A stretch of 64,000 bases of DNA. Source: an uncultured Methanomicrobiales archaeon. Lineage in GTDB: Archaea; Halobacteriota; Methanomicrobia; Methanomicrobiales; Methanospirillaceae. The stretch lies in the NCBI GenBank assembly GCA_963697895.1, contig OY969100.1:1408001-1472000 (forward strand). Direction: 5' to 3'. A program made the translations under genes and the position numbers. The notes below the pieces were generated by a model. That model ran no database searches. It saw only the letters and a list, made by a program, of their open reading frames with translations, and was not told where the DNA came from. Below, in pieces: positions 1 to 64,000 of the stretch (position 1 is the first letter of the stretch; each line of letters opens with the position of its first letter).

Positions 1-719
1 TACCGGAGTAGTTCGGCACGCTGCGCGCCCACTCCCCGGGTGATATGGCACATCGCGGCTATCGGCCCGTATCCACATGCGCTGACATTGCGTTCTCTTA
101 TACGATGGTAAAATGCGGGGATATCCAACGTTTTCAACGCCTCGATCGCATAGAGATCATTGGCTTTTGCGATATCGGCCGGTACATAATGTGAAAAATC
201 GCTTGATGCGACGATAGTCACTTCCCTCCCCGTCTCGCGGACTACCCTGAGGACATCCTCTGCAAGTCGGGCCGCACTTTGTGGATCCTGATCGCCCATC
301 ATAATCGGTACAATGCGGGATCTCGGGAACCGGTATTTGATAAATGGCATCTGTACTTCCAGCGAATGTTCATCCTGGTGCGAGACCTCATCGACCTCCA
401 GATCCAGGGCACGGATAAACTCCTGATCGGGGTCGATTATTCCCAGCGGCGTCTCCCAGGGGATCAGGGAAACGCAGGTCTGGTAACCCCGGTGGCTTGG
501 CCCGATAACGATAAACGTACCGGCGAAGGAGGAGTGTACCGCTCCAAATGCATTCGCCGCTACTTCGCCCGAATAAATGTAACCCGCGTGGGGGGAGACG
601 ATCCCCCGGGCACTCATTTCGCTCTCCTTCCCCCGGAAGAACTTTTCCAGGAGCTGCTCGAGATGATTCGGGTCCCTCGGATAAAACATGCCCGCGACGG
701 CGCTCTTCCGTATCTTCAT
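1..719 (-). CDS. MEMO1-family protein (AmmeMemoRadiSam protein B), 3' end outside window
   Basis: Manual translation of minus strand: MKIRKSAVAGMFYPRDP...PHAGYIYSG...ACGYGPI; follows rps2 as is common in archaea; absent from ORF track because truncated. Confidence 0.88.
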   Translation of the reverse strand, partial: MKIRKSAVAGMFYPRDPNHLEQLLEKFFRGKESEMSARGIVSPHAGYIYSGEVAANAFGAVHSSFAGTFIVIGPSHRGYQTCVSLIPWETPLGIIDPDQEFIRALDLEVDEVSHQDEHSLEVQMPFIKYRFPRSRIVPIMMGDQDPQSAARLAEDVLRVVRETGREVTIVASSDFSHYVPADIAKANDLYAIEALKTLDIPAFYHRIRERNVSACGYGPIAAMCHITRGVGAQRAELLR

Positions 720-759
720 CGGATTACCCTTAATTTTTCTGGTATATGAGCATTCGGTC

Positions 760-1368
760 TCACAGTTCGGTTTCGAAGTCCTCGGATGTCATTGAGGTGG
801 ATATTCCCCGAAGCCGGAGCATCTCCCGTGTCAGCAGGTAGTATATCATGGAGAGCGCCTTTCTTCCCTTGTTGTTGGTCGGTATCACCAGATCGATGAA
901 ACTGGTCATGTTATTCGTGTCGCAGAGTGCCACGATCGGGATTCCGGACTGCACGGCCTCCTTGATCACCTGCGAATCCCCTATCGGATCGGTCACTACC
1001 ACGACCTGGGGTTCGATATACCCGTTCAGATTCTGATTCGTAAGCATCCCGGGGATGAACCGGCCGGTCACCGCCATACCGCCGATCGTCTCTGCAAATT
1101 TTCGTGCCGGGTACTGGCCATATTGCCGGGATGTGACGACGAGGATGTTCGGGGGTTCAAACTGGCTCAGGAATTTGGCAGCCGTCTTGATCCGCTCATC
1201 CGTCTCCCGGATGTCAAGGATATACAGACCGTCTCCTCGTACCCGGTAGATGAATTTCTTCATATCTTTGCTCTTCTGCTGCGTTCCGATATGGACTCCT
1301 GCGGCAAGGTACTCTTCCACGGGGACGAGCGGTTCTTTCAGTTCAATTTCCATTTCGTTTTCTGTCAT
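760..1368 (-). CDS. rps2: 30S ribosomal protein S2
   Basis: [30 protein letters not shown] motifs. Confidence 0.97.
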
Positions 1369-2561
1369 GCGATCTGCTCCTCTATTCGGATTAGCTCGTT
1401 TAATTTGGCTATTCTTTCACCGCCGACCACGCCCGTCTTGATAAAGATGCAGTTGAAGGCGGTGGCAAGATGTGCAATCGTGGTGTCAGTCGTCTCTCCC
1501 GACCGGTGGCTCATGACGGTGTCCATTCCGTAGGTATGTGCGAGGCGGACCGCTTCATACGTGTCGGTCAGGGTCCCAACCTGGTTGGGCTTGATCAGGA
1601 CACAGTTTGCAGAACCCGCTTCGATTCCCTGGACTATCCGCGACACGTTCGTTACAAAGAGATCATCCCCGCAGATCAGGCAACGATCTCCGACCTGTGC
1701 GGTCAGGTCGGCAAACCCGGAAAAATCTTCCTCGTGAAGGGGATCTTCTACATACACCAGTCCAAACCGGTCGACCAGTTCAGCAATATATGCGATCTGA
1801 TCCTCGGTCGTGCGGTTTTGGGTCCGGTAATGGTAGAGTCCGTCTCCCCCCTGCCATTGCTGGCTCGCGGCTACGTCTACGCCCAGATGCACCTGGCATT
1901 CCATTGCATCGGATACCGATGCTGCGGCTTCGGTGACTATTTCAAATGCCTCTTCATCGGTTACCCTGGGTGCCCAGGCACCTTCATCGCCTTTCCCACA
2001 GGATCTCCCCCGTGTCATCAGGATCTCGTGGACTTTCCGGTGAACCGCGGCATTCGCAAAGACCGCTTCCGAAGTATCGGCGGTTCCGGTCGGCACTACC
2101 AGGAATTCCTGTATCTCAGTTGCCCCTTCCGCATGGGCACCTCCGCCGATTACATTCCCGAGCGGGAGCGGACAGCCACTGATAAAAATCCCCCCCAGGT
2201 ACTGGAAGAGATCCATATCGAGTGATGAGGCCGCTGCCTTTGCATTCGCAAGGGATAATGCAACCGCGACATTTGCACCGATCGTTCCAAAATTCCCGGT
2301 CGCATCGAGCTCGCGGAGTAATCCGTCGAACCCTATCTGATCTCCTGCATCTTCCCCAATCAGGGTGGGAATAATATGCTCACGGGCATATTCCACTGCT
2401 TCTTTCGGTTCCCGTACAACTGCCTCGAAAGTTCCGGTACTGGCCCCGCTCGGTGCAGCCGCCCTCCCAAATCCATTTTCGGTCCATATATCCGTTTCTA
2501 CCGTGCGGTTGCCCCGACTGTCCAGTATCACCCGTAGCTGGATATCCTGTATCATGGTCAT
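1365..2561 (-). CDS. eno: Enolase
   Basis: [43 protein letters not shown] motifs. Confidence 0.97.
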
Positions 2562-2568
2562 GGGTATT

Positions 2569-2736
2569 CTACTTCCTCTTTACGGTGATGGGGATGACGT
2601 TATGCTGGAATTCCTCGATTGCGATCTCGAGGGGGTCAATCCTGGTGGTCTTGATCAACAACGGAGCACCCATCGATATTTGCAGAGCTCTGGCTCCGAT
2701 GATCCTCGCTCTCTCATACCGGGTATACGACTGCAT
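2569..2736 (-). CDS. rpoK: RNA polymerase subunit K (Rpo6)
   Basis: Manual translation [25 protein letters not shown]...; 55 aa, below ORF-track cutoff. Confidence 0.95.
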
Positions 2737-2773
2737 CCTCAATCCTCAAAATTCATGTCTGTTACTAATGAAA

Positions 2774-2848
2774 TGGGGTCGCTGAGATTCGAACTCAGGT
2801 CACAGCATCCCGAACGCCATAGGATAGTCCAGGCTACCCCACGACCCC
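2774..2848 (-). tRNA. tRNA-Pro (CGG)
   Basis: GGGGTCGTGGGGTAGCCTGG...TGGCG-TT-CGG-GA-TGCTG...GTTCGAATC...CGACCCCA cloverleaf; directly abuts rpoN stop. Confidence 0.93.
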
Positions 2849-3037
2849 TCACTGGTATGGGTTGATATCATCAATTATCTCCTTATGCGTCAGCAGCATG
2901 CGTCTGCAGCAGTAACGCGTAAGGCCAAGGTCATCGAGGATCTGTTTTGGATCCTCGCCCGCTTCTTTCCGGCGTTTGAACTCCTCAAACGCCGGTGAAA
3001 TGACCTTTCCGCAGGTGAAACATCGTACGGGTATCAT
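2849..3037 (-). CDS. rpoN: RNA polymerase subunit N (Rpo10)
   Basis: [11 protein letters not shown]...RYCCRRMLL; alternative TTG start at 3046. Confidence 0.96.
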
Positions 3038-3051
3038 CTGGTTCAATCCCC

Positions 3052-3453
3052 TTAACGATAAGACTTTTGGAATTTCTTCCTTGCGCCGCGGCCATGCGGT
3101 TTCTTCGATTCTTTCTGCCGCGAATCGTTAACCAGCAGGGTCCGATCAAACGTCAGGTACGTATCCTTAATCCGGGGATCATTGTGCCATTTCAGGATCC
3201 CCCGTGCGAGGGCGGTGCGGATCGCTTCGGCCTGACCCATGATTCCGCCTCCATGTACATCGATCGTCACATCCACACCGTTGACCGCATTCGGAACAAG
3301 ATTCAGGGGTTCTGAGATCTTCATCCGGACGAGATCGTTATTGCAGAGCTCGAGTGGGACAGAATTTATCCTTATCCTGCCCTTACCTGACTTGAGCGTC
3401 GCCCTGGCGATTGCGGTCTTTCGTTTTCCACTGGTATTGATTATCTTCACCAT
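3052..3453 (-). CDS. rps9: 30S ribosomal protein S9
   Basis: [32 protein letters not shown]. Confidence 0.97.
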
Positions 3454-3462
3454 GGTTTCACC

Positions 3463-3885
3463 TTAGAATTTTGCCCCGAGGAATGTGCTGACGGCTGCAA
3501 GCGTCACGAACTGGGGGTTGTTCAACCGATCTATGTGAGCTTCTTCAAGAGACTCCATCTCCGTACCGGAGAGTTCTCCCGGAACTCCGACGTAGATCTT
3601 GACCCGCTTTAATGCATCTGCCCCATATGGGCGTTTATAAGGGACCATTCCGCGGATTGTCCGTTTCACGATATGATCCGGCCTCCGGGGGAAGAATGGT
3701 CCTCCTTCACGTGAACCTCTGCTCCTCTTCAGCCCATAGGTGGCCAGCACCCGGGCCCTGCTTCCTGAAATGATCATCTTCTCGGCATTGACCATCGCGA
3801 TGGTCTCTCCCTGGAGCGCCCGTTTCGCTACGAGACTTGCGGTACGCCCGAGAATCAGCCCTTCACCATTGATTACGGTCACCAT
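3463..3885 (-). CDS. rpl13: 50S ribosomal protein L13
   Basis: [28 protein letters not shown]. Confidence 0.96.
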
Positions 3886-3890
3886 CGTTG

Positions 3891-4256
3891 TCACCTGAGA
3901 ATCCTGATCCTGCTTCCTTTCGGATTGTTACGGAGCAGTTCCTCGATCGTCATGCACTGGCCCCGGGCATCTCGGATCTTGCACGCAGCCGATTCGCTGA
4001 AATTAAGCGCAGCCACGTTCACCGATGCTTCGAGCACACCGCTTCCGAGCACCTTGCCGGGAACGAGGATGGTCTCGCCTTCATTCGCATACCGGTTGAT
4101 CTTGGAAAGGTTGACTTCCGCATAATTTCTGCTGGGTGTTTCCAGCCGTGATGCGATCTCGCGCCAGATGTTCACTTCGTTCTCGCGTGAGGTGTCTTTG
4201 AGAAGCGTTATGAGCTGTACCAGACGTGGGTTCGTCTTCTTCTCGATGCTCTTCAT
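3891..4256 (-). CDS. rpl18e: 50S ribosomal protein L18e
   Basis: [25 protein letters not shown]. Confidence 0.96.
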
Positions 4257-4257
4257 C

Positions 4258-5082
4258 TCATGTTCCTCCTGAAATCTCATCGATCTGTCGGATCAGGTCC
4301 TGCGACTGTTCTTTCAGATACATGAGGCCCCGCTCGACGATCTCCCGGGCAGGAAGCGAACCATCGCCTTCTACCACAAAGATGAACCGTTCGGGATTCG
4401 TGGTAACCCTGATCGCGGATTCACTCCCGATCCCGCTCGAGAGACAGGCGCGCTCGCAGAGACGGCAGAGTGAACATTCCTCCAGCCTTCCCTCGATGAC
4501 CTCCAGCTTATTATTCTGTGTACGGAGAATGTTCCGTGGGCACTCCTCGACACAGATACCGCATCCGTCGCAGATATCCCCGATGGTGATCACCGGGTAG
4601 TTTTTGTACCCGCATACGCTGGTCGGTTGCCACTTTGCGTGTTCCCTTCCGGTAGAGAGAAATGCTCGTGCCTCGATCACCACTTTCTGGTCCTTTGTCA
4701 GTTTGACGATCGGGATATTCCCGTCAGCGGGTATAGCGTTCGGATCCTGCGGGATAAGATCCTTGGATAAGACCGTCACCGGACCCTCGACGCTCATCGT
4801 GAACGTTGCCGTGCAGCCGGGACACCCTTCTCCGTTACAGGTACATTGCGACCTCGGGACATAGCAGCTCAGGTCTGTCTTTATGGGGATCAGGCCGATT
4901 CGCTGTGCCAGCACTTCATCGAAGAGGGCGCTCGTATTATCATAGATCCGGATGTCATCGATGGCAAGGGTGGGCACCTCTCCGATCATGGCTCTCCGAA
5001 TTGCATTTGCAAATGCCGGGTATATCGGCCCCAGCTGGAAACGGCATGCATTTTCATCGACCCGGGAAAATATGATCTCCAT
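4258..5082 (-). CDS. rpoD: RNA polymerase subunit D (Rpo3) with ferredoxin-like Fe-S domain
   Basis: FANAIRRAMIGEVPTLAI, GREHAKWQP; CDGCGICVEECP and CSLCRLCERAC motifs. Confidence 0.96.
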   Translation of the reverse strand: MEIIFSRVDENACRFQLGPIYPAFANAIRRAMIGEVPTLAIDDIRIYDNTSALFDEVLAQRIGLIPIKTDLSCYVPRSQCTCNGEGCPGCTATFTMSVEGPVTVLSKDLIPQDPNAIPADGNIPIVKLTKDQKVVIEARAFLSTGREHAKWQPTSVCGYKNYPVITIGDICDGCGICVEECPRNILRTQNNKLEVIEGRLEECSLCRLCERACLSSGIGSESAIRVTTNPERFIFVVEGDGSLPAREIVERGLMYLKEQSQDLIRQIDEISGGT

Positions 5083-5477
5083 TACACTCTCCTTCCCCGC
5101 CGGCCGCCCTTGGCCCGGATTGAATCGTGGGGAACCGGTGTTACGTCTTCAATGCGTCCGATCCTCATCCCCGCACGGGCAAGGGCGCGGATGGCTGCCT
5201 GTGCGCCGGGTCCGGGACTCCGTTGTTTACCCCGTCCTGGTGCCCTGACTTTAACATGGACTCCTATGATTCCCTTTTCCATCGCAGACTGTGCCACGTT
5301 CTGTGCCATCTGCATGGCAGCGTACGGAGAGCTCTCGTTCCGGTCCTGTTTGACAACCATGCCACCGCTGCTCTTGGTCACCGTTTCAGCACCGGACAGA
5401 TCCGTGATCGTGATGATGGTATTGTTGAAAGAGGCGAATATGTGCGCGATACCCCACTTCTCTTTTTCAGTTGCCAT
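5082..5477 (-). CDS. rps11: 30S ribosomal protein S11
   Basis: [32 protein letters not shown]. Confidence 0.97.
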
Positions 5478-5479
5478 AA

Positions 5480-6025
5480 TCAGCGCACCACCTTCGTGAT
5501 TCTCGCCCGCTCCGCATGGTCAGACGAGGAGATCGGGGAACCTCCGTAGTATGATATCTGGGATTCTTCCGCCCGGTTTACCCGGTACCCCGGGATATTT
5601 ACCCTCCTGCCCCCGATCGCGATATGTCCGTGGGTGATAAATTGTCGGGACTGTTTCGGAGACCGGGCAAGACCCTGACGGTATACGAGGGTCTGCAGCC
5701 TCCTCTCGAGCTGCTGCTGCACCTTGAGTGAAAGGACGTTATCGATATCCGCATCCGGACCGAGGAGACCGAGACGCTGCATATGGCCGATCAATTCGTC
5801 CTTCTTGGTATCGATGATCGATGGTGCCGTCCCTGCCGACATCAATGCAAGGAGATCTCTGGCTGCCTTCCGGTACCGCCGAAGGATGCTCTGCGCTTTC
5901 CATACCTCGCGCTTGTTACGGAGCCCGTATTCGATCACGAGTCGTGTCTCTTCCTGAATACGTGACTTTTCAAAGGGGCGCTTTGGTGTCTCGTATTGTT
6001 TGTGATTCTTTCCCGGATAACCCAT
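5480..6025 (-). CDS. rps4: 30S ribosomal protein S4
   Basis: [26 protein letters not shown]. Confidence 0.97.
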
Positions 6026-6037
6026 GCCATCACCGCC

Positions 6038-6493
6038 TTATTCCTTCTTTCTCCGCACGCCGACCGTGCTCCCTGTTCTTCCTGTGGACTTTGTCCGCTG
6101 GCCGCGCACCTTCTGCCCTGTTTCGTGTCGGATTCCCCTGTAACAGCGAATCTTTCTCATAAGGTTGATGTCCTCATCGCGTGCCATGATCACATCGGCG
6201 CCGAACAGATGCTTATTTTCGCCGGTATACACGTCCTTTGGCCGGTTGACCATCCATGCCGGCACAATGGTCCCGTATTTCTCGACTGCCTCGCGGAGCC
6301 GGTCGACATGTGCATCATCCAGCTTCCCCATGATGTCTTTTTCATTGACATTCGCGAGCCGTGCAATGACCCCGGCGGTATGCCTGCCCACGCCCTTGAT
6401 ACCCGTCAGGGCCACGATAACCTTTTTCGTTCCGTCAAGGTCTGTGTTGCTGACCCGTACAAAGTATTTTATTTCTTCTTCCTGTTGTGCCAT
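6038..6493 (-). CDS. rps13: 30S ribosomal protein S13
   Basis: [28 protein letters not shown]. Confidence 0.97.
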
Positions 6494-6526
6494 TCCAATC
6501 CCTCACACACGGAGATATGCTCGAAA

Positions 6527-6611
6527 CGCTGAGGGAGGGATTTGAACCCTCGAGTCCCAAGGGGACACAGGTTTAGCAAACCTGCGCCATACCAGGCTTG
6601 GCTACCTCAAC
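6527..6611 (-). tRNA. tRNA-Ser (GCT)
   Basis: GTTGAGGTAGCCAAGCCTGG...CAGGT-TT-GCT-AA-ACCTG, long variable arm GTCCC-CTT-GGGAC, GTTCAAATCC T-loop. Confidence 0.94.
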
Positions 6612-6884
6612 AGAGAATCTCGCATCTTTCGATACTCGCAGCAAACATCTGCTGCTCCATGAATGGTGCTCTATAATATGTGCATAGTCTGATAATAACC
6701 CTTTGGGTTATTCCGTTCCTCCGGGCTGATGCCAGATTATCCCTTGTCGACGGCAACGATACTGCGAGTGTATAGTACAACAGAAAACAGGGCTACTGTC
6801 TGTGTTCGGATGAAGAGAACGATTTATTACGTATAAACCTTGTCAGAAACGATTCTGACCATTATTTTGGTATACGATCCTTCG

Positions 6885-7883
6885 TCAAAGTCCCTGTCGG
6901 AACACGACCCCTTTCTGCCGGTCCTTCCCGTTCACCCGGGATACACCGGAACCGATCAACCCGGATATCACGATCGGCAGGGCAATGGTTGCATCGACAT
7001 GGCACTGAACCTGGAGGGTGCCGGGAGATTCCTTCCCCCAGCTGATCGCCTCATCAAATGTGCATCCGGAAAGCCCGCCCCAGTGTGGAGCATCCGTGGT
7101 ATACTGGATCGCATAGTCATGACCGCCCAGATCCTTCTCGTGAATGGACCCGATCACCTGTGTCTGCTGGATAAAATTCTTCGGCACGCCACCGCCGATG
7201 TAAATCACTCCGGTCTTTCTTGCATCCTCGACCATCCGGGTGATCTCGTCTGCATCCAGAACCTGGTCGATATCCACGTCGAAACCTCGTCTTCGGGCGA
7301 TCAGAAGCCCGATCCCGATCGAGGAGTCACTGAGAGCCGGGATGAAGATCGGTACTTTTTCTTTTATGCAGGTGGAGATGAACGATTCGCGGCCAGGATG
7401 TTCACGAAGGAGATACTCGCCATACCGTTCAATGAACTCCCGGGAAGACCCGCGGAACGGTGCAATCGTTTCGCCGAACCCTGCAATGCCCCGGTCGACC
7501 TGGCGGAACTCCTCTTCGTACGCAAAAACATCGTAGATCCGATCGATGCCTTTCTCGTATAAATCTGCATCGTTTGCACGATGGTGCCCGAGATAATGGC
7601 GGATACCAAGATGCTCGCATGCATCATGGAAAATGTTCGCCCCGGTAGAGACCACGACATCCACGAAATGATGCCGGATCATCTCTATCAGGCACGCCTG
7701 CATCCCACCGGGAATCATCGCTCCCGAGAGGCCAAAAAAGATCGTGCAATCCGGATCCTGGACCATCCGTTTCCAGACCGCGAGCGACTCCCCGAGTTTC
7801 CTGCCCTGGAACCCGGTCTGGCTCATACCCTCCAGCAGACGATTTACGTCGTTTATTGGCGAAACAGGCGTAGTGGGCTTCAT
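6885..7883 (-). CDS. dys: Deoxyhypusine synthase-family protein
   Basis: TGFQGRKLG, VSTGAN, GGGVPKNF, GGLSGCTFDEAISWGK. Confidence 0.92.
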   Translation of the reverse strand: MKPTTPVSPINDVNRLLEGMSQTGFQGRKLGESLAVWKRMVQDPDCTIFFGLSGAMIPGGMQACLIEMIRHHFVDVVVSTGANIFHDACEHLGIRHYLGHHRANDADLYEKGIDRIYDVFAYEEEFRQVDRGIAGFGETIAPFRGSSREFIERYGEYLLREHPGRESFISTCIKEKVPIFIPALSDSSIGIGLLIARRRGFDVDIDQVLDADEITRMVEDARKTGVIYIGGGVPKNFIQQTQVIGSIHEKDLGGHDYAIQYTTDAPHWGGLSGCTFDEAISWGKESPGTLQVQCHVDATIALPIVISGLIGSGVSRVNGKDRQKGVVFRQGL

Positions 7884-8087
7884 ATACTCTTCCTGTGGTA
7901 CAATAGTTCGGGCGGGGGATTGATAAGGGTATTCAGAGAAGCCCGGAAGGAAAGAACTGATTCAACCATGTGAACATAGCATATAAAATGGGTTCCGATT
8001 GAACGATCGGCCAGTTGTTGTATAAGATTGAAACAGACGCGATAAGCCCGCAGTTGGGCAGTCAGTCGGAATGATTTTTTAAAAAAA

Positions 8088-8864
8088 TCAGAGGCCCCGG
8101 ATCATAGACGATCGGGTGATCATACCGCACAACCTTCCGTTTGCGGTGACCGGGAGGGAGCTGATGTTCTTCGCGAGCATCAGGTCGATCACATCGGGGA
8201 TCTTTGCATCGGAGCTGATCGAAACAAACGGGCTGCTCATGATATCTTTCACGAGAAGGTTCCGGACACGGTTCTCCTGGTGTCTCCCTTCAACCAGTTC
8301 CCGGAACCGCTTCATGGCGATCGCCACATCGGTCTCGGTCACAATCCCGATTGCCTGATCTTTTTCGGTCACGACGAACCGGCTGATGCAGTCGTCGAGC
8401 ATTCTCCGCCGGAGATGGACCACGCGCTCCTCGACGTCGATCGTGCAGATCGGCTCCATCATATCCTCGATATTCCCACCCGGCTGGTACTTCCGGAGGA
8501 GGTCTGCTGCCGTTACCTGACCGATGAGCCGGTGTTCCGAATCATAGACGACAACCAGTTTGTAATGCTGGAGAAGCGGGACGAGAACATCGAGATCCTG
8601 GTCCGGATACACCGTGGTGAAATCCTCCTCTACGGAATTGGCCACATGGATGGATGTGGGGGATACGACGGAGTTCTTTCGGGTCCCGAGTTTCTCCGCT
8701 ATCGCCATGCGGGAGACGGTACCCACTACGGTGTTATTGTGCGTGACGATCAGCGGATCGATCCCTTCATCGATCATTTTGTCAAGCGCCTCGGTTAGCA
8801 ACGCCGATTTGGCGATGGTGACCGGTTTTGACATAATATCCTTGATAATTAATTCACCCTTCAT
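8088..8864 (-). CDS. CBS-domain protein (two CBS pairs)
   Basis: Repeated CBS signatures (DIMSKPVTI, GIVTETD, SLPVT..GMITRSS). Confidence 0.9.
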   Translation of the reverse strand: MKGELIIKDIMSKPVTIAKSALLTEALDKMIDEGIDPLIVTHNNTVVGTVSRMAIAEKLGTRKNSVVSPTSIHVANSVEEDFTTVYPDQDLDVLVPLLQHYKLVVVYDSEHRLIGQVTAADLLRKYQPGGNIEDMMEPICTIDVEERVVHLRRRMLDDCISRFVVTEKDQAIGIVTETDVAIAMKRFRELVEGRHQENRVRNLLVKDIMSSPFVSISSDAKIPDVIDLMLAKNISSLPVTANGRLCGMITRSSMIRGL

Positions 8865-9700
8865 TGTGCCACTTTCCGTATGATATCATCCCGCTTAACA
8901 ATTCCCTTGATTTCGTCCTTCTCCATCACGACCACACTGTTGATCTGGTGATCGCGCATAAGACCGACCGCATCCCGGATCGGGAGATCCGCTTTGCAGG
9001 TGATCACCGGGCGGCTCATCAGATCCTCGGCTATCGCTGACATGTCGAGGACATACCGGAATCCCTTCCGGCCACCAGCCTCCTCCTTCCTGAGCATGGT
9101 CACTTCCTTCTCCGGGAGACTCAATTTGTCATCCTGGTACTGATAAAATGCCAGGTTGCTCTCCGTTATAATCCCTGCAAGCGTCGCATTATCATTCACG
9201 ACCACGACCTTGTCATCCCGTTCGATCATCGTGTCGATCACATGCGCGAGAGAATGGAGGCGGCTGACGGTTACCACATCTTCCATGATATCGGATACTT
9301 TCCCTGAAAGCTGTTTGACTGCGGTAGACTGCATTACATCCGATTTGGTAACGATTCCGACGACCTCCCCGGTATCGACCACGGGAAGCCCGCTGATCTG
9401 ATGATCGATCATCAGGGCGGCAATCTCACGGATGCTTGAGTCCGGATAGGCACAGATCGGATCTTTTGTCATAAAAAGGCTGACCGGGATGTGATCTATC
9501 GGACGACGTCTCCACATCGGCTCACTCTGACGAAGCCGGTATCCGATATCTTTTTTGGTTATTATACCGACCAGCTGGTTGTTTTCTATGACCAGCAGGC
9601 GGGAGATCCGGTGTTTAAGCATGAGATGTCTTGCATGAGCGACATTCTCCGCCGGCGTCACGATATAGATCGGGCTTGTCATCACGTCTGATGCTTTCAT
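8861..9700 (-). CDS. CBS-domain protein (two CBS pairs)
   Basis: DVMTSP, ISRLLV..GIITKKD, ISGLPVV..GIVTKSD, GIVKRDD. Confidence 0.9.
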   Translation of the reverse strand: MKASDVMTSPIYIVTPAENVAHARHLMLKHRISRLLVIENNQLVGIITKKDIGYRLRQSEPMWRRRPIDHIPVSLFMTKDPICAYPDSSIREIAALMIDHQISGLPVVDTGEVVGIVTKSDVMQSTAVKQLSGKVSDIMEDVVTVSRLHSLAHVIDTMIERDDKVVVVNDNATLAGIITESNLAFYQYQDDKLSLPEKEVTMLRKEEAGGRKGFRYVLDMSAIAEDLMSRPVITCKADLPIRDAVGLMRDHQINSVVVMEKDEIKGIVKRDDIIRKVAQ

Positions 9701-9706
9701 CGCTGT

Positions 9707-10648
9707 TCACTCCTCCGAGAGCGCTTTTACAAGATCGAACTCAGTTACCAGTCCGATCAGGCGGGTATCTTCAATGACCGGTAATGCCCCGACGTTTTTA
9801 TCGAGCATTTCCCGTGCAGCCTCGTAGACCGTCCGATCTGCCGTCGTCGTGTGCAGGTTCCCTGTAACAAGGAGCCGGATCGGGAGCCCCATCACCTCTG
9901 CGACATCCCCGGTGACCAGCTGATCGAACACCTGACCGGTCCCGAGGTACTTCATCACATCAGTCGTGGTGATAATGCCATACAGAACCTCATCGGATAC
10001 GACCGGGAGCCTCCGGAACCGGTGCTCGGTCATCTCCCTTGTCACGGTCCCAATCGGGCTGTCCGGGGCAGTCACCCGGAGTCTGGTACTCATCACGTCC
10101 TCGACGCTTAAACGGCTCTTCTCCAGGGCCAGTACCCTCATAACATCCCGTTCGGTAACGATTCCGACCAGGGTCTCCGCCTCGTCCACGATCGGTATTC
10201 CTCCGATCTTTTTCCCGACAATGATCTCCACTACATCGGCAATACCCGAACGATGCGAAAGGGAGGTCAGTTTCTGCGTCATTATGCTTCGAACGCTCTC
10301 ATTAATCGCAGCGAGAAGATTCCCGTCGTGCTTTACCTGAACGAGGTTGAACTTGTCGCCTCCTCCCATGAAATTGATCACGTCACCTGATGTGACGATC
10401 CCCCTCAGTTTCCTGCTTCCGGCGTCGACCACCGGGAGCCGGCGGAACCCTTCCCGGGTCATTGTTTCGATCGCACCAAGAATGGTCGTACTCGGGGGTA
10501 CGGAGATCACGTCACGCGTTGCGAGCGCCATGATCTCCCCCTCCTGCTCGACGATATGGGATTTGAAATCCACCGGGCCTCTGTCCATTTTTCCCGGCAT
10601 TTTCAGGAGTTTATCCGCCTGTTTGATCTTCCGGTCATTTTGATGCAT
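9707..10648 (-). CDS. CBS-domain protein (two CBS pairs; resembles MJ1225-type proteins)
   Basis: FRRLPVVD..GIVTSGD, GGIPIVD..GIVTERD, GALPVI..GLVTEFD. Confidence 0.9.
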   Translation of the reverse strand: MHQNDRKIKQADKLLKMPGKMDRGPVDFKSHIVEQEGEIMALATRDVISVPPSTTILGAIETMTREGFRRLPVVDAGSRKLRGIVTSGDVINFMGGGDKFNLVQVKHDGNLLAAINESVRSIMTQKLTSLSHRSGIADVVEIIVGKKIGGIPIVDEAETLVGIVTERDVMRVLALEKSRLSVEDVMSTRLRVTAPDSPIGTVTREMTEHRFRRLPVVSDEVLYGIITTTDVMKYLGTGQVFDQLVTGDVAEVMGLPIRLLVTGNLHTTTADRTVYEAAREMLDKNVGALPVIEDTRLIGLVTEFDLVKALSEE

Positions 10649-10701
10649 TAAATCAACACTTCCTCTATTTTCCTGTCAGATAATGGGAAAATCATTGTAT
10701 A

Positions 10702-10713
10702 TTGAATATTCAA
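10702..10713. promoter_or_regulatory. Perfect 12-bp palindrome TTGAATATTCAA, candidate operator
   Basis: Self-complementary 12-mer in the 132-bp gap of the CBS cluster, 54-65 bp upstream of the 9707..10648 start. Confidence 0.35.
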
Positions 10714-10780
10714 CATGATGTTCAGCCCCGGGGAATCCACGTGTGCTTTTGGACCCGGGAGAGGGGTCTTCTGTCATACC

Positions 10781-11530
10781 CTATGTAAGCCCCTTAAGGA
10801 CGTCATGGCGGTCGATAACCCCCACCAGAACCCCGTTCTCGACAACCGGCAGAATACTGATGTCGTGAGTTGCCATCAGTTTTGCTGCTGAACCCACCGG
10901 TTCATCGGGGCCGATCGTGAACATCTGCTTGGTCATCACCGTCTCAACCAATATATTTCCGGAGTTTTCAAGGGCAGATCGGAGACGTCCTTCCCGGAGC
11001 AGATCCCGGCGGGAAATGATACCGACCAGCCGTCTCTTTTTCATCACCGGAAAAACCGTAAACCCGCTCTCAACGATCAGGCCGAAAATTTTCTGGATGG
11101 TGTCGTCTGCAGAACAGGTTACCGGTTTTTTTGTCATACTGTCCGATACGGTCCCTTTGAGTTCCCGCCGGGTTATGATCACCGGGAACAGTTCCGAAAG
11201 GAGTACGCCTCCCAGGATCTGCAGTTGCTTATCGACGACCGGAGCACTATCCGTTTTACCATCCCGCATGGACCGGACGACGTCTTCGATTTCATCATCG
11301 GAATGTGCCGGTATCACCTCGTGCAGGAACCCTTCGACCGTCACATTGGATTTTGTCGCCGTAATACGAAGTACATCAGTGATATCGATATACCCGAGGA
11401 GTTTCTTTTTCCCATCGTGCACATAGATCTCCCGGTACACATCATCCCGCAGGATCTGTCTCGCACGGGTTACCGGGTCATTATATTTGAGCAGTGGAAT
11501 GTCGATCAGGAAGTCTGATACGAGTTTCAT
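10781..11530 (-). CDS. CBS-domain protein (two CBS pairs)
   Basis: GYIDITD, APVVD, GIISRRD, ILPVV..GVIDRHD. Confidence 0.9.
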   Translation of the reverse strand: MKLVSDFLIDIPLLKYNDPVTRARQILRDDVYREIYVHDGKKKLLGYIDITDVLRITATKSNVTVEGFLHEVIPAHSDDEIEDVVRSMRDGKTDSAPVVDKQLQILGGVLLSELFPVIITRRELKGTVSDSMTKKPVTCSADDTIQKIFGLIVESGFTVFPVMKKRRLVGIISRRDLLREGRLRSALENSGNILVETVMTKQMFTIGPDEPVGSAAKLMATHDISILPVVENGVLVGVIDRHDVLKGLT

Positions 11531-12093
11531 TGGAGAAATTCCTCCTCGCGGCAGGATGGGCAGAGCATCACATTGTCGATCCGCCGGAGATCATCCGACA
11601 TCTGACCGCACCGGTTACACATGCCGACTTCGACAAGGTCTTCACGGTTGATCTCGATCAGGTCGGTCATCAGTTCATTGATCTCTGTGGATATCGTAAG
11701 GATATCACGAACCGTAACTATCCCGATGACTTTCAGGTTCTCATCCACCACGGGAAGCCTTCGGACCCGGTGCTTTGTCATCATGTGCGCAGCGTCCCCC
11801 ACCGTTTTATCAGCCTCGATAGTGATCAGCGGGGTACTCATAATCTCGCTGACATGGACTGAACCCGGTTTTTTGTCCTTGGCGACTATCTTACAATTAA
11901 TGTCTTCTTCTGTCACGATACCGATCGGCAGGTGATTCCGGAGAACAATACAACTCCCGACTTCGTCCCGGCACATCGTCATGGCTGCCTTGGCAACCGT
12001 CGCGTCGTGACCGATGGTCGTAGGATTCCTCCGCATAATCTCCTTCAGTGGCACGCGGGTCTCGAAACGGATTGAATCAGAGGTTTTTTTCAC
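11527..12093 (-). CDS. CBS-pair protein with C-terminal Zn ribbon
   Basis: GIVTEED, RRLPVVD..GIVTVRD; CNRCG...CPSC at C-terminus. Confidence 0.9.
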   Translation of the reverse strand: MKKTSDSIRFETRVPLKEIMRRNPTTIGHDATVAKAAMTMCRDEVGSCIVLRNHLPIGIVTEEDINCKIVAKDKKPGSVHVSEIMSTPLITIEADKTVGDAAHMMTKHRVRRLPVVDENLKVIGIVTVRDILTISTEINELMTDLIEINREDLVEVGMCNRCGQMSDDLRRIDNVMLCPSCREEEFLQ

Positions 12094-12322
12094 CAGATCA
12101 CCCCCATATGCGCGCTTTCTGCTATGGGTGAATACAGTTTACACTTACTGTAAGCCATCAATATAAAAGAATTGGTCTATATATAACCTCCCCGATGGCC
12201 GGGGGCACGCATATTTTTTCATAAAAAACCTAATAAACGTGTATTTCATAGTGTTATATGTAATCGCTCCGGCACTCCCGGGAACCCATGGGGAGAATCG
12301 TCGGGGCGGTCCGGGGTGCAGG

Positions 12323-12964
12323 ATGGATATTTTCGGTCAGACAAAAAATACCTTTTCGCGATTTTTGGCGGCCTTTTTCAAGAAAAGGCGTTCACGAATC
12401 GGTATATATGGTCCTCCCAACTCGGGGAAGACCACTCTGGCAAACAGGATCGCCCGGGACTGGACCGGCGAAGAAGTGGGACTGGTGAGCGAGGTCCCTC
12501 ATGAAACACGCCGTGCATTGAGAAAACAGGATATCTGCATCACGGGAAACAACGGGAACACCATCACGATCGATATCGTCGACACGCCGGGCGTTACCAC
12601 GAAGATCGATTATAAGGAGTTCCTTGAATACGGCGTGGATCGTGACCAGGCGATCATCCGGGCACGGGAGGCGACGGAGGGCGTAGCCGAGGCGATGCAC
12701 TGGTTGCGGGAAGATATCGACGGGGTGATCTACATGCTCGATGCAACGCAGGATCCGTTCTTGCAGGTGAACATCATGATGATAGGGATCATCGAGAGCA
12801 GGCATCTCCCGATCATCATCGTTGCAAACAAGATTGACCTGCCCGATGCCTCTCCGCAGCGGATCCGGAACGCGTTCCCCCAGCATCCGGTCATTCCCAT
12901 ATCATGCCTGGAGGGCAAGAACATTGAAGATCTCTATGAAAAAATGGTGTACAATTTCCGGTGA
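12323..12964 (+). CDS. oapA: Era-like small GTPase OapA/ArvA
   Basis: G1 GPPNSGKTT, G2 HETR, G3 DTPG, G4 ANKID; N-terminal amphipathic FSRFLAAFFKK; followed by DUF2073- and DUF2072-like genes. Confidence 0.88.
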   Translation: MDIFGQTKNTFSRFLAAFFKKRRSRIGIYGPPNSGKTTLANRIARDWTGEEVGLVSEVPHETRRALRKQDICITGNNGNTITIDIVDTPGVTTKIDYKEFLEYGVDRDQAIIRAREATEGVAEAMHWLREDIDGVIYMLDATQDPFLQVNIMMIGIIESRHLPIIIVANKIDLPDASPQRIRNAFPQHPVIPISCLEGKNIEDLYEKMVYNFR

Positions 12965-12970
12965 AGAACG

Positions 12971-13330
12971 ATGATCGAGGGTGTGCAGATAGACCTCATC
13001 TCGGAGGAACGGCTTTCGAAGCTGACATCGATGGAAAAGATACGCCTGATACTCGACGATGTGCGTCAGGGGACGATCGTCATCCTCGAGAAAGGCCTTG
13101 CCCCCGATGAGCAGAGCAGCCTGATTGAAATGACGATGCGGGAGATATTCCCAGATGGCTTTAATGGCATCGAGATCGAGACGTATCCCGCACGGGAAGA
13201 AGGATCATTTCTCGCACGTCTCCTCGGACGGGTTCCGGAGTCCCGGATGACGGTGATCGGCCCGGCAAACCAGTTGAAGATGATCAGAAAGGACCGGGAT
13301 CTGATCAGTGCATGGGTTTCTTCACGGTGA
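12971..13330 (+). CDS. oapB: DUF2073-family protein (OapB/ArvB)
   Basis: MEKIRLILDDVR.G.IVILEKGL.PDE, GIEIETYP, TVIGPANQL. Confidence 0.85.
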   Translation: MIEGVQIDLISEERLSKLTSMEKIRLILDDVRQGTIVILEKGLAPDEQSSLIEMTMREIFPDGFNGIEIETYPAREEGSFLARLLGRVPESRMTVIGPANQLKMIRKDRDLISAWVSSR

Positions 13331-13333
13331 GAT

Positions 13334-13717
13334 ATGCCGCATCAGTGTGTGAAATGTGGAAAAGAATATAAAGTGGCCTCCCTGGTGGTTTTAAAAGGGT
13401 GTGAGATCTGTGGAGGAAAAAAATTCCTCTTTGTTACCGACCGGCCACAACGGGAGATGGATGAATCCATAGAGAAGCGGGAGATCAGTCCCCAAAAGAT
13501 GATCCCTCCTGAAGAGGAGGAGGATTCAGGTCAGGTTGTTGAAGATGGCGAACGGGTGGAGAGCGTCCGGATTGTTTCACCCGGGACCTATGAACTGAAT
13601 ATTGCAAAGATGGCCGAGAGTGATGACCGGGTCGTACGAATCGGTAAGGCGGGAAGCTATATGGTCGATCTCCACTCCATGGTGAAAGCCCGGAGAAAGA
13701 AACAATCCCAGAAATGA
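13334..13717 (+). CDS. oapC: Zn-ribbon protein, DUF2072 family (OapC/ArvC)
   Basis: MPHQCVKCG...LKGCEICGGKKF; ESVRIVSPGTYELN. Confidence 0.85.
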   Translation: MPHQCVKCGKEYKVASLVVLKGCEICGGKKFLFVTDRPQREMDESIEKREISPQKMIPPEEEEDSGQVVEDGERVESVRIVSPGTYELNIAKMAESDDRVVRIGKAGSYMVDLHSMVKARRKKQSQK

Positions 13718-13728
13718 TGATTTATTAT

Positions 13729-13765
13729 CCCTTTTTTAAACTCGTTGTCCTTCCATAAAAAAGGG
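13729..13765. terminator. Inverted repeat with T/A tracts, putative bidirectional terminator
   Basis: CCCTTTTTTA (13729-13738) and TAAAAAAGGG (13756-13765) between convergent oapC and aIF1 transcription units. Confidence 0.45.
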
Positions 13766-13797
13766 GGAAGAATTCATCCCGGATCTTCATCATCCTT

Positions 13798-13875
13798 ACC
13801 TGGACTGGCCGATCAAACACCGTGGAACGAGCTGTGGTCCCGCTCCTCCGAAATAACGGAGGTTAACAGACAGGC
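13798..13875 (-). ncRNA. Candidate structured non-coding RNA (multi-stem junction)
   Basis: Minus strand: closing stem CCTG.CTG/CAG..CAGG, hairpins CCTCCG/CGGAGG, AGCGGG/CTCGTT and CGGT/ATCG; G-U pairs form only on minus strand. Confidence 0.35.
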
Positions 13876-13905
13876 ATTTCATTCTGATGGAAAAAAGCTA
13901 AAAAA

Positions 13906-14211
13906 TTAACTGATATTATCAACGCTGTAACCTTTATCGGCTAATAGTTCTTTCACGCGCTCCCGATGGTTCCCCTGGAGTTCTATAGAATTCCCCTTGA
14001 CCGTTCCCCCACAGGCGAGTTTCCCTTTCATAAATTTTGAAAGATCTTCGAGATCAATATCGGTCGGATCCAGTCCTTCGATGACCGTTACTTCCTTCCC
14101 GTACCGCCGTTTATTCACCTTGACATTGATCCTCTGCTGCTCCTTTGCTACCTCCTCACAGATGCACAATTCTTTAGGTAATCCACAGGTTGGACATATC
14201 CCACCATTCAT
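13906..14211 (-). CDS. Translation initiation factor aIF1 (SUI1/YciH)
   Basis: [42 protein letters not shown]. Confidence 0.95.
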
Positions 14212-14364
14212 TACATGTACCTTCAAGGTCTCGTTATATATTTGTTCGCATGAATGGAGGGCTCTCTGAAGATTACTCCCCCGGAACGCCCATGATATTC
14301 CGTTCGTCGGCCCCGACCGGGGGTCCGGGAACGGGTAGGGTAGTTGCAATCCAGGTTTCTACCG

Positions 14365-16030
14365 CTACGACCCGGTCTCTGGCAGGACGTTGTCCAAACG
14401 GCAGGTATCGCACCCGCTGGAGATGACCTGATCTGCCTTGCTGTTATACCGGTAAACCGTGATCCCTTTACATCCCAGCTCCCGTGCAAAGGAAAAAATT
14501 CTGCATATCTCCTCCGGAGTGGTGTTTTCCGGAACATTCACCGTTTTTGAAACGGCATTGTCCACATGCTTCTGCACGGTGGCCTGCATGCGAACATGAA
14601 ATTCCGGCTGGATCTCAGCGGCCGTCCTGAGTAGTTCCTTCTTATCCTCCGGGATCGGGAGATCCTGGACACTCCCCGTCGCCCGGATGTGTGCAAGCAT
14701 GTCGACTCCGCCGCCTTCGGATTTCACCAGTGCTTTCACAACCGGGTGGACCATCACAATGGGAGTTCCGGTGATGGACCGCCGGATAACGAGGGAGAAT
14801 ATAGGTTCGATGCCGCTGCTGGTGCAGGCAATCAGGTGCAGTGAGCCGGTCGGAGCCACCGTGGTCACCGTTGCGTTCCTCATATCTCCGCTATAGATGC
14901 TCTGCCCGATCGCAGGAAACGACCCCAGCTCCGCCCCGAGTTCCCGGGACCTTTCATGTGCCTCCTCCTGAATGAAGCCCATGATCCGGTCGCAGAGGGA
15001 AAGGGCTTCCTTTGACTCATACGGGATACCGAGCTGGACGAACGCATCTGCCAGGCCCATGACACCGAGACCGATCTTCCGGGTCAGGAGGGTTTTCTCC
15101 CCTATTGCCGGAACAGGAAACCGGTTGACATCGATGACCGCATCAAGAAATTCCACCGCGAGCCTGACGATCGAACGGAGCAGATCATAATCCAGCTCGT
15201 CTTTGCCGATGCACCGGGCGAGATTGATGCTTCCCAGATTGCAACTTTCGTACGGGAGCAAAGGCTGTTCCCCGCAGGGATTGGTCGCCTCGATCTGGCC
15301 GAGACCGGGAACCGTATTTTTCGCATTGATCGTATCGAGGAAGAGTACCCCGGGATCTCCCGTCCGCCATGCCGCCTCGCCGAGGGTCTGCCACAGGGAG
15401 AGCGGGTCAATACAGCCCCAGGTCCTCCCATCTCGGGGGTTGATAAGTTCATACGCTTCCCCCCGTTCGAGGCACCGGAAGAAGAATTCATCAAACCCGA
15501 CTGACAGGTTGAAGTTCTGCAGTCCGCCATCCTGTTTGCTCGAGATGAATTCCATAATATCCGGGTGCGAGCTGGCTAAAACTCCCATATTTGCACCCCT
15601 TCGTTTCCCTCCCTGTTTCAACGCAGTTGTTGCTTCATTAAATACCTGGATGAAGGGGATTGGTCCGCTTGCAACCCCGTCTGTTCCCCGGTACACTATC
15701 CCCACGGGGGCGAAGATGCGAGAAGGAAAACCCGGTCCCTCCACCACTCTGATGGATTCTGGCCATATGGGAAAGGGTGGTAAATATACTCTCGATCGAA
15801 TCTTCCACGGGAAGCACAAAACAAGCGGAAAGCTGTCCTATCGGCGCACCGGCGTTCATGAGTGTGGGGGAATTCGGGAGAAACCTGAGTGCTTCCATCA
15901 TCTCCCGGAACTCGGCTGCTTTCCCGCGGTCTACGGCCTCTGCCACCCGGGAGAACATTCCCTCGGGTGTTTCACCGGGCTGGAGATACCGGCTGGTGAG
16001 GAGTGCACGTGCCGTGACATTGAGCTGCAT
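14365..16030 (-). CDS. nrdJ: Class II (adenosylcobalamin-dependent) ribonucleotide reductase, one apparent +1 frameshift at ~15690
   Basis: [26 protein letters not shown] in 15638..16030 frame; [43 protein letters not shown] in 14365..15819 frame. Confidence 0.9.
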
Positions 16031-16085
16031 ATGACATCCAGAAGGTACCTCTTTTATTTAAAATCCACCCCCATGATAGAGCTGC

Positions 16086-17555
16086 ATGTCATTGATGGTG
16101 GCCGGTACCGCCTCTCATGTCGGGAAAAGTACCGTGGTTGCGGCAATCTGCCGATCCCTTGCCCGTCGCGGATACCGGGTTGCACCGTTCAAGTCTCAGA
16201 ATATGAGTCTGAATTCGTTTGTGACGCGAGACGGCTGTGAAATTGGCATTGCCCAGGCCATCCAGGCAGAGGCTGCACAGGTTGAGCCGACCGCCGACAT
16301 GAACCCCGTCCTTCTGAAACCGAAAGGAGACCAGATCTCCCAGGTTGTTCTCCTGGGACATCCCTATCGTGATGTCCCGATCGCCGACTATTATCGGGAG
16401 ACCGATTTCCTGCTGAAAGAAGTGCTTGCCGCGGCATCCCGGCTGAAGGCGTCCTATGACCATATTATCATCGAGGGAGCAGGAGGAGCAGCCGAATTGA
16501 ACCTCTATACCCGCGATATCGCGAATATACGGCTTGCGAGGGCATTGATGCCCCCGATAATCCTGGTTGCGGATATAGAACGGGGGGGTGTTTTCGCACA
16601 GATTTATGGAACTATCGAGCTTCTGCCACCCGATCTGAAGGGACTTGTGCGGGGAGTGATCATCAATAAATTCAGGGGAGATCCAGCCATTTTCGAGGAT
16701 GGTATACGGGAGATCGAGCGATTGACTGGTATTCCCGTGCTCGGAGTTCTTCCTCATCTGGACATCCCGCTCCCGAGTGAAGACTCCCTTTCCCTCGCTG
16801 ATAAAAAATCGCAGAACGGGGAAGTCCGGATCGCGATCCTCAGGCACCCGCGGATCTCCAATTTCACTGATTTTGAGCTTCTCGAACGGTATACAGCGGT
16901 GGAATATGTTCCTTACGGCGCTCCTCTCGGGGGGTACGACTGTATCATTCTTCCCGGGACAAAAAATACCATAGATGATCTGAAACTGCTTATCTCCAGC
17001 GGTACGGCGGAGGCAATCCAACGGGCACGGTATAACAGGGTGCCGATCATCGGGATCTGCGGGGGATACCAGATGCTCGGCCGCCAGATCATCGATACCG
17101 GTGGCATCGAATCCGAGAGTGGTACATATCCCGGGCTCGGCCTTCTGGATGGCGTCACCCGATTTGAGCGGTATGAAAAATGTACCACCCAGGTCTCCCG
17201 TCGGGCTTCCCCGATACCGCCCATATTGTCAGGAATCGATAAGGTATCCGGATACGAGATCCATATGGGGTTTACTTCACGGGGAAAGGATCCGGAATCT
17301 TTTCAGGGTGAGGGGGCGGCGACCGCTGACGGCCTGGTATTTGGTACCTACATGCACGGTCTTTTTACCAATCTTTCCGCACTTGATGCCCTGCTCTCGT
17401 ACCTCTATGAAAGAAAAGGGCTGGTTTATAATCGGGCCGGTGAAAGGCCACGGAAAGACCCGTATGACATTCTTTCTTCAGAATTCGAGAAGAACGTGGA
17501 TATCGAAGCCATTATTTCTCTCTGTTCTTCCGGAAATCTGCAGGGATGCCCATAA
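16086..17555 (+). CDS. cobQ: Cobyric acid synthase
   Basis: [53 protein letters not shown]. Confidence 0.95.
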
Positions 17556-17598
17556 TTCCTGCTTGTACCGGTTTTCCATCGAAATAAGAATCTGATGA

Positions 17599-17865
17599 TC
17601 AGCCGATCAGGTTCATGATGCTCCGGAACCCTTCGGATCTCCGGTCTCCGCACTTCACCGACTCGACACGGGCCAGGTCGACATTTTCTGTCGCCCTGTG
17701 GGCCACACAAAAGGCGAGCGCAGGCGATTTAACCCACTTTCCGTCCACCAGGAAATATCGGGAATGGACACAGAACCGGCAGTGTTCCAGGGTTTCGGCC
17801 TTTTCCTCAAGGCATTGAACACTTCCCTTCCTCACGGGGAGAATACGATACTGGTCTTCACTCAT
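17599..17865 (-). CDS. Small Cys-rich hypothetical protein
   Basis: GGAGTGA SD-like motif upstream; C...HCRFCVH...C...C pattern; co-oriented with upstream operon. Confidence 0.7.
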   Translation of the reverse strand: MSEDQYRILPVRKGSVQCLEEKAETLEHCRFCVHSRYFLVDGKWVKSPALAFCVAHRATENVDLARVESVKCGDRRSEGFRSIMNLIG

Positions 17866-17889
17866 TCGGATCACTCCTGATGAAAAGGA

Positions 17890-19167
17890 TCACTGGTCAT
17901 AGGCGACGGTGATTCTCCTGCCGCTGTACCCGGCAATCTTCTCGTCAAGCACCGTTATTATCCCGGGAATGGATGATTTCGCGGAAGAATTTCTCAATTC
18001 CAGTTCTCGAGCCGCCGCATCCGCTTCACCGAGATCGGTCTCAAGCCGACGTACTTTCTTCTCCAGTTCCTTCCGGCGTCGGGAGAGCGGGTGTGAATCG
18101 AGGGACTGCGTTACATCCTGCAGTTCCCGGCTGCTCTTATCGTATCTTCCGAGCCCATTCACGACGTAACTCATAAGATTTGTCGGATCTGTGAAAAGCG
18201 TCTTTTCTTCTTTGTTCTTTAAGACAATGTCTCCTGTTTCGATCATTTCCGTCACCGGCGGAAGTGCTGCATCCACTGCCCCGATCAATTCATCTCTCGA
18301 CACCGATTCATGCTGCTGAAGCATCGAAAGGGCATTCCGGATCTGTTTTGCCATTACCATCTCCTGTTTCCGGCCGGCAATCTTCTCTCCTTTCCCAAAT
18401 ACGTGCTGGACCACCCCGATCAGTGCGGTAAGTTCGCGGGCCGCATCCTCCTTCTCTACGGTCATGGTTGCGATCCGGGACTTTAACTCTGCAATTTCAC
18501 GGTTGGCAGGATCATTTTCAACAGATTTCAATTCAGCCTCCACCCCTCCTATCTCTTTACGGACTGCCCCGACCCGGTTCCGGAGAGCCATGCCGGTTCC
18601 CTCCGTATCTATGGAGAGTGCATGATTCCTGATCAAATCCTCGTGAACCGATCGTATCTGGCGGATTGCTTCTTTTTTCCTGCGTGCTTCGGCCATAACA
18701 GGGTTCAGGGTATTTATTTCCCTTCCGATTTCGTCGATCGCCATTCGGATCTGTTTCATCTCCTCGGGGTATGCACCCTGAAGATGTCTTCCCTGCCCCC
18801 TCATGCCGCCTATACATCCTTTCAGGCTTTCCGTGGCCGCTTTATAGAAATCCTCGGGTTCTTCAGGGAGGTTTCTTGAACATGCCGAGTGCATCGCTTT
18901 CTCGAAGAGCGGAAGCGTGGATCTTGTCACCTGTCCAAGCTTCGGGTGGAATGCTTCTTTCTGTTCGGTCGACGAAAGCCCGTCGACGAGATCCATGATT
19001 CGTTCGCGGGCCGCAGAAATTCGGATCCGGACACTTTCTGTCTCTCCGATGAGTTCCTCCTCAAGGCGCCGTTCCTCCAAATTAAGCCAATCCGGTATCC
19101 CGGTACAGGGAATGATCTCGGCCGGGGGCTGGTCCTTTTTAAAGGCATCTTTGAGAAATTTAAACAT
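17890..19167 (-). CDS. Coiled-coil hypothetical protein
   Basis: Long ORF with heptad-rich E/K/R/L helices; downstream of nadM. Confidence 0.75.
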   Translation of the reverse strand: MFKFLKDAFKKDQPPAEIIPCTGIPDWLNLEERRLEEELIGETESVRIRISAARERIMDLVDGLSSTEQKEAFHPKLGQVTRSTLPLFEKAMHSACSRNLPEEPEDFYKAATESLKGCIGGMRGQGRHLQGAYPEEMKQIRMAIDEIGREINTLNPVMAEARRKKEAIRQIRSVHEDLIRNHALSIDTEGTGMALRNRVGAVRKEIGGVEAELKSVENDPANREIAELKSRIATMTVEKEDAARELTALIGVVQHVFGKGEKIAGRKQEMVMAKQIRNALSMLQQHESVSRDELIGAVDAALPPVTEMIETGDIVLKNKEEKTLFTDPTNLMSYVVNGLGRYDKSSRELQDVTQSLDSHPLSRRRKELEKKVRRLETDLGEADAAARELELRNSSAKSSIPGIITVLDEKIAGYSGRRITVAYDQ

Positions 19168-19180
19168 GAAAATCTCCCGA

Positions 19181-19696
19181 TCAGATATCGCAGTCCTTTC
19201 GTGTGATCTGCCGGAGCCGTCCCACGCCGTCGATCTCACGGATAACCTGCGCTGCCGCAGGCGGTACCAGGTATTCCCATGGTTCCCCTGATATCATTCT
19301 TCTCCGAATCTCTGTGCCGCTATGGGTATCCCGTTCATACATCGCCGGAGACTGAACTGCAAGACCCTCCTCCTCGAAGAGGCGCATGACAAGGGGATTG
19401 CTGGAATAGATGTGATCAAACGGCGGGGACATCGAGCGTACATGCGCGACCCATAATGCATTCCGCCTGATATCCTCTATAGGAATGACGTATATGGGAC
19501 AATCCAGATTCTGGAGGGCGGCATGGATCATCAGGACCCGTTCTCCGGCTGTGAACGGGTTTTCGGGTTCATGGCTAAGCTGTGCACTCCCTACACCGAT
19601 CACGACCTCATCCTCCCTCCCCGCAATCATTTCAAGAACTGACTGGTGCCCGTTATGGTACGGCTGGAAACGGCCGATGTAAAATGCCCTATTCAT
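19181..19696 (-). CDS. nadM: Nicotinamide-nucleotide adenylyltransferase
   Basis: [29 protein letters not shown]. Confidence 0.95.
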
Positions 19697-20468
19697 GAGA
19701 GATCCCCATATTTGCAATACGCGCCGCAAATGCCCCGGCCGTGAACCCGGCATCGATATTTACCACGGCGAGCACCGAACAGGACTGGAGCATACTCGCA
19801 AGCGCTGCCTTCCCGTGACCCATGTACCCGTATCCGGTGCTCACCGGTACGCCGATAACCGGGCGGTCGACCAGCCCGGCCACCACAGCGGGAAGTGTCC
19901 CCTCGCGGCCTGCGGCGACAATGAGGACATGCGCATCGAGGAGATCTTTTATTGCCGGGAAGAGGCGGTGGATGCCCGCCGCGCCCACATCGTACGCGGT
20001 GCAGACCCTGCACCCCATTTCTTCAGCAATCACCCGTGCTTCCTCCGCTACCGGGATATCGGATGTTCCGGCAGTGATGATCCCGACAACGCCACCGGAA
20101 TGTTCGACAGGGGGAACCCGGGAAAGAACCGCTACTCTGCCCAACGAATAGTATTTCATGGTGATTCCGGTCTGTTCGCCCTGCTTCTTGATCTCGGTCC
20201 ATTGTTCGGGGGAAATTCTCGTGAGGATGCATCTTCCCGCCTCTCCGACACACCCCATCGCGATCCGGGCGAGGTGCCCGATCTCCTTCCCTTCGGCGAG
20301 GATCACCTCCGGAATTCCACACCGCACCTGCCGGCCGAGGTCAAGCCGCGCGATCTCTCCGATCGTCTCGATCCTGAGCCCCTCGATCTCCCTGACTGCC
20401 TCTTCGAGGGTGATGGTATGCTCCTGGAGACGGGAGAGGACCTGGCCGAGCATGTCATGGGATCTCAT
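19689..20468 (-). CDS. larB: Nickel-pincer cofactor biosynthesis protein LarB (AIR carboxylase-like)
   Basis: [46 protein letters not shown]. Confidence 0.9.
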
Positions 20469-20517
20469 GGTTTGATAATAAAGATATGGCTTGGCGGATA
20501 ATAATACGTTCATAATT

Positions 20518-20859
20518 ATGAACTACCTTATCTATGTGGCGATATTCGGGGTCGCTGTTCTATTTTTTCTGTGGCTCCGTGACGCACGCATATTTTATCG
20601 GACCGGCAAACCCGGTTACCGGAAGGCTGCATACCAGGGCGTGTTATTTGGCGCGCTCGCCCTTCTTGGTGCCATGATTACCGCCTATTCTGAAAACCTG
20701 CCCATTCTCGGTCTCGGGATCATCCTGGGGGCATTATACCTGCAGGGTCGGATACAACGGGAGAAGGTCTGGACAGATGAGAGCACCTGGGAACGGTTTT
20801 TTGGTTCGGTGAAGATCGCGTCGCGGGTCAATAAGAAAGAGTTGGTCGGGAATCGATGA
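20518..20859 (+). CDS. Small membrane protein (three predicted TM segments)
   Basis: Hydrophobic segments; WLRDARIFYRTG motif; overlaps hisS start. Confidence 0.7.
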   Translation: MNYLIYVAIFGVAVLFFLWLRDARIFYRTGKPGYRKAAYQGVLFGALALLGAMITAYSENLPILGLGIILGALYLQGRIQREKVWTDESTWERFFGSVKIASRVNKKELVGNR

Positions 20860-22091
20860 TGCTGCAGAAACCACGGGGAACACGGGATTTTTTACCGGAT
20901 GAAATGGATGCCAGACGGGAGGTCGAGCTACGCCTGCGGGAATGTGCCCGGCGGTGGGGATACCGTGAAGTATCCACACCGGTCTTCGAAGAACTCGATC
21001 TGTTCACCCTTCGTTCCGGGGAAGGGATTATTGAGGAGATGTACGTTTTCGAGGACAAGGGTGGGAGGAAGATGGCGCTTCGGCCTGAAATCACTGCACC
21101 GGTTCTCCGAATGTATGTGAACGAGGCACGGGTATGGCCAAAGCCCCTCCGATGGTGCTATTTTGCAGACTGCTTCCGGTACGAACGCCCTCAGAAAGGT
21201 CGGTACCGGCAGTTCTGGCAATTCGGTGTCGAGCTGATCGGGGCGGATACCCCGCTCGCCGATGCAGAAGTGATCATGCTCGCATCAGAGCTCCTGGATT
21301 CCACCGGGATATCATATACCCTCCAGATCGGGCACCTGGGTTTCATGCGTCAGCTTCTGGCAGGAATCGACGCGGGCGTGAAGTGCAGGATACGCCAGTT
21401 CCTTGACAAGAGGGAGTTCGATGAACTTGCCGCATTTCTCGAGTGTGAAGGCCATAGCAAACTCTGGAATAAGCTCACGGATATAGTGGATTGCCGGACT
21501 CTGGATGAGGCATGGGGAATATGCGGAGATCTTCCCGAACAGGAACGGATCACGCAGACATTCGCGCTCCTCGATGACACGGGGATCCGGTACTCACTCA
21601 ATCCGGGCATCGCACGGGGCCTCGATTACTATACCGGCATTGTGTTCGAGGCCTTTGCAGAGAATCTGGGGGCGGAAAATCAGATCCTTGGAGGAGGAGG
21701 CTACCGGCTCGCACACCTGTTCGGTGGAGACGACGTGCCATCCTGTGGATTTGCCCTCGGGTTCGACCGCGTGATGGTCGCCCGCGGTACATTTTCAGCA
21801 AGAGAGGGGCATATCGTAGGCATCGTGCATACGAAGGAGGGATGTGGACGGGCACTCGAAGTCGCCCGTGCGTTTCGAAGCGCAGGGATCAGGACTGAGA
21901 TCGATCTCACTGACCGTTCCATCGGCGCACAGATCGCTCATACCTCACGAACCGCGGGATTTGCGGTGATCATCGGGCGTCGGGAGACCGAATCGGGGCT
22001 TGTCACGTTAAAAAATCTTAAAAGCGGCATTCAGAGGGAGATCAGCCTGGAAGAGGCGATCGGAGAGGTGATCGCGGATGGCGCTTGCTGA
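20856..22091 (+). CDS. hisS: Histidyl-tRNA synthetase
   Basis: KPRGTRDFLP, LRPEIT, FRYERPQKGRYRQFWQ, RGLDYYTG. Confidence 0.97.
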   Translation: MMLQKPRGTRDFLPDEMDARREVELRLRECARRWGYREVSTPVFEELDLFTLRSGEGIIEEMYVFEDKGGRKMALRPEITAPVLRMYVNEARVWPKPLRWCYFADCFRYERPQKGRYRQFWQFGVELIGADTPLADAEVIMLASELLDSTGISYTLQIGHLGFMRQLLAGIDAGVKCRIRQFLDKREFDELAAFLECEGHSKLWNKLTDIVDCRTLDEAWGICGDLPEQERITQTFALLDDTGIRYSLNPGIARGLDYYTGIVFEAFAENLGAENQILGGGGYRLAHLFGGDDVPSCGFALGFDRVMVARGTFSAREGHIVGIVHTKEGCGRALEVARAFRSAGIRTEIDLTDRSIGAQIAHTSRTAGFAVIIGRRETESGLVTLKNLKSGIQREISLEEAIGEVIADGAC

Positions 22092-23880
22092 CGAACTGGC
22101 CAGACAACAGCGAAGTATCAGTGTAGCGGAATTTTTTGAAAAGAACAAACATCTGCTTGGTTTTGATTCCCCGACCCGGGGTATCATTACGACGATCAAA
22201 GAAGCCGTTGACAATGCACTCGATGCCTGTGAAGAGGCAAGGGTTCTTCCCGATATATATATCGGAATAAAAAAGGTCTCTCCTGAAGTGTTCAGGATTA
22301 TCGTTGAAGACAACGGCCCCGGCATCGTGCCCGCACAGATACCCTTCGTCTTTGGAAAACTGCTCTATGGTTCCCGGTTTCATCAGATTAAACAGAGCCG
22401 TGGCCAGCAGGGAATCGGCATCAGCGCCGCGGTCCTCTATGCACAGCTGACAACAGGTGTGCCCACCATCATCGTATCCCGGACAGGTCCCGAGTCCCCT
22501 GCGCACCGGTTCGAACTCCAGATCCATATCGAATCAAATGAACCGGAGGTTCTGTCTCATGATGAGGTGGAATGGGACCGGCCCCATGGCACCCGGGTTC
22601 AGATCGAGTTCAAGAGTTCTCTCGCCGCGAAGAAGCGCCTTCTCGAGTATCTTAAATATACCTCGGTCGTGAATCCGCACGCCCGTATCAGGGTTGAGAT
22701 CGATGACGAGTCTTTACTTTTTGAGCGGGTGAGCGATGAGGTGATCGTCTGCCCGGAACCGATTCAGCCACATCCCCACGGTATCGAGATCGGAACACTC
22801 AAACGAATGGGTGCATCGAGTGATCTGGTACTCGAGGAATTTCTCATCAGCGGGTTTTCCCGTGTAGGAAAAAAGACCGCGGAGGAGATCTGTTTCCGTT
22901 CAGAAATTTCCGGAAGACGTCCCGTCAAATCACTGACAAATGACGAACAGAAGCGCCTGCTGGAGACGATGCAACAGGTAAAGGTCCCGGCTACTCCGAC
23001 ATCGCAGTGCCTTTCGCCGATCGGGGAGGAATTAATCCGGCAGGGTCTGGAAAAAGAATTCCAGATGGATTTTGTCCGGGCGCGGACACGTCCGAGCGCC
23101 ATATTCTCCGGACACCCGTTTCTGGTCGAAGCCGCCATCGGCTACGGGGGCAGGCTTGACCCGGAGGGGAATGCCCAGATCCTTCGCTTCGCAAATCGTG
23201 TCCCCCTCATGTACCAGCAGGGTGCGTGTGCGATAACAGCAGGTGTCGCATCGGTGAACTGGAAGGGTTATGGGATCTCCCAGTCCGGCCTCCCCACCGG
23301 GCCGGTCCTCCTGCTCGTCCATGTGGCCTCGACCAATGTACCGTTCACCAGCGAGAGCAAAGATGCAATAGCAGATATTGTGGAGATTGAACGTGAAATT
23401 GTCCTCGTTTTACAGGAACTGGGGCGGGAACTCAAGACGTATCTTTCCCGGAGGGATAAGAGCAAACAGCAGGAAGACCGGGCGAGGGCAGTCTGTATGA
23501 TAATTCCGGAGATCGCGGGAAAGGTGAGCGAGATAGTGGAACTACCCACACCCGATATCTCGGCGATAGAGGGAAGGATCATGAAACGGCTGGTCACAAA
23601 ACGGTGGAAGGCTGATGGGAAGGTCTGCATCGAGCTCTCCAATTATTCTGGGTATTCGGGTGTCATCTCACTCTATGACATCTCGCGGGACGATGCAGCC
23701 GGAGCAGTGCCGTCTCCTGATGCCGTCAGCCGAATCGATGATGAATACACCAAATTGTGGCAGATCAGGGTTGATCCGGGTTCTATCTACCGGATTTCGT
23801 ATGCAGGTGAAGGAGGAGGCACACTCCTGGTACGCGGTATTGAACCGGGCAAGGTTGTGGTGGTGGACCTCGATGCCTGA
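22078..23880 (+). CDS. top6B: DNA topoisomerase VI subunit B
   Basis: [39 protein letters not shown]. Confidence 0.97.
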
Positions 23881-24967
23881 AAGGCCGCTGGATTCCCACG
23901 CACTGAAGAAGCTGCTCGCAATAGCGCATGCCTGGTATAATCAGATGTGGGAAGGGGCACTCCCTTCGATCTCACTCCCGACGCGGACGAAACAGAACAT
24001 CGCATACGATGAAGAGACCGAGGTATGGAAATACGGAGACCGTGAAAGTGTGAGGTCGGCCGGTTCGGAGAAGAGTGCTCTGCACCTCCTGAAGATGGCT
24101 TACGTGATCGGGTTTTTGAAGATGCAGATACAGGAGCACCGTTCATCCACCCTGAGAGAACTCTATTATATATCCGAAGGATGGAAAAGGGCAAAATTTT
24201 CGATGCAGGACGAGAGCAACTTCCTCATCGAGGATCTCGAGATCCTGACTGACATGCAACGGGAAGCATTCCATCTAAGACCCGAAGAGGATGGGGCGAC
24301 GATATTCGGGCCGCTGCGCCTGAAGGAGAATACCCGGCGGGGGGAGCGGGAGATCCATTGCCAGGATGATGTCGGGGAGGCCGGATATCAGATTCCGAAT
24401 AATGTTGAGAATGTTGAACTCGTCGATCATAACGCACGGTTTGTCATCGCCATCGAAACAGGGGGTATGTACGCACGGCTGATTGAGAATGGCTTTGATG
24501 ACGAGTATCAGGCGGTGCTTGTTCACCTGAAAGGGCAGCCGGCCCGATCCACCCGAAGGATGATGAACCGTCTCTCGGGCCAGTTCAACCTTCCGGTGGT
24601 CGTCTTCACCGATGGAGATCCATGGTCTTATCGAATCTTTGCGAGCGTTGCCTATGGTGCAATTAAAAGTGCCCACATCTCGGATATCCTTGCCACGCCC
24701 CGGGCGCAGTTTGTAGGGGTCCAGCCATCCGATATCCGGGATTACAACCTTCCATCGGACCACCTGACCGACAGGGATATCGCAGCGCTCAATAGTGAGC
24801 TTTCAGACCCCCGTTTCTCGACGGATTACTGGAGAGAACAGATCCGCCTGCAGCTCCAGCTGAACCTGAAATCTGAGCAGCAGGCATTCGCTGCAAAAGG
24901 GCTCGATTTTGTTACGAGCGAGTACTTGCCGGCCCGTCTGGCCGATATGGGAGTTCTGAAAAGATGA
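23873..24967 (+). CDS. top6A: DNA topoisomerase VI subunit A
   Basis: [35 protein letters not shown]. Confidence 0.96.
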
Positions 24968-25035
24968 GGGAAAAAATAGGGTGCAGGATACAATTCCCTG
25001 GTTTTCCCTCCTGAAAAGCCGATCGTATCGCCCTT

Positions 25036-26073
25036 TCATACAAAGAACCTGAATGCAATCCAGGCGATGATCAGCATGATCGCTGAGTATTTTAATCCCG
25101 CAACCACCCTCCCCTCACCCATCTGCCCTGCGACCAGACCGGAAAATACAGCTTGGATCATCGCCGCATGAGCAAACAGCCGCGTATAGAACGCGACATC
25201 AATCCCCCCCAGGAATTGACTGCCGGCACCGGCCGAGGTTGCTGCGCTGCCTGCTGTTGCCATCGTCGTAAGGAACGTTGTAACCAGGATAAAGATGACG
25301 AAGAGGAATACGAGGAACGAGATGAGCACAATGACGATGTAGATCAGCATATTGTTCCGCCTGTCGGTTCTGAGCTGGACGAATTCGTACGTGTCGTTTG
25401 CCGCGGCCCGGAGGACTTCGCTGACATCTCCACCGGCCTTGCTTGCTTTTGCGATCAGATCGATGCTCCGGTCTGTCAGGGGGGTGGCAAGCCGCTTCCG
25501 GAATCTCTGCATCGCCTCGATAAACGGCACATTCCATGACATTTCACTGTCCAGCCGGCGGATATACGGGGTCAGTGTGCTGTACTCCGCCGATGCGACG
25601 AGATGAATCGCATTTGGCAGGGTCATTCCGCTGTCATTCATTCCTGCCAGATCCCGGAAGAAGTTGGGGAGGGCTTCCTCCAGTTTCCGCACGCGCTGGG
25701 ATTCCCTGAAATCAAGGACCGCGAGTGGAATGAATACAATGAGCAGGCTCAAAACCGCAAGATCATCGATGATAGTCGAGTTGAAAATGACCTCGAATCC
25801 ATTGTTGTTGATCGCAATTGCAGAACCAGCCCCGAATATTACCAGGGCAAGCGGTACACATACGATCAGGATATTGATCGGTTTTTCCGTGATCACCCTC
25901 AGGGGATGTCTGATAAAGCGGTATATTCCTTCCCGGTGTTTATGATCCGCCTCCAGTTTTTTGCTAATTTCGATCTGGTCCTTATCGAACAGACCCATCT
26001 CCGGGGGAGAAAGGTCAGGGGCAGCGATCGGATCCCGACCCCAAGGGGAATGAAACAAATCCTTTATTGTCAT
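25036..26073 (-). CDS. Type II secretion system F / TadC-PilC-like membrane platform protein
   Basis: ALPNFFRDLA..NDSGM, KAGGDVSEVL, GQMGEG; multiple TM helices. Confidence 0.9.
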   Translation of the reverse strand: MTIKDLFHSPWGRDPIAAPDLSPPEMGLFDKDQIEISKKLEADHKHREGIYRFIRHPLRVITEKPINILIVCVPLALVIFGAGSAIAINNNGFEVIFNSTIIDDLAVLSLLIVFIPLAVLDFRESQRVRKLEEALPNFFRDLAGMNDSGMTLPNAIHLVASAEYSTLTPYIRRLDSEMSWNVPFIEAMQRFRKRLATPLTDRSIDLIAKASKAGGDVSEVLRAAANDTYEFVQLRTDRRNNMLIYIVIVLISFLVFLFVIFILVTTFLTTMATAGSAATSAGAGSQFLGGIDVAFYTRLFAHAAMIQAVFSGLVAGQMGEGRVVAGLKYSAIMLIIAWIAFRFFV

Positions 26074-26074
26074 T

Positions 26075-26998
26075 TTATCCCTCCGGCGTCATGGAACTGA
26101 TCAGGATCACGAACATGATGCTCCCGAAGGGAATCAACAGGTATATAATTGCGTAGAGGAACAAAGGCTGCGTCTGGTGACTGAGGATGGACATGATCGA
26201 CTGGAGGATGATAAGGAAGAGAGGGCCGGCTACCATGGCGGTGACGTATGATTCAGAGATCAAGCCGAGCGTCTCGAGGAATAACCTTTGGGTCTGGCGA
26301 TTTTCGAGTGCATATTGATCCGCCTTGGTGCGGAAATAATCCGTAAGGTTGCTTCCGCTTGATACGCACCCCATTGCCCCCTGAAGAAATTCCTTCATGC
26401 GGAGGCTCGGCGTTGTCGAGGAGATGATCCGGAGGGAATCTATCAGATCCCTGCCGAACAGGTCGATTTCCAGCGCTATATACCGGGCTTCCACCGAGCA
26501 TTCCCCATACATCGGGCTCTCCCCCAGCTGGCGGAAGATCTCAGCCGGCGGTATCCCGGCGGAGGACATCGCGGTGACGTAGTTGATGGCATAGGGTAAC
26601 GTAGCATCGATATTCCTCTTCCGGTTCCCCGCGACAAATGCAGGATAAAGGTTGAAAATGACAAAGGTGATCCCCCCGACGACGACAAAGGATACGATCA
26701 CAGCGAGGATTGTCCCGATTATGAGGCTGTAATCTGCCAGCCCATGGACAAATTCGGGGACTGAACCCCGGTACACGATAAGAGACGGAAGATTGAGCAT
26801 ATAGGTGATCAGCCCGAGGAGGACAGATGCGATCAGGCCGGTAATGAATGAGGCCATGTATGCGGTGGCTATATACACTTCGGAAGATACCTTGAACCGG
26901 GCTGCCATCAGTGAATTGCGGAGCTCACTGTATTTATTCCGTTTTTTCAGGGTCCATCGTCCGAGGAGCTGCCAGGAGATACGTTCAAAGCTGTTCAT
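26075..26998 (-). CDS. Type II secretion system F / TadC-PilC-like membrane platform protein
   Basis: IDATLPYAINY..AMSSAG, STTPS..KEFL, ESYVT; TM helices. Confidence 0.9.
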   Translation of the reverse strand: MNSFERISWQLLGRWTLKKRNKYSELRNSLMAARFKVSSEVYIATAYMASFITGLIASVLLGLITYMLNLPSLIVYRGSVPEFVHGLADYSLIIGTILAVIVSFVVVGGITFVIFNLYPAFVAGNRKRNIDATLPYAINYVTAMSSAGIPPAEIFRQLGESPMYGECSVEARYIALEIDLFGRDLIDSLRIISSTTPSLRMKEFLQGAMGCVSSGSNLTDYFRTKADQYALENRQTQRLFLETLGLISESYVTAMVAGPLFLIILQSIMSILSHQTQPLFLYAIIYLLIPFGSIMFVILISSMTPEG

Positions 26999-29252
26999 AC
27001 AATTCAGCCCGCACTTTTTCCATAACAACCGCGGGATCACGGTAATAGGATATCAACATCTGGCTGACATCCCGGTAATACCGGATCTTCTTGATTCGCA
27101 TCCACTCCAGCACTTCCTGACGCATCTTCAGTTCCTCCCGCATCCTGGTCTCATCCCAGCCTCGTTCTTCCATAATCTCTTCAAGGATGAATGACTTCCC
27201 GGAGTACGTAATTTCGTCCGTGACCGGGTGCCATCGGAAGACTTCATTGGTGATCAGCTCGTTCGTTCGCGGATCGATATCCAGGATCTCGATGATCTGC
27301 TTATTTCTCCGGATCCTTTGTCCCCCGATTCGTGCCTGTACCTGAACCGACACCAGATCGAGGGCGGAGAGCATATTTCGCGGAACATTCAACGGCGGGT
27401 TTTCCAGCCGGTGCACAATGCTCGCAACCGAATCTGCATGCATGGTCGAATAGGTGATATGCCCCGTGCTCATCGCCTGGAAGAGCGTCAACGCTTCGCG
27501 TCCACGCACTTCCCCGACGATCAGGTATTCCGGCCGCTGACGGAGAGCCGCTTTCAGCAGCTCATACATATCGATCTCCCCTTTTCCTGCGGTATCAAAT
27601 GATGCCCGGGTCACGCTGGGAATCCAGTTCGGGTGTGGCAGTTTCAGCTCACGGGTATCCTCGAGGGTGACGATCTTGGCGAGAGGAGGAATAAAGAGAG
27701 ATATTGCATTCAGTGAAGTGGTCTTACCCGAAGCCGTCCCTCCCGCGAAGATGCATGATTTTCCACTCTCGACCGCAAGCCAGAGAAAAGCAACAGACAG
27801 GGGAGAGAATGTTCCCCATTCGATCAGATCGGTTGGTGAGATCGGTTCATCACGAAACTTACGGATAGTATAGGTGGAACCATGTGCGGTCACTTCCTGC
27901 CCGAGCGTCATCTGGATACGGGATCCATCACTCATGGTGGCATCGAGCATCGGCTCAGAGATAGAGATATATTTTCCCGACCTCTGCGCAAGCTTGGTTA
28001 CAAATGAGTCCAGTTCTTCAGCCCGGATATACATAAGGTTCGTTCGCATCGATTCATATCGTGCATGATAGACAAAAATATGGGAATTCACCCCGTCGCA
28101 GGATATGTCCTCGATATATTTGTCATGCATGATCGGGTCAATCATGCCATTCCCGAGGAATTCCTTCCTCATATTGTAGAGAATCTTTTCCCGCTGCATC
28201 GGAGTGAGATGAATGCTGTAGTCGGCGACGATATCATCGGTGACCGTGTTTAAGGTTTTTTGTGCGACTTCTCTGACGATGTCCCGGGTATCGACATCGA
28301 GACGTTCAAAAATACGTTCTTTCAACTCGTTGAACAGATCGGTTTCCGCGGGTGAGAGAAGCGGTTCGAGCACCTCGTAGGTGTATTCATGCGTGCTGTG
28401 ATCGTAGATGATACGGATGTAGGCATACGGTTCGTTCACCGGATAGAGTTCGATCTCTTCAATACCAGGTCTTTTCGGAAATTTCAGGTCAACGAGCGGG
28501 CCATGGATATTCTTATCGTATTCGGTGGCTTGGGGTCTGATCGCCTGGAAGATGTTGAATTTTCCGAACCTTCCGGTGGGTTTCGCTTCTCCTGAAACCG
28601 GTTCCGCGGTCCCGATCTCCTTGACCGATCCCATAGTGAGATCTCCCGACCAGAGAGCATTGACCTCAGGCGAGGGGCTGGGGCCAAAGGCATCTGTCCG
28701 GGCATGAATTTTGACTTCATCAAGCTCGATGCTTGCGCCGGCAGGAAGGATCAACCCCGAGAGGTCATCAAGTTCTCCTGTTGTTCCTTTCAGACCGGAT
28801 GTTCCCTGCGAACCTTCCGACCACTGGGTTTTTCGTGCCGTGTACTGGATCTGAGTCGCCGGTGCGCCCGTATTCCGGGGATTGAGTTCACGCGGGAGAT
28901 CTTTTGGGTGTGGGCCTGGGGGTGGGCTTGGGGGTGGACTTTCAGAAACCGGCCTCTGCCCGGGAACAGACTGCGGGGTTTGTTCTTCTGCCGGTTTCCG
29001 GGATGAATCAGTGGATAACTTCTGATCCGGATTATCCTGAGATCCCGCCTGTTCAGATGCACCCACGCCGGGGGAAGTCCCCTGAATGCGTTTCATCAGG
29101 TCTCCCAGATCATGTATTGCAGGCAGATCTGTTCCCTCCGTGAGCTTCTTGTTTTCTGCCGCGTTTGTTAGCTGTATTTCCTGGCTCGGTCTCTTCAGCT
29201 TCTGCCTGAGCCGGGAAAAAGAACTGGATTCTTTTTTCTTATCATTACTCAT
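26985..29252 (-). CDS. Type IV pilus assembly ATPase (PilB/FlaI/TadA family) with long low-complexity N-terminus
   Basis: IEDISCDG, TIRKF, Walker A GGTASGKTT, LEDTREL, LRQRPEYLIVGEVRG, STMHA. Confidence 0.94.
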   Translation of the reverse strand: MSNDKKKESSSFSRLRQKLKRPSQEIQLTNAAENKKLTEGTDLPAIHDLGDLMKRIQGTSPGVGASEQAGSQDNPDQKLSTDSSRKPAEEQTPQSVPGQRPVSESPPPSPPPGPHPKDLPRELNPRNTGAPATQIQYTARKTQWSEGSQGTSGLKGTTGELDDLSGLILPAGASIELDEVKIHARTDAFGPSPSPEVNALWSGDLTMGSVKEIGTAEPVSGEAKPTGRFGKFNIFQAIRPQATEYDKNIHGPLVDLKFPKRPGIEEIELYPVNEPYAYIRIIYDHSTHEYTYEVLEPLLSPAETDLFNELKERIFERLDVDTRDIVREVAQKTLNTVTDDIVADYSIHLTPMQREKILYNMRKEFLGNGMIDPIMHDKYIEDISCDGVNSHIFVYHARYESMRTNLMYIRAEELDSFVTKLAQRSGKYISISEPMLDATMSDGSRIQMTLGQEVTAHGSTYTIRKFRDEPISPTDLIEWGTFSPLSVAFLWLAVESGKSCIFAGGTASGKTTSLNAISLFIPPLAKIVTLEDTRELKLPHPNWIPSVTRASFDTAGKGEIDMYELLKAALRQRPEYLIVGEVRGREALTLFQAMSTGHITYSTMHADSVASIVHRLENPPLNVPRNMLSALDLVSVQVQARIGGQRIRRNKQIIEILDIDPRTNELITNEVFRWHPVTDEITYSGKSFILEEIMEERGWDETRMREELKMRQEVLEWMRIKKIRYYRDVSQMLISYYRDPAVVMEKVRAELYEQL

Positions 29253-29296
29253 CTCCCTCACCCTCCTTCTGTAAATACCTCTGCGCGTTCAGGATC

Positions 29297-29998
29297 TCAG
29301 ACATTCATCATTCCCTCTTTTGAGAGTCCCTGTAACGCGAGTCTTATAAGCCCAAGATTTGCATCCGGGAGCGCATACAGGCACAGGTAGAGATCTCCGT
29401 AGGGGGCAATGATGAACTTCCCCGTATCTGTCTCGAGGAGCAGCTGTTCAAGCTGCCCGATATCCATATTCTCAATCATCTTCATGCTGGCTCTGAGCAG
29501 ATCCTCCGCCATTGCCGCAACTTTTTCGAAATCGGCATTTCCAAAAGACTGAACTGAAAATCCTTCAAAAAACGCAGAGACGGCAATCACTCCCGGCTGT
29601 TTGAGTATGTTTTTGAGCTTCCCCTCATTGAGTATGCTGGATATGGTGGTAATATTCACCCGGTCCTCTTCGGATAAGAGCATTCCACCCTCGAAAGCAA
29701 TATTCAGCGCTTCCCGAAATTCTTCGGGATCATATCGGAAAAGTCTCAATTCCGGACCAGTCTCAAGGACACCCGAAGTGATCCGGTTCATGTAATCGAT
29801 GGCTGTCCTGCCACGGAGAATTCCGTCTCTCCTTTCGAAATATGCAGCGATCATTCGTCCGTTATTCGAGACGATCCCGCCGGTGCCTTCTGGTTCGTCC
29901 ATTTGAATCATACCCGTAAATGTCAGGATAAACCTGATAGATTCATCATGAAGCGGGTCTTTCAGTATTCCAATATCAGTCCCCTGCGGCCATATCAT
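29297..29998 (-). CDS. DUF2226-like N-terminal domain fused to Roadblock/LC7 domain
   Basis: C-terminal PGVIAVSAFFEGF..VAAM..QLLLET..ANLGLIR; N-terminal P-x-G..FTG..GRMIAA..G..A pattern. Confidence 0.7.
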   Translation of the reverse strand: MIWPQGTDIGILKDPLHDESIRFILTFTGMIQMDEPEGTGGIVSNNGRMIAAYFERRDGILRGRTAIDYMNRITSGVLETGPELRLFRYDPEEFREALNIAFEGGMLLSEEDRVNITTISSILNEGKLKNILKQPGVIAVSAFFEGFSVQSFGNADFEKVAAMAEDLLRASMKMIENMDIGQLEQLLLETDTGKFIIAPYGDLYLCLYALPDANLGLIRLALQGLSKEGMMNV

Positions 29999-30000
29999 GA

Positions 30001-30348
30001 TTATAATGCTGCAATAAGGCGTTCTTTGTTCTTTTTCAGGTCGTACCTGATTCTGCCGACATTAGCAACACTATCTGCAACAATCGCAATAATTTCATCA
30101 GGGGACAGCGGGGCCATAATAATAGGCCCTTTTTCCAACTCTACCAGAAGCTGGGAAATCTCACCTTTGCCGAGTTCTTTTCCCATCGCTTCGGAGGTCC
30201 CCATTCCGGTTGATGCCATCGCCCCGAGTGCATCGGTGTCCATTTTGCCAGAGACCGCACTTTCTATGACAAAGCCGTCTCTCCCGACAACTACCGCGGC
30301 TGACACCCCCTCAATCTTTAAAAATTCTTCCAGTACCTGTTTCAACAT
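30001..30348 (-). CDS. Roadblock/LC7 (MglB-like) protein
   Basis: EGVSAAVVVGRDGFVIES, LGAM, QLLVELEKG, ANVGRIR. Confidence 0.92.
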   Translation of the reverse strand: MLKQVLEEFLKIEGVSAAVVVGRDGFVIESAVSGKMDTDALGAMASTGMGTSEAMGKELGKGEISQLLVELEKGPIIMAPLSPDEIIAIVADSVANVGRIRYDLKKNKERLIAAL

Positions 30349-30537
30349 CCAATGCCACCTTCATATAAATCCTTTTCTCTGATATATGATCATAAAAATG
30401 TTTCCTTTCATCGGAAGATAGTTTTGAACCCACAATATAAACTCCGATTTGGAGGGTTTAATTGGCCATATATGACCTATAATCGCGGTAAACATAATAC
30501 CAATAGAAATATAGGATACCGGGACCTCAAACTATTT

Positions 30538-31629
30538 ATGCAGATCCCCCGGGGAACATTTGCGTCGATCAAAAAGGGGATTCACATTCACGCCCTTCTT
30601 ATCGAGCTGGAGCATTCCCATTTCACCGGTGCTTGCGTTATATCCCATGGGCGTTCAACCATTTCACTTATCCTGAAGAACGGGAACTGCATCATGGCAG
30701 ATTGGGGCGATCTGAACGGTGAAGATTCCTGGGGTGCAATTCAGGCACTAGGTAACATCGAGGTTGACGCAGCTCTCTCGCGGCTCAGCCCGGCACAGAT
30801 CGCGCTCACTCAGGAATTTAACAAATCCGCCATTATTGCCCGAATGCGGAGATCATCAAGGAATGAGGGAAAAGGGGACAGGAACCATAGCATTCAGACG
30901 AGGAAGATCTCCGGTTCAAACGATATAGATGAACAACTCGGGAGCCTGGATGGTTCCGAAGAACCGAAAAGGAGCAACAGTTCGCGGGTGGACTCACCCG
31001 CGAGAGGGGAGCGAATCGCCTTACGCTCTTCTCAACACCCCGTTATTCCACTGCCTATGCCCCCGTCAGAAAAATTAAGGGAACCCGTTGAACAGGAGGA
31101 GAAGAAGACAATCGGCGCGGGAATCAAAGAACCATCTGGAAGGCTAAAATCTGAATCCGCGCTCACTTCAGCAGAAATTTCCCTCCTCCAGCTTTCAGGG
31201 GTACCTAAACCTCCCCAGAAAATCACCCCGGAGAAAGAGGTGCCGGACCCATGTGCCAGCGAACTGGATGGACAGGGAGACAATGTCCCTCAATCTCCGT
31301 ATGAGGAGGTTGTGCCGGAACGGTCCGAGTCACATCCGAAAAAATCGGAAGATCCGGGAACCGATGCCCCGGCATGGGGAACACCCGTTCCGGCCGATCA
31401 GCATTCTCCTGAAACGGATGACATATCTATGCCCGTACAAATTGGGAGTGTAGGGGATTCAACGCCCGGTACGAACGCCTCCCCCGAGGAAAGATCCATG
31501 GAGGAACTCTCTGCCCTGGACTCGGTGGACCTTTCAGGCATGACTGAAAAGATCCGTGACAACTGCCGCATTATCGTCCGCGGGCTTCAGCTTGAACATC
31601 TCCTCGACAGGAAAAAATCCGATAAATAG
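30538..31629 (+). CDS. DUF2226-like domain protein with long disordered linker and helical C-terminus
   Basis: MQIPRG...FTG.C...GNCIMA...G...LSPAQIALTQEFN; P/E/S-rich middle. Confidence 0.7.
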   Translation: MQIPRGTFASIKKGIHIHALLIELEHSHFTGACVISHGRSTISLILKNGNCIMADWGDLNGEDSWGAIQALGNIEVDAALSRLSPAQIALTQEFNKSAIIARMRRSSRNEGKGDRNHSIQTRKISGSNDIDEQLGSLDGSEEPKRSNSSRVDSPARGERIALRSSQHPVIPLPMPPSEKLREPVEQEEKKTIGAGIKEPSGRLKSESALTSAEISLLQLSGVPKPPQKITPEKEVPDPCASELDGQGDNVPQSPYEEVVPERSESHPKKSEDPGTDAPAWGTPVPADQHSPETDDISMPVQIGSVGDSTPGTNASPEERSMEELSALDSVDLSGMTEKIRDNCRIIVRGLQLEHLLDRKKSDK

Positions 31630-31641
31630 GGGGGGAGCGGG

Positions 31642-32202
31642 ATGGCTATTATGGTGAATAATACAACAGTGCTCTATATTGGAATTATTCTCTTGATCAC
31701 TCTTCTGATCGTTTTTGTTATTATCTTTCTGTATCTCATAACTGTGCGTCGTGAAGTCGCCGAGGTTCTTTCGCGTCCTGCCGCCGAGATAACCTCCCGT
31801 TCTACCTCAGATGAATGTGTCTCTGGCGGAGGAGAAATCCCGGGCCAGGCATCGTCGATCGCTGAGTGCCACCATGAGATCGATATTTTTAAATCATACT
31901 CAGATATCGGAGAAAATATGAAGGCCCTGAAGAAAAAGTACGGGCTCGATTCCATTACCCTTGCTTCGGAGGACGGACTGGTCATCGCATCTTCAGACCC
32001 GGAGGGGTCCCGGCTCGCTGCCGAGTATAGCCAGATCATAAAAAAATTACAGGAACCGGCGGGTAGCCGGATTCATCTCCTCAAAATGCACTACCGGGGA
32101 TCACCGCTCATCATGGTCATCCAGACAGAAAAACCTCTTCCTCCTGTATGGTTTTCCTCGATCGAAGATGATGCGCGGAAAATTTTGAACATATGGCTGT
32201 AA
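31642..32202 (+). CDS. Single-pass membrane protein with C-terminal Roadblock-like segment
   Basis: N-terminal TM (IGIILLITLLIVFVIIFLYLI); YGLDSITLASEDGLVIASS..LAAEYS. Confidence 0.7.
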   Translation: MAIMVNNTTVLYIGIILLITLLIVFVIIFLYLITVRREVAEVLSRPAAEITSRSTSDECVSGGGEIPGQASSIAECHHEIDIFKSYSDIGENMKALKKKYGLDSITLASEDGLVIASSDPEGSRLAAEYSQIIKKLQEPAGSRIHLLKMHYRGSPLIMVIQTEKPLPPVWFSSIEDDARKILNIWL

Positions 32203-32261
32203 CCAAACAGCCCAAATACTATTATAAGAATCTCCCGCGAAACCCTTATACAGGGGTTTCA

Positions 32262-33047
32262 TTGGTCAGGGTAATCACATTCGCTTCCGGCAAAGGAGGG
32301 ACCGGGAAAACCACGGTCACCGTTAACCTGGGCACGAGTCTCGCCCAGCTGGGAAAAAGAACCTATATCATGGATGCTGACATCGGCATGGCCAACCTCG
32401 GTCTGATCATCGGACTGGAAAATGTGCCGGTCACTTTGCATGAAGTACTGGCAGGGAAAGCATCCATCAACGAAGCCATATATGATGGTCCGGGGGGCGT
32501 AAAAGTCATTCCGAGCGGTATTTCGCTGCAGGGATTCCAACAGGCGAATCCGGAAAAATTACATGATGTATTACAGGAGATTCTGGAACGGTGTGATTTT
32601 CTCCTGATAGACGCCCCCGCAGGGATCAGCAGGGATGGTGTCATCCCGCTTGCCGTGGCCGATGAAGTGATCCTGGTTGTAAACCCTGAGTTGTCATCGG
32701 TTGTTGATGCTTTAAAGACAAAGATTCTCACAGAGGTTGTTGGCGGGCATGTTATGGGATCGATCATTAACCGTGTCGGAGCAGAAAAGCCCCTGGTCGT
32801 CACGGAAAAGATGGAAAAAATACTTGGCGTTCAGGTAATCGGCATTATTCCGGAGGATCCCAATGTCCGGACCGCCGCATCGTATAAAACACCGGTTGTA
32901 ATCAAATATCCCTCCTCAAATGCAGCGATCGCACTGAAACGCATCGCCTCCACCGTTGCAGGAGTATCCTGTTCGGAAGCCCAAAAGATGAACACTGAAG
33001 GATTCATCGATCGGTTTGCAAAAGCACTGTTCAGGGGGAGAAAATGA
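32262..33047 (+). CDS. minD: MinD-family ATPase
   Basis: Deviant Walker A SGKGGTGKTT, DADIGMANL, IDAPAG, IPED; C-terminal GFIDRFAKALF amphipathic helix; TTG start inferred. Confidence 0.92.
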   Translation: MVRVITFASGKGGTGKTTVTVNLGTSLAQLGKRTYIMDADIGMANLGLIIGLENVPVTLHEVLAGKASINEAIYDGPGGVKVIPSGISLQGFQQANPEKLHDVLQEILERCDFLLIDAPAGISRDGVIPLAVADEVILVVNPELSSVVDALKTKILTEVVGGHVMGSIINRVGAEKPLVVTEKMEKILGVQVIGIIPEDPNVRTAASYKTPVVIKYPSSNAAIALKRIASTVAGVSCSEAQKMNTEGFIDRFAKALFRGRK

Positions 33048-33241
33048 CTTCTGAACAATTATTGCTTGTTATTTTCGGGATAATTATCGTAATGCTCATT
33101 TTTCTCGTCTTTATCATGTGGATTCGGATACAACAGCTTCTTGAAGATGTCGAACGGATGGAGCAGAATATTTGTTCAACAACTGCCGACCTTGATCTCC
33201 TATCACATGATGTCGAAGAGATAAAAAAGCTGAAGATCTAG
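33044..33241 (+). CDS. Small single-pass membrane protein with coiled-coil tail
   Basis: ATGA overlap with minD stop; TM then heptad tail. Confidence 0.7.
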   Translation: MTSEQLLLVIFGIIIVMLIFLVFIMWIRIQQLLEDVERMEQNICSTTADLDLLSHDVEEIKKLKI

Positions 33242-33330
33242 AATCATAACCAGCTCACAATATGTGAAGAGATCCAGAATTTGAAAACTGTTTAAAGAAG
33301 AGCAGAGAAAAATGAACGATAAAAAAAAGA

Positions 33331-34461
33331 TTATATCTCTTCTTTCCGGTTTGTGATCTCGAAAACACAATGCGGGTCCCCTTTTGCCCGGCACTTGATC
33401 TCCCTTCCCCTTACCTTGATCCCGAACGCCCCTTCGGTAATGCCTGCGAGCAACCCTGCGGTGCAGAAACAGACATTCTTGCCTGTATTGCCGAATGCTT
33501 CTGACTCTACCGTGTGCTCGAGGGTGATTGTCTTGGTCTTTGCCGCTTCGTTCCAGTCCATCCTGATAATCCGGAACCATCCCATTTGGGAATAGAATGT
33601 AAACGCCATATCGGCAAGATGATTGGGATTGGTTATGCCCATCTTCTTATAGTGTTCGACATTTTCCTTACCCATATCCCAGTATGCCCGGTAGTTGACG
33701 CCCGCGGCGGGCATTTCACCCATCGTTTTTGCCAGGGAAGTCATCATAGAAGTAAAGACGAACCGGGGCATCATGACTACCGGATCATCGATCAGGTTGA
33801 TCTTCCCCACGAGAGGCTTGTGAACGATAAACTCGGTTATTGCAGAATCACCTTTTACAATCGCCTGTGCCTTCCACTTCCAGCTGGCTTCGGTCTGATC
33901 GGCGGCAAACTCGCAGCATTCATCACCGTTTGCATGACATTTTGTTTCGACACAGAACCAGTTTTTTCCGGTAACGGCGGCAAGAACACCCTCGATCCAT
34001 CCGCAATGAATGCCACAGACCGGCATCTTCCAGTCCTTCATCACCTGCGATTCGAAGGTCTGATCGGTGCGGAGCACAATTCTTTTGTCACTCTGCTCCA
34101 CCAGTGTAAATGGCGCCCCCCACCCCTGCTGGTGCTGGAGTTTGAATACCAGCAGCAGGAACTCCGGCGGTGAAAGATTTATCCCCAGTTTCAGCAGGAA
34201 ATTGTAGAGCCCGATAGATCCTAACCCGACCGATCGGAAGAGCTGTGCTGTGGCCTTTACGGCAAGTTTCTTATTGAGATTGGCCTCGTACATCTCAAAG
34301 ATGGCCTTGATCAGATAGTCCGGGTTGCTCGCGGTTCGAACGCCAAAAACGGAAGTTATTCCCTGGAGAGGGTCAATCTCGGTGAAATCGGTGATGTTTT
34401 TCTCGTTCCTGATGATTGCTTCAATGTCGGCCTTATCGATCCTTTTTCCTGACATTTCCAT
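33331..34461 (-). CDS. Tandem V4R (4-vinyl reductase-like) domain protein
   Basis: Two repeats: GWG..CGIHCGWIEG..ETKCHANGDECCEF and GW..CFCTAGLLAG..EIKCRAKGDPHCVFEI. Confidence 0.85.
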   Translation of the reverse strand: MEMSGKRIDKADIEAIIRNEKNITDFTEIDPLQGITSVFGVRTASNPDYLIKAIFEMYEANLNKKLAVKATAQLFRSVGLGSIGLYNFLLKLGINLSPPEFLLLVFKLQHQQGWGAPFTLVEQSDKRIVLRTDQTFESQVMKDWKMPVCGIHCGWIEGVLAAVTGKNWFCVETKCHANGDECCEFAADQTEASWKWKAQAIVKGDSAITEFIVHKPLVGKINLIDDPVVMMPRFVFTSMMTSLAKTMGEMPAAGVNYRAYWDMGKENVEHYKKMGITNPNHLADMAFTFYSQMGWFRIIRMDWNEAAKTKTITLEHTVESEAFGNTGKNVCFCTAGLLAGITEGAFGIKVRGREIKCRAKGDPHCVFEITNRKEEI

Positions 34462-34624
34462 CCTCGATATGAGAATGAGTGTCTGCGTTCATATAAGCGT
34501 AATCCTCTATTCTCGATGTTAATGGAAGAATTTTATCCATTGGCAACCCCGAATATATGAGCAACTTTTCGTTTGAGATTCCGTGCAAAGAGCTCCAGGG
34601 AGTGTTAAATCACTATGTGGACCT

Positions 34625-35265
34625 TCAGATCGCCGGCAATACCGTATCGCTATCGGATATTTCAAGGACAATCCGCGGCGACTGTGGGGTAAATGCAAAT
34701 GTGTACAATCGAATTCGCTGGTCCTTCGATGACACCGTAAATCATACATACCGTGAATCAGCCTGAACGATACCTTTCCGGTTTTATCGGTCACGTCATT
34801 GCCTACCACATGACCCTCGCGACGTATCGATAGATGGACCCCAGGCTGGAGGATGCCCTCCTTCGATACCGTGAGGGTCAATATACCGATTCCACAATTC
34901 TTCTTTCCGATCTGAAAGATCCCTTCCGCCTGAATTGGGTTAAGATGGCTCTTATCAAATATCCTGGTTCGCAGGACGATTCCCTCGATAATTGCACGTT
35001 CGATGACATGGAACTCATACTCTAATCCGGGGTCGAGCTGGAGGGTCGCTTTGTCCCCGACGAGTATACCATGTGAATCGGCAATAAGGGCTCCCTCTGG
35101 ATCGCCGCCGAGAAACAGGAGGAAAGATTCTCTCTTCGGTGTAACTCCGACGCCAATACCATTCAGATTCTGCGATTTTGCAATCTGAACCATATCATGC
35201 AGTACACAGCTCCCGGATGCGTTTGTTTTCCTGACAAGATCCCGTAATACCTCATCTAATTCCAT
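34625..35265 (-). CDS. Hypothetical protein (DUF2226-like N-terminus, beta-rich C-terminus), probable single-base deletion at ~34740
   Basis: FLLFLGGDPEGA..G.LVGDKA; TDKTGKVSFRL..G.YD; alternative frame TVSSKDQRIRLYTFAFTPQ...* looks more protein-like than the ORF-track tail ending at 34519. Confidence 0.6.
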
Positions 35266-35519
35266 TCTCGTTATTCACCACCCGGGTGCATCGAAGGATA
35301 CTGTGGGAGGAATTCTGGAAACCTATCTGCTCCCCCCATTCACAATGTCGATCGTTACAGGAATTTTCGTTACCCGGTATTTAATAATGCACCCATCCCG
35401 CTCACGAGGTTACTTCTCTGCAGATTACAATTTGTGCCATCTTCAACAATCACGAGTGCGCTCCCGCGAGGCAGGAGACATTGAATAATAGGGATAAACG
35501 CACACAGATACTCACACGT

Positions 35520-36305
35520 ATGATTGTTCCCCTGGTAATCGGCACTGTAGCGGTGCTGTTGACGCTTCTTTATGCTTCATACCGGGATATTTGCGAACGG
35601 CGCGTCCCGTTCAGGACATGGTATCCGATGCTGATGGTCGGATTACCTGCTGTTGCCTGGTTTTACGCCTCACTTATCGGAACTGAAGAGGTGCGCCTTT
35701 TCGTCCTTTTTATCGTATTGACTGCAGTTTTTTCCCTAATATTTTACCTCTTTGCTCTTATGCATCTTTTTGGCGGGGCCGATGCATGGGCACTTATCTT
35801 TATCGCACTCTGTATTCCCGCATTTCCCATCGAACCGTATCTGGGGTATTCTCCCACGGGATACTTTCCCCTCACCGTCCTTACCAACGCCGTTCTCCTC
35901 AACCTTATCACCCCGGTCGGTCTCTTTTTAATGAACCTGGTTCTTCGAAACCATGCCCCTTTCCCTTATATGTTCCTTGGTTATCCTGTTCCCGGGGACC
36001 GGATACAGGAAAGTTTCGGGTATGTCATGGAGGATCTGAGCGTTGAAGATGGCAGAATCAACAGGCGATTCATCAGGGTCCGTGATTCGATACGGGGTAT
36101 TCTCTCCGGGAGTGACCGGTTGTATACAAAAGAACTCCGTCTGCATCCTGAAAAGTATACCACTGAGTTATCGCTGTACCGGCAAGCGGGAAAGATATGG
36201 ATATCATATGGCGTGCCATTCATTGTACCAATAACAGCCGGACTGATCACCGCACTCCTGCTGGGGGATGTGCTGGTATGGTTCCTGCTCCTGGTACGAG
36301 GTTAA
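35520..36305 (+). CDS. A24 prepilin/prearchaellin peptidase (PibD/FlaK-like)
   Basis: ASYRDI.ERRV, FGGADAW, C-terminal [16 protein letters not shown]. Confidence 0.92.
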
Positions 36306-36309
36306 AACA

Positions 36310-36681
36310 ATGATACACCTGCAGTATTCCGATTCGCTGATCCCGGTCATTGTTCAGGATGAGTGCACCAAGGAGGTGCTGATGCTCGCATATGCCAACG
36401 AGAGGGCAGTGACGCTTACCCGGGAGACGGGTTATGCACACTATTTCAGCCGTAGCAGAAGAAAGATCTGGAAGAAGGGTGAAGAGAGTGGGAACCTGCA
36501 GCGGGTTGTTCGTATCCTTGTCGACTGCGACGAGGACTGCCTTCTTTATGAAGTGGTGCAGATCGGTGGTGCTGCATGTCATACAGGGTATCGAACGTGT
36601 TTTTACCGCACCCTTGAGGGCAATATCGTATCTGAAAAGGTCTTTGATCCTTCCATGGTATATGCTAATAAAGGTCAATGA
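36310..36681 (+). CDS. hisI: Phosphoribosyl-AMP cyclohydrolase
   Basis: [37 protein letters not shown]. Confidence 0.95.
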
Positions 36682-36705
36682 CCATTACATAACTGGTGAT
36701 ATTTT

Positions 36706-38589
36706 TTGAAATTGGTACCGGATACAAGCGTCGTTATCGACGGCCGCATCACCTCAATGATAAAAACCGGTGAATATAATGGTGCATCAATAATTATTCC
36801 CGAGGCGGTGATTGCCGAACTCGAAGCACAGGCCAACCAGGGAAGAGAGATCGGCTTTTCCGGCCTCACTGAGCTCCAGTCTCTCTGTAAACTCGCTGAT
36901 GAGGGTACGATTCAATTATCCTTTGTCGGCGTCAGACCTACCCTTGAACAGGTCAAACTTGCCAGCGGTGGCGAGATTGATGCACTGATCCGGAATGCAG
37001 CGATAGAAAATGATGCGCAATTTATTACGAGCGATATCGTACAGGCTGAGGTGGCCAAGGCAAAGGGGCTCGATGTCCTCTATCTCAAGCCCCAGATCGG
37101 TGACTATACTCCCCTGGGAATCGACCAGTTCTTCGATGAACATACAATCGCAGTCTACCTGAAGGAACGCGTACCGCCGGTTGCAAAAAAGGGAACTATC
37201 AAGGAGATGCGCCTTGTCAGAATACGCGAGCAGCCCGCGAACGAATACGAGTTGCGCGATCTTGCGCAGGAGATCCTGGAACGGGCAAAACGCGACCCGG
37301 ATGGATTCATCGAGGTTGAGAAAAGGGGCATTACGGTTGTTCAGATCGGCTCCATGCGAATTGCCATTGCCCGGCGGCCATTCAGTGACGGAATGGAGAT
37401 CACGGCTGTACGGCCAATTGTCGACATAAGCCTCGAGGACTATGCAAAGGCGAACGTCATTAAGAACCGTATCGTCGGTGATAAGAGAGGTCTGCTCATT
37501 GCAGGACCTCCCGGGGGGGGTAAAAGTACGCTCGCCCAGGGTGTAGGCACGTATCTGGCGGATCATGGTTTTATCGTCAAGACCATGGAATCCCCCCGTG
37601 AGCTTCAGGTTCCGGATCATATTACCCAGTATACCACACTGGAAGGGAGCATGCAGAATACTGCAGATATCCTCATGCTTGTCCGGCCAGACTTTGTAAT
37701 CTTTGACGAAATCCGAAAAAATGAAGATTTTCGTGTTTTTGGAGATATGAGGCTCGCCGGGATCGGTATGATCGGGGTACTTCATGCAGTCGGACCGCAG
37801 GATGCACTGCAGCGATTTTCTGATAGGATAGATTTCGGTGTACTTCCCCAGATCATTCAGACCATTATCTTCGTGGACAAAGGGGAGATCAGAAATATCT
37901 ATGAGATCGGCTTCACCATCAAAGTCCCTGAAGGCATGTCCAACCAGATGCATCTCTGTCCGGTCACGACCATTCAGGATTATGAGACCGGAGAGCTTGT
38001 CTTCGAGATCTTCAAATATGACTCGGAGACGATTGTGATGCCGGTCATGCACCCTGGAGTGATTGGAGCTCCCTTGAAGACTCCGGCCGTTCCGAAAGAG
38101 GAGGAAGAGAGTTCGTCCTGGAAGATCACCGAGAAGGAGATCCAGCGGGAGATCGGTCGGTATACCGAGGGGTACGTTGACGTCCACATGCTGAATGATA
38201 ATAAAGCGGTCGTTTATATCGAAGATAAAGACGTTCCGGCAGCGATCGGAAAAGGTGGGAAGAATATAGCCGCGATCGTGAACAAAGTAGGAATCGGGAT
38301 CGATATCAGGCCACGAAGCGAACTTGAAAAACAACCCGCAGCACCGCAATCCGAGGAAGAATTAGCGTTGGGTGGCGGGATAAAGATCCGGATGGATAAG
38401 AAACAACTCTCCATCATCTGTCCTGAACTTTCCGGCAAAATCGTGGACGTTTTTGCCGGAAAAGAATACCTGTTCACGGCAACGGTGAACGAGAGCGGGG
38501 AGATACACCTCGCAAAAAACAGCACTATTGCACAGGAGATGATCCGGCGGTACAATGCAGGAGACCCGATTCGGTTACGACCTGTATAA
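36706..38589 (+). CDS. PIN-domain ATPase with KH domain (PINA/VapC-ATPase family)
   Basis: VPDTSVVIDG PIN; AGPPGGGKST; FDEIR; IGKGGKNI KH motif. Confidence 0.92.
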   Translation: MKLVPDTSVVIDGRITSMIKTGEYNGASIIIPEAVIAELEAQANQGREIGFSGLTELQSLCKLADEGTIQLSFVGVRPTLEQVKLASGGEIDALIRNAAIENDAQFITSDIVQAEVAKAKGLDVLYLKPQIGDYTPLGIDQFFDEHTIAVYLKERVPPVAKKGTIKEMRLVRIREQPANEYELRDLAQEILERAKRDPDGFIEVEKRGITVVQIGSMRIAIARRPFSDGMEITAVRPIVDISLEDYAKANVIKNRIVGDKRGLLIAGPPGGGKSTLAQGVGTYLADHGFIVKTMESPRELQVPDHITQYTTLEGSMQNTADILMLVRPDFVIFDEIRKNEDFRVFGDMRLAGIGMIGVLHAVGPQDALQRFSDRIDFGVLPQIIQTIIFVDKGEIRNIYEIGFTIKVPEGMSNQMHLCPVTTIQDYETGELVFEIFKYDSETIVMPVMHPGVIGAPLKTPAVPKEEEESSSWKITEKEIQREIGRYTEGYVDVHMLNDNKAVVYIEDKDVPAAIGKGGKNIAAIVNKVGIGIDIRPRSELEKQPAAPQSEEELALGGGIKIRMDKKQLSIICPELSGKIVDVFAGKEYLFTATVNESGEIHLAKNSTIAQEMIRRYNAGDPIRLRPV

Positions 38590-38638
38590 GGCTGAAAGTC
38601 TCCCCAAAAAGACGGCTCAAATTGGAGGGTGAAGAAGA

Positions 38639-41420
38639 GTGAGCGGAATCAATATGCGGGAACTTGAAAATGAGGCTGCAACCCGGTGGGAGCATGTTTT
38701 CGAGTCAGACCCATCGAATCGTGAGAAATGGTACCTGACGGTCGCATATCCGTATCCAAGCGGGGCAATGCATGTCGGCCACGGGCGCACCTATATTGTC
38801 CCCGATGTAATCGCACGTTTCTGGAGAATGAAGGGTTATCAAGTGCTGTACCCGATGGCTTTCCATGTAACCGGTGCACCAGTCATTGGTATTTCGAAAC
38901 GAATCGCCCGGGGTGACGAAAAAGCGATCCATCTCTATCGGGATCTGTACAAAGTTCCTCCAGATGTTTTGGAACAATTTGTGGACCCACTCGCGATTGT
39001 CCGTCATTTCAGCGATGAATATGAGCGGGTAATGAAGAGCTGCGGTCTCTCCATCGACTGGAGGCGCAGGTTTACCACGGTCGATCCGCAATACAGCAAG
39101 TTCATTGAATGGCAATGGAAACATCTGTATTCCGGGGGTCACGTATTAAAAGGAGCCCACCCTGTCCGATACTGTCCACAGTGCGAAAATCCGGTAGGTG
39201 ATCATGACCTGCTGGAAGGGGACAAAGCGGAGATTCTGAAATTCACCCTGGTCATGTTCCGGTTTGGGGACGCACTCATTCCAACCGCAACCTTACGGCC
39301 GGAGACCATTTACGGGGTGACAAACCTCTGGATTAATCCCGGGGTTTTATATGTCCGTGCCCGGGTTGACGGAAATGAATGGATCCTATCCCGCCAGGCA
39401 GCTGAAAAGCTCAGCTTTACAGGACCATCGAATTGAAATTATCGGGGAAATGGATGGAAAAGCCCTGATAGATTGTACCGTGTACCACCCTCTTTGTGGG
39501 GAAGTACCGATCCTGCCGGCTACCTTCGTTGACCCGGATATGGCAAGTGGTATTGTCATGAGCGTCCCCGCCCATGCTCCTTTTGATTATATCGCTCTCC
39601 GGGATCTTCAGGAGAAAGGGTTTAACCGGGAGATAAAGCCGATTCCCCTTATCCGGGTCGAGGGTTATGGCACGATTCCTGCACAGGACGCAGTGGAACG
39701 GGCAGGTATACGGGACCAGAATGACCCACGAATGGAGAAGCTCACCCAGGAGGTCTACGCCACCGAATTTTCGAGGGGAAAGCTATTGGATCAGTATGGA
39801 GGTGAGCCAGTACGAACGGCACGGAATACCGTCGGGGAGCTTTTAACCAGAAAGTATTGTTCGATCGAGATGTTAGAATTCGATACCCGATCTGTTGTCT
39901 GCCGATGCGGGGGAAAGGTATTTGTCAAGATACTCCACGACCAGTGGTTCCTCCAGTATAGCGATCCGAACTGGAAACAGGAGGTTGCCGGGCAGTTGAA
40001 GACGATGACGCTGGTCCCCCCTGAGGTCCGGGCCGAATTTGAACGCACAATCGACTGGCTGAATGATTGGGCATGCACCCGCCGAGTCGGTCTCGGTACG
40101 CGCCTCCCATGGGATCCCGACTGGTTGATAGAGCCATTGAGCGATTCCACAATATACATGGCGTATTATACCATTGCTCACCGAATAAGAAATTTCGCTC
40201 CTGAACTGCTGACCCCGGCGGTATTTGATTATATATTCCTCGGCATGGGCTCCCCGGATCTGCCCGATAAGGAAGATCTCGCCGATATCCGATCAGAATT
40301 CCTTTACTGGTATCCGTATAATTTTCGGTTCTCCGCCAAAGATCTGATATCCAATCATCTCACGTTCCAGCTCTTCCATCATGTAGCCATTTTCCCGAAG
40401 CAGTGTCTTCCGAAGGGGATGGTAGTTTTTGGTATGGGCCTCCTCAACGGTGCCAAAATGTCATCGAGTAAAGGGAACGTCTTTCTCCTGGAAGATGCCG
40501 TTGCCGAATTCGGTGCAGACACGGTACGGATGTTCCTCGTCGGGAGCGCCGAACCCTGGCAGGATTTTGACTGGCGGAATGAACTTGTTTCTTCAACGAA
40601 AAAACAGATCGAACGGTTCTGGAATACAGTTAAGGAGGATATGCAGGCCGTTGGTGAGAAAAGAGACATCGACCGGTGGTTGATCTCCCGTCTTCAGTCC
40701 CATGTGGAGATGGCGACCGATGCGATGGAACATTTCCAGACCCGTCAGGCACTTCAGGAGTCATTATTTGCGATCGAATCTGACCTGAAATGGTACCGCA
40801 GGCGGCTTCCTGCCGGTTCCACCGGGAGCGAACTCCTTCGCTCACTCTGTTCCGTCTGGGTGCGTCTGCTCGCCCCCATTATTCCTTTTACTTGTGAACG
40901 GCTCTGGCGCGAACTGGGAGAGGAGGGTCTGGTATCTTTTGCAGCCTGGCCCGTCGCCGACACCAATATGAAAGACCCGGGGATCGAACTTGCCGAGGAA
41001 CTTCTATTCCGTACGGTGGAAGATATCGAATCCATCGAGAAGATCATCCAGTTCACCCCTTCAGCGATAACCATCCTGATAGCACCTTTGTGGAAAAGGC
41101 AGATATTCAAAAAGATTGCAGAAACATCGGATAAAACTTCAATCATTAAGGAAATTATGAGAGATCCGGAGATGCGATCAAGAGGAAAGGAGGCGATACG
41201 GATCGCCCGCCAGTGTACGACCCTGATCCACCGCCTCCCCCCTCAGCTGGTTGATCTTCTGGTAAGTGACAGCCTGAATGAGAAAGACATGTTTAATCGG
41301 GCACGAGGGTTCCTCGAAAAAGAGTTCGGAGTCCCGGTAAGTATCGTTGACGCTGACATGAGTACGCAGGCAAAGGCAGATTCAGCCCTCCCATTCAAGC
41401 CGGCAATTGTTATTGAGTGA
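38639..41420 (+). CDS. leuS: Leucyl-tRNA synthetase, one apparent +1 frameshift at ~39412
   Basis: [12 protein letters not shown] and ATLRPET in first frame; [21 protein letters not shown] in second frame. Confidence 0.93.
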
Positions 41421-41428
41421 TCGTAACC

Positions 41429-41740
41429 TCATTCAATACTTTTTGATTTTTTGACCCGTTCTTTTGTGGTATAGCCTGTCACCACATCCAGGAAACGCCT
41501 GTACCGTCGGTTGGTGTCGAGGATCTGTGCATCATCGGCATCCCTGTTCGATTCTGTTCTTACGCGGATGCTCTTCCCATCGGCACCGACAGATACATCA
41601 AGGAGCCCGAGCGCTCCATAGCTGATCTGGTAATGGTCATTCATCCGCTGCGGCTCTGTCTCAAAGATCTGGCGGATTCCGTTCGCAACGGATTCTTCCA
41701 GTCCCTTTGTATATCCCCGCTTTACCGGATACTCTTGCAT
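41429..41740 (-). CDS. Conserved archaeal protein (DUF5611-like)
   Basis: MQEYPVKRG, SYGAL, FLDVVTGYTTKER pattern. Confidence 0.7.
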   Translation of the reverse strand: MQEYPVKRGYTKGLEESVANGIRQIFETEPQRMNDHYQISYGALGLLDVSVGADGKSIRVRTESNRDADDAQILDTNRRYRRFLDVVTGYTTKERVKKSKSIE

Positions 41741-41774
41741 AATACTTTTTAGGTTGGCGCGATATGTTAAACTA

Positions 41775-42506
41775 ATGTCACCAGAACCAATGGGAGATAT
41801 AAAGATCCTTTCGAAGCCTTTGCAGGCCAAAGGTTCCTCCGTGCTGATGGGTTTCCCCGGGAGCGGACTTGTCGGGAGTATTGCTCTTGCCTACATGGTC
41901 GAACAGATGGAGTTTGAATTGATCGGCAGCATAACCAGCAAATACTTTCCGCCGCTTGCGATGATGAACAGGGGGGTGATCAATGTACCGGTGAGGCTGT
42001 ATGAAAAAGATAAAATTGCCGCAGTCGTTGCCGATATTCCGATACACCCCATGATATGCTACGAGGTATCGAATGGTATCCTTGACTGGCTGGAGCCCTT
42101 CAAAGTAAAAGAAGTTGTAACTATTGCGGGTATTATAACCAATGAATCAGAAAAACGTGTATTTGGGGTTGCCACGACGGATCAATCGCTGCCCCGGATC
42201 CAGGATTCTACGATCATACTGCCCGTCGGGAGTATTTCTGGTATCGCAAGCAGTATTATGACGGAATGCAAGATCCGAAACATCGCCGCATTCGGACTTC
42301 TGGGAGAGACCATTAATGCGCCGGATCCGCGGGCGGCTGCGGCAACGATCGATGTCCTGAATAAGATGTATAAAATGGACCTCGATGTAAAGCCCCTTCT
42401 TGAACAGGCAGAGGAGATCGAAGCGACCATGCACAAACTCGCCGAGCAGGTGCAGACTGCTGAGACCATGCCGAAGAAAGAACAGCAGCTCCCGATGTAC
42501 GGGTGA
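41775..42506 (+). CDS. PAC2-family proteasome assembly chaperone
   Basis: GFPGSGLVGSIA, PVRLY, PDPRAAA, LLEQAEEIE, C-terminal PMYG. Confidence 0.9.
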   Translation: MSPEPMGDIKILSKPLQAKGSSVLMGFPGSGLVGSIALAYMVEQMEFELIGSITSKYFPPLAMMNRGVINVPVRLYEKDKIAAVVADIPIHPMICYEVSNGILDWLEPFKVKEVVTIAGIITNESEKRVFGVATTDQSLPRIQDSTIILPVGSISGIASSIMTECKIRNIAAFGLLGETINAPDPRAAAATIDVLNKMYKMDLDVKPLLEQAEEIEATMHKLAEQVQTAETMPKKEQQLPMYG

Positions 42507-42904
42507 TAAAGATGCAATGCGTCGCGCTAACCGGAATCGCTCCCGAAGTGATACGGGAGATCAAACAGGGAAGGCCACGAACGTTGGATCTTCAGAGTAC
42601 TCACAATGTGGTAACACTCGCCGGGATAAATCCGGGACAGGCGGTATTTATGACTTCGACCGATATGGAGGACCTTTCCCCGGGAGATTCAGGGATCATT
42701 GCCGAGGTGCTGGCGGTCAGCATTACCATGAAGCGAATCGTGGAGTTCGCCCAAGGGCTCCACTATGAAGAACGCGAGCGGGTATCGGCCCGGATAAAAG
42801 TGAAAATAAACTGTAATTCATCCGTTAAATCCGTTGCCCGTGAGGGATGGGCTGAGCCACTAACCGTTGACGTTGTAAAATGCTCCTGTTATCAGGCAGG
42901 ATAA
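42503..42904 (+). CDS. DUF473-family protein
   Basis: ALTGI...RTLDLQSTHNV...VFMTS. Confidence 0.75.
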   Translation: MIKMQCVALTGIAPEVIREIKQGRPRTLDLQSTHNVVTLAGINPGQAVFMTSTDMEDLSPGDSGIIAEVLAVSITMKRIVEFAQGLHYEERERVSARIKVKINCNSSVKSVAREGWAEPLTVDVVKCSCYQAG

Positions 42905-43033
42905 TCCTTCCTCCCTGATTGCCGATCAATAGGGTGAAATTATCATTTTTTTAATGATAATTCATGCCAGGCCAAAACAGACACTTTAACGATAGTTAAT
43001 TAACCATCCGGGCTCATACTTTATCCTTGCGCA

Positions 43034-43108
43034 GGGCTTGTGGCTTAGCTTGGATAGAGCGCCGGGCTTCTAACCCGGATGTCGGGGGTTCGAATCCCCC
43101 CAGGCCCG
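43034..43108 (+). tRNA. tRNA-Arg (TCT)
   Basis: GGGCTTGTGGCTTAGCTTGG...CCGGG-CT-TCT-AA-CCCGG...GTTCGAATCC...CAGGCCCG. Confidence 0.94.
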
Positions 43109-43182
43109 TTCACCAGGAAGATCTGATAACGGCAAACTAGGGAATTTATCCAGCAGCTCTCCTGAACATTCCTAGGGAAAAA

Positions 43183-43638
43183 TCAGAAGTTAGAGGCCGG
43201 TTCGTTTGATATTAGCTGAACGTCGGCGATGTTATGTTGCCTTTGCGAGAGTTTTTTTGCCTTGAAAATATTTTTTCCTTCTTTTCCAATGGCAATCCCG
43301 CGATCCTCATCCCTGACTTCGATATGTGCGACCTGGCCGTCTTCCTGTTCTTCAAAGGCGATACTGGTCACCTGCGCAGGGAGGAAACAATTCCTGATGA
43401 ATTGTTCCGGATTGGTGGAATATTCCACCACCTCGATCTTCTTCCCCATCACATCGGATGCTTTCTTTATGCTCGCACCATTCTTTCCGATGGCAAGGCC
43501 CATTTCCCCAGGGTTAATGACAAAAATAAGGCGGTTATTCCTGTCATCGATGATGCAGTCCCTGCTTCCTGCGCCAGTCAGCCGTTCAAATTGAGATATA
43601 AGGCGCATGCAATCTTCTGTCAATGTTACTTCGACCAT
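43183..43638 (-). CDS. nusA: Archaeal NusA (two KH domains)
   Basis: AIGKNG, IEVVEYS, AIGKEGKNI. Confidence 0.95.
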   Translation of the reverse strand: MVEVTLTEDCMRLISQFERLTGAGSRDCIIDDRNNRLIFVINPGEMGLAIGKNGASIKKASDVMGKKIEVVEYSTNPEQFIRNCFLPAQVTSIAFEEQEDGQVAHIEVRDEDRGIAIGKEGKNIFKAKKLSQRQHNIADVQLISNEPASNF

Positions 43639-43639
43639 A

Positions 43640-43930
43640 TCATGCCCTCTTCAGGCTGAGAATATCCGATTCTCCGGGATTCACAATAGAGAGCGCACTT
43701 ACCATAAATGGCTTCCCGCAGGCTTTGCCCAATGCAACACTGGATCCATCGAAGGTATAAATGAAGATATTTTTCTCCCCGGAGATCTGCTGTTTGTAGT
43801 CCTCCGGGCAGTTCGATGCGATGACTACCAGTTGGGCCTTGCCTTCCTCGATAGATTGCCTGGTCGAATTCTGTCCGAGAAACACCATTCCTGTCTTCAT
43901 GGCTCTTCTTAAAGATGCATTAAAATCCAT
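43640..43930 (-). CDS. rpl30e: 50S ribosomal protein L30e
   Basis: AMKTG, IASNCP, LGKACGKPF, PGESDIL. Confidence 0.95.
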   Translation of the reverse strand: MDFNASLRRAMKTGMVFLGQNSTRQSIEEGKAQLVVIASNCPEDYKQQISGEKNIFIYTFDGSSVALGKACGKPFMVSALSIVNPGESDILSLKRA

Positions 43931-43935
43931 TACAA

Positions 43936-47748
<3,813 letters not shown>

Positions 47749-47758
47749 CGGGCACTTC

Positions 47759-49573
47759 CTACACTACATCTTCCAGTTTCAGGCGAGGGGCGATTCCCAT
47801 TGATTTCATCTCATCGAGGAGCAGTTTAAATGCATAGCTCATCTCGACCGGATAAATGTCGGTCTCACTTCCACAAGCGAGACATCGGGTGGTATTTTGT
47901 TTCCGATCGAGCATTGCAACCATTCCGCAATGCGCACATACATACTCCTGCACCTTGTCAGACTCATCGAGCAGCCGTTCCTTAAGCGCCATGGCGGCAC
48001 CATGGCCGATCATCACGTCTCGCTCCATCTCACCGAACCGGAGGCCTCCTTCGCGGGCACGCCCCTCTGTCGGTTGTCGTGTCAGGACCTGCACCGGTCC
48101 CCGGGATCGGGCATGCATCTTCGAGGAGACCATATGATACAATTTCTGGTAATAGATGACCCCGACATACACATCAGCCTTAAATTGCTTTCCGGTGATC
48201 CCGTCATACATCACTTCACGACCGGTATGCGAGAAGCCGAGTTTCTTAAGCGAGGATCTCAGGTCTTCCTCGATCTCTCCCCCGAATGCAGTACCATTGA
48301 TACGACGACCCTCGAGCGACCCTACCTTACCTCCGATCATCTCAAGCATGTGACCGACCGTCATACGGCTTGGGATTGCATGGGGATTTATGACAAGGTC
48401 TGGTGCCACCCCTTCTTCGGTAAAAGGCATATCCTCCTGGGGGGCGATCAGGCCAATGACCCCTTTCTGGCCATGACGTGAAGCAAATTTATCACCCACC
48501 TCCGGTATCCGGAGATCCCTGGTCCTTACCTTCACCAGTCTCGAGCTGTTTTCTCCCTCGGTGATGATCACGGTATCAACGATGCCATGCTCGTTGCTCC
48601 GCATGGTCACCGATGTGTCACGCCTCTTTTCCACGGTGATCAGGTCACTGGTGGGTTCTTCGAGAAATCGCGGCGGGGAGGTCTTCCCGATCAGAACATC
48701 TTTCTCATTGACCACAGTCTCCGGGTTGATAACCCCGTCATCATCCAGGTTTTTATAGGATTCGGCGCCATGCGCACCCGTAACCTCTTCATCCGGCACT
48801 TCGATGCGGTCAAGCTGTCCACCGGGGTACCTTCGTTCCTCACCTTCATATGTCCTGAAAAAGTGCGAGCGTCCAAGCCCCCGTTCTATGGATGCCTTGT
48901 TAAAGATGAGCGCATCTTCAATATTATAACCTTCATAACTGAGAATGGCAACAACGAAGTTCTGGCCTGCGGGCCGATCATCTGAACCGATCAACTCAGA
49001 AGTCTGGGTATGCACGAGCGGTCGCTGCACATAATGGAGCAGGTGTCCCCGGGTATCGGGCCTGAGCTTCATGTTTGCTGCTGCGAATCCGAGGGCCTGC
49101 TTGACCATGCCGGCACCCATCGTTACCCGGGGACTTGCATTGTGTTCGGGGAACGGAACGTGTGCCGCCCCGATTCCAAGGATCAGTGACGGATCGATCT
49201 CCAGATGCGTGTGTTCCGGGGTAATAACATCCGGATTGATCGCAATGAACAGATCTTCTTCTTCTTCCGCATCGACCAGTTCAATAAACCCCTTCTGGAT
49301 GAGGTGATCAAAATTGATCTCCTTTCTTTTCAGCCGGTCGATCTCCTCGTTGCTGATAAGGGGTTTGCCCTGCTGGAGCACGATAAGTGGACGACGTGCG
49401 CGGCCCCTGTCCGTATGAATAACCACATCGTTGTTAAACTCCTTGTATGAGACATTAACCTCTGTAGAAAGCGCTCCCTGCCTGCGCATTCCCCGTATCT
49501 GAGTTACCAGTGTCCGGGGATCATCAACGAGACCGATCAATGCACCATCTACGAAAACCCTCGCCTTCATCAC
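47759..49573 (-). CDS. rpoB1: RNA polymerase subunit B' (Rpo2C)
   Basis: [30 protein letters not shown]. Confidence 0.97.
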
Positions 49574-51111
49574 TGCAAACCACTCCTTATCTGTTCGACG
49601 TTCAGACTGTAGAGGAGCCGGGTCACTTCTTCCTCGTCTGAAACCCCCTTGCTGATCTCGACCATCTGTGCGAAATTTTTAACCAGACCGCAGTTTGGAC
49701 CCTCCGGTGTCTCGCTTGGACATATCCGGCCCCATTGTGTTGGATGCAGGTCTCTGGCTTCGAAATGCGGTTGTGAGCGTGAAAGCGGGGAGATAACCCG
49801 GCGGAGATGGGAAAGGACACTCATGTGGTCGACCCTGTCGAGCAGCTGGGATACGCCCGTCCTCCCTCCAACCCAGTTTCCTGTTGCAAGAGGATGCAGG
49901 AGGCGTTCTGTTAAAACATCCGCACGCACCGCAGTGCCGATGGAAAGGTCGCGGTGACGCATGCTCGCCCGTTCGAGCTGATACTTGATATCCCGCGTGA
50001 GGCGGTTAAGGGAGATTCGGAAGAGATCCTCCATGAGATCCCCCGCGAGCTTCAACCTCTTGTTCGAGTAATGGTCCTTATCGTCGATCCGGCGCTTGTT
50101 CAGCACGAGATCGAAGCATGCTTCAGCCATGCGCCCGAGGAAATGTCCCTTCGCCAGTCGGACACCTTCAACCGCCTCCCGATATCCTTCATCCTCTTCC
50201 TTTAACTGGGGTGGCATCAGGTAATTCAGATGGGGCAGGAGGTAATTATCGAGGACGAACTCGGCCCGCTTCCGCTGGTAATCGCGGGTCTGGTTAGGCG
50301 CAAGTTTCTTTCCGACATACATGATTCCTGAATCCACGCTGTCACATTCGCTCTCCTCCAGGTTCTGCATCATGAAGGTAAGAATGTCCTCGTCTGTTGA
50401 GACCGCGTTCACCACATCATGGTCACTGACCATTCCGAGTGCCCGTATCAGGTCGACAAATTTAAGGTGGCCTGCAACCGAGGGAAATGATACCTCAAGA
50501 AGATTTTTCCGGTTTCGCTCGACCACCACCAGTGCGCGATATCCACGGTACTGAGAAAAGACCTTGGCCACATAGATCCGTTCATTGTATCGTTCCGTAA
50601 ACTCGGTCATGATCTTGTTCGATGCGAGGTCTTCAAGTGTCATCAGTACGCGCTCGGTACCGTTAACGATGAAATATCCCCCGGGATCATACGGATCCTC
50701 CCCGTGCGTCACCCTCTCTCCGTCGCTCATCCCCGCAAGGTTGCAGGATGCCGAACCGACCATGATCGGAAGCTGGCCGATCGTGGTCATCACCGGTTCC
50801 TGCCGGTCGCCACCCTGGACGAGTGTCAGCTCCAGCTGGATAGGAGCCGCATAGGTAAGGTTCCGAAGGCGTGCTTCACTGGGAAAAAGCTCTCCCTGAG
50901 AACCGTCTGCTTCCCTCACCAGAGGTTTTTTTACTTCCGCTTTACCCAGTTCTACCCAGACCGGCTCGTTACTTTTCCCGCGGATTTCAATATCAGTCTC
51001 GATAATCCTTTGCTCGTTAACCACTTTCTGCAGGTTATGGAGAAGGAAATTATTGAAGGAGTCAAGTTGATGCCGCGCCACATGCTCCCGAGAAAAATAT
51101 GCCCTAGACAA
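49570..51111 (-). CDS. rpoB2: RNA polymerase subunit B'' (Rpo2N); start may extend to CTG at 51129
   Basis: [44 protein letters not shown]. Confidence 0.96.
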
Positions 51112-51145
51112 TACACTTCTGTCAATCAGAAATATCAGCCCCGAA

Positions 51146-51397
51146 TTATTTCTTTGGTCTTTTTATCACGAGTCGATACGATTCGGCTCTGCCTGCCGTA
51201 TGGCTGCTGCGTATGGTCCGGATGACATCTCCGAACTTCGACCCAATCTCTTTCACCGCAGGATCGTCATGATAGATTTTAGGCAGCTGCTCTGTAGTTA
51301 TCTTGTAGGTGGAGAGTAGTTGTGCGACCTCCTCCTCGCTCATGATTTTATGATCCGGAACCATTGCATGCTCAAGCACACGCAGTTTGGTGCTCAA
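51146..51397 (-). CDS. rpoH: RNA polymerase subunit H (Rpo5)
   Basis: HAMVPDH, QLPKI..DDPA, GDVI.TIRSS.TAG..YRLV. Confidence 0.95.
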
Positions 51398-51474
51398 TAA
51401 AAATCCCCCTTTTCTCGCATTTTTCTTTATTCAGATGCATCACCGCTGAAAAGCCCACGCCACACCAGTGGCAG

Positions 51475-51548
51475 CGGGCCCGAGGGGATTTGAACCCCCG
51501 ACCACCTGGTTAAAAGCCAGGCGCTCTACCTAACTGAGCTACGGACCC
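51475..51548 (-). tRNA. tRNA-Lys (TTT)
   Basis: GGGTCCGTAGCTCAGTTAGG...CCTGG-CT-TTT-AA-CCAGG...GTTCAAATCC...CGGGCCCG. Confidence 0.94.
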
Positions 51549-51589
51549 ACAAGTAGATGTATCGCAGCATTATTACAATGCAAGAAAAC

Positions 51590-51597
51590 TATATAAA
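51590..51597 (-). promoter_or_regulatory. TATA box (TTTATATA) for tRNA-Lys/rpoH operon
   Basis: Consensus archaeal box A about 42 bp upstream of tRNA-Lys. Confidence 0.5.
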
Positions 51598-51814
51598 GAT
51601 TCTTAAATAACATAATTACTTCAGATCTCTTGTTCTCCATAATTCCTCAATTTCCCATATTGTCATCCACATCCTAGAGCAGGCATCATTCATTTGATAG
51701 CGGCGGGTAATCCTGATATGAACCTGGACACATCTTTTCACGATTTTGGCTATATTCGAAGAAGGAGTAACGCGGGTAAATTTTTAACCACAAAGACTAA
51801 ATAAATGTTGTGCT

Positions 51815-52963
51815 ATGGTCGAGACTACCCGCTGGTTGAACATGAATGCCAGCGCCCTGGAACCAAATGAAAAGTTCGCTCTCGGTGCCATGCGTCATAT
51901 GAATAAAATCGAACGGAAAAAACTCTTTTCCTCTGAAATTGAACAGATGCGGACGGCGGAAGGACGCTGGTACGAAGCAATTATTTACGAGATGTTCCTT
52001 GACATTTCAGAAAATTCCGATCGTATCGGGAGGATCGCGGCGAAAGGGGCAGATGCACCCAGAGGAAGGCGTAACATAAGGCTCGGCCAGAACGGGATCT
52101 ATTATTCACGGTGCGGGGATATTACGATACGGGGGAATGGTCAGGATCTCGCCGAGTTCGACCTTCTCATGACCGATCTCGATGATAATGTGATATTTGG
52201 CGAGGTAGTCACTTCACCATCCGATATGAAAGAATTCGAGAAGGAGATCGAATATAAAAAAAAGTTGATCGGCTATCTTTTCGAACAAAAAAAGGTTAAT
52301 TTTCTCCTGATATCCTCATTCGATATCACCAATTACTCGGTCGGACGCCGCCTCCTTAAGTCAGATGAAAATATTTATATCCACACAATATCCTGCGAGG
52401 AGATTAAGGGGTTGATTCAAGGGAAAAAGCTATGTGATCCGAGCGAAAGGCCAGTTGCACGCCCTTCGATGATCCTCGCATCAGACATCCCCTCAAAGCG
52501 ACCTTTCGATTATCAAAAATATCATGATTGGGAGAGGAACCGGGTATTCAACCATGTTGCCAATCAGGTAGATGTCAGGACCCAGCCACCGGAGAACGGT
52601 ACATCCCAGCTGGTAAAAAAGATCCTCTACGGAGGTTTGTACCCATCTGCAGTCCGATCATTGTGCCAGGAGCATGAGATACGGATCCGGGGGGAGACCC
52701 TCGATTTCCATGATGTCATGTATCATTTTTCCAAAGTTATACTCGCAACAGATCTACCCGGGTTCGAACCCATCGTCTACCTCCGTTCGAAGCAGAAGAA
52801 ACAGTATCTTAAAATGGTTCAGGACAAATCCGGGAATTTCAAATTCGAGCGGTATACTCCCTCTAAAGTCGGATTCTTCCTCTGGCTCGAATCCCTGAAC
52901 CCTTCTCTCGGCTCCCGGATAACGAGCCGTATACTCGAGGCGTTCTCACCGCAGAATTCTTAA
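51815..52963 (+). CDS. Hypothetical protein, possible degenerate PD-(D/E)XK-like fold
   Basis: GRWYEAIIYE...AEFDLL...IFGEVVTS spacing. Confidence 0.6.
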   Translation: MVETTRWLNMNASALEPNEKFALGAMRHMNKIERKKLFSSEIEQMRTAEGRWYEAIIYEMFLDISENSDRIGRIAAKGADAPRGRRNIRLGQNGIYYSRCGDITIRGNGQDLAEFDLLMTDLDDNVIFGEVVTSPSDMKEFEKEIEYKKKLIGYLFEQKKVNFLLISSFDITNYSVGRRLLKSDENIYIHTISCEEIKGLIQGKKLCDPSERPVARPSMILASDIPSKRPFDYQKYHDWERNRVFNHVANQVDVRTQPPENGTSQLVKKILYGGLYPSAVRSLCQEHEIRIRGETLDFHDVMYHFSKVILATDLPGFEPIVYLRSKQKKQYLKMVQDKSGNFKFERYTPSKVGFFLWLESLNPSLGSRITSRILEAFSPQNS

Positions 52964-52995
52964 AAAATGAATGAGTCTTCTGGTATTTCTATTTT

Positions 52996-54585
52996 TTAGT
53001 CCAGAAGGATACTGATCGCTTCATCGCGGTATGCATCCATAACATACGGAATACCCGAGATCTTCGCTGCGTCTTCGGTCAACGCCATGACATCTCTCCG
53101 GGATACCGTCTTCATGCTGAAGTTCCGGCTCCCTGCCATAATCTGCTGTAGACCGATCTTAAACTTCTGTGTATAGGTATAGATTCCGATCGCCCCCATC
53201 GGTATATCCTTGAACCGGTTGCCATATTTTTCCTTGAGTTCTTCATAGGTCACGAAGATCTCTTCCGGCTTGGATCCATACTTGGAGACGGTCTTTGGAA
53301 GGTCACCTTCTTTGATCCATTTCTCAATATTCTTCCCGACCATTCCGGGGATCATCAGACCTCGACCCATACATACTGCTTTTACATATGGATCTCCCAT
53401 CGCAATTGATTTGAAGACGTTTGGTTCATCTGAAAACCCTCCGGCCATAGCAATATCCGGTACACGGATGCCCCGCTTGTTTAGCCGTTCGCAGAACTCG
53501 TGCATCAATGCCTGTATATAGAAGGTCGGAATCCCCCATTCATTCATCATCGGCCACGGGCTCATTCCAGTGCCTCCTGAGGCACCATCGATGGTAAGCA
53601 GGTCGATCTTCGCTTCCGCACCATAGCGAATGGCCATTGCAAGTTCGATTGCCGAATATGCTCCTGTTTTCAGGGTGACACGCTTGAACCCGATATCCCG
53701 GAGACGATCGACTTCTTCGAGGAATCCTTCTTTTGTGACGAATCCAAGGCGTGAATGTCTTTCGAACTCAGTTATAGCGCCTTCCTTGAATGCCTTCTGC
53801 ATATCAGGCCGGGTCGGATCCGGGAGCACTATATAACCCCTCTTTTTCAGTTCCATGGCTCTTTCTATGGAATTTACTTTTATCTCACCCCCGATGGATT
53901 TTGCGCCCTGTCCCCACTTGAGCTCGATCGTATCAAGGTTATGTTTGGCAGATACGTACTCAGCCGTACCGAGTCGCGTGTCCTCGACATTCATCTGTAC
54001 AAGCATCTCGCCGTACCCCTCGTGGAATTTCCTGTAGATCTCCATCCTTCTGTCCATTTCCGGGGATTTTTTAATTTTACCGGTGCTGTCGAGCTCGAGT
54101 CCTGGATCGATCCCGCAGACATTTTCTCCACATACGATTGTGATCCCCGAGATCGCTGCCCCGATCGCAAAATGTTCCCAGTTATTACGGGCAATATCTG
54201 TTGACCCGAGCGCCCCCGTGAAGATCGGGAGACGCATTTTTACTTTTTTTTCCCATCCGTATTCGGTCTCGGTATCCACGGAGTAGAAGACGGCTGCGTC
54301 GGGCCCGATCTCCACTCCGGGGGGTAATCCCCGGGCACCAACCGCATATCCCTGGATATTGATATGAGAATAGTCGACCGGATAGTTTTTGTCGGCTCCT
54401 GCGGTCATCTCCCCGAATGGTCCCGGATAAAGCACCTCTCTCCCTCTGAAAGTGGATAACCAGGTCTCACAACTCCCACGACATCCATCGATGCATCGTG
54501 TGCAGATACCCGATACATGTGAAACATTGCGTGAACGGTTTGCGGTTAATGTTGCCTCATTGGCATTTGGCTGTCGAAGATTCAT
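52996..54585 (-). CDS. FMN-binding glutamate synthase-family protein
   Basis: CTRCIDGC..C N-terminus; IELKWGQGAK..GGE, TIDGASGGTG, AMAGGF. Confidence 0.88.
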   Translation of the reverse strand: MNLRQPNANEATLTANRSRNVSHVSGICTRCIDGCRGSCETWLSTFRGREVLYPGPFGEMTAGADKNYPVDYSHINIQGYAVGARGLPPGVEIGPDAAVFYSVDTETEYGWEKKVKMRLPIFTGALGSTDIARNNWEHFAIGAAISGITIVCGENVCGIDPGLELDSTGKIKKSPEMDRRMEIYRKFHEGYGEMLVQMNVEDTRLGTAEYVSAKHNLDTIELKWGQGAKSIGGEIKVNSIERAMELKKRGYIVLPDPTRPDMQKAFKEGAITEFERHSRLGFVTKEGFLEEVDRLRDIGFKRVTLKTGAYSAIELAMAIRYGAEAKIDLLTIDGASGGTGMSPWPMMNEWGIPTFYIQALMHEFCERLNKRGIRVPDIAMAGGFSDEPNVFKSIAMGDPYVKAVCMGRGLMIPGMVGKNIEKWIKEGDLPKTVSKYGSKPEEIFVTYEELKEKYGNRFKDIPMGAIGIYTYTQKFKIGLQQIMAGSRNFSMKTVSRRDVMALTEDAAKISGIPYVMDAYRDEAISILLD

Positions 54586-54780
54586 CTGTCTCCCCTGTCT
54601 TTTTCTTACGAACGAATACTGAATAATACAGGATATTTTGTTACATTGAGTGCATATAAAATCATTCTTGGTGAAACAAATCCTATCTGTTGATTTCATT
54701 ACTCACGGGAGGAGGTCCTCCTGGTGTTGTAATGCATTTTCTCCCATCACATTCTTCCTTCAGGATAAACGAAGATACGA

Positions 54781-55887
54781 TCATAAAAAAACCAACTCAT
54801 AATCGCTGCATCCCAGTCCGATCTCCTCCGCGTAGCGAATTTGACGGTACCCTTCGGTCTGCTCCCGGATCCCACTGAATTTGTCTTCCCCTGGTTTGAA
54901 GTGGGTATGCAGGAGAGAATTAATGAATCCGGCCTCCTTGTTCACCAGATCAAAGCTGGCGGCATCAATAGACACCGGGTCACGTGAGGCAAGGATGCCG
55001 ATATCCGGAACCACGGGAGCATCGCTCCAGGGGAGACAGTCGCAATCAGGGGTGATTTTGGTCAGAAAATTCATATAACCCACCTTTCCGGATTTGTTCA
55101 AAACAGCCCCGTACGCATACTCTACCATTCTTTCGACGAATAGTGGGATCTCAGTGCTCCAGTCGACCTCGATTGCATGGGCTGGACAGATAGTCATGCA
55201 GGAGAAACACCCGATACAGAGTTCACGATCGATCGACGATCTGCCCTTATCGATGGTAATCGCTGATCTCGGACAGACCTGGATGCACATCTCGCAACCG
55301 GTGCATCTGCCTTCTACCGGAAGTGGTCGTGCCGAATGCTGGTCCTGCTTTCCCTGTGGAGGTGCACAACCCATGGCAAGATTTTTTATTGCACCCCCAA
55401 ACCCCGCAACTTCATGTCCCTTTACATGAGAAAGCACAATCATGCTCCCTGCATTGTGGATATCCCCGGAGATTTTTACTTTTTTGAAGTGTTTCCTGTT
55501 GATTTCAACCTCTTCCATATGCTTTCCGGAAAGTCCATCGGCAATTATCACCGGTGCACCGACCACCGCATAGCAAAATCCGTGTTCTATTGCGGTGATA
55601 ATGTGATCGACCCCATTTGATCTGCTTCCCCGGTATAGCGTGTTCGAGTCGGTGATAAATGGTTTCCCGCCTGATTCTCTGCTCCGATCCACCACCTGCC
55701 GGACAAATACCGGGTTGATATAGGAATCATTTCCCCATTCACCGAAGTGCAGCTTTATCGCGGTCAATACTCCCCCGGAACAGAGGGAGGAGAATCCGGC
55801 TGCATCAAAAAGCCTCCGGACTTTGTTGATGGTGTTGTCAGCCGGATCCCTGCATCTTAATCCCGCAAAATAAACTTTTTCTCCCAT
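54781..55887 (-). CDS. DUF362-family Fe-S protein with 2x[4Fe-4S] ferredoxin domain
   Basis: AIKLHFGE.GN, SHVKGH, GGAIKNLAMGC, two CxxCxxCxxxCP, CDC, SRDPVSIDAAS. Confidence 0.88.
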   Translation of the reverse strand: MGEKVYFAGLRCRDPADNTINKVRRLFDAAGFSSLCSGGVLTAIKLHFGEWGNDSYINPVFVRQVVDRSRESGGKPFITDSNTLYRGSRSNGVDHIITAIEHGFCYAVVGAPVIIADGLSGKHMEEVEINRKHFKKVKISGDIHNAGSMIVLSHVKGHEVAGFGGAIKNLAMGCAPPQGKQDQHSARPLPVEGRCTGCEMCIQVCPRSAITIDKGRSSIDRELCIGCFSCMTICPAHAIEVDWSTEIPLFVERMVEYAYGAVLNKSGKVGYMNFLTKITPDCDCLPWSDAPVVPDIGILASRDPVSIDAASFDLVNKEAGFINSLLHTHFKPGEDKFSGIREQTEGYRQIRYAEEIGLGCSDYELVFL

Positions 55888-56228
55888 ATCTATCACCGCT
55901 CAGCTGGTCGATCCCGCCGTCCATTTTGATGATTGGATCCTCCCCATAATAAGATTCGCTTTGCTGATTGAGATTGACCTGTAATTGTCGTAGTATCATG
56001 GTACAGTCCATAAGATGAGTTCCAGTGAGGACAGAGACGAAAAAATGGGTGTACGTGAACTAACCCTGTTCGCTGCAGCTCGGTCCAGGCCTGTTACATA
56101 TTCGTCGAGCGTTTTCTCGTGTGCAGATCAGATTTGATCTGTATTTTACCCCGCTTCATAGAGCGGTTCCGGCGGTTAACCTGCATCTTTTTGCGATGGG
56201 ATGGCTTAGTGAAGTATGGTCGTCCGGT

Positions 56229-57648
56229 ATGGAGTTACGGAAGGAGTTGTCCCTGTTCGATGTGGTCAATATTGTTATCGGGTCTATCATCGGGGCTGAT
56301 ATCTATATCGCCTCAGCGCTCACTGCAGGGCTGGTCGGACCCCTTGCGATAGTTATCTGGATCATCGCCGGGATACTCGCTGCCATTATTGCCCTCGTCT
56401 TTGCATACTGCAGCTGATTATGTTCCAAGGGTCGGAGGTCCGTTTGCCTATGTATCCGCGGCTTTTGACGACTTTTTCGGGTTTCTCACCGGATGGAGTA
56501 TGTGGATTGCTGAAATCCTCTCGCTCCCCGTTTTTGCCATCGCATTTGTTCAATATCTCCAGTATCTTGTCCCTATGGGTTATTATGTGCAAACCACGGT
56601 AAAAGCGCTCTTCATTATCGCTCTCACCCTGGTGAACATCCTCGGGGTGAAGGCGGCGGGAAGGGTGAATGATGCGCTTACCCTGGTAAAACTCCTTCCG
56701 TTGGTGATGTTGATCGTTGCAGGATTCATATTTATCTTCGTTCATCCGGGGGTTCTGGCAGAGAATTATGTTCCCCTTGCTCCACTGGGTTTCGGTGGTT
56801 TCGGAACGGCGCTCGTGCTCGTTTTCTGGGCGTATGTGGGATTTGAGCTCGGAACGCTCCCTGCCTCGGAGATGAAGGACCCGCAACATATGATACCAAA
56901 GGCGATCGCCATCGGAATGGCAACGGTAACTCTATTCTATCTATTAACCAATTTTGTTGTATATGGAACGGTAAACTGGACTCTTCTCGCCGCGAACAAC
57001 ACTCCACCGCTTATTCTGGTCGGAGCGGCGATAATGGGTTCGTTCGGGGCTTTGATCATGATGATCGGGGCGCTCTTCTCCGTATCCGGTTCGGATGAAT
57101 CGGGAACGCTCGGTACTGCACGATTGAGCTATGCCATGTCGATCGACGGACTCTTCCCGCGATCTTTCTCCATCATACATCCTAAATATGGCACCCCTGC
57201 CGTAGCGCTCATCGTTCAGGGTATCATCGCGTTTATCCTCTCGGTTTATTCGGATCTTCCTCATCTCATATCTTTTGCCGTTTTCAACCTTGCATTCTCA
57301 TTTCTTTTAACCTGCTGCGCATTAATTGTCCTCAAGGACTCCTCGCAACGGAACCTGCCCGGACAAAATATTCTCCCCTGGCTGGGGATCCTTATCTGCC
57401 TCTATCTGCTTTTCGCAACTTCCTGGTTCGATAAAATAGTGGGGGGCATGATTATTCTGATAGGGATTCCGATATACGTTTTTTTCTCCCCAAAGACGGA
57501 TATACGTCATCTGAAGGAGTTATTCCTCTCGGAAGAGGCAATATTCATACGGCAGATGGAACGAAAGAACCGTTATCTTGCAAACTTCATCCAGATCCTG
57601 CACAGAGCTTATAAAGGACTTCATCATCTGGTGTTGGAGGGATCGTAA
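56229..57648 (+). CDS. APC-family amino acid permease, one apparent +1 frameshift at ~56416
   Basis: IGSIIGADIY in first frame; P..GGPFAYV, FWAYVGFE, ARLSYAMS.DG in second frame. Confidence 0.88.
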
Positions 57649-57805
57649 CATTTCTCTAATCTGCCCGATCAATTCGTCGAATCATTCACCTGAGGCCGAT
57701 ATTACAAAAATGTCTGCCGGAGGATTTTAAAACCTTAAGCTCATGCCACCAGTAACCACCACAGAGCGGTTAAATAGATTTGTCGCTTTCTTTTAAACGA
57801 GATAC

Positions 57806-58135
57806 ATGGATGCGTACGACCGAAAGCTGCCGGAATTTTCTGACGGATCCGGCAGGGATCGGGCGAGGGTGATCACCCCGCTGAAAACCCTCTGCAACTG
57901 CCCGCAATGCCCGACCCATACCGAATGCGCTAAAAAAGCGATGGAAACTTTGTTCTGCGTCACGGGAAGGAGCTTTATATGTATGTCGGAAGATCGGGGC
58001 TGCCTCTGCCCGGTATGTCCGGTCGCCTCCCAGCTCGGACTCACCCGGGACTTCTTTTGTCTTCGGGGTTCCGAGGCCGAACAGAGATATCTCCGTCTTC
58101 AGAAAAATCAAGATATAAAACAGGATCCCGGATAA
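57806..58135 (+). CDS. Cys-rich DUF2769-like protein
   Basis: CNCPQCPT...LFC..G.S..C...GCLCPVCPV...FFC..G. Confidence 0.75.
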   Translation: MDAYDRKLPEFSDGSGRDRARVITPLKTLCNCPQCPTHTECAKKAMETLFCVTGRSFICMSEDRGCLCPVCPVASQLGLTRDFFCLRGSEAEQRYLRLQKNQDIKQDPG

Positions 58136-58797
58136 TCGTTTTTTGAACACGTTCCGGTTCGTTTCAACGCCCGCTCATGCGCCAGACGGAGTGGTTCGGG
58201 AGTCCGGTATTTCGGTGCGGCGCTGAGGACGACTTCAACGGCCTGTTCGATGTCGGTTTTATGGCCGACCGATACATAGAGGGGTTTCACCAATTCCCGT
58301 GTACGCACAGCCTTCCCGATTCTCTCACCATCTGCGATGACGGGGGTTGTTGACCCCCGTTCCTCCTGCGGATCCATCGAACTACCTGTTAGGAGACTTT
58401 TTGAGACCCCGATGGTGGGAACATTGAGGATAACCCCTATCTGACTCGCCATGCCAAACCGGCGGGGATGGGCGAGACCGTGTCCATTGACAAGGGTAAT
58501 ATCCGGCAACTGTTCAAGTCGCCGAAATGCCTTTACGATAGCCGGCCCCTCCCGGAATGCAAGGAGGCCAGGAATGTACGGATAGAAAACCCTCGCGTCG
58601 GCACAGGCTGTCCCTGTTACCCTGAGTCCCGGGTACGACAGGGTTATGACTGCCGCATATGCCCTGTCCGCAATAACTGCGGCATCCGCTCCGGCGATCG
58701 AATGAATATCCTCAGTTTCGATCACTCTCCGGTTTATACTTCGTTCGCGAAGGAGGATCTGAGCTGATATGGCCTTTTCTACGGCGATCCTCCCCAT
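58108..58797 (-). CDS. nfi: Endonuclease V
   Basis: AGAD, PYIPGLLAFREG, GHGLAHPRRFG.AS, LYVSVGH, YRTPEPLRLAH. Confidence 0.92.
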   Translation of the reverse strand: MGRIAVEKAISAQILLRERSINRRVIETEDIHSIAGADAAVIADRAYAAVITLSYPGLRVTGTACADARVFYPYIPGLLAFREGPAIVKAFRRLEQLPDITLVNGHGLAHPRRFGMASQIGVILNVPTIGVSKSLLTGSSMDPQEERGSTTPVIADGERIGKAVRTRELVKPLYVSVGHKTDIEQAVEVVLSAAPKYRTPEPLRLAHERALKRTGTCSKNDYPGSCFIS

Positions 58798-58869
58798 AAC
58801 TCATCCGTTCCGAAAATACTCGTGCGAATAAAATAAGCCGGGCCTTTGGAATCTTATCTCTGAGAACAT

Positions 58870-59019
58870 CTACGCATTTTTTGTATATTTGTCCGGGTCA
58901 GCATCAAATGCCTTCTTACAGCCGGGAGCGCAGAAATAATACTTTTTCCCCTGGTACTCACTCACCAGTTTCGCTGTTTTTTCATCCACCTTCATCATAC
59001 ATACCGGGTCCGTTGCCAT
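58870..59019 (-). CDS. YHS/TRASH-domain metal-binding micro-protein
   Basis: Manual translation MATDPVCMMKVDEKTAKLVSEYQGKKYYFCAPGCKKAFDADPDKYTKNA (49 aa, not in ORF track), directly downstream of copA. Confidence 0.9.
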   Translation of the reverse strand: MATDPVCMMKVDEKTAKLVSEYQGKKYYFCAPGCKKAFDADPDKYTKNA

Positions 59020-59030
59020 GGTCTGTTACC

Positions 59031-61502
59031 TCAGCCTTGAGGTGCTCTGGCCGGAGGTATATACTTTTTGAGCATAAGGGAAAGACTGATGACCGTTACC
59101 GAACTTAAGGCCATAGCAAGTGCCGCCAGCTCCGGCCGGAAGATATACCCGGAAATGGGATACAATATTCCTGCCGCAATGGGGATCAATGCCGCGTTAT
59201 AAGCGAATGCCCAGAAAATGTTCAGCTTGATTCGGGACATTACTTTTCGGCTCAGCTGAATGGCCCCGACCGAATCTGTGAGGTCATCCCGGACCAGAAC
59301 AATATCCCCGCTCTCAATAGCGACATCGGTACCGCTCCCGATGGCGATGCCGACATCTGCCTGGGCCAGTGCGGGCGCATCGTTAATTCCATCGCCCACA
59401 AATGCCACGACCTGTCCTTCGTTCTGCAACCTCCTGACTTCGTCCGCTTTATCCTGAGGGAGGACCTCGGCGATTACCCTGTCGATACCAATCTGACCCG
59501 CGATTATCGCAGCTGTACGCCGGTTGTCACCAGTGATCATCGCGACATTTAAACCCATATATTTGAGTCCGGCGATCGCATCCGATGCTCCATCTTTGAG
59601 CCGATCTGCAATCCCTATCGCGCCTGACAGCACGTTGTCGAGGGCCACAAGGATAACCGTCTTTCCTTCCTGCTCCAGCCGGGATATCCTGCCTTCGGCA
59701 TCCTCTTCAACCCGGATTCCCCGCTCCTCCAGGAAATTCCTGTTTCCGATGATAACTGCGGTCCCCTGTACATCAGCCCGAACACCCTTACCCCCGAACG
59801 TGTCGAATCCAGTGACCGGATAGAAGGAGATTCCCTGATCTTCGGCTTTCCTGACCACTGCGCCCGCAATCGGGTGTTGGGAATTTTTTTCCACACTCGC
59901 AGCCAGTGGGAAGAAAAAAGGCTCGCCTTCGCGAAATGTGATTATATCCGTTATTTCTGGTTTTCCTCTCGTTAACGTTCCAGTTTTATCGAAGATCACT
60001 GTTGTAAGATGGCTTGAGACCTCCAGCGCATCGCCATTTTTCACCAGGATCCCGAGTTCTGCTCCCCGACCAACACCGACCGTGATAGCCGTCGGTGTCG
60101 CGAGGCCGAGCGCACAGGGACACGCCACAACAAGAACGGAAACGAGGGCCGTCAATGCGAAAAGAAGGGTAGATCCACCCGCAAAATACCACAAGGCAAA
60201 GGATGAAAATGCGATAATAAGCACCGTCGGGATGAAATAGGTCACGGCGATATCTGCCACCCTCTGGACCGGAGGCCGGGATCCCTGCGCTTCCTCAACC
60301 AGCCGTATGATCTGAGCGAGTACCGTATCCTTTCCGATCTTTTCCGCTCTGAACCGGAAGACACTGTTGGTATTCAGGGTCCCCCCCACGACAGAGGCTC
60401 CGGGTGTTTTCAGGACGGGAATCGGTTCGCCGGTGATCATGGATTCATCGACATAACTCTCCCCCTCTGCCACCGTCCCGTCGACCGGTACCTTTTCACC
60501 CGGTTTGACCATCACGAGATCCCCTATGGCGACATCCTCGATGGCGATCTCAACTTCCTTCCCATCCCGCACCACTACCGCACTCCGCGGCCGAAGCCCG
60601 ATCAGTTTTTTTATCGCCTCCGATGTCCTCCCCTTCGCACGGGCCTCAAGATACCTCCCCAGGGTCAGGAATGAAGCGAGCATGATCGCGGTATCGTAAA
60701 AGATGAACTCCTGGGTTAGAACAATTTCGAATGTACCGAGAACACTCACGGTAAATGCAACTCCCATGCCCATTGCATACATAACATCCATCGACAGGGT
60801 CCTGTTTTTCAGCGCAATTACCGCTGCCCTGAAGATAGGATATGATACATACACAAAGACCGGTGTCGAAATTACAAACATTGCATATGCCAGAGTCGTC
60901 ATCGGTACCGGTACGTGCAGATACATCAGGAGGAAGAGGGGGATGCTGACCGCAAATCCGATCGTGAACCTCCGGAATTTATCAGCAAGATCCCGATCAT
61001 AGGCTTTTTTTTCTGCTGCAGGACTGATTTCTCCAGCGATTCCGAGATACTGATATCCTGCCGCCTCTATTGCATTTTTTATGTCCTGAATCGTGACAAG
61101 AGAAGGATTGTATGTGACGTGCGCTTCTTCTGTCGCGAGGTTTACGGATGCACTGACGATACCTTCAATGCGCTGCAACACGGTCTCAATAGTCTGAACG
61201 CAGACTGCACAAACCATTCCCCCTACCTTGACCGTCACATCTACATTCAGCACATCATATCCGGCTCCGCGAACCGCTTTTTCAATGTCCGTCAGCCTGA
61301 CCAGGTCTGGATTGTATTCCACGTGTGCCTCTCCGGTACCATAATTTACCTCGACATGGGATACATCGTCCAGTGCTGCGATGGACTTTTCAACGCTCAG
61401 CGCACAGGTAGCGCAGTGCATTCCGGATATCCGGATGTCTGCTTTCTTTTTTCCTTCTCCGGGGTTGTCATCGTTCCCGGACAAGTTTTTTTCTTCATCC
61501 AT
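59031..61502 (-). CDS. copA: Cu(I)-translocating P1B-type ATPase
   Basis: Two GMxCxxC HMA domains, [39 protein letters not shown]. Confidence 0.95.
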
Positions 61503-61715
61503 ATAATTCACCGGACGATTCGAGCGGACCAGATTGTTCCATCCCTCATTATTCGGGCATGGCAAAAACGTTATGGGGATTTAACAAAATCAGACCACCG
61601 CGAACAAATCTGACACAATGGTGACATCGGGAGAAAAGGCCAAGTTCCAATGACCTGGAAAAAGCATTATATACTAAAATCTTTCTCTATCTGGCGTAGG
61701 AGGGAGGGGACCAAT

Positions 61716-63491
61716 ATGTCTAAATGGCTGTGTACCGTGTGCGGGTACATATACGACGAATACACGGGTGAGCCGGCGACCGGTACGAAATCGGGGACCC
61801 GTTTTGCGGATCTTCCTTCAGATTGGCTTTGTCCGGTCTGTGGGGCCCCGAAAGATGCATTTACCAGAATTCCGGATTCTGACGAACATGCCGGAGCAGC
61901 CACCACCGTATCGGATGTGATCATATCCGAGTTGGAGCACTGGGGCGTCTCCCTGGTTTTTGGTCTTCCCGGCACCTCGTCCCTGGGGATCATCGATGCA
62001 ATACGAAAAAACGGAGCCCTGCGGTTCATAGTCGTGCGCCATGAGGAGACTGCGGCAATGGCCGCATCCGCCTACTATAAGCTGACCGGAAAAATAGCCG
62101 CATGCGTGACCATTGCCGGTCCAGGCGCGACCAACCTCGCTACCGGGCTTTATGATGCAAAGGAAGACCATGCGGCAGTGCTTTCCCTGAACGGCCAGGT
62201 GGAGACACAGTATACGGGACCCGGAGGTTTTCAGGAGATCGACCAGGATGCATTCTTCCGCCCGGTGACCGTCTTTAACAATACCATTTACGAAAAAAAG
62301 ATGACGTTGAAACTTCTTACATCGGCCCTCAAACATGCATTGGTATACCGGGGGGTTGCGCAGCTGTCGGTTCCAAACGATATCCAGAAGGAGCCTCTGG
62401 ATTCTCATTCCTGCATTCGTGAAGCGGAACCGCCCGATTTCAACATTCTCCCGGAAGATGATGCATTCAGACATGCGGCAGATACGATCAACCGTGCAAA
62501 GAAACCCGTCATTCTTGCCGGATGGGGATCCCGCGATGTACCGGAGATGATCCTCGGAATCTCCCGACGCATCCAGGCACCCATTCTCACCACGTTCAGG
62601 GCAAAGGGGATAATTCCGGACGACAATCCCTGGCTCCTTGGCATATTGGGGACCATCGGCTCTGCGCATTCAAGGGCAGTAGTCCGCGACTGTGACCTCC
62701 TCATTACGCTCGGCGTCGGATTCTCGAAAATGACCGGAGTCCCGACGGATAAACCGCTTGTCCAGGTCGATTTCGATCCGGTCAAACTCGGTAAAAATCC
62801 GTCTTCCGTCAGTCTTTTTGGAAACTGTAATCTCGTCCTCCCTGAGCTGTTCCCCTTACTTCAGGAGAAGGAGCCCGGTACCGTTCTCGCCGATATAGCC
62901 CGGATGAAGGTTGAATGGGATGCACAGCGGAACCGGGAAGCCGATCCGGATGCGGTTCCGATCCGGCCGCCATACATCATCAAAGTCCTTGAGGAGACCA
63001 TTCCGGAAGACGCAGTGATATGCATCGATGTCGGTGAGAACGGATGGTGGTTTGGGAGAAATTTCCATATGAAACGGCAGAAAATGGTGATGTCCGGTTA
63101 TCTGGCAACGATGGGGTTCGGTCTTCCGGGCTCGATCGCAGCGCAACTCGCCTATCCGGACAAGTCCGTTATATGCATCACTGGTGACGGCGGTTTTGCG
63201 ATGGCAATGGCCGATTTCATGACGGCGGTGAAATACAACCTGCCAATTATCGTAGTCATCCTTAATAATCACCAGCTGGGCATGATACAGGTCGAGCAGA
63301 TGGAGGAAAATTATCCGAATTTCGGGACTGATCTGGTCAACACCGATTTTGCCTCATATGGCGAAAAATGCGGGGGTGTCGGTATACCTGTCACGAAACC
63401 GGCTGAACTACGCCCTGCAATCGATCGCGCACTGCTGATAAAAAAACCGGTGATCCTGGATATCGAGACCGACCCAAAGCGCTTCAGGTAA
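61716..63491 (+). CDS. Rubredoxin domain fused to TPP-dependent enzyme (pyruvate oxidase/acetolactate synthase-like)
   Basis: CTVCGYIYD...WLCPVCG rubredoxin; RHEETAA, GPGATN, GDGGFAM...NN TPP motif. Confidence 0.9.
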
Positions 63492-63566
63492 GATAATTCA
63501 GGCTGCGTTCCCTCGAACCAACATATTACCCGGGAATCCATTCCTCACAGAACAAAAAGCCCGGAG

Positions 63567-64000
63567 TCATGAAAGAAGGAGCAGGAATCCGATGTATGCC
63601 AGGCTGTTCAGGATGGTCAGGGGAAGGCCTATCTTCAGGAACATGAAAAAAGAAAGGCTTTCACCTTCCCGTTCAGCATGCTGGATAACGATGACATTAC
63701 TTGCCGCTCCGAGGATCATGAGGTTTCCGGCGATGGTGCTTCCGGCAGCGAGCGCCATGGTCTGAACCGGTGATGAACCTGCTTCGAGAATCAAAGGCTG
63801 GAACAACGCAACGAAGGGGACGTTTGAAATGAATTGGCTAACGATAATACTCGTTCCGATTATTACGGGTACGGAAGAGACTGAGGAAACTCCGACCAGT
63901 GCCTGGAAAAGACCGGTGTTAAAAACACTTTGCATCAGGATGAACATCGCGATGAAGAAGACCAGGGTTCTCCAGTCAATGTTTCTCACAATCTCCGATC
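63567..64000 (-). CDS. ArsB/NhaD/citrate-family anion transporter, C-terminal part (5' end outside window)
   Basis: IDWRTLVFF, SQFISNVP, LAAGSTIAGN..ILGAASNVIV. Confidence 0.85.
   Translation of the reverse strand, partial: SEIVRNIDWRTLVFFIAMFILMQSVFNTGLFQALVGVSSVSSVPVIIGTSIIVSQFISNVPFVALFQPLILEAGSSPVQTMALAAGSTIAGNLMILGAASNVIVIQHAEREGESLSFFMFLKIGLPLTILNSLAYIGFLLLLS

Follow-up and report, generated by a model that had tools for sequence, protein, structure and literature searches.

The Myxococcus xanthus polarity module MglA/MglB, which works with MglC and RomR/RomX, sets the pole at which type IVa pili are assembled. In archaea, FleN/MinD (arCOG00589) and roadblock proteins (arCOG02603) were reported at type IV pilus (T4P) loci by Makarova, Koonin and Albers in 2016, the latter being, in the available portion of that text, 'often encoded in a variety of T4P loci' (PMC4858521). 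The closest described pilus systems are the PilB3-type T4P of euryarchaeal clade 2 or system 2, such as PilB3-PilC3 of Haloferax volcanii (PMC4858521, PMC13705601). As far as the available portions of these two papers go, each accessory gene receives one line and no model, and there is no account of a constant PilB companion such as the Z248 described below, of a DUF2226-Roadblock fusion or of a MinD paralogue within the operon; 'DUF2226' occurs 0 times in the main text of PMC4858521, and 'roadblock' 0 times in that of PMC13705601. PATAN-domain genes have been noted near MglB homologues, and the actinobacterial conservon combines a sensor kinase (CvnA), a Roadblock protein (CvnB), CvnC and a GTPase (CvnD), according to the accessible part of PMC4316618.

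Here these systems are compared with a locus at positions 25036..36305 of the window (the whole stretch of 64,000 nucleotides that was analysed), read in a 2.09-Mb genome placed in the Methanoregulaceae. The ORF listing returned all 12 open reading frames of the preliminary description, each at the position given there, and domains were searched with Pfam and NCBIfam models. The features are as follows.

25036..26073, minus strand: PilC/TadC platform protein, homologue of the C-terminal half, 345 aa (T2SSF, E 1.3e-16)
26075..27040, minus strand: PilC/TadC platform protein, homologue of the N-terminal half (T2SSF, E 1.4e-12)
26985..29261, minus strand: PilB3-like T4P assembly ATPase, 758 aa (T2SSE, E 8e-34)
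29297..29998, minus strand: X233, Roadblock domain preceded by a fused DUF2226-like N-terminal domain (Robl_LC7, E 2e-9)
30001..30348, minus strand: Robl115, stand-alone Roadblock/LC7 protein (Robl_LC7, E 7e-19)
30349..30537, no strand: divergent intergenic region, 189 nt, AT-rich (direct reading)
30538..31629, plus strand: Y363, DUF2226-like N-domain, variable linker and conserved C-terminal helix region (family alignment)
31642..32202, plus strand: TMRobl186, TM helix at the N-terminus, then a linker and a conserved domain of about 105 aa at the C-terminus (family alignment)
32262..33047, plus strand: archaeal MinD, 261 aa (TIGR01969, 333 bits against a cut-off of 202)
33044..33241, plus strand: TM65, micro-protein with a TM helix and a conserved C-terminal helix (ORF reading)
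33331..34461, minus strand: tandem V4R protein, 376 aa (V4R twice, 85.7 bits, E 2e-24)
34519..35265, minus strand: Z248, PATAN/DUF2226-like N-domain and transthyretin-like beta-sandwich (AlphaFold2 model)
35481..36305, plus strand: class III signal (prepilin) peptidase, family A24 (Arc_PepC_II, E 1.3e-22; Peptidase_A24, E 2e-8)

Gene order across genomes divides the region into two sets, interleaved yet separable. Set A is the genome's sole T4P core, namely the PilB3-like ATPase, the split PilC and the A24 peptidase, accompanied by Z248; its pilins are encoded at other genome sites. Set B consists of the MinD cassette (Y363, TMRobl186, MinD and TM65) and the Roadblock pair (Robl115 and X233). 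The pair sits immediately upstream of PilB-PilC, and Robl115, X233, PilB and both PilC halves share a strand, spaced by 2 and 35 nt at first and overlapping thereafter. The two divergent units that had been described around 30349..30537 are real on reading of the sequence, and this putative promoter region contains several TATA-like stretches.

The domain matches agree with the earlier placement of an ATPase and two TadC/PilC-like genes at one end of the locus and a prepilin peptidase at the other. In common with the PilB3-type systems (PMC4858521 and PMC13705601, in the portions available) are the VirB11/PilB3-like ATPase with its N- and C-terminal PilB3 domains (PilB3_C, E 2.6e-7; PilB3_N, E 0.0035), the two tadC-like genes, the pilins in trans and the expected FleN/MinD regulator. 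The N-terminal extension of the ATPase (about 260 aa) has no domain match in Pfam or NCBIfam, and on the FlaI model the protein scores 418 bits, below the cut-off of 550. The genome's other T2SSE match is a PIN-domain ATPase at 36706-38589. Of the platform genes, 25036..26073 matches the C-terminal parts of the ArlJ and UpsF models and has a homologue in 61 of the 62 related loci of sufficient length, while 26075..27040 (longest ORF 321 aa) matches the N-terminal parts of ArlJ models and has one in 63/64 loci. The peptidase carries the archaeal C-terminal domain, is divergent from Z248, and stays with the T4P core where the Roadblock and MinD genes sit elsewhere.

Z248 is present in 25 of the 27 genomes of the order and adjoins the orthologous ATPase in all 25. 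It is a cytoplasmic protein and a constant escort of this ATPase in the Methanomicrobiales. Its N-domain is modelled by AlphaFold2 with a pLDDT of 94-98 and matches no solved structure; the beta-sandwich of the same model superposes on 6fwv_B (Z 10.8, rmsd 2.0, 81 residues aligned), and the tail of about 45 aa is not conserved (pLDDT about 26). The N-domains of Z248 and X233 have an identical order of secondary-structure elements, and their nearest named look-alikes are the DUF2226 and PatA_N clusters, with scores of 0.80-0.86 that serve as a lead only. Profile likeness of Z248 to X233 and Y363 is weak (probability 10-15%).

Three proteins of the locus had been labelled DUF2226-like. A direct search for DUF2226 (PF09987) found no match among the proteins of the window even with the threshold at E<=10, and the label is indirectly supported for X233 and Y363 and tentative for the third, Z248. 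The X233 orthologues in family f14 pass the PF09987 cut-off (26.1 bits), and Y363, which starts at 30538 and not at 30352 in the family alignment, matches a PF09987-positive f14 protein in hhalign (probability 93%, E 2.8e-7) and the X233 N-domain with E 3e-4; DUF4388 is matched by 2 of 25 Y363 family members.

Robl115, correctly identified earlier as a stand-alone Roadblock/LC7 protein, adjoins X233 in 69/69 loci. In X233 the Robl_LC7 match covers residues 150-209, in the C-terminal half only; the Roadblock half of the proposed DUF2226-like-Roadblock fusion stands and the DUF2226 half comes through the f14 orthologues. There are 329 X233 homologues, and among the 120 matches listed most are near full length. 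In the AlphaFold2 model (pLDDT 80) the C-domain fits Roadblock structures, with 9jue_D at Z 16.9 (rmsd 2.0, 113 residues aligned) and the MglB structures 3t1r_A at Z 14.1 (rmsd 2.3, 113 residues) and 6hjm_A at Z 14.0 (rmsd 2.9, 119 residues). The locus thus has in common with the Myxococcus module that Roadblock-fold proteins are encoded with pilus genes. It differs in that no GTPase gene lies beside the Roadblock genes, a candidate being about 500 kb away and a MinD ATPase nearby instead, and in that the host is archaeal and its pilus machine is of another kind.

The MinD gene was confirmed as the only match in the genome above the TIGR01969 cut-off. Its start is most likely the TTG at 32262, since orthologues begin MVRV; the longest ORF runs from 32193. 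Conserved motifs are the Walker A sequence GKGGTGKT and the C-terminal EGFIDRFAKxLF (EGFIDRLA in some orthologues). The Walker A motif and the amphipathic, conserved C-terminal segment are points of likeness to Haloferax MinD4 and MinD2 and bacterial FlhG, which place motility machines. Whereas the haloarchaeal MinD work concerns archaella and chemosensory arrays, a profile search found no archaellum-type ATPase in this genome. The start of TM65 and the stop of MinD share 4 nt, and the position of TM65 after MinD resembles that of HVO_0596 after minD2 in H. volcanii; the HVO_0596 mutant had no phenotype and an archaeal MinD partner was not demonstrated in the available part of that report (PMC11588486). 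TM65 was found in 11/64 loci by tblastn, and homologues come after MinD in f1, f14, f4, f5 and f2 loci; locus L088 of f14 has an NYN gene after MinD-TM65. Matches of TM65-type proteins to DUF5798 are weak and below cut-off (E 0.017 and 0.0029).

The description of TMRobl186 (present in 54/67 loci) as membrane-anchored and Roadblock-like holds for the TM anchor; the likeness to Roadblock is weak, with a Robl_LC7 match of 17.9 bits (E 0.0027) against a cut-off of 23 and 1 of 23 family members matching. The two V4R stretches claimed for 33331..34461 are present, the protein also matches the V4R part of MsvR, and a homologue occurs in 53/61 related loci; this query had no match in 5 genomes of f2, f6 and f14.

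The locus holds the genome's only above-cut-off MinD, its only T4P ATPase and three of its four Robl_LC7 matches. Such clustering is not independent evidence of function, because close relatives inherit the whole arrangement by descent. Likewise, the 80 Methanoregulaceae loci are not independent, since flanking housekeeping genes are also conserved (HisI in 52/54 loci, topoisomerase VI in many). Linkage was counted in a phylum sample, as X233 within 5 kb of the orthologous ATPase, and was found in 11 of the 22 order genomes with X233, in 3/5 families. It recurs in f1, f4 and f5 in two gene orders: the divergent units seen here (f1), and a one-directional order Robl115-X233-(Y)-MinD-Z-PilB-PilC (f4, f5 and Methanofollis; L095, L096, L097 and L061). 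A partial third form, L082, reads Robl115-X233-Z-PilB-PilC with no MinD between. Outside the order, a 13-kb stretch of locus L109 (f15) combines PilB3-like/PilC genes and MinD with three Roadblock genes and a DUF2226 protein.

Elsewhere the sets are apart. In 7/7 f2 genomes with X233 and in 4/4 of f6 a long distance separates set B from set A, and the four fetched f14 loci have no ATPase within 10 kb of set B. Family f3 retains PilB (4/4) and Z (3/4) with MinD in 0/10 and X233 in 0/4 of the searched genomes, so pilus assembly does not need set B. In f2, f6 and f14 set B is directly downstream of Mvh-like hydrogenase genes, and in f6 and f14 the Roadblock pair begins no more than 25 nt past the large-subunit gene. 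This spacing is as tight as the link to PilB here, so neighbourhood also ties the pair to genes that have no obvious connection with pili. In L109, PilB-PilC come after a hydrogenase large subunit, and the A-B link could be explained by one old supercluster preserved by descent.

These arrangements also bear on the view that set B serves cell organisation at large, as an archaeal MinD module for division, shape or the placing of several cargoes, with no special tie to pili, its adjacency to set A being left from an old neighbourhood that included Mvh hydrogenase genes. We regard this as plausible but somewhat doubtful. The separation behind hydrogenase genes in three families agrees with it, the L109 order fits a single ancestral supercluster, and the MinD, being the only one in the genome, is probably not dedicated to pili. 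In addition, f4 and f5 have a stand-alone Y-TMRobl-MinD-TM65 cassette away from the T4P genes, near which the MinD of the locus, grouping with f1, is placed weakly (66/80). Against it, the adjacency of the two sets outlasts two different rearrangements, and the N-domain of Z248 shares its secondary-structure order with those of X233 and Y363. Moreover, the pilus operon of f4 and f5 retains a separate MinD paralogue, placed after X233 (or Y) and ahead of Z-PilB; together with those of Methanofollis and L079, these operon copies make up a clade of their own (support 95/90). The MinD of the locus falls outside that clade.

The preliminary description put MinD in the place of MglA, and the gene content of the genome speaks against this. 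The Pfam and NCBIfam search found no GTPase gene within the locus; however, a small GTPase of 169 aa is encoded about 500 kb away (G000:C1:1939990-1940496), so a replacement of MglA by MinD is not forced. It is 33% identical (E 9e-28) to the L109 GTPase, which is flanked by two Roadblock genes beside a DUF2226-Roadblock pair and MinD, and the two switches thus coexist in L109 with no replacement. That the Roadblock pair works classically with this Ras-like GTPase in trans, MinD acting in parallel, is nevertheless unlikely. Close orthologues (E <= 1e-44) are common in f1 (9/10), f4 (10/10), f5 (10/10) and f2 (9/10) and absent from f3 (0/10), where X233 and MinD are missing too, which favours such a pairing. 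By contrast, in f6 (X233 4/4, MinD 10/10, GTPase 2/10) none of the four X233-bearing genomes has the GTPase, and the gene adjoins no Roadblock gene in this genome and was seen in none of the other fetched loci.

Taken strictly, that description would make the locus a dedicated pilus-positioning module whose Roadblock proteins respond to MinD, and not to MglA, as their nucleotide switch. This view appears improbable. It draws on the lack of a GTPase gene at the locus, on the company of MinD and Roadblock genes with PilB in f1, f4, f5 and L109, and on the pilus-operon MinD clade of f4 and f5, and is opposed by the GTPase in trans, by the coexistence in L109, by a MinD that is the sole copy and outside that clade, and by the absence of linkage to T4P in three families. 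Packing and recurrence in f1, f4, f5 and L109 do speak for a pilus module, and it is the word 'dedicated' that is weakened, by the unlinked families, f3 without set B and the sole MinD.

A second site in this genome, where a paralogous HAMP-Roadblock-X389 triad and a pilin-like operon are about 0.9 kb apart, counts in favour of a pilus role for set B, and the fact that this pilin neighbourhood was undetected in 9/9 relatives counts against it. The triad's membrane HAMP protein, Roadblock protein and second Roadblock-containing protein with a response regulator resemble the conservon (PMC4316618, in its accessible part), whose GTPase would have its counterpart in the small GTPase elsewhere in the genome. 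Unlike the conservon, the triad has no kinase domain and no adjacent GTPase; the likeness is one of layout, homology having been compared for the Roadblock domain only.

What is observed is which genes the locus holds, their domains and folds, their operon-like packing and how their linkage varies from genome to genome; this confirms the preliminary description as an observation and supports its interpretation in part. We tentatively favour, at rather less than an even chance, the reading that set B regulates set A here, the state of MinD and the Roadblock proteins setting the site or timing of pili through adaptors. All protein contacts, the adaptor role and the effect on pili are predictions of this scheme. 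ATP-bound MinD would sit on the membrane with Y363, TMRobl186 and TM65 as its partners, and Robl115 and X233 would form a Roadblock heterodimer. The DUF2226/PATAN-like N-domains of X233, Y363 and Z248 may serve as adaptors that link MinD and the Roadblock state to PilB, and this link would determine the place or time at which the pilus machine works; the tandem V4R protein, which is family-specific, may supply a small-molecule or redox input. The locus is thus a good but unproven candidate for the control of where or when pili are built.

All 12 open reading frames claimed for the pilus locus in the preliminary description are present. From their spacing, the genes form four transcription-unit-like blocks: leftward Robl115-X233-PilB-PilC(N)-PilC(C), rightward Y363-TMRobl186-MinD-TM65, leftward Z248-V4R and rightward peptidase-HisI.

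Named features of the locus.
29297-29998 (-), X233, Roadblock fusion protein
30001-30348 (-), Robl115, stand-alone Roadblock protein
30538-31629 (+), Y363, with its start at 30538
31642-32202 (+), TMRobl186, membrane-anchored protein
32262 (+), TTG, probable start of MinD
33044-33241 (+), TM65, small gene following MinD
33331-34461 (-), V4R protein
34519-35265 (-), Z248, two-domain protein
35481-36305 (+), A24 peptidase

Housekeeping genes flank the locus. One side has HisRS and topoisomerase VI; the other has HisI, a PIN-domain ATPase and a class I tRNA synthetase. The genome is a single contig of 2.09 Mb and close homologues bear Methanoregulaceae names. Two ORFs at 38639-39436 and 39351-41420 (+), which share 86 nt read in different frames, each encode part of a class I aminoacyl-tRNA synthetase: the first holds the N-terminal part of tRNA-synt_1, the second the remainder with the anticodon-binding domain. 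A frameshift, an error of assembly or a broken gene could account for the split. Elsewhere in the window, a GTPase gene is followed by OapB and OapC, members of origin-associated protein families (12239-13714 (+)), and a replication origin may be close by. Five genes in a row at 8088-12090 (-) encode CBS domains only, and at 61650-63488 (+) a rubredoxin domain is fused to the N-terminus of a thiamine-pyrophosphate enzyme with the TPP_enzyme N, M and C domains.

The ATPase, PilB (758 aa), contains T2SSE (E 8e-34), PilB3_N and PilB3_C, which place it in the T2SSE/VirB11 family of hexameric secretion ATPases; it is 52-85% identical to the ATPases of the phylum sample. It is the sole T4P-type ATPase of the genome, the other T2SSE match being the PIN-domain ATPase. 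A Pro/Ser/Gly-rich extension of ~260 aa, which has no domain match, precedes PilB3_N (28484-29261 (-)); the N-terminal region of this protein is highly variable, as orthologous frames span ~630 to 1130 aa. The platform protein (T2SSF/TadC/PilC) is encoded by two adjoining genes with one T2SSF domain each, one matching the N-terminal and the other the C-terminal half of ArlJ models, and by a single fused gene in locus L109. The class III signal peptidase combines Peptidase_A24 with Arc_PepC_II, the archaeal C-terminal domain. No pilin genes were found in the 64-kb window, the remainder of which is housekeeping; predicted pilins are encoded in trans by four Pilin_N (PF07790) genes elsewhere in the genome and by an operon of DUF7287/7288/7266/7289 proteins. 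Judged by its sequences, the genome thus has the ATPase, platform, peptidase and putative class III signal-peptide pilins of an archaeal PilB3-type T4P system. PilB3-type loci with two tadC genes are described in Makarova et al. 2016 (PMC4858521), where a FleN/MinD ATPase is expected and one sentence places arCOG02603 roadblock proteins often at T4P loci; the term 'DUF2226' is absent from the main text. The MinD idea is repeated in a 2026 census of archaeal T4F systems (PMC13705601), in the main text of which 'roadblock', 'V4R' and 'MglB' do not appear, and a full-text literature search for 'DUF2226' found no paper.

The Roadblock/LC7 family includes Robl115 (115 aa; Robl_LC7, PF03259, 67.8 bits against a cut-off of 23) and the C-terminal domain of X233 (233 aa), in which the match is confined to the C-terminal half (37.3 bits, same cut-off). 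Both score and the alpha-beta-beta-alpha-beta-beta-beta fold of the family place X233 here: in an AlphaFold2 model built from 18 sequences (pLDDT 80), the C-domain superposes over 113 residues on 9jue_D (Z 16.9, rmsd 2.0) and on the MglB structure 3t1r_A (Z 14.1, rmsd 2.3). X233 has 329 homologues, and among the 120 matches listed most are near full length. Three of the four Robl_LC7 matches in the genome are at the pilus locus. TMRobl186 was described earlier as a membrane-anchored Roadblock-like protein. It consists of a TM helix, a linker and a conserved domain, the last of ~105 residues. Its likeness to Roadblock was not confirmed: Robl_LC7 scores 17.9 bits, below the cut-off of 23, 1/23 family members match at E<=0.01, the family profile hits a dynein roadblock chain in the PDB at E 0.18 and hhalign against profile A1 gave nothing. 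The V4R protein matches V4R (PF02830) in two stretches (85.7 bits, cut-off 31).

Three proteins had been called DUF2226-like. None of X233, Y363 and Z248 matches DUF2226 (PF09987, gathering cut-off 22 bits) even at E<=10, nor does a PF09987 search of the whole genome give a match; Y363, Z248 and the N-terminal half of X233 have no Pfam match, and pairwise BLASTP among the three proteins found nothing significant. The label is nevertheless justified for X233 and Y363 through relatives in f14, a family outside the order. A PF09987 match of 26.1 bits lies inside an f14 X233 orthologue (G052:C4:39028-39315), and the profile of the Y363 family (A2) aligns with a 369-aa f14 protein of locus L087 (hhalign probability 93%, E 2.8e-7) that itself passes PF09987 at 29.7 bits. 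Against the X233 N-domain the Y363 profile gives E 3e-4 and a probability of 40%. Y363 consists of a conserved N-domain of ~100 residues starting MQLPRGT, a variable Pro-rich linker and a conserved C-terminal stretch of ~40 residues.

For Z248 the likeness is fainter at the profile level (hhalign probability 10-15% against X233 and Y363, weak). Its N-domain is modelled at pLDDT 94-98 with the element order of the X233 N-domain (beta-alpha-beta-beta-beta-beta-alpha-beta-alpha) plus one extra N-terminal helix. The fold searches returned match lists filled by the X233 Roadblock domain and the Z248 beta-sandwich rather than by the N-domains; in an atlas look-up the nearest named look-alikes of the X233 and Z248 N-domains were DUF2226 and PatA_N clusters, at 0.80-0.86, which is below 0.9 and a lead only. 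PATAN/DUF4388 (PF14332) is matched by 2/25 members of the Y363 family (best E 9e-4) and 1/25 of the Z248 family (E 0.002), and by none of the window proteins themselves. The C-domain of Z248 has a beta-sandwich fold like that of transthyretin/CnaB (6fwv_B, Z 10.8, rmsd 2.0, 81 residues aligned), with CarboxypepD_reg matches in 5/25 family members. A tail of ~45 aa (34519-34660 (-)) is unconserved and modelled as disordered (pLDDT ~26); without it orthologues are ~203 aa. A frameshift origin of the tail was rejected, and it is taken as an extension, because the alignment of orthologues stays in a single frame as far as residue ~202.

MinD, Roadblock and DUF2226-like genes are physically linked to the T4P core in a recurrent, not universal, manner. 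The locus divides into set A, the T4P core with Z248 (Z248-PilB-PilC(N)-PilC(C), plus the divergent peptidase-HisI-PIN ATPase), and set B, the Roadblock pair Robl115-X233 and the cassette Y363-TMRobl186-MinD-TM65. Z248 is found in 25/27 genomes of the order (the window's own excluded) and adjoins the orthologous ATPase in 25/25. The distance to the ATPase core is <=1.9 kb in 18 genomes and 5.1-7.0 kb in seven genomes of f1, the family of the window's type, because there set B sits between. Eighty loci around X233 homologues in named genomes were scanned with the window's proteins. Among the Methanoregulaceae-type loci long enough for each gene, Robl115 is retained in 69/69, MinD in 64/64, the ATPase in 63/64, Y363 in 64/65, Z248 in 55/56, the V4R protein in 53/61, TMRobl186 in 54/67 and TM65 in 11/64. 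The flanking HisI is kept as well (52/54 loci), so this retention reflects synteny by descent and is not independent evidence.

The distant comparison covered 201 genomes of the phylum and the fetched regions, by tblastn or Pfam scans. Of the 22 genomes of the order with X233, 11 carry it no more than 5 kb from the ATPase (seven of f1, two of f4 and two of f5); in the remaining 11 (f2, seven; f6, four) it is on a different contig or >900 kb away.

Gene arrangements in other lineages (f1 to f6, families of the order; f14 and f15, outside it; L, fetched loci).
f4, f5 and Methanofollis (L095, L096, L097, L061): Robl115-X233-(Y)-MinD-Z248-PilB-PilC, in one direction
Methanomicrobiaceae contig (L082): Robl115-X233-Z248-PilB-PilC
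f2, f6 (L084, L085, L086): Y363-TMRobl-MinD-...-ferredoxin-hydrogenase small and large subunits-Robl115-X233, with PilB distant
f14 (L087-L090): hydrogenase-Robl115-X233-(DUF2226 protein)-(unknown)-MinD-TM65
f15 (L109): VWA-KaiC-like-PilC-PilB3-like, immediately following the genes for the large and small subunits of a hydrogenase
f15 (L109), downstream part: MinD; a 660-aa DUF2226 protein and a Roadblock gene; Roadblock-small GTPase-Roadblock

The L109 ensemble, from PilC/PilB3-like to Roadblock-GTPase-Roadblock, lies within ~13 kb. An X233 homologue is present in 15/15 f14 genomes, and the four f14 loci compared have no ATPase within 10 kb. The V4R protein, searched with the window query in five genomes of f2, f6 and f14, was not found. 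A phyletic table of 60 further genomes of the order was read with the phylum sample. PilB (4/4) and Z248 (3/4) are present in f3 with neither MinD (0/10) nor X233 (0/4), so that a pilus core can occur where set B is lacking; in f6, MinD (10/10), X233 (4/4), PilB (4/4) and Z248 (4/4) are all present. Set B lies with the T4P core in f1, f4, f5 and L109, but apart from it in f2, f6 and the four f14 loci compared. A universal pairing of DUF2226 with MinD was also considered and rejected: at canonical DUF2226 loci of family f8, MinD is within 10 kb in 1/6 fetched and a T4P ATPase in 0/6.

In f6 and f14 the Roadblock pair starts <=25 nt past the large-subunit gene of an Mvh-like [NiFe] hydrogenase (L085:6135-10309; L088:6263-10673), in f2 it is near such a gene, and in f15 it is PilB-PilC that come after these hydrogenase genes (L109:5405-10208). 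A large subunit of the Mvh type is absent from the window's genome, which has just a Frh-like one that is 26% identical. The adjacency could be an old supercluster or a functional tie without explanation, and the equally tight packing of the Roadblock pair behind hydrogenase genes in other lineages calls for caution on guilt by association. Pure descent of such a supercluster would explain the linkage of sets A and B, with set B packed behind hydrogenase genes away from the pilus genes in other families and pilus genes persisting without it; we regard this explanation as somewhat doubtful.

The recurrent linkage, set against the unlinked families, is joined by three features that point to function: the operon-like packing at the window's locus, a pilus-operon MinD paralogue in the two sister families f4 and f5, and a domain type that seems common to Z248 and the MinD- and Roadblock-associated proteins. 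A regulatory coupling of set B to the pilus core in the window's lineage is therefore tentatively favoured from the sequences compared.

The paralogue is seen in the MinD genes themselves. The window's MinD scores 333 bits with TIGR01969 (cut-off 201.75) and is the only protein of the genome above the cut-off. Its deviant Walker A motif, GKGGTGKT, is invariant in 21/21 aligned orthologues, and the C-terminus carries the motif EGFIDRFAKxLF (in some orthologues EGFIDRLA), which orthologues as distant as those of f14 share and which probably forms a membrane-binding amphipathic helix. [quoted passage not shown] A maximum-likelihood tree was built from 27 MinD sequences, hand-chosen from the fetched loci; its backbone is unresolved and two outgroup sequences have very long branches. 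A clade with support of 95/90 unites the pilus-operon copies from f4, f5, Methanofollis and L079 (loci L095, L096, L097, L061 and L079). The window's MinD clusters with other f1 copies (80-94) and lies, weakly, near the stand-alone f4 copy (66/80). TM65 homologues come after MinD in several families; a conserved small gene likewise follows minD2 of Haloferax, and the account of that gene in PMC11588486 gives it no phenotype.

The locus had been proposed as a dedicated pilus-positioning module with MinD in place of MglA. The genes are packed and linked here and f4 and f5 have a pilus-operon MinD, but set B stands apart from the pilus genes in other families, and the strict version of the proposal is very unlikely. 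In addition, a small GTPase of 169 aa is encoded ~500 kb from the window (G000:C1:1939990-1940496; L099:4990-5496), with no Roadblock gene adjoining. The L109 GTPase, enclosed by two Roadblock genes, is 33% identical to it, which is in keeping with a classical Roadblock pair served by a small GTPase in trans. Such an arrangement would be compatible with coupling. Close orthologues of the GTPase occur in f1, f2, f4 and f5; the phyletic pattern agrees with that of X233 in f3 (0/10 genomes) but disagrees in f6 (2/10, including none of the four X233-bearing genomes), and no GTPase gene was found within the pilus locus. A cognate GTPase beside, and co-evolving with, the Roadblock protein, as in MglA-MglB, is thus not seen. 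We consider the classical pair acting in trans unlikely. Orphan MglB proteins, none of them characterised experimentally as of 2014, and PATAN proteins near MglB homologues are described in passages of Wuichet and Sogaard-Andersen 2014 (PMC4316618).

The genome's fourth Roadblock gene is part of a triad of a HAMP membrane protein, a Roadblock protein and a 389-aa X233 paralogue (G000:C1:1827160-1837673; L098:8160-18673), followed by a REC-MetOD2 response regulator. The triad is kept in 9/9 fetched relatives. In the window's genome it lies ~0.9 kb from the five-gene pilin-like operon (DUF7287/7288/7266/7289) and a gene for a 1084-aa VWA/Big_1 protein; the pilin-like queries had no match beside the triad in the nine relatives, which is weak evidence of absence because pilins diverge fast.

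A more specific version of the coupling, which we consider improbable, is that DUF2226/PATAN-like adaptors couple MinD and the Roadblock heterodimer to PilB. Y363 would sit on MinD, X233 on the Roadblock platform and Z248 on PilB, giving archaeal pili an ATPase-based switch of polarity or timing in which a GTPase of the MglA type would be dispensable, as in f6; in f4 and f5, MinD duplication would have made the switch pilus-specific. In a complex prediction of two MinD with ATP and Y363, the median was 0.31 against a mark of 0.32, a value that weighs on neither side of the question of binding.

We know of no established partner protein of any archaeal MinD. The families provide a natural comparison between the pilus-operon MinD paralogue of f4 and f5, the unlinked sets of f2 and f6 and the pilus genes without the module of f3. 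The locus and its rearranged forms in sister families offer candidate pairs, namely Z248 with PilB, Robl115 with X233, Y363, TMRobl186 and TM65 with MinD, and the three DUF2226-like domains with one another, that may bear on when and where archaea build pili.
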